A program made the translations under genes and the position numbers. From the NCBI GenBank assembly GCA_965644295.1, contig CBFFRP010000020.1, positions 1 to 64,000 of the forward strand: a stretch of DNA of 64,000 bases. The letters run 5' to 3'. Positions 1-64,000 of the stretch are shown here, one piece after another; the stretch's first letter is position 1, and each line of letters begins with the position of its first letter. The stretch comes from Paraphysomonas bandaiensis (lineage: Eukaryota; Protista; Chrysophyceae). The notes under the pieces were generated by a model that ran no database searches, was not told the origin of the DNA, and saw nothing but the letters and a program-made list of their open reading frames with translations.

Positions 1-55
1 CACTTCCGTTCTTTTTGTGTGATATGAAATTCGCCTTTATCGTGTGTCCGTGGAC

Positions 56-3000
56 TCACCGGCGCTTTTGATCTGGGGGTCTCCCTTTGGGATGGGTCTC
101 CATTGGTTTTGGAGGGGGCTCAGCATTCTGAATTAGGGTCCTGAGTGCACCTAGTTCCAGATGTGTGGGTTGGGAGTGGTGGGGATTGTTGGGAGGAGGA
201 GTTGGGTTTGTAGTATGTGTTACTGTGCTCCTGTGGGGCCGCGGGTGTAGATAGAGTTGTCGAAGCCGTCGGCGTTGTGGAGGTCTGGGCAGTCCAGTGC
301 TCTGTCGGGTAGGACCTGTGAGGTGTGCACGTGTGTCTGGAGTCGGATACGCTGTGGGGGGTCTTCGTTGGACCCCTAGTAGTCGAAGGACTCTCGGACG
401 TTGTCTTGACTGACTGCGTTTCGGACGGGGTCTCGGGAGTAGCCTGGGCGGCCTTTTGGACATGGTGATATAGCGACAACCGCGATCCTGTAACATAAGC
501 TTCGCTGCAGTGTAAAGCGGTTGCAGGAGATTAATAACCACTGTTTCTAGGTTCCGTAGACTGTGAGCCGTCAGGTGGTTGTGTATGTCATCTCCGAAGA
601 CCGTTTCCAGTTGGGCTGCTGTGATGGTTCCAGTCCAGTATCTCTCGACCTGTGGGATGGAGGGATTCCAGGCTCTGCTGGAGAGTCTCCGTAGTGCAGA
701 TGTGATCCAGTTGGGTAAGGTCTGAGTTCTCTGTATTTCGTGTAGCACATTTTTATGCGATTGAAATGCAGTTTCCCTTATTTGGGTGATGGATTCATGT
801 GTGCAGTCGAGGCACATATGTTTTAGGGAATCTAGTCGAAACCCGCAGTCAGAGCATGCGGCTTTGGTCAGGTCAAGCCCCTGTTTGGTTTTGGCCCGGT
901 TCCTCCCTATGCAGAAAGATTTGTCCCATGTCAGTGCCGTGTTGAGAATTCTTTGGCGTAGATTTGAGCTGAGTTTGTCTTTGGATGCACTGCCATCCGC
1001 TTGAGCTAGTTTGCGCGGGAGGTGTACTCCGCTATTGGTCCAGTAGCCAGGCGCTCGATCAGGATTGTTTCCGTAGCGTTGATCTCTGGTTGAAGTGTAG
1101 TTCTCAAGTGTCCTTAGGTCGCAGAGATCTTGGAAATCAGTAAGGAGTGGGCTAGAGTAGTATGGCCGTCTTGTACTGTGCAAACGCCAGTGCCATAATC
1201 CAGCGGTTAGTAAGCGTTCAATGGCACTGTCAATCGCAATTGTACAGACAGTGTAGTTATTTTTTCCAAGGATGCGATCGACTTCATGCCAGTCTTCACC
1301 CGCGACTGCGTCCGCAATATAGATGCCCTTGTCCTCAAACGTCCACTCCGTTTCATCTGTGGTACGTCGTTCGGGATGGGACCTCACCCAGGTCACCTGT
1401 CGTTTGCAATCTCTACTGGCCGCGATGCTTTCGAGTAGTACCCCTTTTGCACGGTGACCGAGAGCTCTGCGTCTTGTGGAGAGTGCTTCCTCAGTACGGG
1501 TGCACACTGCCTGACAGTCTGTGTGGCTTCTTATGTGTTCGGGAATGCGTGTTGAGAGTATAAGCCCCATGGCTGTGCCTATGAGTTCATATGCGTATGA
1601 GTCCAAACCTGGCACATCACGAAAGGGTGTATCTAGTCGTAGTATTATGGTTGTACCATCTTCCCAGGCATTTTCTGGGGGTAAGTAGACGACCGCTGCA
1701 CCTCCTCGGTGTGTCCATCGTGTTCGCGGATTGACATGAGTGAGGCGACGCGTGGAGAGCGCACTGGCTGTGTATGATCCATCTGTGAAGATTGCCTTGA
1801 AAGTATCTGGTTGGACGCTATTAAGGCCGAGTTCTTGTTTTAGATTGGTCAGCATGTGTTCATCCTGTGGTTCGGGGGGCTCAGGTTGCTGAAGGGTAAG
1901 GCCCAATTCCGTTCCCCATTCCCTGAGGCTGAGAACATAGTGGTGGTATTGGGGCTGTGGCTCTGTTGTCTGAGTGAGTAGAAAATGTGCTGCTTGACCT
2001 GCTTCTCCCCCGAGGGTTATTGCGCGCTGTAGAGATCCCCATTTTTGCTCCTGCGCCGAGTCTGAGAAACGTTTCATACCTAATCCGTTGTGCTTGAGTG
2101 AGAGGTAGATCAGTTCCGTGGGGTATCCAGGGCCTAGACTGAGGGCCTTTCTGTAGAGGGTTGCGCAAGCAGCGTCAATTTCTCTGTACCAGTGTAGCGG
2201 CCATGAAGCTTTGGTGGCTCTATAGAGCAAAGTCGGTATGATTTGGGTCTCGATAACCATGACTTTACAGCCGGCTGAGGCCTGTTTAATCCCTAGGTGT
2301 GTGGTCACGACTTTCAGGTATTTTAGACACCAATCATGGGAGGCCTTGTCTGTGATTGTGAGAGGAAGGTCTGCTCCGAGGTAATGTATCGACTCTAGTG
2401 ATGTTTGGATAGGGACTGGGTGTGGACGCCACGACCAGTCGTAGAGAATGATGTAGCCAATGGGGTCGGAGGACTTGTTGGAATCTTGTAGGATCGGAAA
2501 CACTGTGCAAACTACTTTGGGGATAGAGAGTTCCATTCCCGAAAGTACGCAGAACGCAGATATTTGTTGGGCAATGAGTTGGGCAGCGTGTATGGATTTA
2601 GCTATTGTGTTAAGATCATCCGCGAAGGAGATCTTTATTTCGCCGGTAGTCGGAGTCGTGAGTTGAATAGTTGGTAACGTTGGACTCGTTGTTGACAGTT
2701 CAATGTCCAGCCACGTGAGAAGGATGTCGTAGAGTGCCACCCAGGCGCATGTGGATTCTGTGCCCCCTTGGGTGATACCCCTTTCGGCTTCGAAACCCAG
2801 ACTGAATAGTGCAATGAAGTGGCCGTCTGCGGACAGGAGGTCAAGGAGAGAACGTGGCTCTATGTTGTTTGCCATGAATGGTGTCCAGGGAAATGTTAGA
2901 CCGCCGGCATCTAAGTTGCCAAACCAGTCAACTACATCGTCCGGAACGCCCAGTCGTGCCCACGCGAGACGCATGAGGTTAGGCGCAATTGAGTCGAAGG

Positions 3001-4249
3001 CCTTCTTGAAGTCCCAGAGTGTACATATATGCTGGTCGCCTTTTCGTCTTGCTTCTTCTGCAGCCGCGAGTACCCTTAGTATCGCTGTGTCCGTCCCGTT
3101 CCTCCAGCGATAACCATGCTGGGACGGATGCAAAACTTTCTGTTCCTCCCATACGGTAAGAATTCTATGAGTGATTATCCTTGTTAATATTTTCCTACTG
3201 ACTTCAAGCAGACCAATCGGTCGGAGATTAGTGAGGGAGGATTCTCCTGGTTTCTTGAGAATGGGAGACATTACCCTGTCTCTCCACCAAATGGGCACAT
3301 GTTTATGTTTCCAGAGAGATCTGGTGAGGATGTAAGCCTCTCGCTGAACTACCGGTGGCCAGGATTTGACCATGTTGGAGGAGACCATTGAGGGTCCAGG
3401 CGCGCGGTTGAAGGAGAGAGAGTGAAGTGTGCAGTAGAATTCATCCTGGGTGATGTCTTTTGCAAGAGTAGATTTGAGTGTGGCTGCCATGGCCGGAGTG
3501 GTCTTGGTACAAAGGGCCCGTCGTAACCCCAGTTGCAGGGGAAGAGGGATTTTCGAGCGGGGGTGGAGTGGTTCCTGGCATGTCGCTGAGCCCGGATCAA
3601 GAAGGGATTTCCACCATGTAGGGTCATCCTGGAGCTGTTGTGCTACAGGGTCAAGTCCAGGAGGTTTGGCATGATGTTCACGGAAGTGCGCATTAATGCC
3701 TTCATGAATGTCTTGCGGTGTTGTGAGGATGTGTCCGTCAGTTGTTTTCACCGTGGTAAGTCGGAGTGGTGTTTTGACCTTGAGACCAATTTTCTGAAGA
3801 ATTGCTTGAAGTCTTTTCTGCTGTAGCAGTGCCTCCATCTGATTGGTGCGAGCCGTGAGTCTAGTCCGCATTTCTGTCCTGGCTCTTCCATGAAGAAGTC
3901 CTCTCAGTCGCAAGGCAATTCGGAGAAGGTTTTTCTTGGTGGCTTGCTTTTCGTTCCAACCCAGGATTACTCGTGGGTCCGCGTTGCGATGGCTGCACCA
4001 GAAGTTGATGTCTGATATGCCTTTGATGTGACCCTGAGAACTCCTGAGATAGGAGTCCCATCGGATGAACCATGCAGTGATGATTTCGTGGGTGGGGGTG
4101 GTTGCCGGGGGCCGCGCCATCCATGCCGTTTGTATCCGGCAGAATTGAACATCTTTTGGATAATCCGCAAAACCATGATCATTCCTTCCTGTATTACTCT
4201 CATTTCCGGGGAAAAGCCATTCTTGAACTTTGAGCGTTTGCGCTGACAA
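56..4249 (-). CDS. Retrotransposon polyprotein, C-terminal part: reverse transcriptase, RNase H, CCHC zinc finger, Pro/Arg-rich tail
   Basis: RT: RAPGPS, LRPIGLLEVSRKIL, QHGYR, DFKKAFDSI, GITQG, FADDL, HYLG (~2370-3410). RNase H: IFTDGS, YELIG, HTDCQ, WVRSH, ADAVA (~1295-1800). Zinc finger: CSDC-x8-HMCLDC (~800-860). Confidence 0.93.
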   Translation of the reverse strand: MSAQTLKVQEWLFPGNESNTGRNDHGFADYPKDVQFCRIQTAWMARPPATTPTHEIITAWFIRWDSYLRSSQGHIKGISDINFWCSHRNADPRVILGWNEKQATKKNLLRIALRLRGLLHGRARTEMRTRLTARTNQMEALLQQKRLQAILQKIGLKVKTPLRLTTVKTTDGHILTTPQDIHEGINAHFREHHAKPPGLDPVAQQLQDDPTWWKSLLDPGSATCQEPLHPRSKIPLPLQLGLRRALCTKTTPAMAATLKSTLAKDITQDEFYCTLHSLSFNRAPGPSMVSSNMVKSWPPVVQREAYILTRSLWKHKHVPIWWRDRVMSPILKKPGESSLTNLRPIGLLEVSRKILTRIITHRILTVWEEQKVLHPSQHGYRWRNGTDTAILRVLAAAEEARRKGDQHICTLWDFKKAFDSIAPNLMRLAWARLGVPDDVVDWFGNLDAGGLTFPWTPFMANNIEPRSLLDLLSADGHFIALFSLGFEAERGITQGGTESTCAWVALYDILLTWLDIELSTTSPTLPTIQLTTPTTGEIKISFADDLNTIAKSIHAAQLIAQQISAFCVLSGMELSIPKVVCTVFPILQDSNKSSDPIGYIILYDWSWRPHPVPIQTSLESIHYLGADLPLTITDKASHDWCLKYLKVVTTHLGIKQASAGCKVMVIETQIIPTLLYRATKASWPLHWYREIDAACATLYRKALSLGPGYPTELIYLSLKHNGLGMKRFSDSAQEQKWGSLQRAITLGGEAGQAAHFLLTQTTEPQPQYHHYVLSLREWGTELGLTLQQPEPPEPQDEHMLTNLKQELGLNSVQPDTFKAIFTDGSYTASALSTRRLTHVNPRTRWTHRGGAAVVYLPPENAWEDGTTIILRLDTPFRDVPGLDSYAYELIGTAMGLILSTRIPEHIRSHTDCQAVCTRTEEALSTRRRALGHRAKGVLLESIAASRDCKRQVTWVRSHPERRTTDETEWTFEDKGIYIADAVAGEDWHEVDRILGKNNYTVCTIAIDSAIERLLTAGLWHWRLHSTRRPYYSSPLLTDFQDLCDLRTLENYTSTRDQRYGNNPDRAPGYWTNSGVHLPRKLAQADGSASKDKLSSNLRQRILNTALTWDKSFCIGRNRAKTKQGLDLTKAACSDCGFRLDSLKHMCLDCTHESITQIRETAFQSHKNVLHEIQRTQTLPNWITSALRRLSSRAWNPSIPQVERYWTGTITAAQLETVFGDDIHNHLTAHSLRNLETVVINLLQPLYTAAKLMLQDRGCRYITMSKRPPRLLPRPRPKRSQSRQRPRVLRLLGVQRRPPTAYPTPDTRAHLTGPTRQSTGLPRPPQRRRLRQLYLHPRPHRSTVTHTTNPTPPPNNPHHSQPTHLELGALRTLIQNAEPPPKPMETHPKGRPPDQKRR

Positions 4250-4472
4250 CGTTCGTGTAGTCGTGTGCTATAAGTACATGCAGGACGCTTCGCTTCAAGC
4301 GAAGCCTGGAGGGTTATGTGATGGATGGCCGCTAGTCTGTTGGCTGCCACCTCAGGAGGGAGTATGGCAGACGATCCGTTGTCTAAATGTGGTAGTTGTG
4401 CATGAAGTTGGAGGAGTCTTGCGGTGTATGCCTGTACTTCCTTGGAGTCCTTCGGGTTTACATTGAGACGGG
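4100..4472 (-). CDS. Frameshifted linker between endonuclease and RT parts (within ORF 3967..4584)
   Basis: Removing one C in the C6 run at ~4470-4475 and adding one C in the C5 run at ~4107-4111 joins both large ORFs (which share a frame) through RIPRLNVNPKD...KFKNGFSPEMRVIQ...HGWRGPPAT. Confidence 0.65.
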
Positions 4473-7400
4473 GGGATTCGGAGGTGCGACTCAGGTGGTC
4501 GAGGGTCAAGATTGACTGGTACAGTGAAACCGACCCAGACCGGTCGATGATCGAAGGCTGCTGCGAGTAGTGAGGGGGAGTCAAGGCAGCCAGTGTCCGT
4601 AACAGACATGTTCGGAAGTAACGGCGTGTGTAGAATATGATCGATCCGCGATATTCCTTTGTCTAATCTGTGGAAGGTATGATATGTTTTCCTGGGTAGG
4701 AGAAGCTCATGGAGTGGTGCAGCCAGTTGGAGTTTGTCGGCAAGTGGTCGTATGTCTCTGCCTTTCGGATTTGTCTCCATGGAGCCATTGAAGTCGCCGG
4801 CGACAATGACAGTATGGTCCTTGGCTCTGGCTTTAGTGACCCATTTCGTAAGGATGTTGCATAGGAGCTTGTAGGGGTCAGCAGTACAGATACCACGGGA
4901 CGCTCTCCCTAGCTTGGTCAATTTGCTCCATAATGTGCAAGAGCCTGGCGTGGATGGCTTCGGGGGTAGATAGACGCTTATTAGTACTAGGGTGTGCGCC
5001 ACCGACGTTTTGAACTCTAGTCGGCTCACTAAACCAAGTCCCGTAAAGTCAGCCTTTGTGAAGGCGAGACGGCGCTTCCAGTATTCGCTGATTATGACTA
5101 CTGTACCCCCCATTAGTGGGTCTCTTGAAGTCAGTTTTGGCTGCTTGCTGAGGAAGAGGCATATTCTTGATCCCTGGATTGCATCTTCTATGATACGTGT
5201 GAAGAAGTTGGCCTGAGTTTCTGTTAGACGGACATCCTGTAATAGGAGCACGTCCAATTTTTGCCGCTTAAAGTGTCGGATGATAGCTTGGACTTTGCCT
5301 GTGTGAGATGCCGGATTGCCATTTGTGTTCCATGTGGAGAGTCGGAGTCCCATGGCTGCTCCCGAGGGAGCCTTGGGGATGCTGCTGGAGGTCTCTGTAG
5401 GAGTTCCACTCTTGTCTGCAAGGAGTCTGTCCCATACTGCTTTATTGGCACCGCCTATGTCGCTGTCGTACGCAGCCCTGGCTTGGATTAATATCTCAAG
5501 TGGCCAGCGTTGATCACACCAGTAATGATGCCCGTAGTTGATGAGAAGTTCTTCATCCTTAGCAATGGGACGTATTGTACGGACATAGAGGCGTTTATTT
5601 TTCGTGACAAACTTGACATTAGCCATGTTTGTGGCTAGGGGGTCATTAATATACCCAGCTTCGCATGTTACACATTGTCGGACTTGGTCAAAGCCATCTA
5701 TTGCGAAGGTACCAGTACTGTCTTGAACTATGTAATCAGAACGCCTTGCAGACTGACTCAGCTTTGTTAGTGGATAGCGTTTGCCTTTGTACTCAGCAAT
5801 GATGACGTCTGCTGGGAATGTGTTCTTCGCATAAAGGGATAGTCCTTTGGCAGTGTTATCGGCGTACGCAATGTAGAACTTTCTTGACCAGTCCTTGTCC
5901 CAGCTGGTGGTATCAAGTGCTGGAGTTGGTCTGATCGTTCGTGTGGTCGTGGATTGGTGTGAGTTGTGAAGGTTCGTTGGTTGGTCACTTTCATCGTAAT
6001 TTACGACCTTTTTGGCTTTCCGGGTTGGCTGGCATCGACTTGTCAACGCAGTTTGGGCGTGTTTCAACTGCATCTTCTTGTGCGATGGTAGTGCTCCAGG
6101 GGTTGAAGCCTGCAGAATCTGTCGATTTGTTCGTGCTAACTTGGTGCTGCTGGACGAGGTTGTTCTGGTGCTGGTCGTCTTTGATGTCCTATTGTTGTTC
6201 GTGATTGAGTCCGCGGGAAGTGTAGGTGGAGCGATGGGGTCAGACGTTGAGAGTATACTGGTGGCCAAGGTGTTTTCAAGAGATAGTAGGGCGTTGTCTA
6301 GGGCAGTAGAAAGACCGGCAGGGTCTAAGAGGAAGTAGTGAGCATCTTGTAGTATGACATGGTAGTAGTTATCACGAATAGCGTTCCTAAGTTCCTCCAC
6401 CTTCCATGCGATGTTATAAGCTACTTTGTCAGTAGGGATACCTACAATGCTGAGATAATTACCATTTTGCGCCCACGTCGTGCAGGGGTTGATAGTAGAG
6501 GCTAAAAGGTGGACCTCTCGCACTGAGAGCCAGTGAGTTATGTCGTCCTCCGTAGTGTATGTTGTTTTGGCAGGTATTAAAAGTGCGGCCTGTGCGTGAT
6601 CCAACTTATGTCGTAGTGGCTGAAGTGTGTGATGGGCCATGCACTCCCGTTGCATTGTGTCGAACGCTTGGGTGCCTAATGTATTTATAAAAGATGCTAG
6701 CGTGTGACGGTCCTTGCGTTGTTTGAGGTCTAATTTCAGACAGGAGCGAGTGTGTCGCCTGCTTGAAGCAAGAATGTGCAGATGATAGAGTGTGCTGTAT
6801 GCGCAGTATCCATCACTTGGGATATGTTGTTGTGTGCGAAGGGCTGAGGGTCTGAGGGTGAGGCGATAGACTCTGCTCATGTCGCACATATGGAGCCTGA
6901 GTTGTCGACGGTCCGTGGGGTTCATCTGCCGTAGTTGACGTCGAGCTCTCGGTGACAAGGAGACTGCAATTACTTCCCTCTGTTCCTGTTGCTCTCTTTG
7001 CTCATGTAGCATAGATGGTACAGTTGACGGTTCAGAAGTCCAGATGATGTTGGTGCTCTGTCTGGAGGTCTGGTGTTGTAGAAAACAGGATAGCCGCTCC
7101 TGAGTTCGTGTTAGAGCGTGCATGATGGAGGTGGGGATATTTGTTGCATTTAGTATGTGAAACCCATGCTGGCTGCGTATGATGTCATGGGTTACCACAG
7201 TGTTGGTAGAAGCGTGCACTGTTAGTGCCTGTCTGGAGAATGGTGATAGCTGTGCCCAACCAGGCGCCAGGTGCGGTTGAACAGCGTCCCATAGTCTGTA
7301 TGGTATGGAGAGAAGATCGAGTAGCAGTTGGAAATCCTCCGTGTCTAGATGTAGTCCTGTGTGTGGATTCGAGGATTCATATTGCATAAGTGTCTTACGG

Positions 7401-9145
7401 AGAGTGACAGTGGCTGTTGAGGGAATACCCTTTGTCAGGCAAAGGGTCCGCACATGCCTAGATACAACATGAGTGGAGTCTGCCCAGGGTTTGTTGCCAT
7501 TCGCGAGATGCTGGGCAACTAGTAGGGCGCTGTGCGTGGTGTCCAATTTGTGCTCTGGTAGCGTGAATGATATCATGAGATCATAGTTGTCCGTCCTGGA
7601 AGCCTTGGCTATGAATCCTTCCCATATGTCTAAACAGGCAGGGGATAGCATGTGTGCGTATATTTCTTTTAAAAGGTTTCCCTGTGGGGAGGCAGCAATG
7701 GTTTGGGTTTCATCATATCTAACCCAGTTGTTCAGCAGATCGGAGTGAAAGGGCGTGTGACCCCGGCCCTCTGTGTAGTGTAGGGGGTATGTGGCAATAT
7801 CCTTGGGCAGTACATCCGGCCTGAGGTCAGGAGTGGTAGTGGAGAGTGAGGATGGGCCGTCTGGGGCTAATGCTGGAGTTCCCATGGTGTTCAGTTGAGT
7901 AAGGTTGGTGGTAGGTGGCTTCCGTTTGACTGGGAAATAGTCAAATAACGTTGCATACGGTGTGGTGGCATCCTTAGTGGGTAAGGGTAATGTGTGGGTG
8001 GATTTGCTGGGTCCGTCACCGCTGTTATCGGAGGAGAATTCCTTCCCCTGAAGGGCGTGGGAGGGATGGTTGATGGACCTGGCACGGTGGACTCCTTGCA
8101 TTCCCTTGGAATGACATTGCAACACATTTTGGAGACGCATGATGACGAGGTCAGGAATTCTCTCGAGTAGCGCGTGTAGTTCCAACTCCACCGGGTATTT
8201 GGTGTCCAGGAAGAAGTGATCGTTGGAGCAAAACACATCATAAGATGGAAGGAATTGAGTTTGTGGAAGGAAGGAGGAATAGTGGGTGGACCAGTACGCC
8301 CAGTAAGGGAGAGGCGATAGTTTGTCTGGGGGTTTTCTAGGAGGAGGTAGAGTGTACTGTGTGTGTGTATGACACTGCAGTGGTGTTATGAGTGTGTTGG
8401 ACAGAGAGAGAGAGCTGGTGATGTGTCCAACAGTACAGGTAGACAGGTACATGGACATGGTGATGTGTCCAACAGTACAGGTAGACAGGTACATGGACAT
8501 GGTGATGTGTCCAACAGTACAGGTAGACAGGTACATGGACATGGTGATGTGTCCAACAGCAGTAGAGGTATACACGGAATGGTATACATCCTGTAGGACA
8601 CAGTAGTACAGTAGTCGAGTATACCGTATGCGGAATACAGTGTCTATCCAATGAGATGGATGGGCTGTGGGGGTGATAGGTGAACAGGGTGAGGGGGTAG
8701 CCTGCTGGGTGGATGGACCACAGACAAACCATGTTGGGTTGGGTTGAGTGGGCGGCAGAAGGCAGCCCTGTTGCACAGTTGAGAGGGATCGAGAGTATTC
8801 AGTGATTGCATAGGGGGTCCATGGGGGTCGTTTTCGTGAGCCTGCTCGCACGAGCCATGTTCTGAGAGGTTGTAGCCGTAGAAAGCGATGGGTGAGACGA
8901 AGTTGTCTGCTGAGGGGATAGCACGTAGGTGCGGTCAGCGCTGCATTGGTGCAGGCACGTGGTTTAACTGAAGTAGTTGAGTAGGGTGAAGGTTGCAAGG
9001 CCAGGCAGGGGGGCTTGGAGCGTGTACAACATGGTGTGACAGGTAATTTGTCGGAAGCGTGGTGGTCAACAAAATGCAGCAGTAAGGGAGTGTAAAAGGC
9101 CCTGGGCACACTGATGTGACTCAGCCACAGTCTCAATAGAGACAT
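4352..9145 (-). CDS. Retrotransposon polyprotein, N-terminal part: low-complexity region, OTU-like protease, SET domain, apurinic-like endonuclease (true start Met uncertain)
   Basis: OTU-like HIPSDGYCAYS (~6795-6825) and HVILQDAHYFL (~6330-6362). SET: KGLSLYAK..IIAEYKG..FAIDG..AGYINDP..NVKFV..IAKDEELLINYG..YW (~5515-5850). APE: STWNTNG, DVLLLQD, SVYLP, AGDFNG, SRIDHIL, DHRPV (~4535-5350). Confidence 0.85.
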   Translation of the reverse strand: MSLLRLWLSHISVPRAFYTPLLLHFVDHHASDKLPVTPCCTRSKPPCLALQPSPYSTTSVKPRACTNAALTAPTCYPLSRQLRLTHRFLRLQPLRTWLVRAGSRKRPPWTPYAITEYSRSLSTVQQGCLLPPTQPNPTWFVCGPSTQQATPSPCSPITPTAHPSHWIDTVFRIRYTRLLYYCVLQDVYHSVYTSTAVGHITMSMYLSTCTVGHITMSMYLSTCTVGHITMSMYLSTCTVGHITSSLSLSNTLITPLQCHTHTQYTLPPPRKPPDKLSPLPYWAYWSTHYSSFLPQTQFLPSYDVFCSNDHFFLDTKYPVELELHALLERIPDLVIMRLQNVLQCHSKGMQGVHRARSINHPSHALQGKEFSSDNSGDGPSKSTHTLPLPTKDATTPYATLFDYFPVKRKPPTTNLTQLNTMGTPALAPDGPSSLSTTTPDLRPDVLPKDIATYPLHYTEGRGHTPFHSDLLNNWVRYDETQTIAASPQGNLLKEIYAHMLSPACLDIWEGFIAKASRTDNYDLMISFTLPEHKLDTTHSALLVAQHLANGNKPWADSTHVVSRHVRTLCLTKGIPSTATVTLRKTLMQYESSNPHTGLHLDTEDFQLLLDLLSIPYRLWDAVQPHLAPGWAQLSPFSRQALTVHASTNTVVTHDIIRSQHGFHILNATNIPTSIMHALTRTQERLSCFLQHQTSRQSTNIIWTSEPSTVPSMLHEQREQQEQREVIAVSLSPRARRQLRQMNPTDRRQLRLHMCDMSRVYRLTLRPSALRTQQHIPSDGYCAYSTLYHLHILASSRRHTRSCLKLDLKQRKDRHTLASFINTLGTQAFDTMQRECMAHHTLQPLRHKLDHAQAALLIPAKTTYTTEDDITHWLSVREVHLLASTINPCTTWAQNGNYLSIVGIPTDKVAYNIAWKVEELRNAIRDNYYHVILQDAHYFLLDPAGLSTALDNALLSLENTLATSILSTSDPIAPPTLPADSITNNNRTSKTTSTRTTSSSSTKLARTNRQILQASTPGALPSHKKMQLKHAQTALTSRCQPTRKAKKVVNYDESDQPTNLHNSHQSTTTRTIRPTPALDTTSWDKDWSRKFYIAYADNTAKGLSLYAKNTFPADVIIAEYKGKRYPLTKLSQSARRSDYIVQDSTGTFAIDGFDQVRQCVTCEAGYINDPLATNMANVKFVTKNKRLYVRTIRPIAKDEELLINYGHHYWCDQRWPLEILIQARAAYDSDIGGANKAVWDRLLADKSGTPTETSSSIPKAPSGAAMGLRLSTWNTNGNPASHTGKVQAIIRHFKRQKLDVLLLQDVRLTETQANFFTRIIEDAIQGSRICLFLSKQPKLTSRDPLMGGTVVIISEYWKRRLAFTKADFTGLGLVSRLEFKTSVAHTLVLISVYLPPKPSTPGSCTLWSKLTKLGRASRGICTADPYKLLCNILTKWVTKARAKDHTVIVAGDFNGSMETNPKGRDIRPLADKLQLAAPLHELLLPRKTYHTFHRLDKGISRIDHILHTPLLPNMSVTDTGCLDSPSLLAAAFDHRPVWVGFTVPVNLDPRPPESHLRIPPSQCKPEGLQGSTGIHRKTPPTSCTTTTFRQRIVCHTPS
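8416..8559. repeat. 42-bp tandem repeat, ~3.4 copies, near the 5' end of the LINE
   Basis: tggtgatgtgtccaacagtacaggtagacaggtacatggaca starts at 8416, 8458 and 8500, with a partial copy at 8542. Confidence 0.95.
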
Positions 9146-9539
9146 TGGGCTTGGAGCTGGTTAATAGAGTGAAACTTTATGTTGGACTGTATTTGCCATC
9201 GTAGGGCAGAGAATTATACGTTCTTGGCTACATACATTCAGTAGATCATGCCATAGCCAAAGACCCCACTACGTGAATGATGCCTGGCTGAAGTACATAA
9301 ATATTTAATACACAATGCTAATACCTAAAACACAATATGAAAATCCACAACTTACAGAAATGTTTTCGGGAGAATGACACATGCATATGACAGAATCGAA
9401 TAGGCTTTCACTATTAATTTATTACATTGAACGAACATAAAGTCCGCATGCTGCTGCAATAGCGAACTAGCGTGAGCTTTGTTCAAAATCAGAGTAATTA
9501 CTAGACATCTGAAATTTGACGATGAACTTTAGCTCACAG

Positions 9540-10268
9540 TTAACGAACTTTTGTACTATCTTTTATATATAACTTCACTTTCTCATAACTCTTGGATACT
9601 CTAGGCGCAACATAAGGTAATAAAGCTAAGTGGGCAGGCACAAGAAGGACGTTGATTAACCCGGCAGCTGCTAAGGCAGACCCGGTGTTCTTCACACTCT
9701 CAGAGATACCCAAGTAGTCTAGCGCTGGATCTATATCAACTCCATAAGACACAAGCGTGGCAACGCCAGCTATGGTAGAGAAAACAGAGATCTTAGATGA
9801 TATATAGAAAGCAAATCCGTATTTGTCCACTGGCCCGCGTACGAAATTGATTATTTTCTCAGCGTTGCTGCTAGGGTCTTGAACTGCATCACCAAATATA
9901 AAAGAAGCCTTAATATGTTGAAGATTCGGGAATGCCTTCGATAACCCAGCAGCTATAGCTACATTAGCTGGTTGTCGCATTTTACCTGTCATCTTACTGG
10001 TCATATAGCCAATAGCCAGCTCAGGTCCCATTGGGACAGAAAAAAAACTCAATATAAAAGCTAATGAATACATCGTAGAGAGTCTGATGGCTATATATGT
10101 AGGCAATGCAATTGAACTGTTATTAGTAAGGGTGTCATTGAAATGTTTAATCCATTTTGGTAGGTTTGTTTCATTCTGAGTTGGTGTGCATGTAGTACTG
10201 CAGTATCTCAATAGGATATTGACTTGTTTGGTAATAGGAATAGGTACGAGAACCCGCCGAAGTAGCAT
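9540..10268 (-). CDS. Uncharacterised 242-aa membrane protein, possible mitochondrial presequence
   Basis: Single uninterrupted ORF with several hydrophobic segments; Arg-rich, acid-free N-terminus (MLLRRVLVPIP). Confidence 0.65.
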   Translation of the reverse strand: MLLRRVLVPIPITKQVNILLRYCSTTCTPTQNETNLPKWIKHFNDTLTNNSSIALPTYIAIRLSTMYSLAFILSFFSVPMGPELAIGYMTSKMTGKMRQPANVAIAAGLSKAFPNLQHIKASFIFGDAVQDPSSNAEKIINFVRGPVDKYGFAFYISSKISVFSTIAGVATLVSYGVDIDPALDYLGISESVKNTGSALAAAGLINVLLVPAHLALLPYVAPRVSKSYEKVKLYIKDSTKVR

Positions 10269-10938
10269 GGTAATCGCTGATAATAATTATTGAGTGATTG
10301 TGTAGATATGGATGCAAGACAGTGTGTTGAGTGTATATATAGAGAGATGCAGGCTATAAATAGAGAAGCATACATGGACCATACATGTACACATACCATG
10401 GACTACAGTGTATTCCTTATTCTCTTGATCTGGACATACCGTACAGCTGTATTGTATACTTTGGTTATACAGAATGTATACTTGTGTATACAGTAGGAGT
10501 ATATGAACGGTTTCTTGATTTCAATCCATATAAAACACATAAAAAACAAATACAAACCTGAAAATGTTTAATTTCTAAGTATTTATACTAGAAATTAAGG
10601 TTATTTTCCATGTTTTGGTGAACCTTAAAAAACTTGTACTTACACTATAATTATTTGAAATATATGACCAGTATACTGCTGTACATACATGTACATACAT
10701 ACATCACGTAGTGTAGATATGAGGATATGGTATAATTGCTATCTATTTAAATATATGCCAAGTATGTGTGTGTATTACTATACAGCTCATAGCAATCCAT
10801 ATATATCATTCACATACATGAAGTGTGATATGATTTAACTTCATCTTCATAGATAATTTTCAATTAATTCTTTGTAAAATTCTCTAAAAAAAAACACACA
10901 CACAAACAACACATACATACATATCTATATATTAAATT

Positions 10939-13900
10939 ATGTCTAAAAAATTCAATAAAAGAAAACCAACAATTTTAACAAAGAATGAAATTGAAAAAAA
11001 AGAAAATGAATTAAAATTATCTTTACATGAAGCGGAAACTAAACAATTAAGTGATTATATAAAAACACGTACAAAACTAATTGATCATGAAATTCATCAA
11101 ACACGTCAAAAATTAGATATACATTTTGATTTATCTGATAAAAATTATAAATCAATGAAATCTAGTGATATGGAAGTATATGGATCTAAACCTCCTGTGA
11201 AATCTAATGATTTAATGGAGATATCAGACAAGAGACAATCTACCAAGTTATCTCAACAAGATTCATATAATCGTGGAGAAAGAGAAGTATTAGAGTTATT
11301 ACGTCGTTTACAAACATGTAAGTTGTATATGATGTAGTTTATTGTATGCTGTGTGCTGGTATATGTGTATATATAGTCTGTCGTATGCCATGTGCTGTGC
11401 TGGTATATGTGTGTATATAGTCTGTCGTATGCCATGTGCTGTGCTGGTATATGTGTGTATACTGTTGTCTATCATATGATGTTATGTACCATTGCCTCTT
11501 ATATGATGTAGTTTGTCGTATGTCATGTGCTGGTATATGTGTATATATAGTCTGTCGTATGCCATGTGCTGTGCTGGTATATGTGTATATACTGTTGTCT
11601 ATCATATGATGTTATGTACCATTGCCTCTTATATGATGTAGTTTGTCGTATGTCATGTGCTGGTATATGTGTATATATAGTCTGTCGTATGCCATGTGCT
11701 GTGCTGGTATATGTGTATATATAGTCTGTTATATGGTATATACTGTTGTCTATCATATGCTGTTACATTTACCATTGCTCTTATATGATGTAGTTTGTCG
11801 TATGCTCTGTGCTGTTACATGTATATATATCATATGCTGTTATATACTGTTGTCTATCATAAGCTGTTATATGTCATTGCCTCTTATATGTCATAGCCTG
11901 TTACGTGTAATGCGGCGTTGTATATTACATGATGTAGTCTATCGTATGCTGTTATATGTTATTACCTATAATATGACATAGTCTATTAGATGTTATATGT
12001 TGTTATCTATCTTATGCTGTCTGTTATATAATATATGATGTTATCACTTATATGCTGTTGTATATCATATGATACAGTATCCTGTTATATGCTTTTTCTT
12101 GTTATGTGAAATAGTCTTTTCGGTGATATGATATGATGTTATCTATTGTATGATGATGTTATGTGGCGTTTGATATTGTCGATTAGATGCTAGATGTTGT
12201 TGTTGGCTATATGATACCATGTGCTCGTTTCTGTTATATGGTCCCACATGCCTTTCTGTGGTATGGTGTTGCCCGTTATATGTTGTTGTCTATTATAGGG
12301 CTATTGATCTCGATATAAAATGCTACTGGATTACGATTGTGTTTATTTTTCTGTCTATATTAGGTATGGAAGACTCTGAAATGAATCCTGGACAGATAAC
12401 GCAGTGTTTCCTGCCTTCTCAAAGCAAAGCAAGTGTGAAGGTCACTCTATAGGCTCTGTTTTTATAACTTTTTGATATTGAAGTATCCATTGCGTGAAAT
12501 TACAAACAGTAGACTTATGTTTTAAACTCATCAGTGTCCTACGCTGCAGGGTTGTATACCTTTGGTGGAAGTGGTGGATGTATTTGAAGTTGACCTGGTT
12601 CAGCCGCTCTCACAACATGACCAATCGGTATGGATTGATCAATCACCACATCGTGTTGTTGTATCATATTTGTGTCTGTTATGCTAATGGTGCGTGCCTC
12701 ATCGGAAACGACGGAATGCATTTTTTTTCGTCGTGTATGCTTTGATGACGATATTTTGTGCATGTGCTTACATGTATTGCTCAGCTACTGTCAAAGTTTT
12801 ATGGTACTCATGAAGGAGATATAGATGTGAAAGCCCTCCTCACAGACCTGAGTAAGTTTTGCTTTTTCTAACACGTATTATATCGCTTGGCTCTGAATTA
12901 GATTAGTACGCCTATCGTCTCATATATGCCTATGCAAGTTTAATCTTGAGAACTAGGAAGAATTACTATGCTGTCTAATATGTACATAGGCTTCTGGGAG
13001 CCACCAAAAGGCGCACAAGACACTGAAAATGGGAAACGTATCAATGCTGTCCATACACAAAACAACAGGCACAGTAGTTTAGTTGACGATGACGACGACC
13101 TTGACGCTGACCTACCGACCTATCTGAAGAACAAGCGGGAAAGGGACAGTTACGAAAGATTACGTGAAACACATGAAGAGGAGTCAAACGACTACCGGGT
13201 AACGATTCGTGTGTGAAGAATGTTGCATTGTAGATATGTGTTAGGGTACATTTGTCCTATAATGCTTTTCCTGTTGGAATATCTGCGAATGTTGAATTTA
13301 TCCTCTTTCGTATCGATTTACAGAAAACCCCACCACAAAAGTCAAGGACCAAAGACTTTGTTCCTGAGCCTGTGATTCACAGGGATGCAGCTGGTCATGC
13401 GGCCCTTAACGTACGTTTCCACTCTACCAGCTGTGTACACGCGATTTTTAGTTTGCTACAGTATATACTGACTGTGTAAATATTAATGTGTTACATTTTG
13501 GGTTTATTTGGTATATTCAGCGCAGTGCACTTGCCGACATACACGCGCTGGTGACAGAGAGTCTTCCACCTGACAGGTATGTGGTTGTTTATGTTACTAG
13601 ATGCATGGATTGTGGTAATTCATAGTGTGAATAACTTCTATGTTTTTCTGACGTATGGATTGTTTCAAACTCCGCATTAATTTATTTATAGTTTCAAAGT
13701 GGACCCGGACTACCAGGAGTCGACACGGAGGAAAACCACATACGACGAAGTTGATGAAGAAGATGACGAGAAACTTCTCCAAACCCTTCGTAAAGAAATG
13801 GAAAAAGAAAAAAATCAGATGAACTCAAGGTATAGGACGAAACATGAAGACATCATAGTCCTTTAATAAATATTTTCCTACAGGAAAGAAACGAGTGATA

Positions 13901-16900
13901 GTGATGTGCACTCGGACAAGGTATCTGATAAATTTATGGACCAGCACGGAGATGGAGTTCTCCCTTCGCCACGACCTAAGGACACTGAAGGCTCTAAGAC
14001 TATTGAACAAATCGCAGCTGAGAATGTAGCGACTGCTTTGGCGATAGAAAATGCTAAACTAAAGGCTGAATTGAGTGCATTTGATAGTGATTTTTTTGAA
14101 GAACTTGAAGATTTAAAGTTCAAATATACTCAGCTACAGGCGAGTTAGTGATTGCTTGAGTGCTAATTTAGTGGGTTTTTCTAATCTTTGGTGTCCACTG
14201 TGTATATGTGCAAATGCACCTAATATGACTAATATTATTGCTATTAGGGCATTGTTGGTGACCAAGCAGTCCCAAAATCCCCACCCCGGAAGAAAGAGGC
14301 CAATTCTGATGACGCTCGAGACGAAGTGGCTGGCTCGATAGCCAAGTATGTGAATGGATGTGTGGTATATATACAATCTACTCATGTGCTTGTAGGCTTG
14401 GGTGGTCGACGAGGAACTCTCTGAAGGCCTTAAATAGGTAGGAGTCGTAAGCACAGATGTCGTGAATGTAATATATATATAGGGCAGGACTCACTAACCC
14501 ACCGATCAGAACTCTCCCAGGTCACATGCACATTTTTTATTGAACAGCCATATTAATATATATGGATGTACAGGGCAATATAACATGACAGATTCAATTC
14601 ATGCTCCGAGTAGTCCTCTAAGAAATCGCCATTCACCGACACGTAGAAGCTACGACAGTCGCACTCGAAACTTTCAACACAGTTCAACGGCGCCAACGTC
14701 TCATTTGCTTTCCTCTTTTGATTTCAATAGCTCCAGCGGAAATAATTTCTCTGGGCTTTGTGAGAGGCGTCTAGTTTTTGAATTACAAAATCACACGAAT
14801 CCCGCTAAAGCTACAAGCACTTTGATTCATCGAATATCTAATATTGCGCATTCAGAAAAAGCCAAGGGGTATATAACTGCATCTCAACTACATGACGCAA
14901 TGCGTGGAGTTGGTCTCTCAATGAGTCGAGAAGAAGTGGACCTATTGGCTAGCGGATTTGCCAGTAATGGGGAAGGGGGTGTAGATGCGAAGGAGTTATG
15001 TCGGGCGATACAAACGATGATGTACAACGCGGTGGACACTGAAAGTGCTCCGGACGGGAACGTTGACAGGGTAGTGAAGAGTATTGTTCGCTCCATAGCA
15101 ACTGACCTTTTGGCACACAAGAATTATTCTCAGCTTCTTCGTCTTCGTGATGACCTGCATTCCATCGGTGGCAGAAGCACGAGCCGAGTTATGGAAAAGG
15201 TCGAAATGCAGCTCAATGATACCGTTTCGAAACCATTTTTATATATGGATGATAATGATAACGGCATTCTCACTGCGAAGGGCTTCGTTAAGATCCTGCG
15301 GCATTTTAGTCATGGTCTTCCAGATGACGAATTGCACGTGCTTATTGAATATTGGTTAGTTGGAAATGAAGATGAAAATGAAAATGCTCTTCATAATAGG
15401 ACTCCTAAGCATTGCGTGTATTACAAGCCGTTTATATCTCTTTTGGTCGAGGAATTGCTTGATATTCTCTTAGATGAGAAGATTGTGATTAAAAACTATG
15501 GAGACGGCACCGAGTACGATAACGAGGTCGCGTATGACATGGGAGGTACCATGCCTTGGCTATTGCATGAGTTTGAATTTGTTGATACATTATTGTGTCA
15601 ATTGGAGGACCTGGATATGTCTGCCAGAAGAAAAAGGCTTATACAACTGCAATCCGTACTTTCATCACACGCGAGTATGGATGGTGACGAAGGAGGAAGT
15701 GTTGACGGATATGCTGTGCTGAAAGCTCTTTTGAGTGTGGGTTTTGAAGTGCCACGAAATCTGCGTGTTCAGTTCCTCCAGGGGGTTGAACAATTATCTG
15801 GGGTATTCAATTTTGTGGATCTGTGTAAGCTCCTTATGAGTGCCTGCCTGGACTGGTCGAGTGAGGAACGAATGGTTGTTGGGAAAGTTCTGCATGCTAT
15901 GGGGATCACCACTGACCAGCGACGACTTTGGCTTGGGAGATTAAAAAAGGATCTGTACACAACTGCGGTAGAGCAACGTGCTGTCAAGGGGGCTCAAAGT
16001 GTGCGTAGTAAGCGGACACAGAGGACCCTTCGAGATGGTCTTCTACTTACCGCAGAAGATGATCTTCTAGAAGCCGAACGTGATGTGGTACGTGGAATTA
16101 GCGAGGAAAACCCTGGGCTTCCTGCGTCTGCATTTCTGCATACTCTGCGTGAATGTGGGGTAAATTTGACTGTCGATGAGGAAGCTACCCTTTTGGACTG
16201 TCTTGATTTTGAAGAAAAATCTAGAAGCATAGTCGAAAGTGGTATGCAGCAACCACTACTTTCTCGATCTGAAAAAATTAGTGCTAGTGCACCACTTATA
16301 CGCTATAAGTCATTTGTAGCGCTGTGCGAAAGACATGTGGGGAAATGGTACCATGCTGCACCCGAAATTAACGAACAACTAAAGGCTGCACTAATGAATC
16401 TCAAAGAGTCCGATGCTGCCGACTCAATATCCGAACTGCAGTCATTACTACTGGCATTTGATGAAGGAGATGCCCATTCAATAGGATATAGACCATTCCT
16501 GGTTACTTGCAGGCGGTCGAGGCTTCTGGGGAAACTTGATTCGTCTGTTATTGAGGAGTTAGCCAAGATATTGCTGGAAGAGGGGTCGGGAAAAATTGAG
16601 TACTTTCCATTTCTTTTACATTTGCGCTCGCTACATCACCAAGTACGAAAACTGAAAGCATTGAGCCGTACTATTTTGGAGGGTACGAAAGCGGAATCTT
16701 ATGATATGCTTAACCAGCTTTTAAGAAATGCATCTGATAGAGAGGATAGCACTTTGAGGCCATTGCGACATTTTGTGATCGAGCAGTCGTTACGGGCATC
16801 TCGGCATCAATATATGGGCGACAGACAAGTGGAGAGCGAGAATAATTCGTTTGAGTTATCACAACGTGAAGCCAGTGAACTGCTTCGTGAGTTTAATGTC

Positions 16901-19219
16901 GTATACAGTGCAGAGGACTGGGATACTTTCCGTGAAGATGTACGGGCTTCGTCTGCCATACGAGACTACTTCGCTGAATCACAGGCATGCCCATTACATC
17001 TCCATGAGGATGCCGAAAGAATTGCCTCGAAGGAAAATGGGACTATTAATGCGACAGACATCATACATTGCTTACAGCAACTCCGCCCAGCATGGCCGAA
17101 GCGCAACCCACGGCTGGCGATGAAAATTAAGAAAATGCTCTCCCGAGTAGCCACGAGTGCTGTGGAGAAGCTATTGGTGCGACTGAAAGCATTCTCTCGG
17201 GCTGCATCGGGAGAATCGGCAGGCGGATATGATGATGATGACGATGAACGTATCCCGTCCAACACTCCCTCCGTGGAGCATCGTTTGGTAGGTGCCTTTG
17301 CACCGAAAGAAGTTTTTTCTAGAGTACTTCGCAAATGCGGTCTGCCGCTTACCCAGGATGAGATATATTTTTTATGTGATGAATCTGATCCCCATCCACG
17401 CGCTAGGTATGTACGTATCGGTGTCTTGCTTGAGGCTTTGTGTGAAAGCGAGGATAGCAACAGTGTGAAGCAGCAGCTGCAAAATATTGGTTCCACAATG
17501 CAGCGCAACAGGGAACAACGGTCTACATCTTCACGGCCTAAAAGTAAACGGGTAGATGATTCAGACGGGGCGGTGTTCGCAATGGAGCACTTAAAGTCCT
17601 TGCTATGGAACGCGGCTGATAAGTTGCGCAGGCGTCCTAATGAGTGGATCAATGATGTCAGTAGTATGATGCGTGGTTTTGATAGAGGAGGGGGCGTGTG
17701 TACGCCTGAGGATTTCGTATTGGGTATGCGGCTATTGTCTGTGCGTTTATCGAGTGATATCCTTCAATCTATTCCTCGAGTATCCGCGTCAGTTGATATG
17801 ATCCCCTTTCAACTTATTCTTGACGTTGTTCTTGATTGCTATGATGAAAACGAAGGGTTTTCACCATCTAGCCCTGATACGAATAAAAAATTATCGAAAA
17901 GAACAGAGAGGAATTTATCAGTGGATGAGCGTAAATACACGGCAGCTTCTCCTCGTCGCCCGTACTCTACATGGCAACGTAGTTCTAGTCGAGGCGTTAA
18001 GGCTGACTCTGTAGAAGAAGAGCGTCAGGTCGCTGTAAAGTCACTCATCGATATTGTCCGTCGTCGTTTAAATATTTTTATTGGGGATAATAAAGATGTT
18101 GAGCACGCTTGGTCTACACTTCTCACTGTATTTTCAAAATTCGACCCAGATGGAGACCATGTTGTCAGTCCTCGTGACTTTTGCCTGGCTGTGTCCGTGT
18201 TGATGGATGGAGACAGTCCTGTGTTTACCAAAGACCAATGGGAAGATGTAATATTTTACTTCCAGGACACACCAGATAGTAAAGTAGGAAAGATGTCGCC
18301 CCGTACCGCTCGACGAAAAGTGGGAAAGGTGAACTATATCTCTTTTTTGGATATGGTTTTGGATGCCTCGCCGGTCACTGGGAGCTCACGACATAAGCCA
18401 CCTGCATGGATGACTGGAACAGGAACTAAGTCGAACTTGGGTAACAGCGGGTCCAGCAGAGGTGCGGGCCGTTCGTCGTCACCTTGGAAGCCCTCTGGTG
18501 TGAATTATAGACCGAATAGGACGACTGGAACACTAGCATCGTCGACAACTGGACATAAGGTGCGGGCCAGCAGCACTGGCACTATCAGCCGTTTCAACAA
18601 CGCTGGGAAGTCAAGCCTTAAATCTAATACAGGGAAGCAGAAAAAGCCAAAGAAATTTAGTGTGTCATATGCACCAGATTCTTTCAGCAGCGCCTACTAC
18701 GAGGAGGATGAAGACGAGTACCGTGAATCGAGCACTATGTCCGGTCGAGGGGTGGCGGGTGCTAATCTGAAGAACACAGCTCGTGCACGTGAGTTGGCTT
18801 ACACACCTGCACCCCGCACTCAAAGCAAATATGATGAAATATTTGGAACTGTGGATGCATCAGGATCTGTAATTAGCGGAGGTGGTAGTATAAGTGCCAA
18901 ACAAATGGAGTTCATTAACGAATTTGATGGATTTGCAGTCAAAGAGTTAAATTCGGAACTAAGCGATGTATTAGCTGTAAAAATGTCAGCGGCTAAAGGA
19001 CAAACAATGAAAGATCTGTTGCTTAAGTACCTTACTATGGAAGATAAGAACAACTCTGGGACTCTTAACAAGCATTCTACATTAGCTGCTTTAAATGCAT
19101 TAGGGGTGGCTTATCATTTCTGGTCTAAGCCGTCGATGAAATCACTCCTCGAGCAACTTGTTAAAAAAGGAAACGGGTCTGTTGTTATTAAGGACTTCAT
19201 GAAACTCATATACTTGTAG
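10939..19219 (+). CDS. Large multi-exon protein: N-terminal coiled coil, CEP290-C-terminus-like motif, long terminal exon with multiple degenerate EF-hands
   Basis: Exons 13.9-14.6 kb can be spliced in frame into the 1559-aa ORF. Motif ENAKLKAELSAFDSDFFEELEDLKFKY; EF-hand-like loops DDNDNGILT, FDPDGDHVVSPRDF, EDKNNSGTLN. Joining of the 10939 exon is less certain. Confidence 0.65.
11335..11960. repeat. Intronic minisatellite (130-bp unit containing ~46-bp sub-repeats), degenerating rightwards
   Basis: actgttgtctatcatatgatgttatgtacc... recurs at 11461 and 11591, with a variant at ~11742; tagtctgtcgtatgccatgtgctgtgctggtatatgtg is repeated. Confidence 0.9.
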
Positions 19220-19514
19220 TGATGTCCATGACAGTGTGAGCTGCTATTCTTAACGAACTTATTATATTTGGCATTTACATCGTCGAAATGTTAGTTAGTA
19301 TTGTACCTATTAAATATAGTGTTGGGATTAACTCTCATAAAAATTATCAGAGACTACTATTGATAGATGTTATTCGTAGTGTTGTGACCACATCTCCACA
19401 TATGTATCTTCTATGCAATCAATGCCAAATTCAACATCTATTCTGTTGGTATATATGTATAATATGTGTTATGTATGCATACTATAGTTATATCTAACCA
19501 CGGGCAAGAAAGAG

Positions 19515-19640
19515 GCTATATCGTCCCGCGCTCAACATTTGGAAACGATGGTGAAAAGCGTGAGTTTTAAATCTAGACAAGGGGTGATACTCCTTATCCC
19601 TAGCTTAAATTGTAGCTTACCCTCATGATTTTGAAAACTT
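19515..19640 (+). repeat. Dispersed direct repeat, copy 1 (probable transposon-end relic)
   Basis: tatatcgtcccgcgctcaa, gaaaag..gagttttaaa..gacaaggggtgata and aaattgtagcttac..ttgaaaac recur in the same order at 24001-24250. Confidence 0.7.
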
Positions 19641-19839
19641 TATATTAGATTGTTGTATAGCTATTATTGCTGATTGCTGTAATGTTTCCTGATTAGCATG
19701 AGGAAAAATGAATGGTATGTATACTGGCTGTTGGCTGTGTATGCATTAGGAATATTGCGATTGCACTATAGATCAATAAACCCACAAATTTATAGACTCT
19801 TGTTCTGTTGCGTAGTCTCACTCTCCTCAATCAGATGTT

Positions 19840-20330
19840 GCCTCTCTTGCACCATCACACTCCCTCTCGACTCCCTGTAGCTGGACACACCGGATGACCC
19901 TCACATTCCACCCCTGTACAGCTATACACCCTCTTGCATGTGTTCTCTACCGCTGGCTAAGACAGCAAAAGAGCCGATTTCGACGCTTCTTCACAGTAGG
20001 CCATAACCTTTTGCAAGACCTTCATCCACATACCTCCGAGCCACTTGGAACAATGCCTAAAGGAAGGCCACCAGATCGCCAATCTCAGAAGGGCATATTA
20101 CTGTTTCCCCTAACTGCCATAAGGCTAATAAGTCAGTCCCCGTGAGGTACATAAGGCTATCTATCATATAGCGAGTGGAGTCTCATCCCAAGAGGAGACC
20201 TCCAGATCACACGCGCCGGTGAGTCCCAGGACACACGATCATGGCGAGCCTCATAACACGAACGGAAGTGGTTGCACCTTGGTGCTTGCGGCGACGCACA
20301 AGCAGCTTCTGTAGCGTTAAATAGTAGGAT
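19840..20330 (+). mobile_element. 5'-truncated, diverged 3' fragment of the LINE family at 1-9150 (boundaries approximate)
   Basis: 20187-20270 aligns with the reverse complement of 1-90; encodes PKRRPPDHTRR* versus PKGRPPDQKRR*. Confidence 0.8.
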
Positions 20331-21035
20331 AAAAGAGTTTGTATTGATTAGTTACGGGTAGTAGTCTAACTAGTATGACTAGCATTCTTCTAGCCACTAA
20401 TTGGTGCAGGCTTTCAACGCCTATTGCTAAATAATCAGACATTCAATATACACAAATTTATATATATAGTAGCGACAACAAATGTACTCTGAAGGATGCT
20501 AAGGGAATAGCAACCGTGAGGTGTTGAAATTCGTGATGATGGATGTGAACAGTTGTAGCCGCACGAAAGGCTGCTTATTGCCTTTTATATAGATTCGTCA
20601 TCATATATTTATACAATGCGCTTAACCTCTTCTAGTGCACCTGATTGAATGATGTGAGTATGATATGAGGCACACAATATCCTGATAAGCACAATGCAAC
20701 TCAAACCCTGAAAGAACTGGATGCCACTGCCCTTCACCACCTATACAGCATCAGCTATGGCACTTAAACTCTCCTGAAGCATTCTTAAGTTGTTACGAAG
20801 TCCTGGTTATGAAGATAGATCGCTTGCACTGACATCATTATGATCTTCCACATCAGACGAAAGATGGACGATGGCTTGGAGTGTTTAATGACCTACTCTT
20901 GATAGTTTGCTCATGATTTTGTGGTTTCTCTATTATAGTGTAATGTAATGACATACATATGACTGTCAATATCATAATAAAGATAGAAGTGAGCTTCTGT
21001 TGAACCGAATATTGAAGATGAATGTCTATATTTGC

Positions 21036-23925
21036 CCGGAAGCAACCTTAAGACAAACGTGGGAAAAATGTTCAAATTTGGGACTTTTGATTGAAAGCTA
21101 TGTTCTACGAGTAATTTTAATGTTAATTTGTCCCGAAATGTTATTCGAGTAGTTTGCAAGAAGTTTTCATAATTATAGTATGATATTTTAATAAAATATA
21201 TGATATATTCATTATTTATAAGTAGTTACCGTGGGGCTAGTACGTTTTTCCATAACTTTTGGGGCTGAACCTACTGCACTCTAGTATCTTTTCATTCATA
21301 AGGTACAATTTCTACTTCATAACTAGCACAAGTTCTATTGACTCTTTTCATGACGTTAGCAGCTTCCCTTCCATTCCTTCAGCTACTTCACCGACTATGA
21401 ACTCTATATCATATTTTCCATTCTTGTATTCTAATACGGCACCATTAATATTGTGAATTTTCTGATCTTTTCACCTATATTTCATAGAAGTGTTCGTGCC
21501 CACTACTATTCTCAGCACTACTATCGCCACAAGTTTCAATGCATTGCGTCGATGACCTCATTTCCAATATCTTCACTCAACTATATCTTCATTTCCACTT
21601 TCTTCACTCATATACTGCTTTCACTTGAACAGAGCTCTTCCTCACTGGGGAGCTGCTAACTTGAAATCGTGAACGCTTCTTCTTATGGACAACCTTTCGA
21701 CGAACAGTTCTACGCAACTCAAAATCACTGCCATCATAGGACACATCAGACAATACAACGGTCAAGATTGAGTGGGTCACGACGCCCTCCAGGAGTAGCC
21801 ACATTCATCAACAATGACGCCATCGCCCTGTCCCCCAATGCAATCAACAAGTGCATTTATCTCCCCATGTGCAATCCAATCTTCCGCTACCACATTCTCA
21901 AATGAATTCATGGGGTCATCGCCTGGATGCAACCTGACCACTCCGCTTATTCCTCCAGTAAATCCTCTTGCCTCCACCTCGGATATTAATCATATGTCCT
22001 TGACGAACGAATCGGGATGCCATATCCGTTGGGGACTCTCTCCCCACAACTCAAAATTCCGACCTCATGTGCAGCCAGCTTTTTCCTTCTCTTCCACTTC
22101 CTGAAGACCTGAACTTATACCGGGAGAGCGTTCCTATTCACAACTTCTCCGTTAATCATACAGCGCTCAACACGCACACTGAGATCAACGTGGTTATCTG
22201 AACGCTTAAAGCCCCATCAACTCCATCGAACACAGCCCGTGGCGCACATCCACTGAAGATCGCTGGCTATACAGCGATCACTCAAGGGAACAACCTCCAC
22301 AGGTTCCGCAGTTTCCCTTGAGAAAAGGATATCACCAAGTAAGTGGTATTCGAAGACGGTGGTGATATATTCTGCTACCGTATCTACACGTAGAATTCTG
22401 ACCTTGCCCACTCGTTCCCCATTCGCGGAGAGCAGATAGATGTTTCCTTGGAACTCTATTCGGCATTCGTATAACACCGCATCTATCACTCCTCTGGACC
22501 CTTCATTAAAAGAGTAAGGGTCAGGAGGTTGAGAGGGCTATGACGATAGAATTACCATCCATCCATGTAAATACCTTGGTCGATATCCTTCATCGGGTTA
22601 TCGGAAACATCCGCGGACTTGGCATATCGTTTGGAAGAGTCGGAAATGATCTGACCTACGTCGTCTGCGCAGTATGCGCGCATACATACATCCACATCTC
22701 CAAGTCTCTATTTTTGATGTGTGCATGTTTTCATACGAAAACCGTGACCCTCATCATCACCACGCATGACCCTCATCACCGTACTGTATACGTATATACG
22801 CAAAATACCATATCTAATTTTGAATGTAGACATCATGGTCACACATACATACATGTATATATATAGACATGTAGACATGGACATAATGATGCGCATTAAG
22901 ACGCACTGTGCCAGAGTATGATATAGTAATATCATGACTGATTTAGATGCATTGCAAGGTATGGTTCAGGATACAACAGGGGACCTGAGTGAGAGCGATA
23001 CGGGTGACGTCGCCATCACTGCACCCTGTACAGATGTATGCACCCCATCTCCATCTGCCACATGTGCGGGTTGAGGTGGTTGTGGCAAGGAGTTCCCGAT
23101 TGATGAGAAGGGCTCCGATTTTTATCATGGAGTGCTATGTGCCACATGTAATGGGCTGTAATCATATGTACCCCACATCACACATATATACAGAGAGTGT
23201 ACATGTTGTCACGTTCGTAGTATTCATCGAAGGTTCTAATCTTGGAGATGCTCTTCAGTCTGACCTCACTACTGGTGATGGCACCCCTCTTTCACAACTT
23301 CCCTCTAGTCCCGTGACGTATTACTACGTAGAAGGTTACTGTTTTGATGATGATGACCCTGGTCATACTCTACCAAAGGTGACGACCCTCTTACTCCTCT
23401 GTCTCAGCCCGTTGCATATGAGGAGGTGAGTTCCCGTAGTATATATTAGTGATTCAATTTACTCCTTCTTACTATTTTCGGACAGTTGCTCCCCGGTTAA
23501 TGGTTCTTTGAGGAGTAAGTTATTACATGTATACCCCTCTTTCACTTATGTACCATGCTGGTAGTATTAATACCGGTCAGTGTAGTTGTTGTGCTTGGTG
23601 TAAGTTTTTAAATGTTTTTTACTTATATTGTCGCTGTATTACTTAGTTAATATTGTACATGTTTTATATTGATGAGGCTATTTCGATACTTACAGACGCA
23701 GTAATAACAATTTCGTTGTGCTGAGCACTGTCCTGAAATCATTCTTGGAATATTGTTATTTTTTTAATAAAATAACAATAAGAATAGTATTGTATAGCTA
23801 CTATAATATTATTACACAGTTTTAATAATATTAGATTAATGAAAACGATAAGTATAGGATAGGGTACAAAGGGGTCCAAAACGTGGGAAAAAATTTTTCC
23901 CACGTTTGTCTTAAGGTTGCTTCGG
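21036..23925. mobile_element. TIR-bounded non-autonomous DNA element (~2.9 kb) with a degenerate minus-strand cargo gene
   Basis: gaagcaaccttaagacaaacgtgggaaaaa (21039-21068) is the exact reverse complement of 23894-23923; candidate 3-bp TSD TGC at 21033-21035 and 23926-23928. Confidence 0.78.
21320..23560 (-). pseudogene. Degenerate intron-containing gene inside the TIR element, possible C-terminal Tudor-like segment
   Basis: Fragmented protein-like frames with stops and frameshifts; a GT-AG intron at ~22501-22555; IGEKIRKF/NINGAVLEYKNGKYDIEFIVGE at ~21388-21478. Confidence 0.45.
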
Positions 23926-24000
23926 TGCTGATATGAGCGCTCTGTTGAGCCCAAATCAGCTAAAAAGAAGTTTTTTTATAAACAAATGGGGATAATACGG

Positions 24001-24250
24001 TATATCGTCCCGCGCTCAAATATTAAAACAAAGCACTTCGTTCTATCACATTATACTCATCTGTATGCCGATGTTGCATTACCTCTCTAAGAAAAATTCC
24101 AATGACGTCCAGATATCCACGGCCATGCCATGGATACGCTTAAAGAGGCGCTGCGAAAGGCTCCTGTGCTTCGTTAGGCCGAAAAGTCCGAGTTCTAAAA
24201 GTTGGACAAAGGATGATAAATTGTAGCTTATCCTTTTGCTGTTGAAAACC
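24001..24250 (+). repeat. Dispersed direct repeat, copy 2, interrupted by ~150 bp of unrelated sequence
   Basis: Matches 19515-19640 in two blocks (24001-24030 and 24181-24250). Confidence 0.65.
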
Positions 24251-24749
24251 CAAAATATCTACAATTGTAGCTTGCTTACTGCTAAGGAAAATATTGCACC
24301 CTTGATTAATCTTAAGAAAACAAATGAAAAATCAAAATATTGTTTCAAATCAACGGGATATATTTCTTATACATAATCTTTGGTAATACTCAAAACAATA
24401 TATCCCCAAATTTCTATATTAGCTACAACAAAATAAAGTTAGATCACAGAAGGATACTGAAGGAATAAGAATTGCATGGTATACTACAATGCACATCAAG
24501 GTGATGTAGTCACATGAGGCTTCATGTTGTCATTGACACCATCATCATATATATATGTACTTATGTACATCATGCTTCACCTCTGCTAATTTGTATGCAG
24601 TTTGTATGATATAAAGCACATGATCATGACAAGCATGATGTCAGTCCAACCATGAAACGACTGCATGCAACTGTTTCATATCATATACACATCATCATAT
24701 AAGGAACTAGATCTAATTAAAGTATCCTGATGTTGTATCTATCAGAGAA

Positions 24750-26356
24750 CCATTTTCTGGGAGAACCCAACAAAAATCACTGTTTTATTAGGAAAGGGGG
24801 TTTTCATCACTCTACAAAATACAGAGCGCTGTTAAAGTGATTGTCAGTGTCAGACATTACAATCACAATCAGTGTTAAAAGCAATTGGACTACACCTTCT
24901 TTTGACCCAGTATTTATAGAAAGTAATATGTGGAAGAGTCATTATTGTAAGTGATAATATGCCACGACAAACTTACAGTATTACTGATGCAAGAGCTCAT
25001 AAAATGTTGCAGGCCATTGCGATCTTCTCATCGTACGCAATTGTCAGCACGACAAAGTCACAGATGAAGGTGTCAGACCTTCATAAAGAGATAAATAAAT
25101 GCTTTGCAGGAGTGAAAGGTGTTTATGCGTCGCCAGTAATTCAGATGAAATAAGTCATAGTTATACTGCAACTGGTCTTCTTGCATTGACCCAAGAGCTC
25201 ACATCCCTGAAAACAGGCTTCGAGGAAGCTCGACACATGTACGAGTTGTTTAATGAAGAAGTGGTGCTGATAATGAAGATCATTCATCAAAACGCAGCCG
25301 TCACGACTAGTTTGTTTGTGACAAGATTTTCTGGCAGACCAGATGTGTAATAGCTATAAAGCTATATATTCTTACTTATTTTTGACATTTTGGATTACTT
25401 AAATGAACGCTGAATTCACTCAATTATTGAAATTATACTAAATATCCCTTATCATTCATTGTCTTTCACTAAATTCGAATATTTATACTACACTTGTCCT
25501 ACATAAGTACTAGTAGCTAATATATATTACAAAACAATCATACCATGATCCCAACCATATGGTACACCTTTTCCATTCTTGAAGGCCATTTAATATCTCG
25601 ACGCTGCCATCTATACTCAAAATGGCTGATGAGTAACCCACGGAACTTGTCCAAAGAATATGATGTACGAATATGACGAATTGCATGTTGAGCAGTTTGA
25701 GTGCTAAACTGAACATCAGTGGTATCGTCACAGTCATCATCACCGAATCCCACGCCAGAGCAATCATATGACGATTTCCGTTGCAGCGTGCGTTGTCTTC
25801 AGTATCATGCCAACCCATATCACCAGCATAACGGCTTGGAACCCCTTCTCGCCAATATCATCAAAAGTCCACCCACGACCCATATATCGTAGGCTCCCCA
25901 ACAACAATAATTCGAGTGGTGAACCAGGCCTTCCACTGCAGTCTTCTTTCACATAACTTTTGAACCATTTTTCCGTTCTTGCCAAACTAAAAGGAATTCT
26001 TGAAACGAAGCGTATGGAAGCCTAAATCTTCTCCTAAACTTGCGCAATTGTTTTTTTGCTCCTTTGATCTCTCAACACATACTGTACGTACCAAGAGGAT
26101 TTCCGTGGGTCATAATCAACCCTCTTGCCTTCATCGTCGTCATAATATCCTCTCTTTCCTCTCTTTCGCTTTTGTTTTGGTTCAGGTGATGGTTGATTCT
26201 CTTCTTCGAAGATCATTTGTAGAATTCCTTCCTTGCGTCCTTTTCTCCTGCTCTCCATATATTGCACGTATAACATTGGATCCAGTTCACCGTTTGAATC
26301 AAGACAAGCACTCAATGTAATCGACATAGGCTTGATAAAACTCGTGATCAACAATA
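24750..26356 (-). mobile_element. Inverted, internally deleted copy of the adjacent PIF/Harbinger element
   Basis: Near-identical reverse complement of four blocks of 26457-29580, with three internal deletions. Confidence 0.92.
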
Positions 26357-26484
26357 AAAATATTTTGGACCTTGGAAAGAAATGACTTTTCTTTCCAAAA
26401 TTCATGGCATGGTAAGAAATAATATTGCGGCCTATATTAGGAACCTCGAGTCATAATATTGTTATCACGAGTTTTATCAAGCCT

Positions 26485-27988
26485 ATGTCGATTACATTGA
26501 GTGCTTGTATTGATTCAAACGGTGAACTGGATCCAATGTTATACGTGCAATATATGGAGAGCAGGAGAAAACGACGCAAGGAAGGAATTCTACAAATGAT
26601 CTTCGAAGAAGAGAATCAACCATCACCTGGGAACCAAAACAAAAGCGAAAGAGAGGAAAGAGAGGATATTATGACGACGATGAAGGCAAGTGGGTTGATT
26701 ATGACCCACGCAAATCCTCTTGGTACGTACAGTATGTGTTGAGAGATCAAAGGAGCAAAAAAACAATTGCGCAAGTTTAGGAGAAGATTTAGGCTTCCAT
26801 ACGCTTCGTTTCAAGAATTCCTTTTAGTTTGGCAAGAACGGAAAAGTGGTTCAAAAGTTATGTGAAAGAAGACTGCAGTGGAAGGCCTGGTTCACCACTC
26901 GAATTATTGTTGTTGGGGAGCCTACGATATATGGGTCGTGGGTGGACTTTTGATGATATTGAGGAAGCCACTTATATAAGTGAAGAGGTCCATCGTGTAT
27001 TTTTCCATGAATTTATAAATGTCGGATCAACAGTTATATTTGAGAAGTGGGTGTCAGTACCGAAGACTCCAGCAGATATTCATGATTGCATGCATGAATA
27101 TGCAGAGGCCGGAATGAACGGAGCTATCGCATCGACCGATGGAGTTCATATCATTCATGAAAAGATAGCTGCGAAGTTAAAGAATAGTCATTTGAGTCAT
27201 AAAGCTCAGCAGACAACAAGAGTGTTTAATATGTCTGTAAACCATCGGCGAAGAATTCTTGCAACATCACATGGCAGTTGGAATGATAAAAGTGTTGTGA
27301 AATTTGATAAATTTATATGCGATATTCGTGCAGGTAGGCTATATGAGGATGTAGAGTACGAGCTGTATGATGACCATGGTATCCCACATCGATTCAGAGG
27401 TGCATGGGTCCTATCAGACAATGGATACTTGGACTGGTCATGCACAGTGCCTCCAACAAAGGATACAGGTCTATTCAAAGATATACGATGGTCAAAGTGG
27501 CTTGAATCTATGCGTAAAGATGTAGAGTGCACGTTTGTTATTTTGAAGGGTAGGTGGCGCATATTAAAGACAGGTATCCGTCTGAAGCATCCTCATTGTT
27601 GTGATAAGATTTGGAAAACATGTTGTGCATTTCACAACTTCCTTCTAGAAGTGGATGGTGGCGAGAAGGGGTTCCAAGCCGTTATGCTGGTGAATTGGGT
27701 TGGCATGATACTGAAGACAACGCACGCTGCAACGGAAATCGTCAGTATGATTGCTCTGGCGTGGGATTCGGTGATGATGACTGTGACGATACCACTGATG
27801 TTCAGTTTAGCACTCAAACTGCTCAACATGCAATTCGTCATATTCGTACATCATATTCTTTGGACAAGTTCCGTGGGTTACTCATCAGCCATTTTGAGTA
27901 TAGATGGCAGCGTCGAGATATTAAATGGCCTTCAAGAAATGGAAAAGGTGTACCATATGGTTGGGATCATGGTATGATTGTTTTGTAA
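26485..27988 (+). pseudogene. PIF/Harbinger (HARBI1-like, DDE_Tnp_4 type) transposase, frameshifted
   Basis: FRRRFRLP, LRYMGRGWTFDDI, GAIASTDGVHI, GSWND, LSDNGY, RKDVECTFVILKGRWRILK, CCAFHNFL; frameshifts near 26630, 26760, 26825 and 27660. Confidence 0.9.
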
Positions 27989-28204
27989 TATATATTAGCT
28001 ACTAGTACTTATGTAGGACAAGTGTAGTATAAATATTCGAATTTAGTGAAAGACAATGAATGATAAGGGATATTTAGTATAATTTCAATAATTGAGTGAA
28101 TTCAGCGTTCATTTAAGTAATCCAAAATGTCAAAAATAAGTAAGAATATATAGCTTTATAGCTATTACACATCTGGTCTGCCAGAAAATCTTGTCACAAA
28201 CAAA

Positions 28205-29371
28205 CTAGTCGTGACGGCTGCGTTTTGATGAATGATCTTCATTATCAGCACCACGACTGCTATAATCACCAGCATTATATGTGCGTGGCCGTTTTATCGT
28301 CTCAGTGCGTATACGCTCTAACTCCAAGCGAACTCTTTCAGATCTATTATGAAATTCTAACATTCTTGTTCGGAACACCTCTTCATTAAACAACTCGTAC
28401 ATGTGTCGAGCTTCATCGAAGCCTGTTTTCAGGGATGTGAGCTCTTGGGTCAATGCAAGAAGACCAGTTGCAGTATATATGTGTTCACATTAATGGAAAG
28501 CAGAGGGTGCACATCACAAGCAAACTTGGCAGCACCGTAAGGCCCATATAACAAGAACACCCACCAATAAAGTGGACGCCAACCTTCCATTCGTTCCTCC
28601 GTCGCTGCAGCTCCCAAACTTCGCCTTTCCCCATCTTTTTTCTCAAATCCACTACTTTCCTCATCCTCAGCAGCCTCACCTTCACTTTCACTCTCATCAT
28701 TGCCACTGCCCTCATCATATAACCCTCCCCGTTCATCAGCCCATATTCTATCCAATACTTTGGCTGCAACATCCGATTCGTTGGTCCCTGAAAACACAAC
28801 ACATTAACTGTATCAATAGATATACAATGTTTAGTTATTACCTGAAGGGAACTTCCCAGTGCTGTCACATTCCTCAAGCCAGTAGGCGTACCACTTTCTC
28901 AAGTACTTATGTATATCCTAGAAAACAATAATTATTGAGAAGAAGATAAAAGTAATGAATACGGTGAATAGCGTCTCACCTTCGCCTTATTCCACAAAAT
29001 GCTTTTGGACGCATTCTGAAAGAACCCTTCAGAGTGGTGTTCAAAAGAGACTCATTGGGAAAGTGTAAAGCATATATTACTCTATGAGGACTGAAATCTA
29101 GCTTCAGCGTCTTCTGTACTTCTGCTCCACTAACTGTCTGATTCTCCCATAGATAACTAAAATATTCACCGTCGCCGTCCATCATCTGAATTACTGGCGA
29201 CGCATAAACACCTTTCACTCCTGCAAAGCATTTATTTATCTCTTTATGAAGGTCTGACACCTTCATCTGTGACTTTGTCGTGCTGACAATTGCGTACGAT
29301 GAGAAGATCGCAATGGCCTGCAACATTTTATGAGCTCTTGCATCAGTAATACTGTAAGTTTGTCGTGGCAT
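28205..29371 (-). CDS. Harbinger accessory (second) gene, spliced, acidic middle and coiled-coil end; may be degenerate
   Basis: Successive minus-strand ORFs 28976-29458, 28450-28877 and 28205-28453, convergent with the transposase as expected for ORF2 of this superfamily; no clear Myb/SANT motif seen. Confidence 0.55.
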
Positions 29372-29695
29372 ATTATCACTTACAATAATGACTCTTCCAC
29401 ATATTACTTTCTCTAAATACTGGGTCAAAAGAAGGTGTAGTCCAATTGCTTTTAACACTGATTGTGATTGTAATGTCTGACACTGACAATCACTTTAACA
29501 GCGCTCTGTATTTTGTAGAGTGATGAAAACCCCCTTTCCTAATAAAACAGTGATTTTTGTTGGGTTCTCCCAGAAAATGGGGATTTTCATCACACTACAA
29601 TTCTATATTTTATATTTTGTCAACCATAAGAAACGAGAAATGGTGTATGAAGAAATAAGTTATCTTTTTTTTTGACCAACCGTAAGGCACGGCCT

Positions 29696-29696
<1 letters not shown>

Positions 29697-29727
<31 letters not shown>

Positions 29728-29987
29728 TGTATGTATGTATGTATGTATGTATGTATGTATGTATGTATGTATGTATGTATGTATGTATGTATGTATGTAT
29801 GTATGTATGTATGTATGTATGTATGTATGTATGTATGTATGTATGTATGTATGTATGTATGTATGTATGTATGTATGTATGTATGTATGTATGTATGTAT
29901 GTATGTATGTATGTATGTATGTATGTATGTATGTATGTATGTATGTATGTATGTATGTATGTATGTATGTATGTATGTATGTATGTA
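29697..29987. repeat. (TATG)n/(CATA)n microsatellite, ~290 bp
   Basis: Perfect tetranucleotide array. Confidence 0.99.
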
Positions 29988-30081
29988 CAGTGTAGGTAGG
30001 TATGGACATGCAGAGTTATATATACTCACAATAGTTCTCATGTCAAGCTAGTCTCCACTCTTATCCTACCACACATCTCCT

Positions 30082-31621
30082 ATGCTTGGAATCGGTCGAG
30101 AACTACAAGCATTCCGTGTGGACAATGCCCTCAAAGAGACCATCCGATCCCGTGTATCTGATATAGTTAACGATGTCAGCATAGGGTCCTATCAGAGATA
30201 TCAACCAGAGTTAGATATGACTGTAGATATAGTCTATCATGCTCTATCAACTGCTTCACAACAGGTGTGTATATAGTGTTATATGTATATATACGTGTAT
30301 GTATATATATATGTATATGTATGTATGTGTATATATATATCTGTGTATTGTGATCTATATTGACCAATAGTCATATATATATAGCCGACTCCAGGTATGA
30401 GAATATTTGGAGTCGACTATTCAAGTCAAGGCAATGCGATGTGGCTCTTTAGTTGTATATTTCTCAAGTGGGCGTTCAATCGAGTGGAGAAATTTGCGCT
30501 ACTGCGAAGTATGTTTCATTCTCAAGATTCTGTACTTACTAATGCATTTTATATGTAGATTGGCGTCGTAGTGAATCAGTAAGTGATGTACTATTGCCTT
30601 CGATATATAGTAAATTGGTAGTAGAATAGTATTAAGTACAAGATGTGGAAGCTACTCTCTGCGTGTCGCACCTGTATCAAGGTAGTGTATATGGATATAT
30701 ATCTAATTTGCATTTATAACATTATATAGGTGCTAATATTAGTAAATCACTTGACATTAATCGGGATGAGAGGGTCTTCTAGTAAAGGTGCTAGCCCCGA
30801 TATATCTCGACGAGTGTCTGGGTATAGATGGGTAAGATGTTAGCTTGTAGTAGGTGGTGTGTATGGTCGATTAGGGTTATACTTCAACTCGTTTTGTACA
30901 TGTATATGGTATCCGTTGTTGTCTCTCGGTGGCTTCATATTTATTTTCAGGCGGCCCGTGTGGAGAGTGAACAGCGAGTTTCTTCTGCATCCCCTGCACA
31001 GATTCAACTGATTAACAGGCGTATTCTCTGGAGCTCTATCGAGGTATTTTTTCTCCTCGTCCGTATTGCACTGCGTGGGTCCTACACACCACCTGTATCT
31101 ACATTGACTACTATTCTTCTCACCTCTGGCGGTGCATAGGGTCTACTTGCCGTGCTAGCTGTAGCCATAGACTGGCGGGAACTCACTTCGACTTTGAGAC
31201 ACTTGTCGATAGATATGTATCATAGATCCCGGCGAGCAGCACAGGAGAAACTTCCTCCAGCACTTAGAGCAGATATCGAAAGATTTCTAAGCTTCATTTG
31301 GCCTCAACAGACCTCGTCAAGTGACCATTGTGCAATTTGTGGGATGTCTGAGGTGGAGGTATGCTACTTTATAAATTGACGCTGTCATTTTGTATATGCT
31401 TTTATACCTGGGCGATTCCCGTGTGCTATTTGTACTCTGATGTTGATATCTTGCACTCAGCAGTGCTATATTCTGATAATGTTTTTTAGGCACCTCATGT
31501 TGGGGAGTGTGGGCATATCTGCTGTTACTATTGTCTTGAAAAGGCTGTAAAAATAGATAGGTTTAGGTGTCCTCGGTGTGGTGCCCGTTTGACAGAGTGT
31601 AACCGATATATATACGACTAG
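30082..31621 (+). CDS. PEX2: Peroxisomal RING peroxin, PEX2-like (multi-exon)
   Basis: YQPEL, PTPGM, QLINRRILWSSIE, and a C-terminal RING: CAICG..PH..ECGHICCYYC..FRCPRCG; stop at 31619-31621. Confidence 0.75.
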
Positions 31622-31932
31622 ACTAGAATAAATGGTTTCTTTAGTATTTAATTTTTCGAATATCTTTTCTATTACTAGTACGTTTTGATACTACGTTTAG
31701 CATTTAGGCGCCCAGAAATCCTTTGATTAAACTTATTTCTAACAAGTCCACCCAAGCGTGGAGAAAACGAAGATAATAGAAGTAGCTAACAGAGGACTTT
31801 ACGATATTGATGCTTACGTATTTCAATCTAGTAGAAATATGAGCGATATTTGTCCGAAACGTTTAACAAAGAAAATATAATAAAACTTCACTCGCCTGTT
31901 TATTAAAACATATGAAATATCTACAACTAATT

Positions 31933-33337
31933 TCACTCATCGTGTATATCGCGTAAAGACGAGTGTTGTGCTAACCGACTAACTAACAACTCAATACTAT
32001 CATCGATTCCTGTCTGAATATCATCAGCAGCGGTTGTCAGCTTGTGCATTAGATAGCGAGCGTTCACTGCGCTGCTATAAAGCGCCCGATGGGTAGGTGA
32101 CGATAGCACAGAGCAGGATTCATTGAATGAATCTTTCCCACTGTCTACATTTAAACAAGGTGGTACAAGCGTGGCAATAATATTATCGGCCATATCAATC
32201 CACCTGCGGTCCACTCCACCAGTAGATGGGAATGGTAAGAATTTTTCGCCAAGCGGGCGGATGTTCATAATAGCAGCTTGTATTTGCTCCACAGTTGCAC
32301 CGTTACCAGCGCTACTAACTTCTTGCAAGAGACCTTCCCGAAGGTAAACCATTTCGTCGAGAAGATCTGAAATAAGATTCCATATCTTTCGCTGCAGTGC
32401 TGAATCATCAGTAAAGCTAGAGTTTTTCAGAGTCTCTTCCAGTGAACTCACTGCCACAATATGTAGTGCCTCCATAAATGATTCATCAGTTTGGGCTAAT
32501 ATAGCCTCCTGGACATCCATATTGCCTCGTACCGCTGAAGAGATAGCATACAATAGGCGCTTCACGAGGTCTCTTCTCCCGCTGCCCTCTTTGAGGGAAG
32601 TCGCTGCGGTGTGTAATGTGTTCGTCATCAACTCCAGGGCACTCACGTTAGTGGTATTTGACAAGCTTTCAAGAGTCCACAGCTGGTAGGAGTAGTCATT
32701 TTTAACAGCAGTCCCAACACACAGAGCCACTGCACACTTCACGGAGTCGGGAGCATCCGCTTGCAACAACGACACCAAAACAGGCCAACCTTGTATAGTA
32801 TGGAAGTCTCTTGCATTATCGATATCTGCCAAAAGTGATTCAAGTATCACCAAAGCTTTCAATACAGCAGGATCATGAAGGGAAGTATTTGTCAATAAGT
32901 TGGTGATGTCCTTCATATACTCTGCAGGCTTCATCAATCCAGCCACAGCAGCTCTGAGTTCTTCTTGACGTATCTCCCATGCTCTTTGAAGATCTTTTGC
33001 TGCATCTGATCCAGCAATAAAATCTTGATGTATATTAACACCCAATCGATCTAATTCACTTGTAGGAAGCTGACTAAGAGCATGTTTAATAGTATCAATC
33101 CTTTGTTGTTCTGTTGGTGGAGTATGATGACCATCAGTATCACTTTCAATTAATATATTACTCATTCTATCCATATTTCTAGATGCTAATGCCTGTATAT
33201 CTATGTTATGTATGTATGTAGCTTATATATATGTATATACGTACCATATCTCCATTAAATGAATCCTTTTGACCATAGGAGACGACAAGTATGATCAGAG
33301 AACATATCCATACATTTACTGACTTCATAGAAACCAT
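31933..33337 (-). CDS. SIL1: SIL1/Fes1-family Hsp70 nucleotide exchange factor with signal peptide (2 exons)
   Basis: LESLLADIDNARDFHTIQGWPVLVSLL, ALCVGTAVKND, LYAISSAVRGN; exon 1 encodes MVSMKSVNVWICSLIILVVSYG; ends IHDE*. Confidence 0.75.
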
Positions 33338-33994
33338 TTGATTATCTTATTTGTTATTGTATTGTAGAATTGAGTTAGTTATGAGATTATGTGTATGGAA
33401 TTCAATGGGATTCTCTATATATACTCCTGCTGTATATAGGCATGTATGTATATATATATGTACAGTACAGTATAGCTATGTATGTATAGGTATGTATGTA
33501 TTGAGGTGTGCAGATTTCTTACAAGTGGCATATATTTGTGGAGTATTCTGGAAGGAATGATATAGAAGAATGTAGTAGATAAAGTATAAAATTCCAAGGT
33601 TTTATAGAAAACTAATGATATAATTGTTGAAAATAGGGGTTTTGTGTTTTTATTTGTGATTTATATAAGTAATTTCTCAGAATAATACTTCTACTGTATT
33701 TTACAGTATACTCAACAGTATACCTTATACACAGTCATATTAGAGTGGACACGTCCACACAATAGTCCTAAATACCCATATTTTCCCTGCCAATATCTTT
33801 CAATTTTCCTAAAAAAAGTACTTTCTTATACCTATATTTCCATGGTTTTCAGGATTTATATTTATATTATGTACATAAACTCCATGATATAGTTTTCTTT
33901 TTGACCGACCCTGTACATATATCTCTATATATAAACCATTGCAATTCATTAACTACTTAACCATCATATATACATCTCATAAACCAAACTAAGG

Positions 33995-36900
33995 ATGGAT
34001 TTTAGAGATATTGGATTTGGTATATTAGAATTATTAGAAAACAACTCAATTAAGTCAAATGGACCAGGATTTATAGTAATAAATCATACACATCATTCAT
34101 ATAGGAAACCCCTGTATATAACAGACAATCATATTAAAAATATCTATCCAAAGATAAATAAAACATTTTTATTATGTAAATATATTAAATTAATTATAGA
34201 AACGAATGAGGTATACAGTCATGTATTTTATTTATTGTATGATTCTAATATATATTTGTATGTATATATATATCACAGTATTTTAGGGTTCGGTTTGATT
34301 ATATACAATCAAATGAAATTGTAATTGTGATATCTTTTAATGTTAAAGCAAATATTAGTCGAATGGATACAAGATGGAGAGATGTAGCTGGTATGTGGAT
34401 ATATTTGTTGCTGTATTGATGAATAACGTTGGATTGTAAAGCGTCTCTCTTCTCATGGTTATGTGATGACTGGTCTATCTATGATAATGGTGTAAGCTCT
34501 TTGAAGGCTTTATATTCACGCCCCACGGAATCACATCGCAATAGTTTGCTTGGAGTATTCGACCAAATTCCCAAACCTGTAATAACGCTACGTCATCGCA
34601 GCACACCTGGATTCAGAAACAGAATATGCCTGGAGGGCTTATCTAGAGATATAGTTAGCATAGTAATGAAGTACTTGGATGTGCGGTCACTACAGTCTTT
34701 GATGTGTTGTAACTGGAACTTCAAAGAGAGTTCATTGTCTATATTTCCAGGACTACTATTAGAGTTGTATAAACATCAACGAACTTCTGGTACGAGTCTG
34801 TGTTTTATCATGTCGTGATTCTGGTTTATTGTATATATCGATTGTTCATAGTAGCAAGATAAATGTCGTTCTGTGGCACACGCCAAGTGATATGTGTTTG
34901 TAGTGTGGTGGATGATGAGACAAGAAGCGTTATATGACCATGCCAACCAGCGTTCACCCTTTTTGAGATCTCTCACTTGTCGACCGCTATTGAACTGTGT
35001 CACTGACAAGCCATTCTACTCTGACTGTGTGAAAAATAACACATCTGATGAGAATAATTATGAATTCATTGATCGTAAGGACGATGGGGTCATGAATGTC
35101 GTCTATGATTACGCTGCCGATATTCTATATACGTCCTCAGGAACGGATGGGGACAGTGAAAAGATGGTGAGAGGTGGATTGCTCTGCGATGAGCCTGGAT
35201 TGGTGAGTAGGTTTTATTTATTTAAATTTTGTAGGGGACAATTTCATGTGTAGCTACATATTCTTGCAGATTTTAGATGTATGTCATATGTTGAAATATC
35301 TGATGATGCCATATTGTTCGTGTGTATGGCAAGTTCGTAGTCCTAGCCACCCTCTCCAACACTTGGTGATTTTGTCTTTGCTAGGGGAAGACAATAACTC
35401 TTCTTGCACTGGTGCTGCAAACATCTGGAATTGAGTCAATTCCTAAGAATGAGCATCTTATTGCCAATGGCAATAAGATTTGTAGACAGTCCACGCATTC
35501 ATCCATACCATCGACTCCAAGTATGAATCTGCGGTCCCCTCAGTCACGGCGTCGATCTGTGCAACCACAATCACTTTTACCGACCTGCTGCACACTCATA
35601 GTTGTTCCTGATAACCTGCTGAATCAATGGGCGTATCAGATTACAAATCACGTTGACTGCTCAATACTTGGAAAAGTGCATATTGATAGTGACACCTCTT
35701 CGCCACTACCATCAGCCCAGATGCTGTCATCTTGCAAAATTGTAGTTACCACCTTCAAGTACGTTTTTCGTGTGAATAAATGTGGTCTAATATCTCATAG
35801 TTTCCTGTGTAGTATTGTTTTACGGTTGTTATACTCCTTTCATCATGCTGTATATATTGACTTTGAATTACTCTTCTTAACTTCTTTGCATCACTTAGGC
35901 GCTTGTCAGTAGAATGGAAATATGGTCGTCCTGCGTCTATGTTAGATAGTAAAATGCTCAAATGTAGTGATGAGTACCATTCTCCTCTTAGTACCACACC
36001 CCGAAGACACCGACAGAGAAATTCGTTCCCACCAAATTCGCCTGGTGCTTGTACCTACTTATCTCCTTTACTGGAGATATATTGGCTCAGGTATATTGGT
36101 AGGATGTATCAGAGGCGTTGGTATGCGGTCGATATTTTGTATTATAGTTTCTACGTAGTTCTGCACTTAGGCTGAATAAAGTAATCGTTTTTAACCTTTA
36201 ATTGGAGCAGAGTTGTAGTTGACGAAGGGCACCAACTTGGAAAGAGTGTAATAACCAACACTATTCGGATGGGTAATAGCCTATATCTCATGATTAATAT
36301 TATTTTGTACATTGAGTATTTCAAATTTTCTGCACGATTGAATCTCTGTTTGCTGACGAAATATATTTTATGTCATAGCCGAGACACTGGAGTGTGAGCG
36401 TCGATGGATACTGACAGGAACCCCAACGCACTCCCAGAATACGGTGACTACAGGAACTGTGTTAAAACATGTTTTCATGGTACGTTGATGGTATACTAGT
36501 TATGTTTTAGTCATTGATAGAGATTTGTTCGTATTTGTACTTTCCGTTTGTTATATGATGTGCTGTGGTGTACGTACTCAGCTGCTGAAATTTCTTCGAT
36601 ACCAGCCGCTGCGTAGAAGCAATGCGGATCGACTGTGGAAGACATACGTTTCAACTCCCATGGAAAAGGGTGTGTGTGGTTTCAGTTGGGAAAATGGGGC
36701 CCCCGCTACACCTTCAACACCGCTCCGTGCTATTCTTTCACAGGTTCGTGTTTCGCTGACGTGCGTGCGGAACAAGTTGTAGAAGGTGTTTGAATTATAT
36801 ATATTATGTGCTCTGTGCGTGAGTGTTATTTGCATGCTGTCACCTACTGTAGTAATATCTAACGCGCGTAATCATGTACTCTTGAACCTTTTTGGGTTTA

Positions 36901-39139
36901 CAGGTTATGATTCGACACACCAAGGATAACACTAATATTCCAAAGCCAGTAAGTCTATTAGTATACGCGATGTTAGAATACTCACGAATTTTGAACTCTT
37001 GCTTTAGATCTACCACACATCTTTACTGGAAATGAATCGAAGGGAAAGGGAATCATATAATGCTATAACTGCCTTGGCTCAAGCCAATTTAGTTACAACA
37101 GGTGAGGATTAGCATGTAATTCGTTTAATGCAGGTTTCGACATGACTGGCGTACCTTTTTCACGTCACGAAATATTTGTGTTGATACGATATTCGTGTGT
37201 TGACAGGTAAGGACTACATGTACCCTGACGGGCAACACAAGGACTCTTTGCTGCACAAAGACTCCAAGTAAGCTAATTAAAATCAATTAACTCTTCGACA
37301 TTTATGCTTCACATAGAAAGTTTCTGCAAGAAACACTGGCAAATATTCGGTAAGTTTTCCTTGGTGTAGTATGTATGAGCTATCGTTTGCGTATATGTTT
37401 TTATTTAGCGAAAGATATATATTTCTGATAGAAGGAAACAGTTTGAACTGTATGATGGTAAAATTGCGTTTATTGTGCTTTCATGTGTACAGAGTTGCAT
37501 GTTGTGGAGGTGGTCATTCTTCACTCTCTCTGATTCCTGAAGAGAAAAGGAGAGATGCGTGTATACGCATGTTGCGGGAAAAGCTACGATGTAATGATCA
37601 GATTGTCGATAAGGTCTAGTACTGTCTGAGATTTTCATGTGTAAAATTTTTTGTTGTAATTACAGGTTGATAACTTTATAATGGCAACCGTGAAAGGCGA
37701 TCTTTCGCAATGCGAGTGGTGCGGAATTCAAATTCCTCTTCTGGTAAGAATTTGAAATTGCATTGACTGGTTGGAACTGAAAATTCGTCGATTGTGATGT
37801 AACGTACTGCTATTATGTACTTAGCTTATTGCCCCATGTGGTCATCTTCAATGCCCTGAATGTATGGAGAATACTCCCCGAGATTCCATGGTAGTATACT
37901 ACGCATTGAGGACTATCTGTGTTCTCATCTATTTAAAACGGAATATAGGGAGATTATTGTGTGTGCTGCAAATCACGATTTGATTGGAATGATCTTCAGA
38001 GACTACAGCCTGGTTTTGAAGCTTCAAACTATGTGTTTGATACTTCGTCGCCATCGTCGCTTGAAGCAGCCGATGGTATCTTGAAGTGTTGTGTGCTGCC
38101 AGAACTCACATTATTGTTCGTAAAGATAGCAATATCAGAATAAGCACGAAAGCTAACCACGTGGTAGTAAAAGTGAGTGTGCAGTTCTGCACTGCGACCA
38201 TGGCATTATTATTTTGATAGATCAAAGCTCTGGAGAGGCGTTTTTTCGAGAGGCAAAAGCAACTGAAAGGAACGGACTGGTATTGTTCAACACTCGTAAA
38301 TTTTGATGTACATTAGTTTTTCTCTGTACTGGTGTAGGAAATTCGAGCGCAACTCCACACCAAAAGTAATAGTATTCAGTCAGTTTTTCGAGTTTCTGGA
38401 CAGTATGGCAGCTGATCTCAAGCAAGCTGGTCAGTATGACATATTATGTGTTAGATATATAAATTCCGTTTACCACTAAGACCATTAATCATCATCATAT
38501 GCCACTTAGGAATCAGCTATGTTTACTTTGTTGGGAAAAACAAAGCGCGTGAGCTCCGGCGGTTCTCATCCGACCCCACTGTTCGTGTGCTCTTTCTAAC
38601 GAGGTATAATCCCAATTCATTTTGAATACTTTGTGTGCAATTGATACATTTGCTACATGTTATTTGTTTGATTAAAACATTTGATTAGGGAAGGCTCCCA
38701 TGGACTGGATTTATCTTATGTGACCCATATTTTCTTGATGGACTCTATATTAGACGATTCTTTGTTCCAACAGGTTATAAGTCGAGCCTATAGAATGGGA
38801 TCTCGACAGTCCGTTGAAGTGGATCAACTTATAATGAAGGACACTATAGAAGAAGTTATTCACAGGCACATTTCTAGTATATTGTTTTCATCTAGATTCA
38901 TGCGTTTTATACAGTATGCGCCAAAATCAAGCGATGGTCTCCCCCGATACCACTGAAACTAGGAAACCCGTGCCTAGGTGTGTTTAGCAATTATATATTA
39001 TTCATCACTAAGTAATTGTTAATCTCACAGAGCGGGTAGCTCTGAGAACGCCCCCACAATGAATTATCTTGTTAAGCAACTACGATTGCTACGGTATAGC
39101 CATGACAATTCTGGTGTACTTCAAGAAATTGCATTATAA
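33995..39139 (+). CDS. F-box / SNF2 helicase / RING protein (RAD5/16-like group), multi-exon
   Basis: F-box-like LEGLSRDIVSIVMKYLD; helicase motifs LYKHQ, GGLLCDEPGLGKT, TLIVVP..LLNQW, WLRVVVDEGH, RWILTGTP; RING CEWC..PCGH.QCPEC; GLDLS..THIFLMD..QVISRAYRMG. Confidence 0.85.
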
Positions 39140-39239
39140 ATTCTTTTTTTGCTTACCATGGACAAGTATAGAGAGCTGTAAATTTCAAGTGATCGAGGAA
39201 AATTGCATAGTCAGCTATAACATATACCTATGAGAGTGT

Positions 39240-40975
39240 TATAACACGAGGATACATTAGTAAATATATGTAAATTTTAAGGATAGTAATATTATAACTT
39301 TTGGGATTAATCTCGTCAAAGATAAAATGATTCAAACCAGTCAACATTTTATTTTAAAGAGGAATTATATATGGAATATTCATATAGTCGTGTAGAACAC
39401 TGAATTTACCTCATTCTGTTAGTAGGTGGTGTGTGAGGAGATAGCGAAGTTTTGGTGTCGTAGTAATTAGTAATGCGATTGTACTCTTCATGTAACATTA
39501 GTGTATACTTCTTATTGATGTTGGGATGTTTGTTTAGATGCTCTCCGAGCCAGTAAAATTTCCTATGGAGGGGAGCAAGTATCTTGGACAGGGAGAACCT
39601 TTCACCTACGATGTATCCAACGAACTGCAAATCCTTTCAAGATGCGGTTTAGTTAAGTAACTTCGTAACCAATCATTTGAGTATGTTGCTTTGTGTGTGA
39701 AGTCGCTGCATGTGGTTGTCATCAAGCGTGCGTAACAATTAATTGGTTTTAAAAGTGATCATTTCAATCATTATTATTGGTAAATGTTGCCAATAAATTG
39801 CAAATAATTGGCAGGCTAAATTATATTATATAGCATCTTAAGATGTATCGCTACTGATCATAGTAGGTACAAACCCATTATCTGTTAGCATAAGAGTTTG
39901 GATGTATGTGCACAGTCATGTTATCATCTTAGTAATCATAGTTGTGTGGGACAGTCAGTATACGGGACTTTAACCTTAGCACACAAGAGAGTAATATGGC
40001 ATGTCAAAGATCGTTGGCAAAGAACAAACTGAGCACCTCCACAATGACCGTCTCGATACAATGCATATAAGGTAATTGCAGTTATTCAACTGCTTCGAAA
40101 TATTCAAGTATAGTAGTGTAAATGATGTTGTATATATGTGTTTCCGGTACCACTATCAGAGGAAGAGAAGTATGTGGGTATACAATAGTAATGGACTAGA
40201 ATCAATGGATAGCCATGATGCTTATCATTATTTTTTATTCAACAAGATGGTATCGTATGAACAATTTTCACGAGTATATTTTGAACTAAAAGAGGAACTA
40301 CCAAACGGACGGGGTTTGTAAATGGCAATGCAGAGAGAATATCAACAATTGACCCGCGCTGAAAAAGTACAGGTGCGATGATTTTGATAAACGATGTACC
40401 TGCACACAAAGGTACTCGATGAAGAGAAAGATGAGGAGGAGGAAGACAAGGCCATTCGATTACTTAAAGTCAACCGAAAGCGCAAAGAGGCACGCATCAA
40501 ACTGCCAACACTATATAGTTGCATGCAACATTTGTATAGCACTACCACTTTTTGTGAGGGGTTGTCTATAGCTGAGCTTTTTGCAGGAGAATACATTGGC
40601 ACCTAGACACCTTGAAATGTTGATGTTTCTGCGTAAAAATCGGCATCTTTGGATATTCTGTTCAGAGAACGAATAAGAGTGGAGTCCGGCCTAAGCTACT
40701 TGAGTGGTGGAGTCCTGTCTATGCTACTATGAAGTATCTCCTTCTATACTCGAGCTTTGCTTTGACCTGATCTATGATCTATCTATGATCTATGCCGCGT
40801 TGGTTTCACTTTACCTGCTGTGTGACTTCATCGTTCAGTAATGCGTAGTTATATGCGAGTGCAATTGTTGACTAGGCTTATAACTAAAATTGACTAGGTT
40901 GAATTATTTATTACTTTGACAAGGTATTTACTAAATATTTACACCAAAAATAGTGTGACGAGGTAATTCCACATT
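39240..40975. mobile_element. Probable old TIR-type element relic containing stop-interrupted ORFs
   Basis: ctcgtcaaagataaaatgattcaaaccagtcaa (~39312-39344) resembles the reverse complement of ttgactaggttgaattatttattactttgacaag (~40890-40923); internal plus-strand frames 39990-40770 are broken by stops. Confidence 0.4.
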
Positions 40976-41276
40976 CCACCAATTTACTGGGTTGAATAAT
41001 ATTTCCCTGTTCAACAATTCAATTCGTAATCCTGCTCACAATAAAGAGGGTTTACTTCTGTAATTACAACACTACGTAGTCTACGGAACTAATGCTGTGA
41101 AAAACGCCAGATATCTTCAGATCGGACTTCAAAAATCCCATTGTTACTGTTCTTGTTACTACTATTAAACTGTATGGGTCAGTAAACATGTATCTCACTT
41201 TTCACAGGTAACAACTTAGAATAAGAGATGAATTGTTTACAGCACTGCTATCAGGAAATTTACGCCAAAGGGTTAG

Positions 41277-44200
41277 TTAAACCCACTCCATTCGCTCAGC
41301 CGCGGAGAAACTTGACACATTCCTCAACCAGCGAGAAATTTGGGGAGTCGTGGGGTGGGACGCAACCCATGCCGTGATTTCATCTTGATTGTTGGAGCCA
41401 ACTAAGGCAGTCAAAACCCTGTGAAAGACACACGAAAATAAGCATTTGTATATAGGTAAATATTTCCATGGTTGATAGAAATACGCATAGTTGTGGACAG
41501 ACAATTCACGCAAACGTACTTGCTGTCCTCTGCTGATGGAGAATAGCCTGAAACGTAGCTAAACACCTTCAGTTTCGCTTCCAGCAATGCTAAATCAACA
41601 GTTCCTTTATTCCAAACAGACGACGAGGCCGATATTTGAGTCACAGTAGCGGGTGCTGGGGCGGCGACCTTCTCCGGTTTAGGCTCAGGCTTTTTGGCAG
41701 CTGGAGCAGTTTTAGGTTTCTCTTTTGCAGGCACTTTCTCTTTAGGAGCCTTGTCCTTCTTACTTCCCTGCGGGGCTGCTCCAGGGGCGACATAATCCTT
41801 TCCGGTCATGCCCTTATACTGGGCCTTTAGAGCAAGTAGCTCATCTACTTTGGCTTTGATAGTATCTTTATCAGCCTGCATGTACGCAGCGATTACGAAT
41901 ACTCGTGAGCCTAATAGTCAGGTAGTTTCATTCATTCAACAAATAATACTACCTTGGCGGCTTTAAGATCACGGATCTCATTCCCCTTAGAAGTGATGGA
42001 CTTAACTAAATCTCCCTCGGGCCCATCAGGAATTGGCGCAGGTGACGCTGTTGAGGGAGCGCTAGCCTTCTCTTTGGGAGCCTTGTCCTTCTTACTTCCC
42101 TGCGGGGCTGCTCCAGGGGCGACATAATCCTTTCCGGTCATGTCCTTATACTGGGCCTTTAGAGCAAGTAGCTCATCTACTTTGGTTTTGATGGTGTTCT
42201 TATCGGCCTACCAAATAACATCAGTTTCACAGTTGCGAGAACGATAACCCTACTTTAGCGGCCTTTAAGTCTCGGATCTCGTCACCCTTAGAGATGATAG
42301 ATTTAACGAGTTCACCCTCAGGTCCCGACACCTCAGCAGCAGGCTGAGTAGAATCTTTTGCTTTCGCAGGAGCGGCGTCAGCAGTTTTGGCCTTCGGGGC
42401 CGCGGTTTTGGCAGGTTTGGAAGAAACAGCTGGGGGAATAGATGGGGCAAGTTTGGAGTCGCGAACGAAGGGCATAAAGGTCATACCCCCCATAAAAGGG
42501 ACCAGCACATCGGGAATGCGTACACCGTCAGCTTCCTGTAACGTACATTGCGTATTAGCAAGGCTTCCAACAACAGCTTATCGTTCGAAAGCAAAGCGTA
42601 AGAATTACGAGTTCATAAGGATCGGCACAATTCACTACACAGGAAATAGCACTGACCTGATACGTCTCCAGCAGACAGCAAATTGCTCTGCCTGTAGCGC
42701 AAAGGGTGGAGTTTAGCATGTGAACATACTTCTTCTCGCGATCGCCAAGCTTTTTGATACCACAACGAATCTCCATAGCTCTGTCATTTTATTTGAAAAG
42801 GACATTTGTCAGCTGCATATAGTACAACCACCGCACTCATGTACTCCAATACACGTCAATGCAACAGTACGTCACTCCACACACACCTGCTCTGATAGTC
42901 CGTGCAATTGGAACAAGAGACCAGCTCACGGTAAGCGTTATAACCAGGAAACCAGCACTCAATGTCATACTTTCTGACAGCAGCATTATTAAGAGCACCT
43001 AAAGAAGCATGACATAAGTTAGAGGTAAATTATGACAATTAAAGTAGTGTATTACATATCACGGTTATACATAAAAAAGACATGTGCTTACCAGATACAA
43101 TGTTGATGACTTGATAAGGGAATCCAAGACTTTGGTAAAACTCCTCAGCAGCAAGGGACATCTCTTCCTGCATGGCCTGACTTGCCGCCAGGTCACCTTC
43201 GACAATCACAAACTGCTCAACCTATTCATGCAAGTACTTTAAATTATATAGAAGCAAGAAAATATTGTAAATTCTCATATATTGAAAAGACCAAACTTGT
43301 AGCGCCTACATAGCAGCGAACTAACCTTTTCGAACTGATGGACTCTAAATATGCCCCACGTATCCTTTCCACCTGATCCGGCCTCCTTGCGGAAGCACGT
43401 CGACACACCCGAATATCTGTACGCATGACCACATTTAAGAATATTGAAAGTGCAGTTTTTTCACATGGGCTTAGCAACAGCAACGACCCGCAGCAACATC
43501 AGCCAAGCTTACCTCAATGGTAACTGTTTCTCATCTAGCCAGTCATTCATGTGGTATCCACAGATGGGTTGCTCAGATGTGGCAATCAAGTACATATCCT
43601 CGTGCCCGCCTAAGATAAGACAATATTGAGCAACTAGCAGATCAAAACGCACATATATGGAGTGTACAACTACAGCAATCGCTAAGGTATGCATCATACA
43701 TCAACGCGTTGTGTTAACTAATAAGAGCACAGACAAAACTCACCTGAGACCTTATACAGCTCCTCGTCAAACTGCTCCAGTTGTGCCACACCACTCATCA
43801 CAGATTTCTTCATCATGTACGGGGGCTGAAGCATAGTGTAGTTACGCTTACGTAGGAAGGCAATGCTGTAGTTGATGAAGGCCTGGTTGAGCATAACACC
43901 AACGTCGCGAAGGAAATATCCACGATGGCCAGCAACACCCACTCCACGTTCAGGCTCATATCCACCAATGCGCCACAGTAAATCATGATGGTTAAGAAGC
44001 CCTATGTACATATGAATAAGTACTGTTATTGCAATCCATATCTATATATAAGTACCTTCAGGATCTCTAGGTGTCCCCCATGTACGAATAACTTTATTAT
44101 CCGCATCCTCATCTTGACTAATAGGAACTGTATCATCTACAATATTACCAACTTTACCAACAAGTGAATCAATTTCATTTTTTAATAAAGTTTTTTCTTG

Positions 44201-44476
44201 TTCTTTTTGTATAATTTCATCCCCAATATCTTTAATACGTTTAACCATTTCATCACATGATTCTTTTGCTTTCATTTTCTTCGCAACATCTTTTTGTATA
44301 GAATTTCTTTCTTTTTTTAATAAATCAATTGCACCAGTAGTACGACGCCATATATCATCTTTTGATATGATGTTATCAATTAATTCAACTGATGCAAAAC
44401 GACGACGTTGTGATTCTTTAATTTTCTCAGGATTACCACCCTGATCTTCACGAAACATACGTATATCTAATGGCAT
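41277..44476 (-). CDS. SARS1: Cytosolic seryl-tRNA synthetase with two C-terminal WHEP repeats and an eEF1B-N/GST-C-like terminal domain (multi-exon)
   Basis: [85 protein letters not shown]. Confidence 0.93.
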
Positions 44477-44670
44477 TTTTGATGAGATGTTATGATAGTT
44501 GGTAAAGAGGTTACTGTAATGTGGTTTAGGAATGGATGTATATATATATGTATGTATGTGGTAATGAGATGAACCAAACCATATGAGAGAGAGATGAACC
44601 ATATAGACCACACCTCACCACACAACCCGCACCAACCACAACTCTCATTCCACCAATCGCTCTCTCGGAG

Positions 44671-45424
44671 TACATACATACATACATACATACATACATA
44701 CATACATACATACATACATACATACATACATACATACATACATACATACATACATACATACATACATACATACATACATACATACATACATACATACATA
44801 CATACATACATACATACATACATACATACATACATACATACATACATACATACATACATACATACGTACATACATACATACATACATACATACATACATA
44901 CATACATACATACATACATACATACATACATACATACATACATACATACATACATACATACATACATACATACATACGTACATACATACATACATACATA
45001 CATACATACATACATACATACATACATACATACATACATACATACATACATACATACATACATACATACATACATACATACATACATACGTACATACATA
45101 CATACATACATACATACATACATACATACATACATACATACATACATACATACATACATACATACATACATACATACATACATACATACGTACATACATA
45201 CATACATACATACATACATACATACATACATACATACATACATACATACATACATACGTACATACATACATACATACATACATACATACATACATACGTA
45301 CATACATACATACATACATACATACATACATACATACATACATACATACATACATACATACATACATACATACATACATACATACATACATACATACATA
45401 CATACATACATACATACATACATG
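44671..45424. repeat. (TACA)n microsatellite, ~750 bp, with sparse TACG variants
   Basis: Direct observation; lies between two divergently oriented genes. Confidence 0.99.
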
Positions 45425-45568
45425 CATATCAGTTATGGGGGGGTATTCTTGCTTGTATTTGAATGTCATGAGAGTTGATGGAAATCTATAGCAGGCAGGA
45501 ATATCATAATAGTATATCAGTATATGAGTATGTTATGTTAGGTGTCATAAACTAATACAGTGTGAAAC

Positions 45569-48500
45569 ATGTATAGATCTATGTCCCGTCAACCTTTTGT
45601 TGAGGGTACAGAAACATATGATCACTATGATGAAGAGTCGAATCCAAGTAATGAGAAAGATGGCCTCTTCCTGACTGCTATAGGCGATACAGCTGTATCT
45701 AATCAACCAACTGATAAGCCGAATGTTACTATTAATACATCTCTTCAGAGTAAACTGATTGCGAATGTATGATTATAAATTATATGGTGAGTGTTCTAAT
45801 GATTCATTGTGTAGGTTAGTCTCTCACATTATCCACTTAAAGTCTATGAAGAGAATGGTATATTATACAGGAAAATACTTGTATCAAATACTTAATGATG
45901 ATTATAGGTCCCTTGCAGCCTGGTTATTTGTTTTATCATATGTTAATGTATAGCAACAAACTGGAAATACCTCTTCCAGACACCTTAATCGTGGATGGGT
46001 CTATGGTGTGCCATCTTTTTCTTGATAAAAGTGGTCGAATTCGTAAAGCCAAACCTGACTTTGATTCTGATGAGTTGAAGGATGGGTTCATTGCCGGTGT
46101 AGTAGATAGATTTGTTCACAATTCGGTATCGGTTCTGCATGGCACGAAGAAACCCAAAGAACACATTTCTCAGAGATCTGTAGGCGTCATAAAAAAGCCC
46201 ACATGGAAAACTCATGTAACTAATCATACTGAGCCTATAACGGCCTTGGCAGTTCAGTCATATACGGCTGGTGCTATGCAGGCTGGAAATTCTGACAGCT
46301 TTATCCTCCAGAAATTTATTAAGTCTCGTGGCAGACGACCAGCTATTAACCGACTAGTTTGGAAGATGGGGATGGACAATGTGGGCCCCACCGGACGGAG
46401 CATAGTTGGATGGAACGTATATTCGAAAGATCAATTTACAACAGGTGTATCTGAGCAGAAGGACGATAAAAATTCCCAAGTTGTCATAAATAAGCTGAAG
46501 CGGAGGTAAAATCGTGGCTATTTCTGCTGTGACCGTGTATGTATTTCTACCTGAGTGCTCTTGCGCTGTGAATTCTAGTATCATATCTCTAATGTACTTT
46601 GTACTCCTATATGCCAGAAAATCAGCGGCTATTATTCCAGATGCTTTGCTTAATAAATTTAATGAGTCGGACAGGTATAATGTGTTTAATGTGTACTCAA
46701 TTTAGCACACAATGCATTTTTTAATATGTAAATATATTTCTACGGCAACTGTCTGTGGAACTTGTAATTGGCATATATAGAGATTACTTGGAAGAGTTAC
46801 GCACTCACATGGATTTACCTCCCTCTGAGAGAGGTGTCATTACTCTGAAAGAAACACAGGTGAACATAAACAATAACTAGAGTTGAATTGTGTATATTTC
46901 GATGTCGTCTTTGATATCGGGTGAACAGAATTTTCGTAAATTTGGGTACAAGAATGTGTGCTCGCTGACAGAGGTATCTCTCTCTACTCCTTCATATATA
47001 TATGTATGATTGGCCTGCAGGATGGAGCTGTGACTGAAGAGAAAAGTGAGAAAGTAGTAGCCACCAAGGTTTGTGTGACTATTTAACGGAAGAAGAGAAT
47101 GATATGTTGTGTATTTTACTCTAGTTATCCAGTAGAGCGATCGAAGGGGCCGATATCATTGTTGATAGAGTGGTGAATTTTATTGAAGTACGCACTTGCA
47201 TTTCATATTCTGAATTCACCTTGTTCTGCAGTTATTTGCGCAGAAAAAGCACGGGATGTGTATTAGCGTAGGTAAGCCCGGGTTAACATTCATCATTGTC
47301 CATCTTATCAATGTGTACTTCAGTTGAAATTGTCTGCGACTTTATCAAAGATGACAATGAAAAGTGGTGGTTTACTCAGGTAATCTAACAAAATAGCTCC
47401 ATTGTTGTATACGGTTTCATCATTCACTGCTCAGGTGAAATCAATAAGGTTGTCTCGATCCAGTATACCACAAGTGATTCGCTGGAAAAAGTTTAAAAAA
47501 TCTCAAGAAGATAGTTTTGATTTTGATGATGATGATTCTGATAAGGTAAAACTTATTGTAGGCATAATGATTTGGTGCTGCATTCCGCCAAAGGATGTGC
47601 GTTTCATAGTTGTTTCTTAATATAGAGAGAGACATATTCCAGTCAATACCGAAAAAAGATTCAGGGAGTAAGTGTGTTTACGTTTATCAATTGCATATAT
47701 CACATCCTCATTTAGGCTCTCGAAAAACAAGTTGATGCTATGGGAGTCACGTGCAAACTCTGTGGAAGCTGTTTTCAAGAAGGTACGTATGCCAGCGGCC
47801 TTCTTGTGATGTGTAAGCGATTCTTTGCAGGGGCAAATACGAGGAGCATTGATGATTCGACATCTGATTCTCTTGTTCCTGGTGAACATACACGAGGTGT
47901 GTGAGTTTATGTGATGATGTGCGTGTAATATTTACATCATTATATAGGTGTCTCTAATCACCCAGAAATGAAACTTGCCGATTTTTATGATGGCCCTGCT
48001 GCCAATGAAGCAGTTGCGCAGAGATCGGGAAAAAGTTTAAAATCTGGGAATGCCCGTTCGTCGAAAAAAACTTTTCTGTCGCAGATTTCGGAGGATATTT
48101 CTGCCGGATCATACACGGGTTTGGTACCATGTTTTGGGTATCGGATCACAGACCGTATGGCATGTGCAGTGGCCAGTATTTATCGTGATGCAGAGTTTCC
48201 TCTCACCAAGTATGCTCGAGAACTTTTAATTGAGGAGTCGCGATACAGTTTGGCAGGTATGACGAAACCCCCTGTTACTGTTGCCGACAGCACAATGTTA
48301 AATGGGAAAAAGAAGCGCCTTGGATCGGTCGAAGTCTGTATACACTGTATCCGGGTACGTAGCGTTATATATGCGTAGTCACATAAAGTTATTAACAAAA
48401 CATTTTCGTATTTCCTTGATATTTAAAAGATATACGAAGAGCACTGTCGGTTCAAGGCTGCAGCAAGTAATGTGAGTACTGTAACGTGTTTATGTTGTAG

Positions 48501-51500
48501 GTGTGAACGGGTGATATTATATCAGATGCAGTGTAGCTAGATAATTAAGTTCTTTTTGTTTCTCTCCACTTACTGTTTGTGTTGCTGACTTATTTTTGTT
48601 TTACTAGTTAAATGCATCTTTGGGTCTTGGAGCTGGTGCCTCATCATCGAAGTATACGGAGGAGTACGTATTATCATATATATATGCAGTTGTGACTTCA
48701 CCAGAAAATGAACATTTTACCTTTTGATAGTAGCATTCATTTTTGTAATGATGTCATGTGCTTACTTTATGGAAATCTAGACAATCTGAAATATTTGCTG
48801 CGGCGACGGGCGAGAAACTCTTACGTAGCCAATCACGCACCAATAGGACTCAAGCAACAGTCAATGATTGGACAACGCTTGGCATGTCTCGCACACAGCA
48901 TGAAAGTACAGTAGAAACTACTTGCATACAACATGGGCAGCCAGCACCCATTACTACTGGCCATTTTGAAGTGTAAGTAGCCATGCCATAAATACACTTC
49001 CACTGTTCATTCGTTAATGTGAAGCTGTATGATTTGTCTGTTTTACAAAGTATACTTACGCGTTGTTGTGAATATATTTTTTAGTGGCGTGGAGCAATGG
49101 AGAATATTAGTAATGCTTCATGGGTTTTTGGATGTCAAGTAAGCGCCCTGCAGGTATTATTGACACTCTCGTTACTGTGGATTCAGGTGTGAAAAGAGTC
49201 ATCCGTTACACAATGCCTATGGCTGCGTGTCTTACACCCTGGGTCAACAAGTTCAGAGTTTATCGTTTCGGTACAAAATTATTGCGTTTGTGAGGTGTAC
49301 GAGTTGACGTGCTTTTACTCTTCAAGGAATCATTCCGGTTCTGATGATAGTGCATTGGGTGTCGGTAGGTTTGCCTCCGAAACGTTATGGGTCCGGCAGT
49401 GTCGAATGCATTATTTATTTGCCAGTCCGAAGGTATCTCTTATCGACATCGTGATGTGTTGTAATTGGCTTTCAGGCGGCAGGAGATTTATTTTCTCATA
49501 AACGACTTGAATTTCATTTATTTTTTAGTCCAAAGAACCGCACCTCGAACACGGTGTTTGAACAGTTACAAGTATGTCGACTAGCATTGTTATCACGTAT
49601 TGCGACCTCATCATTGCCATGGTAGTGGGAGGGCACATTTTATGTAGATTTGCATAACTTAAATTGGAAGTCATCGGATCCGCACAGTGGTCGTGAAAAA
49701 GTCGACATATTAGTTCCTGTTGAGACTCAAACGCTTGGAACCATCGTGGCAAAAATGTCGGGTGCGTTTCAAAAATGTGTGGTGTATGAATTAATTTGAT
49801 ATGCTGCAGTGGCAATCGTCATGTCCGAATTGATGCCAACTGACATCAACGAATTGCATTTTCACAAAGAGCAGGTGTGCACCTTCTTTTACATATTACT
49901 ACTTGAAAGCTGTCATATACGGTAGATGTGTTTCTGGCCCCCGCCCACTTATCATGGTACTATGCCACTTCCGGATGCGTGGATTGCTATGATGACTTCA
50001 AGAGATCGAGTAGTTGCTAAAATGCAAGACTTAAATACACAAGCTGCGACGGTATACCCTCCATTTAGATTGATTATATATATTGCTCTCACGACTATTT
50101 AGTCGGAGAAAAATAAGCTCGAAGAAATGATTCTACTGCAGAAGTATGCGTTTTTTATTCGAAAAGTAAGAGTCGTTGGTGCGCAAGTTGCATGTATCTG
50201 AAATATGACTGGGGTCAGGTGTTTGAGGAAGAGCCTTCATTTGGTGATGGAACATTCGATTGCACTTCAATCATCGACTCTGTAATACAGTCTCTGGAAG
50301 ATGAAATGGCCTATGCGGCCGACATGGATCGGGAAAAAATGATGATATTGAGAAAGGTTTGTCTGTTTATTGGTCGTGTCACCAAAGAAATCTCTCATTC
50401 CTACTGTGTTTTCTTCTGTCAGGCTATCGACGCTATGATTTTGGATGGAGCTATGCCACAAAAGTAAACTTTTATGGTCATGTTATCACAACGCTAGTGT
50501 AATATCGGTGTATGTCAGAGTTACATTTGACAACTTCGTCCGGAAAGTGGAGTATTATATATCAGAAATCAAGGCGTAAGTAGTCATATATCTTTTAGAA
50601 AATCGATAAACTGCGAATATGCAGAGGTACCGAGTTTGACGATAATAATGAAGATGTTGATGGGAATGATGATGATGTGGTCTGGGAAGCCTCTCCTGAG
50701 CAAGACAGGCCAGAGGAAACGTAAGCCACTCCATTATATGACTAGTGAAGAATCTTGCTTAGTTGTCGCACATGATTGCGCAATATGTGATTGTAATAAC
50801 ATTTGGTGGTTGTAGACTTGCCACTTCACGGCCAACTCGTCGGTCTATCAGGTATTTATATACAGTTTGTGTTTATTATTTGATAATGCTACTTCATCGA
50901 AACAGATTATCACAACGAATTAATTCTTCTGGAATACCTGTGAAGCATCAGGTACGTTACACATGCAGTCGTGCTGGTTGTGTAATTATTGGTATGTAGC
51001 ACATGAAGCGCGCTCAGGACACCATATTAGAAATGTAGGTGGTTTTGATAGTGCTGTCTGTGGAATGTGCACATGAATATTGTATTGCCACTTTTGATAC
51101 TTTCGTTGCTCCATCATAGAACAAATACATACAAAAACGAAAGGGATTTTGATGCACTTGCAACTGCTGTGCCCTCAACAACTCGTAAATCTAGGTTCGT
51201 AGTATGTAGTGTATATATATTTATTTGGCTTCCGGATAACTCTTTGTGAGCCAGACGCCTCATTGTTGCAATGGCGATATTTGAAGACGTGAGCAGAGAT
51301 AGTGACGTTACGTAAGAATACAATGTGACATGCATGCTCTCTGTATAATCTGTTTTGCGCGCAATTCATACTTATGCTGTCCACCTCCATATGTCGAAGT
51401 TGTCAATGGCTGGTGTGCAATTGATGTATGTGTGTTCAGAGACATTGCTGAACTTAGGCAGTACCTCATCGAAGAAAGGTAGGCTATTCGTGTGGTATTA

Positions 51501-52289
51501 TCACTCCTCACATTTATTGCAGAGAAAAGCTTCGGAGTGTTGTAAACAATGTTCGTGGGAAGCGAATGAAATTTCCAAAAGTGAAGTAAGAGTGTATCGA
51601 ACATATAATATAGTTTTTGACATAATATGCCTGTTTTTTCATTCGATTTTGACTGACACGAATATACTAGTCATTCTTACGAGTCAACCCTGAGCGCTAA
51701 GTTTTCTTTTATTCGGGCTGTCGTCTGTGCGCATTTGTTGTCATCGAGTCCAAAGTTAAGGGAACTATTTCATATATATGACACGAAAGGGGTATCAATC
51801 ATCAGTCAAATCGGTAAGCCAACTTCACGTATTTCTGCATATGATAACCGTATCATTCGCGAGTAGGATATATTGCGACTGTTGAAGCTTGCTTTCGAGA
51901 TATATCTGCGGCTCGTGTTCCAGATGATTTCGATCCGGTGAGCCTTTTATTAATATATGAAATATGATTACAATACGAACTTATCGATTTTTGCTGCGTT
52001 CTTTTTCCAATAGGTTATTCGAGATATGGTGGATTTGGTACGTGAATCAGAGGAGTTCCGATTGTCAGGTGCGCTGAACAGCGTATTAACATGGTTATGC
52101 TAACTGCATACTTTTGGTATTGTAGGAAAGACGTATTCTCCAGCGCTTACCTGGCTGACCTGTACCAAACATGGACCTGGATTATTTTATTTAGCAGATC
52201 TGTGTTGTGTCAATTGCGAACAAGAGGTATTTTTACCATTAGATTTAGAGGCGGATGGCAGTAGTCAAGTAGAAGATTTAAACGTATAG
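45569..52289 (+). CDS. Uncharacterised highly spliced gene (possibly two genes); N-terminal half has ATP-grasp-like motifs
   Basis: Many short GT-AG bounded exons; FILQKFIKSRG..INRLVW and IVCDFIKDDNEKWWFTQVK resemble ATP-grasp strands; the last exon ends ..EDLNV* at 52289. Confidence 0.45.
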
Positions 52290-52417
52290 ATAGAATAGTA
52301 TGGATATTCCCATATGTGTACATGTACATATAAGAACACACAGAGAGAGAGGGGGGGTGAGTCTTCGACTCTGTACCGTGAAATGCTATCACAATAAAAT
52401 AATACTATACATATTAA

Positions 52418-53698
52418 TCCCTAACGATAGACCGACCCTATCAACACCTAACAATAGACCAACCCAACTTAAACACCGAACAATACACCAGATAGACGGA
52501 ACAATAGACCTGACTACCCTATATATAGACATGCCGTGATTTTACTCCCTGTTTACGCACAAAAAATATATATACTTATTAAAATACATGCCTAAAGACC
52601 AAGCTCAAGTGAACAAAATGATCAACAAAGCTTTAAGAGCATCTGTGAACAAAGCTAAACAAGACGTAACAAAGCACGCAGAGAATAAGCGTAAAGAAGT
52701 AGCAAAGAAAATAAACAAAAGAGCTACATCTGTAAAGAAATGAATTAAGAAAAAGCTTTAATTATCATAGACTTAAAAAACTCCTCATATGAGAAGAAAA
52801 AGTCCTCATATCATGCACTATGGCATTTTCGTCACGAACTTCCGTGCATTTTGGTTAGCTGTCAGGCGGACCAAACGGCCACTTTTTCGCAAGGTGTACC
52901 TGCCGCCCTGAGGTCCTTCCACAATGGGGTAATTTTGGCCCTGTATCTACATAAAAATTAATTATTATATAAGTATATATGCATGTATATATATAATACC
53001 TTCGTACTGAATCTGGTGTATTCGTAGTGTTCATCCAGCTCGCCATCAATCATTCCCGTCACTGACGAAAGTTGAGAATCATCGGTGACGGTTGATATGT
53101 CAACATTATTCATAACACCCTCTTTTTCCTCATTACTAACCACCTCATATGAATCCCTCCAGTAATCCATTTCCTCCTGCACCATGTTTGCGTAATTGCT
53201 GCACTTGACGCAACACATCGCGAAGGAGTGTTTCATCGGAGCTTTTACAGTTGGAGTCTTCATAATCAGAGTCCTTACTGTCATCGGACTTGACAGTAAG
53301 GTTGAGTACTGCAGTATGAAACACTCCTTCGCGACGTGCTACGTGAAGTGCAGCAATTACGCAAACATGGTACAGGAGGAAATGGAATTCTGGAGGGATT
53401 CGTATGAGGTGGTTAGTAATGAGGAAAAAGTATATATATATGGTATCAACATTAATCACAGCATGTCTATATATAGGGGGGTAGTCAGGTCGATTGTTTT
53501 GTCTCTTTGGTGTAGTTGTTTGGTGTTTAAGTTGGGTTGGTCTCTCGTGTATTGGCAGGCAGCATGTTATTTTTCGGAAATATATTGAAGCAAAATTTAT
53601 ATATATAACTAACATATAACTACGGCTGGAATACAGATAATTGTTGTCTCAATATTAGAGGCATCTTGGAACAAAAATATACGAACGATCGTTAGGGG
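52418..53698. mobile_element. piggyBac-like non-autonomous element with nested inverted repeats
   Basis: TTAA at 52414-52417 and 53699-53702; ends tCCCTAACGATaG / CgATCGTTAGGGg; subterminal IR ~52455-52542 vs ~53454-53542; internal IR ~53124-53235 vs ~53316-53428. Confidence 0.78.
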
Positions 53699-54041
53699 TT
53701 AATCGTATATGTCTCCAACAGTACGTATTATCAGCTGTAGTCCAGCATCATACCTCCTCATCTACTCATTCAAATTCTACTTCCATCCAACCATCTAATT
53801 TCAGTTTGTCGTTTGAAGATACGATATCATAAACAAAGTTTGCTTTTTTTTTTCAGAGGTGGATATACTCTACTATACTATCATGTATATAGAGAGAGAG
53901 TAGAGGGAGGGTGAGAGCTTTGATTATGTCAATCTGCCTGCATATCCATCACAATCCATGTACGACTAATTAAACTTTGCAGTTTTCATAGATCTGCGAA
54001 AAGAAATTATTGGGTACATTATTAGAAAGTTTACGTGAATT

Positions 54042-57000
54042 ATGTCACAACGTCTTTTGATCGTTGATGTCGTGGCTGCACGTAATTTAATTGCATGTGA
54101 AAGATCAGGTACAAGTGATCCATATGTATCAGCTAATCTACTTGATATTGCCAATCGTGATATTAAACATGAGAAATTTAAAACAAGTTCAAAATCTAAG
54201 ACACTCAATCCTAAATGGGGTGAAAGACTTACGTTTGGTTAGTTTATTTTATTATGTATGTATATTATAAAGTAGTCATATATATTTGTTTAATAGGACA
54301 AAATTATGATCTCAATAATACTGCTGCTTTACCAACTTTATCTTTGAAAGTTTTTCATAAATCATCTAGTCTTGTTGGTGCTGATGCTCCCATGGGACAA
54401 GTCGAAATTCCCTTGTCTAGTATTCCTCCAGATGGTGCAGCGACCACGCAGTGGCATGAGTTGCAAGTTATGGGTCGTATGCGAGATGTTGCTGGAGAGA
54501 TTCAGGTGACTATTAAATTCAGTGGACCTCCTCCAGGTGCACCAGGGGCGACACAAGTAGCTGGCTCTGCTAGTGTGGAAAACCCCCTTGATGAAACGAA
54601 CCCGGACTACGAAGATGCGGTATGTAGTTTACACCAGCTGTTAGTAGGGACAGTGATTTAATTTTTCTATATGTGATAGTTGATTTTGTGTGTGGTACAT
54701 GTCAAATTAATTTTTGTCTACAGGAACCAAACGAGTTGGTGATCATATGCATACAAGGGCGAGAACTTCCTATTATGGACATGGCAATGTTCGGAAAGTA
54801 CGTATTATTTTGACAGCATTGACAATGCTTGACTTATCAAATTCAGAGGGTCATCTGACCCCCTTATAAAAGCAAAAATCAAGGGGTTTAAAACGCAGCA
54901 AACTAAACACATCAAGAAGACCCTTGAGCCAGTGTGGTAAGTGCGCAGCTACGCTACATAATGTTGGACACTCGCGTGAGCGATGTCCTCTTCCGACTTA
55001 AATTAATTGCATGTAGCTATAATTTTGAACTCTATTTCACATGTTGACGTTGATATAGGAACGAGACACTTGTATTCCAAGGTGTACGTGACCCGTCTCT
55101 GTCACTTGAGATTCTGGTCGAGGACCATGACACCCTCTCTAATGACTTCATGGTTTGTGGATACTTTAGTAGACCTCTTCCAGGTTAATTCTTGTCCCTA
55201 GGGTAAAGTTATTATCCCATTATTTCAATTCGAAGACAAGAAACCCCTCAAGAAGTGGTATAAACTGCTGGATTCTCATGGCAATGCTGATGGCGTGAAC
55301 CGTGGGGAAGTGGAGCTAAATATTGTGTGGAGGTTTAATCCGGATGTTGTGGAGGCGGCGAAGCCCGGGGGCTTGTTAGGGGCACTGGGGAAAATTGGAA
55401 AAGATTCGGACTCCGAGATAGATGACGATGGAGACGTGAGTACTTTGTGTTAAAGAACTAGCTGATACGGAAGATTCTCACTAGTATATTCTCAGGAACC
55501 TGTGGAAGAGCCAGTTGTGTTGGATCCTGAGGAGGCGGAAAGGCAACAGAAAGAAAAGGAGGAGGTATGGCTCAGAATTGCGTTGTCATGATGAAATTTC
55601 TAAGCATACGGGCGACTATTTGATAGGCTGAGGCTGCACTTAAGAAAGAGCTTGGTGATATCGAGGTGAAGAGCGGGGACTATCAGGTTAGATGAGTTGT
55701 ACATTGCTGTAGTTTATGTTCGCCGAAGCGTGCTAAGAAAATTTGTTCATGAATATGTTGTAGGTGCAAGTACACATCATCGAGGCCAGAGAGCTCAAGG
55801 GTAAAGATCTAAATGGTCTCTCTGATCCGGTGGTTAATATTGAGTGCTTCGACCAAAAGCAAAACGGCACTGTGGTCAAGGAGGCTCTCAGCTGTGTTTT
55901 TGACGAGTTGTTCATATTCAATTTCAGAAATATGGATAAGGATGTGTTCTCCGAGGGTGTAATTCGCGTTAAGGTGGGGCTATTGTACTGCTTCAAAGCT
56001 GATATTTTCGGGATAGTAATATTCTTTTCGTTTCTAGGTTATGAATGCCAATGTTGTAACGAAGAACGATTTAATCGGGGCTTATGCTTTCGATGCCACA
56101 CAAGTATACTTCCAAAAAGACCATGAACACTATCGTAAATGGGTAGCACTGATGAATGACGACGACCCACAAGATACAGGGGTACAGGGTAAGTCGACAC
56201 TGTACAGCTATATCGTTTTTTGCACTACATTGCATTTTCTAGTCTTGAGTCGATGACATTGTAATGATCGTGCATTATTTTGAAGGTTACTTAAAGTTGT
56301 CAATACAAATCGTCGGCCCGGGAGACAAGCTCAAGGTTCACGATGAAGAAGAAGAGGCCCGTAAAGAGCGTGAGGCCATGGCGAAGAATGGTGCAGATAT
56401 TGGTGCTATGGTGATTATGCCTCCCACTATTAAGAAGGAATGGAAATATGTTGTGACTTCTATTTATCGCGCCGAGTACTTGCCAGTAATGGACCAACAA
56501 CCTCCAGGACTCGGTATGGTGGTCCAGAATGGCACTGATGCCTTCTGTCAGGTAGAATTTGCTGGTGGGAAGCCACAAAAAACGAAAGTCCGCACAGTGA
56601 AGGGCGAACGCAATGCTATGAACCCTATGTTCAATTACGAAATTTGGTATCCTGTTAGCACACCTACGGCTACCCAAACTATCAAGTTTTCGGTATGGGA
56701 CCATGACGTCACCGGATCCGATTTGATCGCCACTGTATACTCAAAGTTCAATATGATTCAGAAGCTTGGTGGCGATACTGGTGTGCATTGGGAGAACCTT
56801 TATGGAGCGCCAGTGTCCGCTGGATATAGTCTCAAAAACACCCTAAAGGGTGGGATAACGAAGCTGAAAAATGTTGGAGAGCAGGACTACACGGAAGTGT
56901 ACAACACTTACCCAGACAGAGCGCCTTCATTCAAAGGTCGGATATTGATATCACAGCGTATTGAAACCCAGAGACCAAAGAAGTACGACACTGATGAGAT

Positions 57001-60000
57001 CGAGCCTTTCCGGCGATCAATCAAACGTATACCGCAGAAAGCAGAGCCCCCCACCAAGCTCTATGTTCTCAAAGCTTTGGTGGTGTCCGGAACCGAGCTG
57101 CCACAGTTCGTTGATGCCAAGAATCCTCTGAAGAAAAAGAAGCTGCAAATTCAAGTATCAATTGGACGATATGAGATGTTTACACAACGGGCGGAATGCA
57201 ATAAGGGAGTTTCAGAATGGAATGAGCTCCTTCAACAGGAGATGGAATACCCTGTTGATACTAGTCAGGTATGTATACAATGACTGTGCCCACTCATGTA
57301 CTGCCCTCATGTTAGTGTACTGATTTTGAGTTGATTTATGTGTGTGGAGTATGTAACTTACATTTGTATATTAGATTCCGGACATATGTGTATATATTTG
57401 TACTGGTTCTGGGTCAGATCTTCAACCAGTGTGCTTCTATCGTATGAAAGCCAAAGACTTACTGAAGGGTCACTTCCGTGAACCTCCCAAGTGGATTTTC
57501 ATGAAGGAAGATAAATCGATCGATGCGTTAGATGATGGTGAGTTTCCAGGCAGTGTCCTGATTCGACTTGGGTTTGGTCCCGTTGAGGATGCTGAAGCCA
57601 CGAAGCTTGAATGGGAGCAGTCTGTGCAACGTATGCGTCGTCGTAGTCCCTACCAAGTGCGGTGTCACATATACCAGGGTAAAGACCTCCCTGCAGCAGA
57701 CTCGAATGGTTTACTTGACCCCTTTCTGAAGGTCAACCTCCTTGGACAGATCCAAGAGTCCGATAAGAAGAAGAAAACTAGATATCCATTATATTACCAA
57801 ACCTTGTGTTTTGATTGTGACTTGCCAGAGAGAGAGTTCTTGCCTCAAGTTAATATTCGTCTGTTCGACACTGACCTTCTGAAGAACGAGTATATGGGTC
57901 AGTGCTTCTTCAATTTACAGGACGCATTTGTTCTGGACAACCTTGAGGATGAATTGCCCGATCCTAAGTACCATTCACTGTTTGTTGAGGAACCTGGAGA
58001 TGGACAAGGCGAATTGCTTATCAATTTCCAGCTTATACCTAAAACGAGGCCAGACATGGTGTTTCCGAAACCTGAGTCCATTCAACCGTCCTTGAGGCCA
58101 GCGTTCATCGAAGTTATTGCTCTGGGCATCCGCAATATGAAACCGTATAAATTCCAATCTATGGTGTCGCCATTCTTGGAGATGGAGATGGAGTGCATCG
58201 ACAAGAAGGTCACAATTGTGACTGAAGATTCGAAGAAACCTTCACCAGATGATCCTAATTTTCTGCAAAGACTAGTGATGCCGGTGATGCTTCCAGACAA
58301 TGCTCTATTTGCGACCCCCATGGCACTGCGCGCTCGTGATATGCGTCTAGGAGGGTACATGAAACCTGAAGTTGGTGTTGGTGAAGTGGATTTAATCGAT
58401 AAAATTCCTTGGTCCAAGACTTATAAACCTCCTCAGACAGATATATTTTTCCAGGATTCCATGAACATGGCAGCTGGCTTTGTGACAGCTGATGGTGCTG
58501 AAGAAACGAAGGAACCACCTTTGGATGAGGCTGCTCGGAAAGCTATTGAACTTCAGGAGAAGCGCACCGCTCAGGTGGAAGATGACGATTATGTATTGAC
58601 TCAGGAACCACTCGACCTTGACAAATTCATCAAACAGCGCATCAATGAGGATGACTTCGGTGCTGGTGTTTTTGGGGCATTGACTCATCTTGAACTTCCA
58701 GAGTATGGAGGAAAGCGGAAGAAAACCGCCGACGACTTCTTCACTGAGATAGACTGGGAAGAGGAGGTCGATGAGCCACCAAAATATATGGTTAACAGAC
58801 CCGTGTTGAAGTCTGAATTGGAAGAGGAACTTAAGACAACTCCTTTCGAGTCGTACTTTCTAACAAGAGGACAGACCAATCATCCTATACTTGGCAATAC
58901 CCTCAAAATAGTTGGAAAATTCAAAGGTCTGATACGCGTCATGCTCAATGAAGATGAGCCACCACTGCTCAATTTGGAACAGTTGTTGAAGCCCCAAGGC
59001 TACAAAATTCGACTTTATGTACTTCGTGGCACAAACTTGACTCCCATGGATATCGGGTTTGGTGGTCGGCCTGGGAAATCGGATCCCTACTTGAAGGTTA
59101 AATTAGGGAAAGAAAAGTTCGATGATCGTGAGAATGCTATAGATGATGTGACCGACGTGGATTTCTATAAGCTTGTTGAGTTCAACGCTGAACTTCCCGG
59201 GTTTTCCCAGCTTGTCATTAGCGTGATGGACAAAGATGATATTGGGTCAGACGATGTCATTGGTACAACAATTATTGATTTGGAAGATCGATGGTTTGAT
59301 AATCGGTGGCAAGAATTCGGAAGAGAGAACAGGGTGGTTCCCACTGATGACCCGAACAATATCCGGTGGGACACTAAGCATCTGGAAAGACGCACACTAT
59401 ATGTCCCTTCGAGTAATAACGGGCAGGGTATAGTAGAATGTTGGGTGGATATCATGACACCTGCGGAAGCAGGGGCCTTTCCTCCAGATGATGTGGCTCT
59501 TCCTCCACGTAAGATGTTTGAGCTTCGAGTAGTTATATGGAAAACTAAGGATGTACCTGCTCAAGACACTCTAGGAGGTCAAAATATGACGGATTTATAT
59601 ATCAAGGCTTGGCCTGAGGGTTGCAAGGAACAGAGTACCGATACCCACTGGCGATCGAAGAAAGGAAAAGCGTCATTCAATTGGAGAATGATTTTTGACG
59701 TGGAGTTAGGTCACAATACCCGTGCGATGAAGTTTCCTCATTTTCACTTCCAAATGTGGGACCGAGATATTATTAAATGGAACGACTGCTTTGCTGAGGG
59801 AGCAATCGACATGGGCTTCTACTACCGAAAAGCCTTTAAAAAGGATATTGCTATAAAGTTGTACGAAACTCCTAAGGGTGCTGCTGCCAAGCGAACAAAA
59901 AAACAAAACAAAGAATCGAAGATGGTAGAAGTGGGTGATACAACTGAGGATATCCCTCCGCCGGAAGAGCCGGCCGAGACCCCCGAAACTGAGGAAGAAG

Positions 60001-60947
60001 CTGGATTGTTAGACAGTGCTCTGGAGGATAAAGATAGTGATGACGAAGACAGTGACGCGGGGATTGGAGTCCTTGGCGGAATGAAGAACGAAGAGAAAAA
60101 GGTGAGTTTATAAACAACCTATATACTGCTATCGCATGCACGTTTTTGACCACTACTCCGCAGCGCCTTGCTGAGGAAACTGAGAAAAAGGTCAAGCAGC
60201 GCGACAACGAACAACCTGAAGAGAAGCCATCTGTAAGTTTCAAAGAGCGTGTGTTCGGAATATTCAAGCGTAAAAACGAAGAGGATGAAGAAGAGGAAGA
60301 AGAGGAGGCTGCAGATGAGGAGACTCCCCCTCCTCCAAAAGACCCGGATCAGGAAGAGCAGGATAACCTCATCAATAGCGTTAAGCAAATGACAGGGCTT
60401 TGGGACATTGATCCTGACGATTCGACGTGGATGTACATGGATCACTTAGACCATGAGACTGGTATTCGTGAGCCTATGGGGAAAATCTGCTACAGGTGAA
60501 CTGCTTGTTGTCGTATAGTATTTACGAATCTTGTGTACTATAATCTACGTGTATGTATCCGGCTTAACGTTTTCTACAGTATGCAATTGTGGCCGAAAGA
60601 CAAAGCGGCTGTTATGAAAGTGGGAACAGCAAGAACGGACCCAAATCAGGACCCGTACTGCCCCCCTCCCACAGGAAGACTTCAATTCTCATGGTATTAG
60701 TTGCAAACTCTGTTGTAATCGACATGGCTATAGTGTTATATTTGTCATAAATATTGTTGTGTTTTTATGTCGACATTGTTCGAGTTCTAATGCTGCCTTT
60801 AGGAACCCGTTTTATATGTGTATGCAAGTATGCGGACCCTCTCTTTGCATCAAAATCCTGTGCTGCTTCCTTTGTCTCGGGATACTGGCTCTTATGATCT
60901 TCTGCCAGCCAGCGCTTAACATTCTCATTGCCATCTTCTTGTACTAG
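54042..60947 (+). CDS. Ferlin-family multi-C2 tail-anchored membrane protein
   Basis: Multiple C2 domains (GTSDPYV, GSSDPLI, GLSDPVV, GLLDPFL, GKSDPYL); ferlin signatures IDLEDRWF, LERRTL, ELRVVIW, QSTDTHWRS..GKASFNWR; C-terminal hydrophobic anchor. Confidence 0.92.
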
Positions 60948-62399
60948 TTCTTAACCATAAGACATCAACTTATTAAGTGAGGATTCCAGATTGTGGTAGG
61001 TTAATGATCATCACTTCCCAGGCCATTATAAGTTTGTTCTCATGATATATGATAAGAGAACATGTCGTTTACTGACCCTATCCTGAGCGATACAATCACG
61101 GATATACGAAGTCGAAGTAATAAGTGTTCTCTTGTATGCGAATTAATAATAAACTTAGTATTCTTCGAATAAATGGTATTTGTCATTGTAGCACCTGCTG
61201 TTGGAGTGCATGCTGTGGAACAACTACTGAGAGTTTGATAAAAATTCAGCGCACGCAAATACGCAGTAGAAAAGTGCTTTAAATGTTAAATATCACTTCT
61301 ATAAAAGATATTTTCGAAAAATGTTTTTATAATTGAAATAAGATTTAAGGTTTGTCTTGATATTTAGTAAGAATATACTTGATATTATTAGAGATAAAGA
61401 TTGAACGGTAAGGCCTAATAGTATAATAGCAAGACACGTTTGAGAAGAGCGTTAGCACCACACATGTGCGTATCTTGTACAGTCGCGTATCATGTATAGT
61501 TTGGTAATTATTCAGTCTACTTGGTATTTCATTGTATACGTGTGTTGTATTCACGCGTTAAGAGATATACGTGAATCAATAACTCCTAATAAATTGTGAT
61601 GTGATTTGGCGAAAGAGTTTGTATTATAGGATATGAACAAAACTACCCATATTTAAGCACTCATAGCCGTGAATATTTGTTTTTCAACATTGAAAATAGT
61701 AACGAATACTAATATTGCTGATGACTAAAGTCATTGTATGCTCTTAAAAATATGCCTTTTTTATTGATTTGCAAATCCAAAATTCAAAATTTAAAATTTA
61801 AGATGAAACCAGAAGTCTATAAATCCCATTGGTTATTGGCTTGGTTATAGGTTACTATGTTATATGTTATTATTATATTAATGTAATACATTTTGATCAA
61901 TGAAATGAGCAACAACCTGGTACCGGAAGAAGTTGCACTCGAGATTTGATATTTTCGGAAGTGTCCTGTGCTTCGAGACGAAAGAAGGGTTTCGGGTTAA
62001 GCAACCTCACATATACATGAGTTATGAGTTCTGTACTTCCTAAACTCTACACTGCATTATACATTCACTGCTTAGTAAGTTACCCATGTTTAATATAGAT
62101 GTTAGTTAACTAAGTAATGTTTGTGTGTAGTAGTGATGTAGTTATTATATACTTATATACTATATTGTATAGCAATATATTCTGGGCCTTAACAATAACC
62201 AATGTCGTGAGATTTTACTTGCCAATCAATATATTTGCAATTCAGTAATATATTGTTCCCTCAAGGTTTATCTCACTCGATTCAAGGTAGATACAAATCA
62301 AATTTAATAAATTATCAGCTTTTATTTTACATTAACAAAAAAAACATATGAAATAGAGTGACTGCATACGATATGTATATAACTGCAATCACATTACTT

Positions 62400-63130
62400 C
62401 TACTCACTATCATGCTTCTTGAGATTGCGGAGGAGCATTACCCAAGCATCTTCCCCATCCAAATAATATCCAAATAACCTCTCATGACATACATATCCAT
62501 GTACTTTAATATAATGTGATATAGCGGCTACATTAGATACACGACAATATAAATTTACACAATCTATTTGTGGATATTGACGAAATTTTGCGTGTAAACA
62601 ATTCATAAGTGATTTTGCAATACCAGCACGACGATAAGATGCATCTGTTGCAATACTAGATACATGTGCAATGGCAGTTGAACCATATGATGTTGCCCAT
62701 AATAACCCTAAAATACACTGTATATTAATAGATTTTCATACTGTATACTTGAGATATCTACCATTAGTCGTATTAATATCCCAGTTAATTATACGTCCAA
62801 ATGCATATGCTATCAGATGGATGTTAATATACGTACTATAAGCATAGTATTATAAATACCTATGATTTTTTTATCAGAATTTTCTGCAACAAGACTTAAA
62901 GTTGGCCATATATGAATTTGATGATAATAAAAATCAACTTTATAATTTTCTGGGAGATTTCTTTGATTACAATGTTGAATATGAATAATATCTTGAAGGG
63001 TTGCTTGTCGTATAGTATACTGAAATGTATTGGTTGTAATATATTTTAGTTGTGTTAGTGTATGATATGGTGTGTATATATGGAATGATTTGATGTACAT
63101 TGGACTGATAGTGTTAGTTATGGAGATCAA
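62400..63130 (-). CDS. ARD1/NAA10-like GNAT N-acetyltransferase (at least 2 exons; 5' end uncertain)
   Basis: IRQATLQD..IQHCNQRNLPENY..FYYHQIHIWP.LS.VA, HVSSIA..YRRAGIA, LYCRVSN.AA, YYLDGEDA. Confidence 0.85.
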
Positions 63131-64000
63131 ATGAGTGTTAAGGATAATGTATGTATCATTTTAATGATTGAATATTGCACGGCAATGCCGCCAATTCAAT
63201 ATATGAACCTTCTATGGATATATGGATATATATAGAAGAGAATGATGAAGCAATCAACGTGTATGCATGCATATACGCATATACATATACTGCTACTCCA
63301 TGTATGGTACTGCTATAGTATATACTTCGAATATCCAGAATACTATTCCAGTAGATAGACAAATTTTCTTAATGAAAAGCGGCAAGTATTGTAGAATTAT
63401 TAACAAAATTGACACTTTTTTCATATTTTGAGTGTTTTAGATATACAAAATACACTTTTTTTTCCTTTCTTTTTTTTTTTTGCATATACGAAATTCACTC
63501 CTCCCAGTACCATACCAGAGCATCAGCATCCATATATACTGTATGTATATATATGTATATGTACTGTATATGGCGTATACATAGGTTGCATACAGCAGCA
63601 GTGGTATGTAGATATGTCGGCATCCTTCGTATATTGAGACAACAATTATCTGTATTCCAGCCGTAGTTATATTGCAGATATATAGAGTATTTTTGATTCA
63701 ATATATTTCCGAAAAATAAGATGCTGACTGCTGGTACGATCATGCATATCTTCTCCGAGTCCTCTTCTCATCTCTCTCACTCATATACATATATATATAT
63801 ATATCAAGTGACTATCATAGTAAGTTTATCATATCCCTGCAATAAGTAGCTCCAATACCTTCTGCTGTAACGGTATTATTGCATAGAGTAGGAGTGCAGA
63901 TAGTTGCATATGTACAGTTGCAATGCAATGAATCAGACAATACGGTTTGAGTATATATAAACTGAAGAGAGTTAGTGCAACTAGATGAGACTACATACTA

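Follow-up and report, generated by a model that had tools for sequence, protein, structure and literature searches.

We analyzed a 64,000-nucleotide stretch of Paraphysomonas bandaiensis DNA (assembly GCA_965644295.1, contig CBFFRP010000020.1, positions 1 to 64,000 of the forward strand; hereafter the window) and find at its start, on the minus strand from position 9216 to 1, a near-complete LINE retrotransposon whose coding sequence carries a SET domain and two OTU-like modules ahead of its endonuclease and reverse transcriptase. One minus-strand open frame (9145 to 4352, 1,597 codons) holds the OTU-like modules, SET and the APE endonuclease, while the reverse transcriptase (RT) lies in the next minus-strand frame (4249 to 56), followed by an RNase H signature and a CCHC finger. 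The features of the element are as follows:

9146-9216, minus strand: 5' end and short 5' UTR of the element.
7829-9145, minus strand: start codon (9145-9143) and poorly conserved N-terminal region (aa 1-439).
8416-8559: 42-nt tandem repeat, 3.4 copies, coding a 14-aa repeat whose copy number differs between element copies.
6929-7828, minus strand: OTU-like module 1 (aa 440-739), without a Cys at the aligned position in this subfamily.
6266-6928, minus strand: OTU-like module 2 (aa 740-960), with invariant Cys781 (codon 6803-6805) and His936 (codon 6338-6340).
5459-5902, minus strand: SET domain with a conserved C-terminal extension (Pfam core 5531-5845).
4622-5335, minus strand: APE-type endonuclease (Exo_endo_phos).
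4469-4470: first frame break, a G run two bases shorter than in a sibling copy and in all public contigs over the site.
4106-4107: second frame break, a G run one base shorter than in the sibling copy and in all public contigs over the site, which together with the first returns the downstream frame to register.
2375-3256, minus strand: reverse transcriptase.
1265-1807, minus strand: RNase H domain.
800-856, minus strand: C-terminal C-x2-C-x8-H-x4-C zinc knuckle, read from the translation.
1-58, minus strand: stop codon (56-58) and the first 55 nt of the 3' UTR, cut off by the contig start.

The observation made in a preliminary description of the locus, based on sequence alone, is confirmed: the motifs it listed, HIPSDGYCAYS with the Cys, WLSVREVHLLA, QDAHYF with the His, and YINDP and EELLINYG..YW of SET, all lie in one open frame in the order given, ahead of APE. 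Several of its particulars nonetheless require correction, as the element extends far beyond the 4352-7000 interval assigned to it, the two short G-run deletions split APE from RT in this copy, a second, more degenerate OTU-like module lies upstream, and Pfam does not recognize an OTU domain.

The boundaries and integrity of the element were established by comparison with its other copies. Similarity among at least 40 genomic copies stops at window positions 9213-9218, and the same boundary shows as loose ends in public contigs. At the opposite end, other copies run about 181 nt further than the window copy and end in CACTAC(TA) with no poly(A) tail. A sibling copy, C440, is 99.86% identical to the window copy, has one tandem repeat unit fewer, encodes a single uninterrupted frame of 3,021 codons and is flanked by a 13-bp target-site duplication, TAGTAATTCATAA, with two ends unlike each other; the window copy itself cannot show such a duplication, because the contig start cuts its 3' end. 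The sibling was used only as a natural reference for coordinates, without construction of a consensus or mended frame. The genome gave at least 92 matches to the OTU-like plus SET region, and first-look candidates numbered 2,408 for the 3' end against 145 for the 5' end. Many copies lie at contig ends with their 3' end outward, but telomere-like targeting was rejected because the contigs break at different internal positions, so that these are assembly breaks in the more repeated 3' half. Contigs of poly(A) metatranscriptomes cover the element unevenly, unlike the flat DNA run, suggesting probable transcription, although RNA libraries can contain DNA. Splicing was considered for joints at 7433 and 8001 in the RNA-library contigs and rejected, as they lack GT..AG and the same joints stand in genomic DNA at 6 and 11 places.

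SET, APE and RT are each supported by Pfam above their cut-offs, and were found in the same order in four diverged subfamilies at 40-60% identity. The endonuclease (aa 1271-1508) scores 38.5 bits against a cut-off of 24.5, although a search of it against the PDB gave nothing significant, and the RT (RVT_1) scores 56.1 bits, with human LINE-1 ORF2p as the nearest solved chain (E 3e-8). RNase H, located after RT, has no Pfam hit even at E<=10 and rests on a profile search of the PDB, in which all 21 hits are RNase H but with E-values of only 0.017-0.54, and on an invariant pattern (D14, E79, D102, H149 and D171) in 9 sequences. Pfam searches of the N-terminal region and of the C-terminal 297 residues at the same threshold gave no hit, and no PD-(D/E)xK motif was seen by reading the translation after the CCHC, which is a weak test for the second, restriction-like endonuclease of the Dualen/RandI group.

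The SET domain (aa 1101-1205) scores 36.7 bits against a cut-off of 22.4, and the family profile matches KMT2D in the PDB at E 3e-8, followed by KMT2C, SET1, SETD7 and EZH2 at up to 1e-3. Its motifs are invariant in 8 subfamily sequences, and a feature search of the ESM Atlas scored 0.96, with small stand-alone SET proteins of fungi and viruses as the nearest clusters. Asn1167 of the SAM pocket and Tyr1204 at the catalytic Tyr position are invariant and align to the canonical positions, while Asp1168 replaces the usual His of the N-H motif in every copy (AGYINDPL). No CxCx4C post-SET follows the domain, where a conserved W/E/I/L/Q/A/R helix is found instead; as vSET and SETD7 also lack a canonical post-SET, this does not exclude SET membership.

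In contrast, no sequence method recognizes an OTU in module 2. Pfam is silent at E<=10, a phmmer search of the PDB found only a spurious repeat-lectin hit and a pseudo-deubiquitinase at E 0.45, and a profile search of 1.84 billion proteins returned two hits, both fragments of the same family from metagenomes. The assignment rests instead on a predicted structure (AF2, pLDDT 75, pTM 0.75), obtained from a shallow 10-sequence alignment, whose best full-length matches in three fold libraries are nearly all OTU proteases. The top 11 VIA matches are all OTUs (Z 6.1-7.3, 132-152 residues aligned), and the Foldseek PDB and BFVD lists are dominated by OTUs, with a best BFVD E-value of 6e-4. These scores are middling, as VIA Z remains below 8 and Foldseek PDB E-values are at least 0.04, and an ESM Atlas shape search was weak (TM at most 0.44), as was recognition in the Atlas feature search. 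In the model, Cys781 follows a D/N-G-x motif and starts a helix (42-54), whereas His936 starts a strand (197-201), and both residues are conserved in every sequence that covers them. The residue three before the Cys is Asp or Asn, and that two after the His is Phe or Tyr rather than the acidic residue found in many OTUs.

Module 1 is kept in all subfamilies at 23-46% identity, and the subfamily represented by C32 retains G-F-C-S at the position where the Cys is missing here. Its AF2 model (pLDDT 58, VIA Z at most 4.6) is too weak to call a fold on its own, although every long alignment is to an OTU. RT relatives from another organism, whose best match in this genome is only 32-34%, carry SET together with two IPxxG(L/F)C...SHF modules that are homologous to module 2 and module 1 (hhalign probabilities of 89% and 84%, the latter at E 7.5e-6). 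A SET-like stretch seen by eye in one distant relative (P0029) was not supported (hhalign 4.6%), and a metagenome scan with the SET profile found nothing. A word search combining SET and APE gave one hit, a contig in a 'Nitrospiraceae' MAG that is 98-99% identical to the C426/C32 subfamily and therefore derives from this organism rather than from a relative.

Diverged subfamilies, at about 40-65% identity, retain both modules and SET. At unsaturated dS, dN/dS is 0.06-0.18 for module 2, 0.08-0.24 for SET and 0.21-0.32 for module 1. Against the C143 subfamily, dN is 0.25 for module 2, 0.24 for SET and 0.19 for APE and RT, as opposed to 0.62 in the linker and 0.55 in the N-terminal region, the least conserved across subfamilies. 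The preliminary description had named the absence of these domains from other copies as grounds for abandoning its reading, and the copies show the opposite. An assembly chimera, or a single host-gene capture in this one copy, for which nothing speaks beyond the unusual architecture, is effectively excluded, since dozens of copies at 95-100% identity on different contigs show the fusion, as do subfamilies at 60% and about 41% identity, and independent public assemblies hold the same sequence.

These data support, with good though not full confidence, a model where window 1-9216 is a recently inserted, nearly full-length copy of a LINE of about 9.4 kb. We take as established by the analysis that the family's single ORF of about 3,020 codons, as seen in the sibling copy, encodes in order a variable N-terminus, two tandem OTU-like modules whose fold is a prediction, a SET domain, APE, RT, RNase H and a CCHC knuckle; that the element inserts by target-primed reverse transcription, as evidenced by the target-site duplication, the excess of 3' over 5' ends and the absence of a poly(A) tail; and that SET and module 2, which evolve about as slowly as APE and RT under purifying selection, therefore serve the element and are not passengers. 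What these domains do is inferred: SET would methylate a lysine on a chromatin or RNP protein, its nearest solved relatives being H3K4 methyltransferases of the KMT2/SET1 type, and module 2 would act as a cysteine isopeptidase or protease, either removing ubiquitin-like modifiers or cutting the polyprotein, with more favourable chromatin or better protein stability for the element's own copies as the likely benefit. The interpretation offered in the preliminary description is partly supported, in that the LINE architecture, the SET fusion just ahead of APE and a predicted OTU-type fold hold, while both its proposal of a chromatin eraser/writer pair and its alternative of polyprotein processing remain inference.

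Among other readings, the one that survives best, though doubtful, is that module 2 is a polyprotein-processing protease akin to the OTU/papain-like proteases of arteri-, tymo- and kita-like virus replicases, which would cut the 3,000-residue product into working pieces and not act on host ubiquitin, with SET still a methyltransferase. The product is indeed one very large polyprotein, BFVD matches include OTU-like regions of RNA-virus replicase polyproteins, and an (L/V)-G-G motif between RT and RNase H is conserved across subfamilies and appears in several relatives from the other organism. However, conserved G-G dipeptides were otherwise found only inside the APE, RT and RNase H domains and not at the other domain boundaries, the (L/V)GG motif may simply be structural, most LINEs work as unprocessed ORF2 proteins, and the best solved-structure matches of module 2 are deubiquitinating OTUs. 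It is unlikely, but compatible with the missing profile link to any protease family and with Z-scores that can reflect a common arrangement, that module 2 is not an OTU but a lineage-specific alpha/beta domain whose Cys and His are conserved for another reason; against this, independent libraries all place OTUs on top for near-full-length alignments, no other family appears among PDB representative matches longer than 100 residues until well below them, and the Cys-helix and His-strand arrangement is the papain/OTU layout. Somewhat less likely still, the OTU-like modules, and perhaps SET, could be non-catalytic scaffolds docking the RNP on ubiquitin, histone tails or host factors, as suggested by the purifying selection on the Cys-less module 1, by N-D and the absent post-SET in SET, and by the weak pseudo-deubiquitinase hit of module 2. 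The invariance of the module 2 Cys and His across subfamilies at about 40% identity, their recurrence in the relatives from the other organism, and the invariant SET Tyr and SAM-pocket Asn argue against such a role.

A broader and more tentative possibility, which we consider less likely than not, is that a deep clade of protist LINEs, present in this marine ochrophyte and in at least one other uncultured eukaryote, carries its own chromatin toolkit, comprising a SET lysine methyltransferase and OTU-type deubiquitinase modules, used at its own copies or insertion sites to set permissive chromatin or escape ubiquitin-dependent restriction. This would be a histone-level counterpart of the retrotransposons carrying DNMT and DAM, and a histone-type lysine methyltransferase and ubiquitin-type protease fused into a LINE polyprotein, and kept under purifying selection across lineages whose RTs are only about 35-40% identical, would extend the arms race over DNA-methylation enzymes and readers to histone and ubiquitin marks. 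As the family is young, multi-copy and probably transcribed, and belongs to an organism represented in a culture-based transcriptome collection (MMETSP), the idea would be directly testable by biochemistry on the isolated domains and chromatin profiling of young insertions.

We found no paper describing this domain combination, although its components have precedents. The best structural matches of module 2 are viral OTU deubiquitinases (nairovirus vOTU, e.g. 6dx3, 6dx2 and 3phu) and otubains, with Z 6.3-7.3, 132-152 residues aligned and rmsd 3.2-4.1, but with sequence identity of only 8-16% and with a helical insert of about 55 residues (model 61-116) that is longer than in vOTUs. The SET domain aligns with minimal enzymes such as chlorella virus vSET (1n3j) and with KMT2/SET1 domains over the GxG-like, N-x and EELxxxYG..YW motifs and is, similarly, a short SET without a pre-SET, differing in its N-D and in the family-specific, conserved Trp-rich helix in place of a Cys-rich post-SET. 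NeSL/Utopia LINEs, with an Ulp1-like cysteine protease (PMC4640811), and Dualen/RandI elements are non-LTR retrotransposons with an N-terminal clan-CA-type cysteine protease of a ubiquitin-like-modifier family. These are RLE-bearing or dual-endonuclease elements with a different protease family and no SET, whereas APE is the only endonuclease detected here. Retrotransposons that captured epigenetic enzymes, namely SymbioLINE-DNMT and DNMT retrotransposons (PMC5890265), MBD-Copia (PMC6673714) and DAM retrotransposons (bioRxiv 10.64898/2026.05.21.726589), likewise hold a conserved chromatin- or DNA-modifying domain within their own coding sequence, argued to adapt the element to host silencing; those domains act on or read DNA methylation, and term searches of the DAM preprint and of an accessory-domain review (PMC6338049) found no mention of a SET-type protein lysine methyltransferase or an OTU module. 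HarbingerS and Plavaka (cited in PMC12730594; bioRxiv 10.1101/2025.02.11.637652) carry their own SET lysine-methyltransferase domain, as an accessory gene of cut-and-paste DNA transposons, while here SET is fused in frame between protease-like modules and the endonuclease of a retrotransposon. Finally, Helentrons and the Phytophthora proto-Helentron (PMC4067079), rolling-circle DNA transposons with Rep/helicase and no RT, have an APE-type endonuclease and carry OTU-like cysteine protease genes, and the oomycete proto-Helentron also has a SET-domain gene, with OTU and SET as separate accessory ORFs, which gives, in domain content and with no homology of their OTU or SET to those described here implied, the same trio of APE, OTU and SET in a stramenopile mobile element.

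The first 9.2 kb of the window are sharply set apart in composition, with about 50% G+C against 28-42% in the flanking host DNA (window 1-9216 compared with 9500-13000) and a strong positive GC skew on the plus strand, and hold two long minus-strand open frames, in which Pfam places SET, endonuclease and reverse transcriptase (RT) domains. The features discussed here are as follows.

9145 to 4352, minus strand: first open frame, 1,597 codons
aa 440-739 of the first frame: module 1, OTU-like
aa 740-960 of the first frame: module 2, with a predicted OTU-type fold
aa 1101-1205 of the first frame: SET (Pfam, 36.7 bits, cut-off 22.4)
aa 1271-1508 of the first frame: APE endonuclease, Exo_endo_phos (Pfam, 38.5 bits, cut-off 24.5)
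8416-8559: 42-nt coding tandem repeat, 3.4 units
about 4470 and about 4107: two shortened G runs
4249 to 56, minus strand: second open frame, 1,397 codons, with RVT_1 (Pfam, 56.1 bits)
about 2290-2310, minus strand: conserved (L/V)-G-G motif between RT and RNase H
26829-27977, plus strand: open frame with transposase domains
14540-19219 and 56264-60113, plus strand: host-side open frames

The preliminary description had reported OTU-like, SET and APE motifs in one open frame, with RT, RNase H and a CCHC finger following, and this observation is confirmed, all of its motifs being present where it placed them, with the qualification that the element lies on the minus strand and extends well beyond 4352-7000. 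Elsewhere in the window, the open frame at 26829-27977 carries DDE_Tnp_4/Plant_tran transposase domains and is thus a PIF/Harbinger-type DNA transposon, in which no SET was seen, although HarbingerS elements elsewhere are reported to carry SET genes. The host-side open frames comprise a 1,559-aa frame with EF-hand pairs and two adjacent C2-domain frames, one with a weak FerI match (ferlin-like), while a seryl-tRNA synthetase there is split by introns.

A copy of the element on another contig of the genome (C440) is 99.86% identical over 8.5 kb and features a single open frame of 3,021 codons. The window copy differs from it by a 1-nt and a 2-nt shortening of two G runs, at about 4107 and about 4470, which together shift and then restore the frame. 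Every public contig that covers these two places has the longer runs, as seen in a DNA run and in two poly(A) metatranscriptome runs, and the breaks are therefore either private to this copy or homopolymer errors of the assembly. The 42-nt tandem repeat likewise differs in copy number between near-identical copies, with 3.4 units in the window and one fewer in the C440 copy.

Similarity among copies stops at window 9213-9218 at the 5' end and, at the 3' end, about 236 nt after the stop codon, at ...CACTAC(TA) and with no poly(A) tail; in the window itself the 3' UTR is cut off after 55 nt by the contig start. The C440 copy is flanked by a 13-bp duplication, TAGTAATTCATAA. The 62.5-Mb genome gave at least 92 matches to the region spanning the OTU-like module and SET, about 25 of which are full-length matches at 97-100% identity, and first-look candidates were far more numerous for the 3' end (2,408) than for the 5' end (145). 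These are the marks of a young LINE that inserts by target-primed reverse transcription with frequent 5' truncation. Two internally deleted derivatives of the element also exist, with window joints 163|7433 and about 152|8001 (plus strand), each keeping the 5' 1.2 or 1.8 kb joined to the last 0.33 kb. Each has an identical joint at 6 and 11 genomic places (in the genome assembly, G000, at C52:75077, C78:1184, C117:17354, C32:53915, C35:260720 and others), such that they look like non-autonomous copies amplified in trans, and they account for many of the matches to the 5' end.

As a single sequence, the SET domain aligns to KMT2D/KMT2C, chlorella virus vSET and PRDM1, whereas as a family profile it hits KMT2D (E 3e-8), KMT2C, SET1, SETD7 and EZH2, and ESM Atlas features put it among small stand-alone SET proteins (score 0.96). 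In eight subfamily sequences at 43-63% identity, the motifs K-G-x-x-L-Y-A, A-G-Y-I-N-D-P-L and E-E-x-L-x-x-Y-G-x-x-Y-W are invariant, as is a Trp-rich helix that follows. The Asn and the Tyr sit at the canonical SAM-pocket and catalytic positions, but the usual His is Asp in every copy and there is no Cys-rich post-SET. It is a real SET domain, for which methyltransferase activity and a substrate can only be inferred.

In contrast, no sequence method recognizes module 2: Pfam is silent at E<=10, and a profile search of 1.84 billion proteins found only two fragments, both from metagenome contigs 99% identical to this family. An AlphaFold2 model built from a 10-sequence alignment (pLDDT 75, pTM 0.75) was compared with several fold libraries. 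In an all-against-all (VIA) search of 48,161 PDB representatives, the top 11 matches are all OTU proteases (nairovirus vOTUs, OTUB1, a Simkania OTU, FAM105A), with Z 6.1-7.3, 132-152 aligned residues and rmsd 3.2-4.5. Foldseek against the PDB returned almost only OTUs among the first 50 matches, albeit at E 0.04-0.4, and Foldseek against viral models returned OTU-labelled proteins of giant viruses, nairoviruses and botybirnaviruses, with a best E of 6e-4. In the ESM Atlas, 16 of the 30 nearest feature clusters fall in the set of families that includes a giant-virus cluster 19% of whose members carry Pfam OTU, and an otubain cluster is second in the shape search, both weak. In the model the I-P-(S/A)-(D/N)-G-Y-C motif starts a helix and the A-H-(Y/F) motif starts a strand, and the Cys and His are conserved in every sequence that covers them. 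We consider an OTU-type fold likely, whereas a working cysteine isopeptidase or protease, inferred from these features alone, is about as likely as not. An (L/V)-G-G motif between RT and RNase H, at about aa 2371 of the C440 polyprotein, is conserved across subfamilies (QRAITLGG) and present in several foreign relatives; it resembles the cleavage sites of ubiquitin-type proteases but may be only structural.

The stretch immediately upstream, module 1, is also kept in all subfamilies, at 23-46% identity. Its model is poor (pLDDT 58) and VIA Z is at most 4.6, yet every long alignment (111-129 residues) is again to an OTU. Direct hhalign of module 1 to module 2 is weak (30%), and the link between them comes instead through the foreign relatives described below. 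In the window's subfamily the position that aligns to the Cys holds no Cys, whereas the C32 subfamily, named after another contig of the genome, has G-F-C-S there. Module 1 is best read as a duplicated OTU-like module that has become a pseudo-enzyme in this lineage.

The substitution rates of the different regions are as follows.

Table. Selection across the element. dN/dS, given for three regions, uses pairs of sublineages with unsaturated dS of 0.07-0.57; dN is from the comparison with the diverged C143 subfamily, in which dS is saturated.
Module 2: dN/dS 0.06-0.18; dN 0.25
SET: dN/dS 0.08-0.24; dN 0.24
Module 1: dN/dS 0.21-0.32; dN 0.44
APE: dN 0.19
RT: dN 0.19
Linker (module 2 to SET): dN 0.62
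N-terminal region: dN 0.55

The accessory modules are constrained like the core enzymes.

To look beyond this genome, we searched with the RT region and found about 50 relatives at 22-42% identity on metagenome contigs. Four of these (P0011, P0013, P0017 and P0028) match the SET profile at E 2e-11 to 4e-18, with SET preceding APE and RT, and P0013 and P0028 also carry two tandem modules with IPxxG(L/F)C ... SHF(F/Y) motifs. These modules match module 2 at 89% hhalign probability (E 2e-6) and module 1 at 84% (E 7.5e-6), and as the best match of P0028 in this genome is only 32-34% identical, it comes from another organism. In a quick, midpoint-rooted RT tree, all rows with a SET lie on one side of a branch with 100% SH-aLRT support, and on the other side are four distant rows that have at least 1,000 residues ahead of RT but no SET. 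The layout of two modules plus SET is therefore ancestral to a deep LINE lineage, not a local accident. Another distant RT relative (P0047, an 18-kb ENA contig, 22% identity) carries PCIF1_WW and C5 DNA methylase domains next to RT and resembles the published DNMT-carrying LINEs of dinoflagellates. On the other hand, a 7.3-kb contig filed in a marine 'Nitrospiraceae bacterium' MAG (NCBI GCA_002726235.1, contig PBSN01000010.1) encodes SET, APE and RT but is 98-99% identical in protein to the C426/C32 subfamily of this eukaryote's LINE, and is thus a eukaryotic contaminant in a bacterial bin.

Downstream of RT, a 9-sequence profile hits only RNase H chains in the PDB (21 hits, E 0.017-0.54), with D, E, D, H and D invariant, and a C-x2-C-x8-H-x4-C zinc knuckle follows. 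The tail after the knuckle gave no Pfam hit and no restriction-like endonuclease motif was seen in it on inspection, so that, on this weak test, the element has no second endonuclease and is not Dualen-like. The nearest solved RT is that of human L1 ORF2p.

The genome's cytosolic HSP90 is 100% identical to an MMETSP transcript and has Ectocarpus (86%) and Ochromonas (85%) as its nearest named relatives, indicating that the host is a marine ochrophyte stramenopile, which is compatible with, but does not prove, a chrysophyte assignment. Fourteen DNA runs and six RNA-library runs hold the element. In poly(A) metatranscriptome contigs the 5' 1.3 kb is 20-40 times deeper than the rest, whereas a DNA run is flat across the element, which argues for real transcription, at least of the 5' part. 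The internally deleted derivatives probably explain the much deeper RNA-library coverage of this region.

Overall, these data establish a real, selected and unusual LINE architecture in which the SET domain is firm and the OTU fold, resting on a predicted model, is probable, while the function of both, including any catalytic activity and substrate, is inferred only. The interpretation offered in the preliminary description is partly supported: the LINE architecture with SET and a predicted OTU-type fold holds, whereas a chromatin eraser/writer pair and, alternatively, polyprotein processing by the OTU are inference only. We found no paper describing SET or OTU in a LINE, although a catalogue entry in Repbase Reports, which lay outside the literature search, cannot be excluded. 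The parts themselves have precedents: OTU and SET accessory genes are found in Helentrons and the proto-Helentron (PMC4067079), SET genes in HarbingerS and Plavaka DNA transposons, and an Ulp1-like protease in NeSL/Utopia LINEs. The idea likewise has precedents in the DNMT, MBD and DAM domains carried by retrotransposons.
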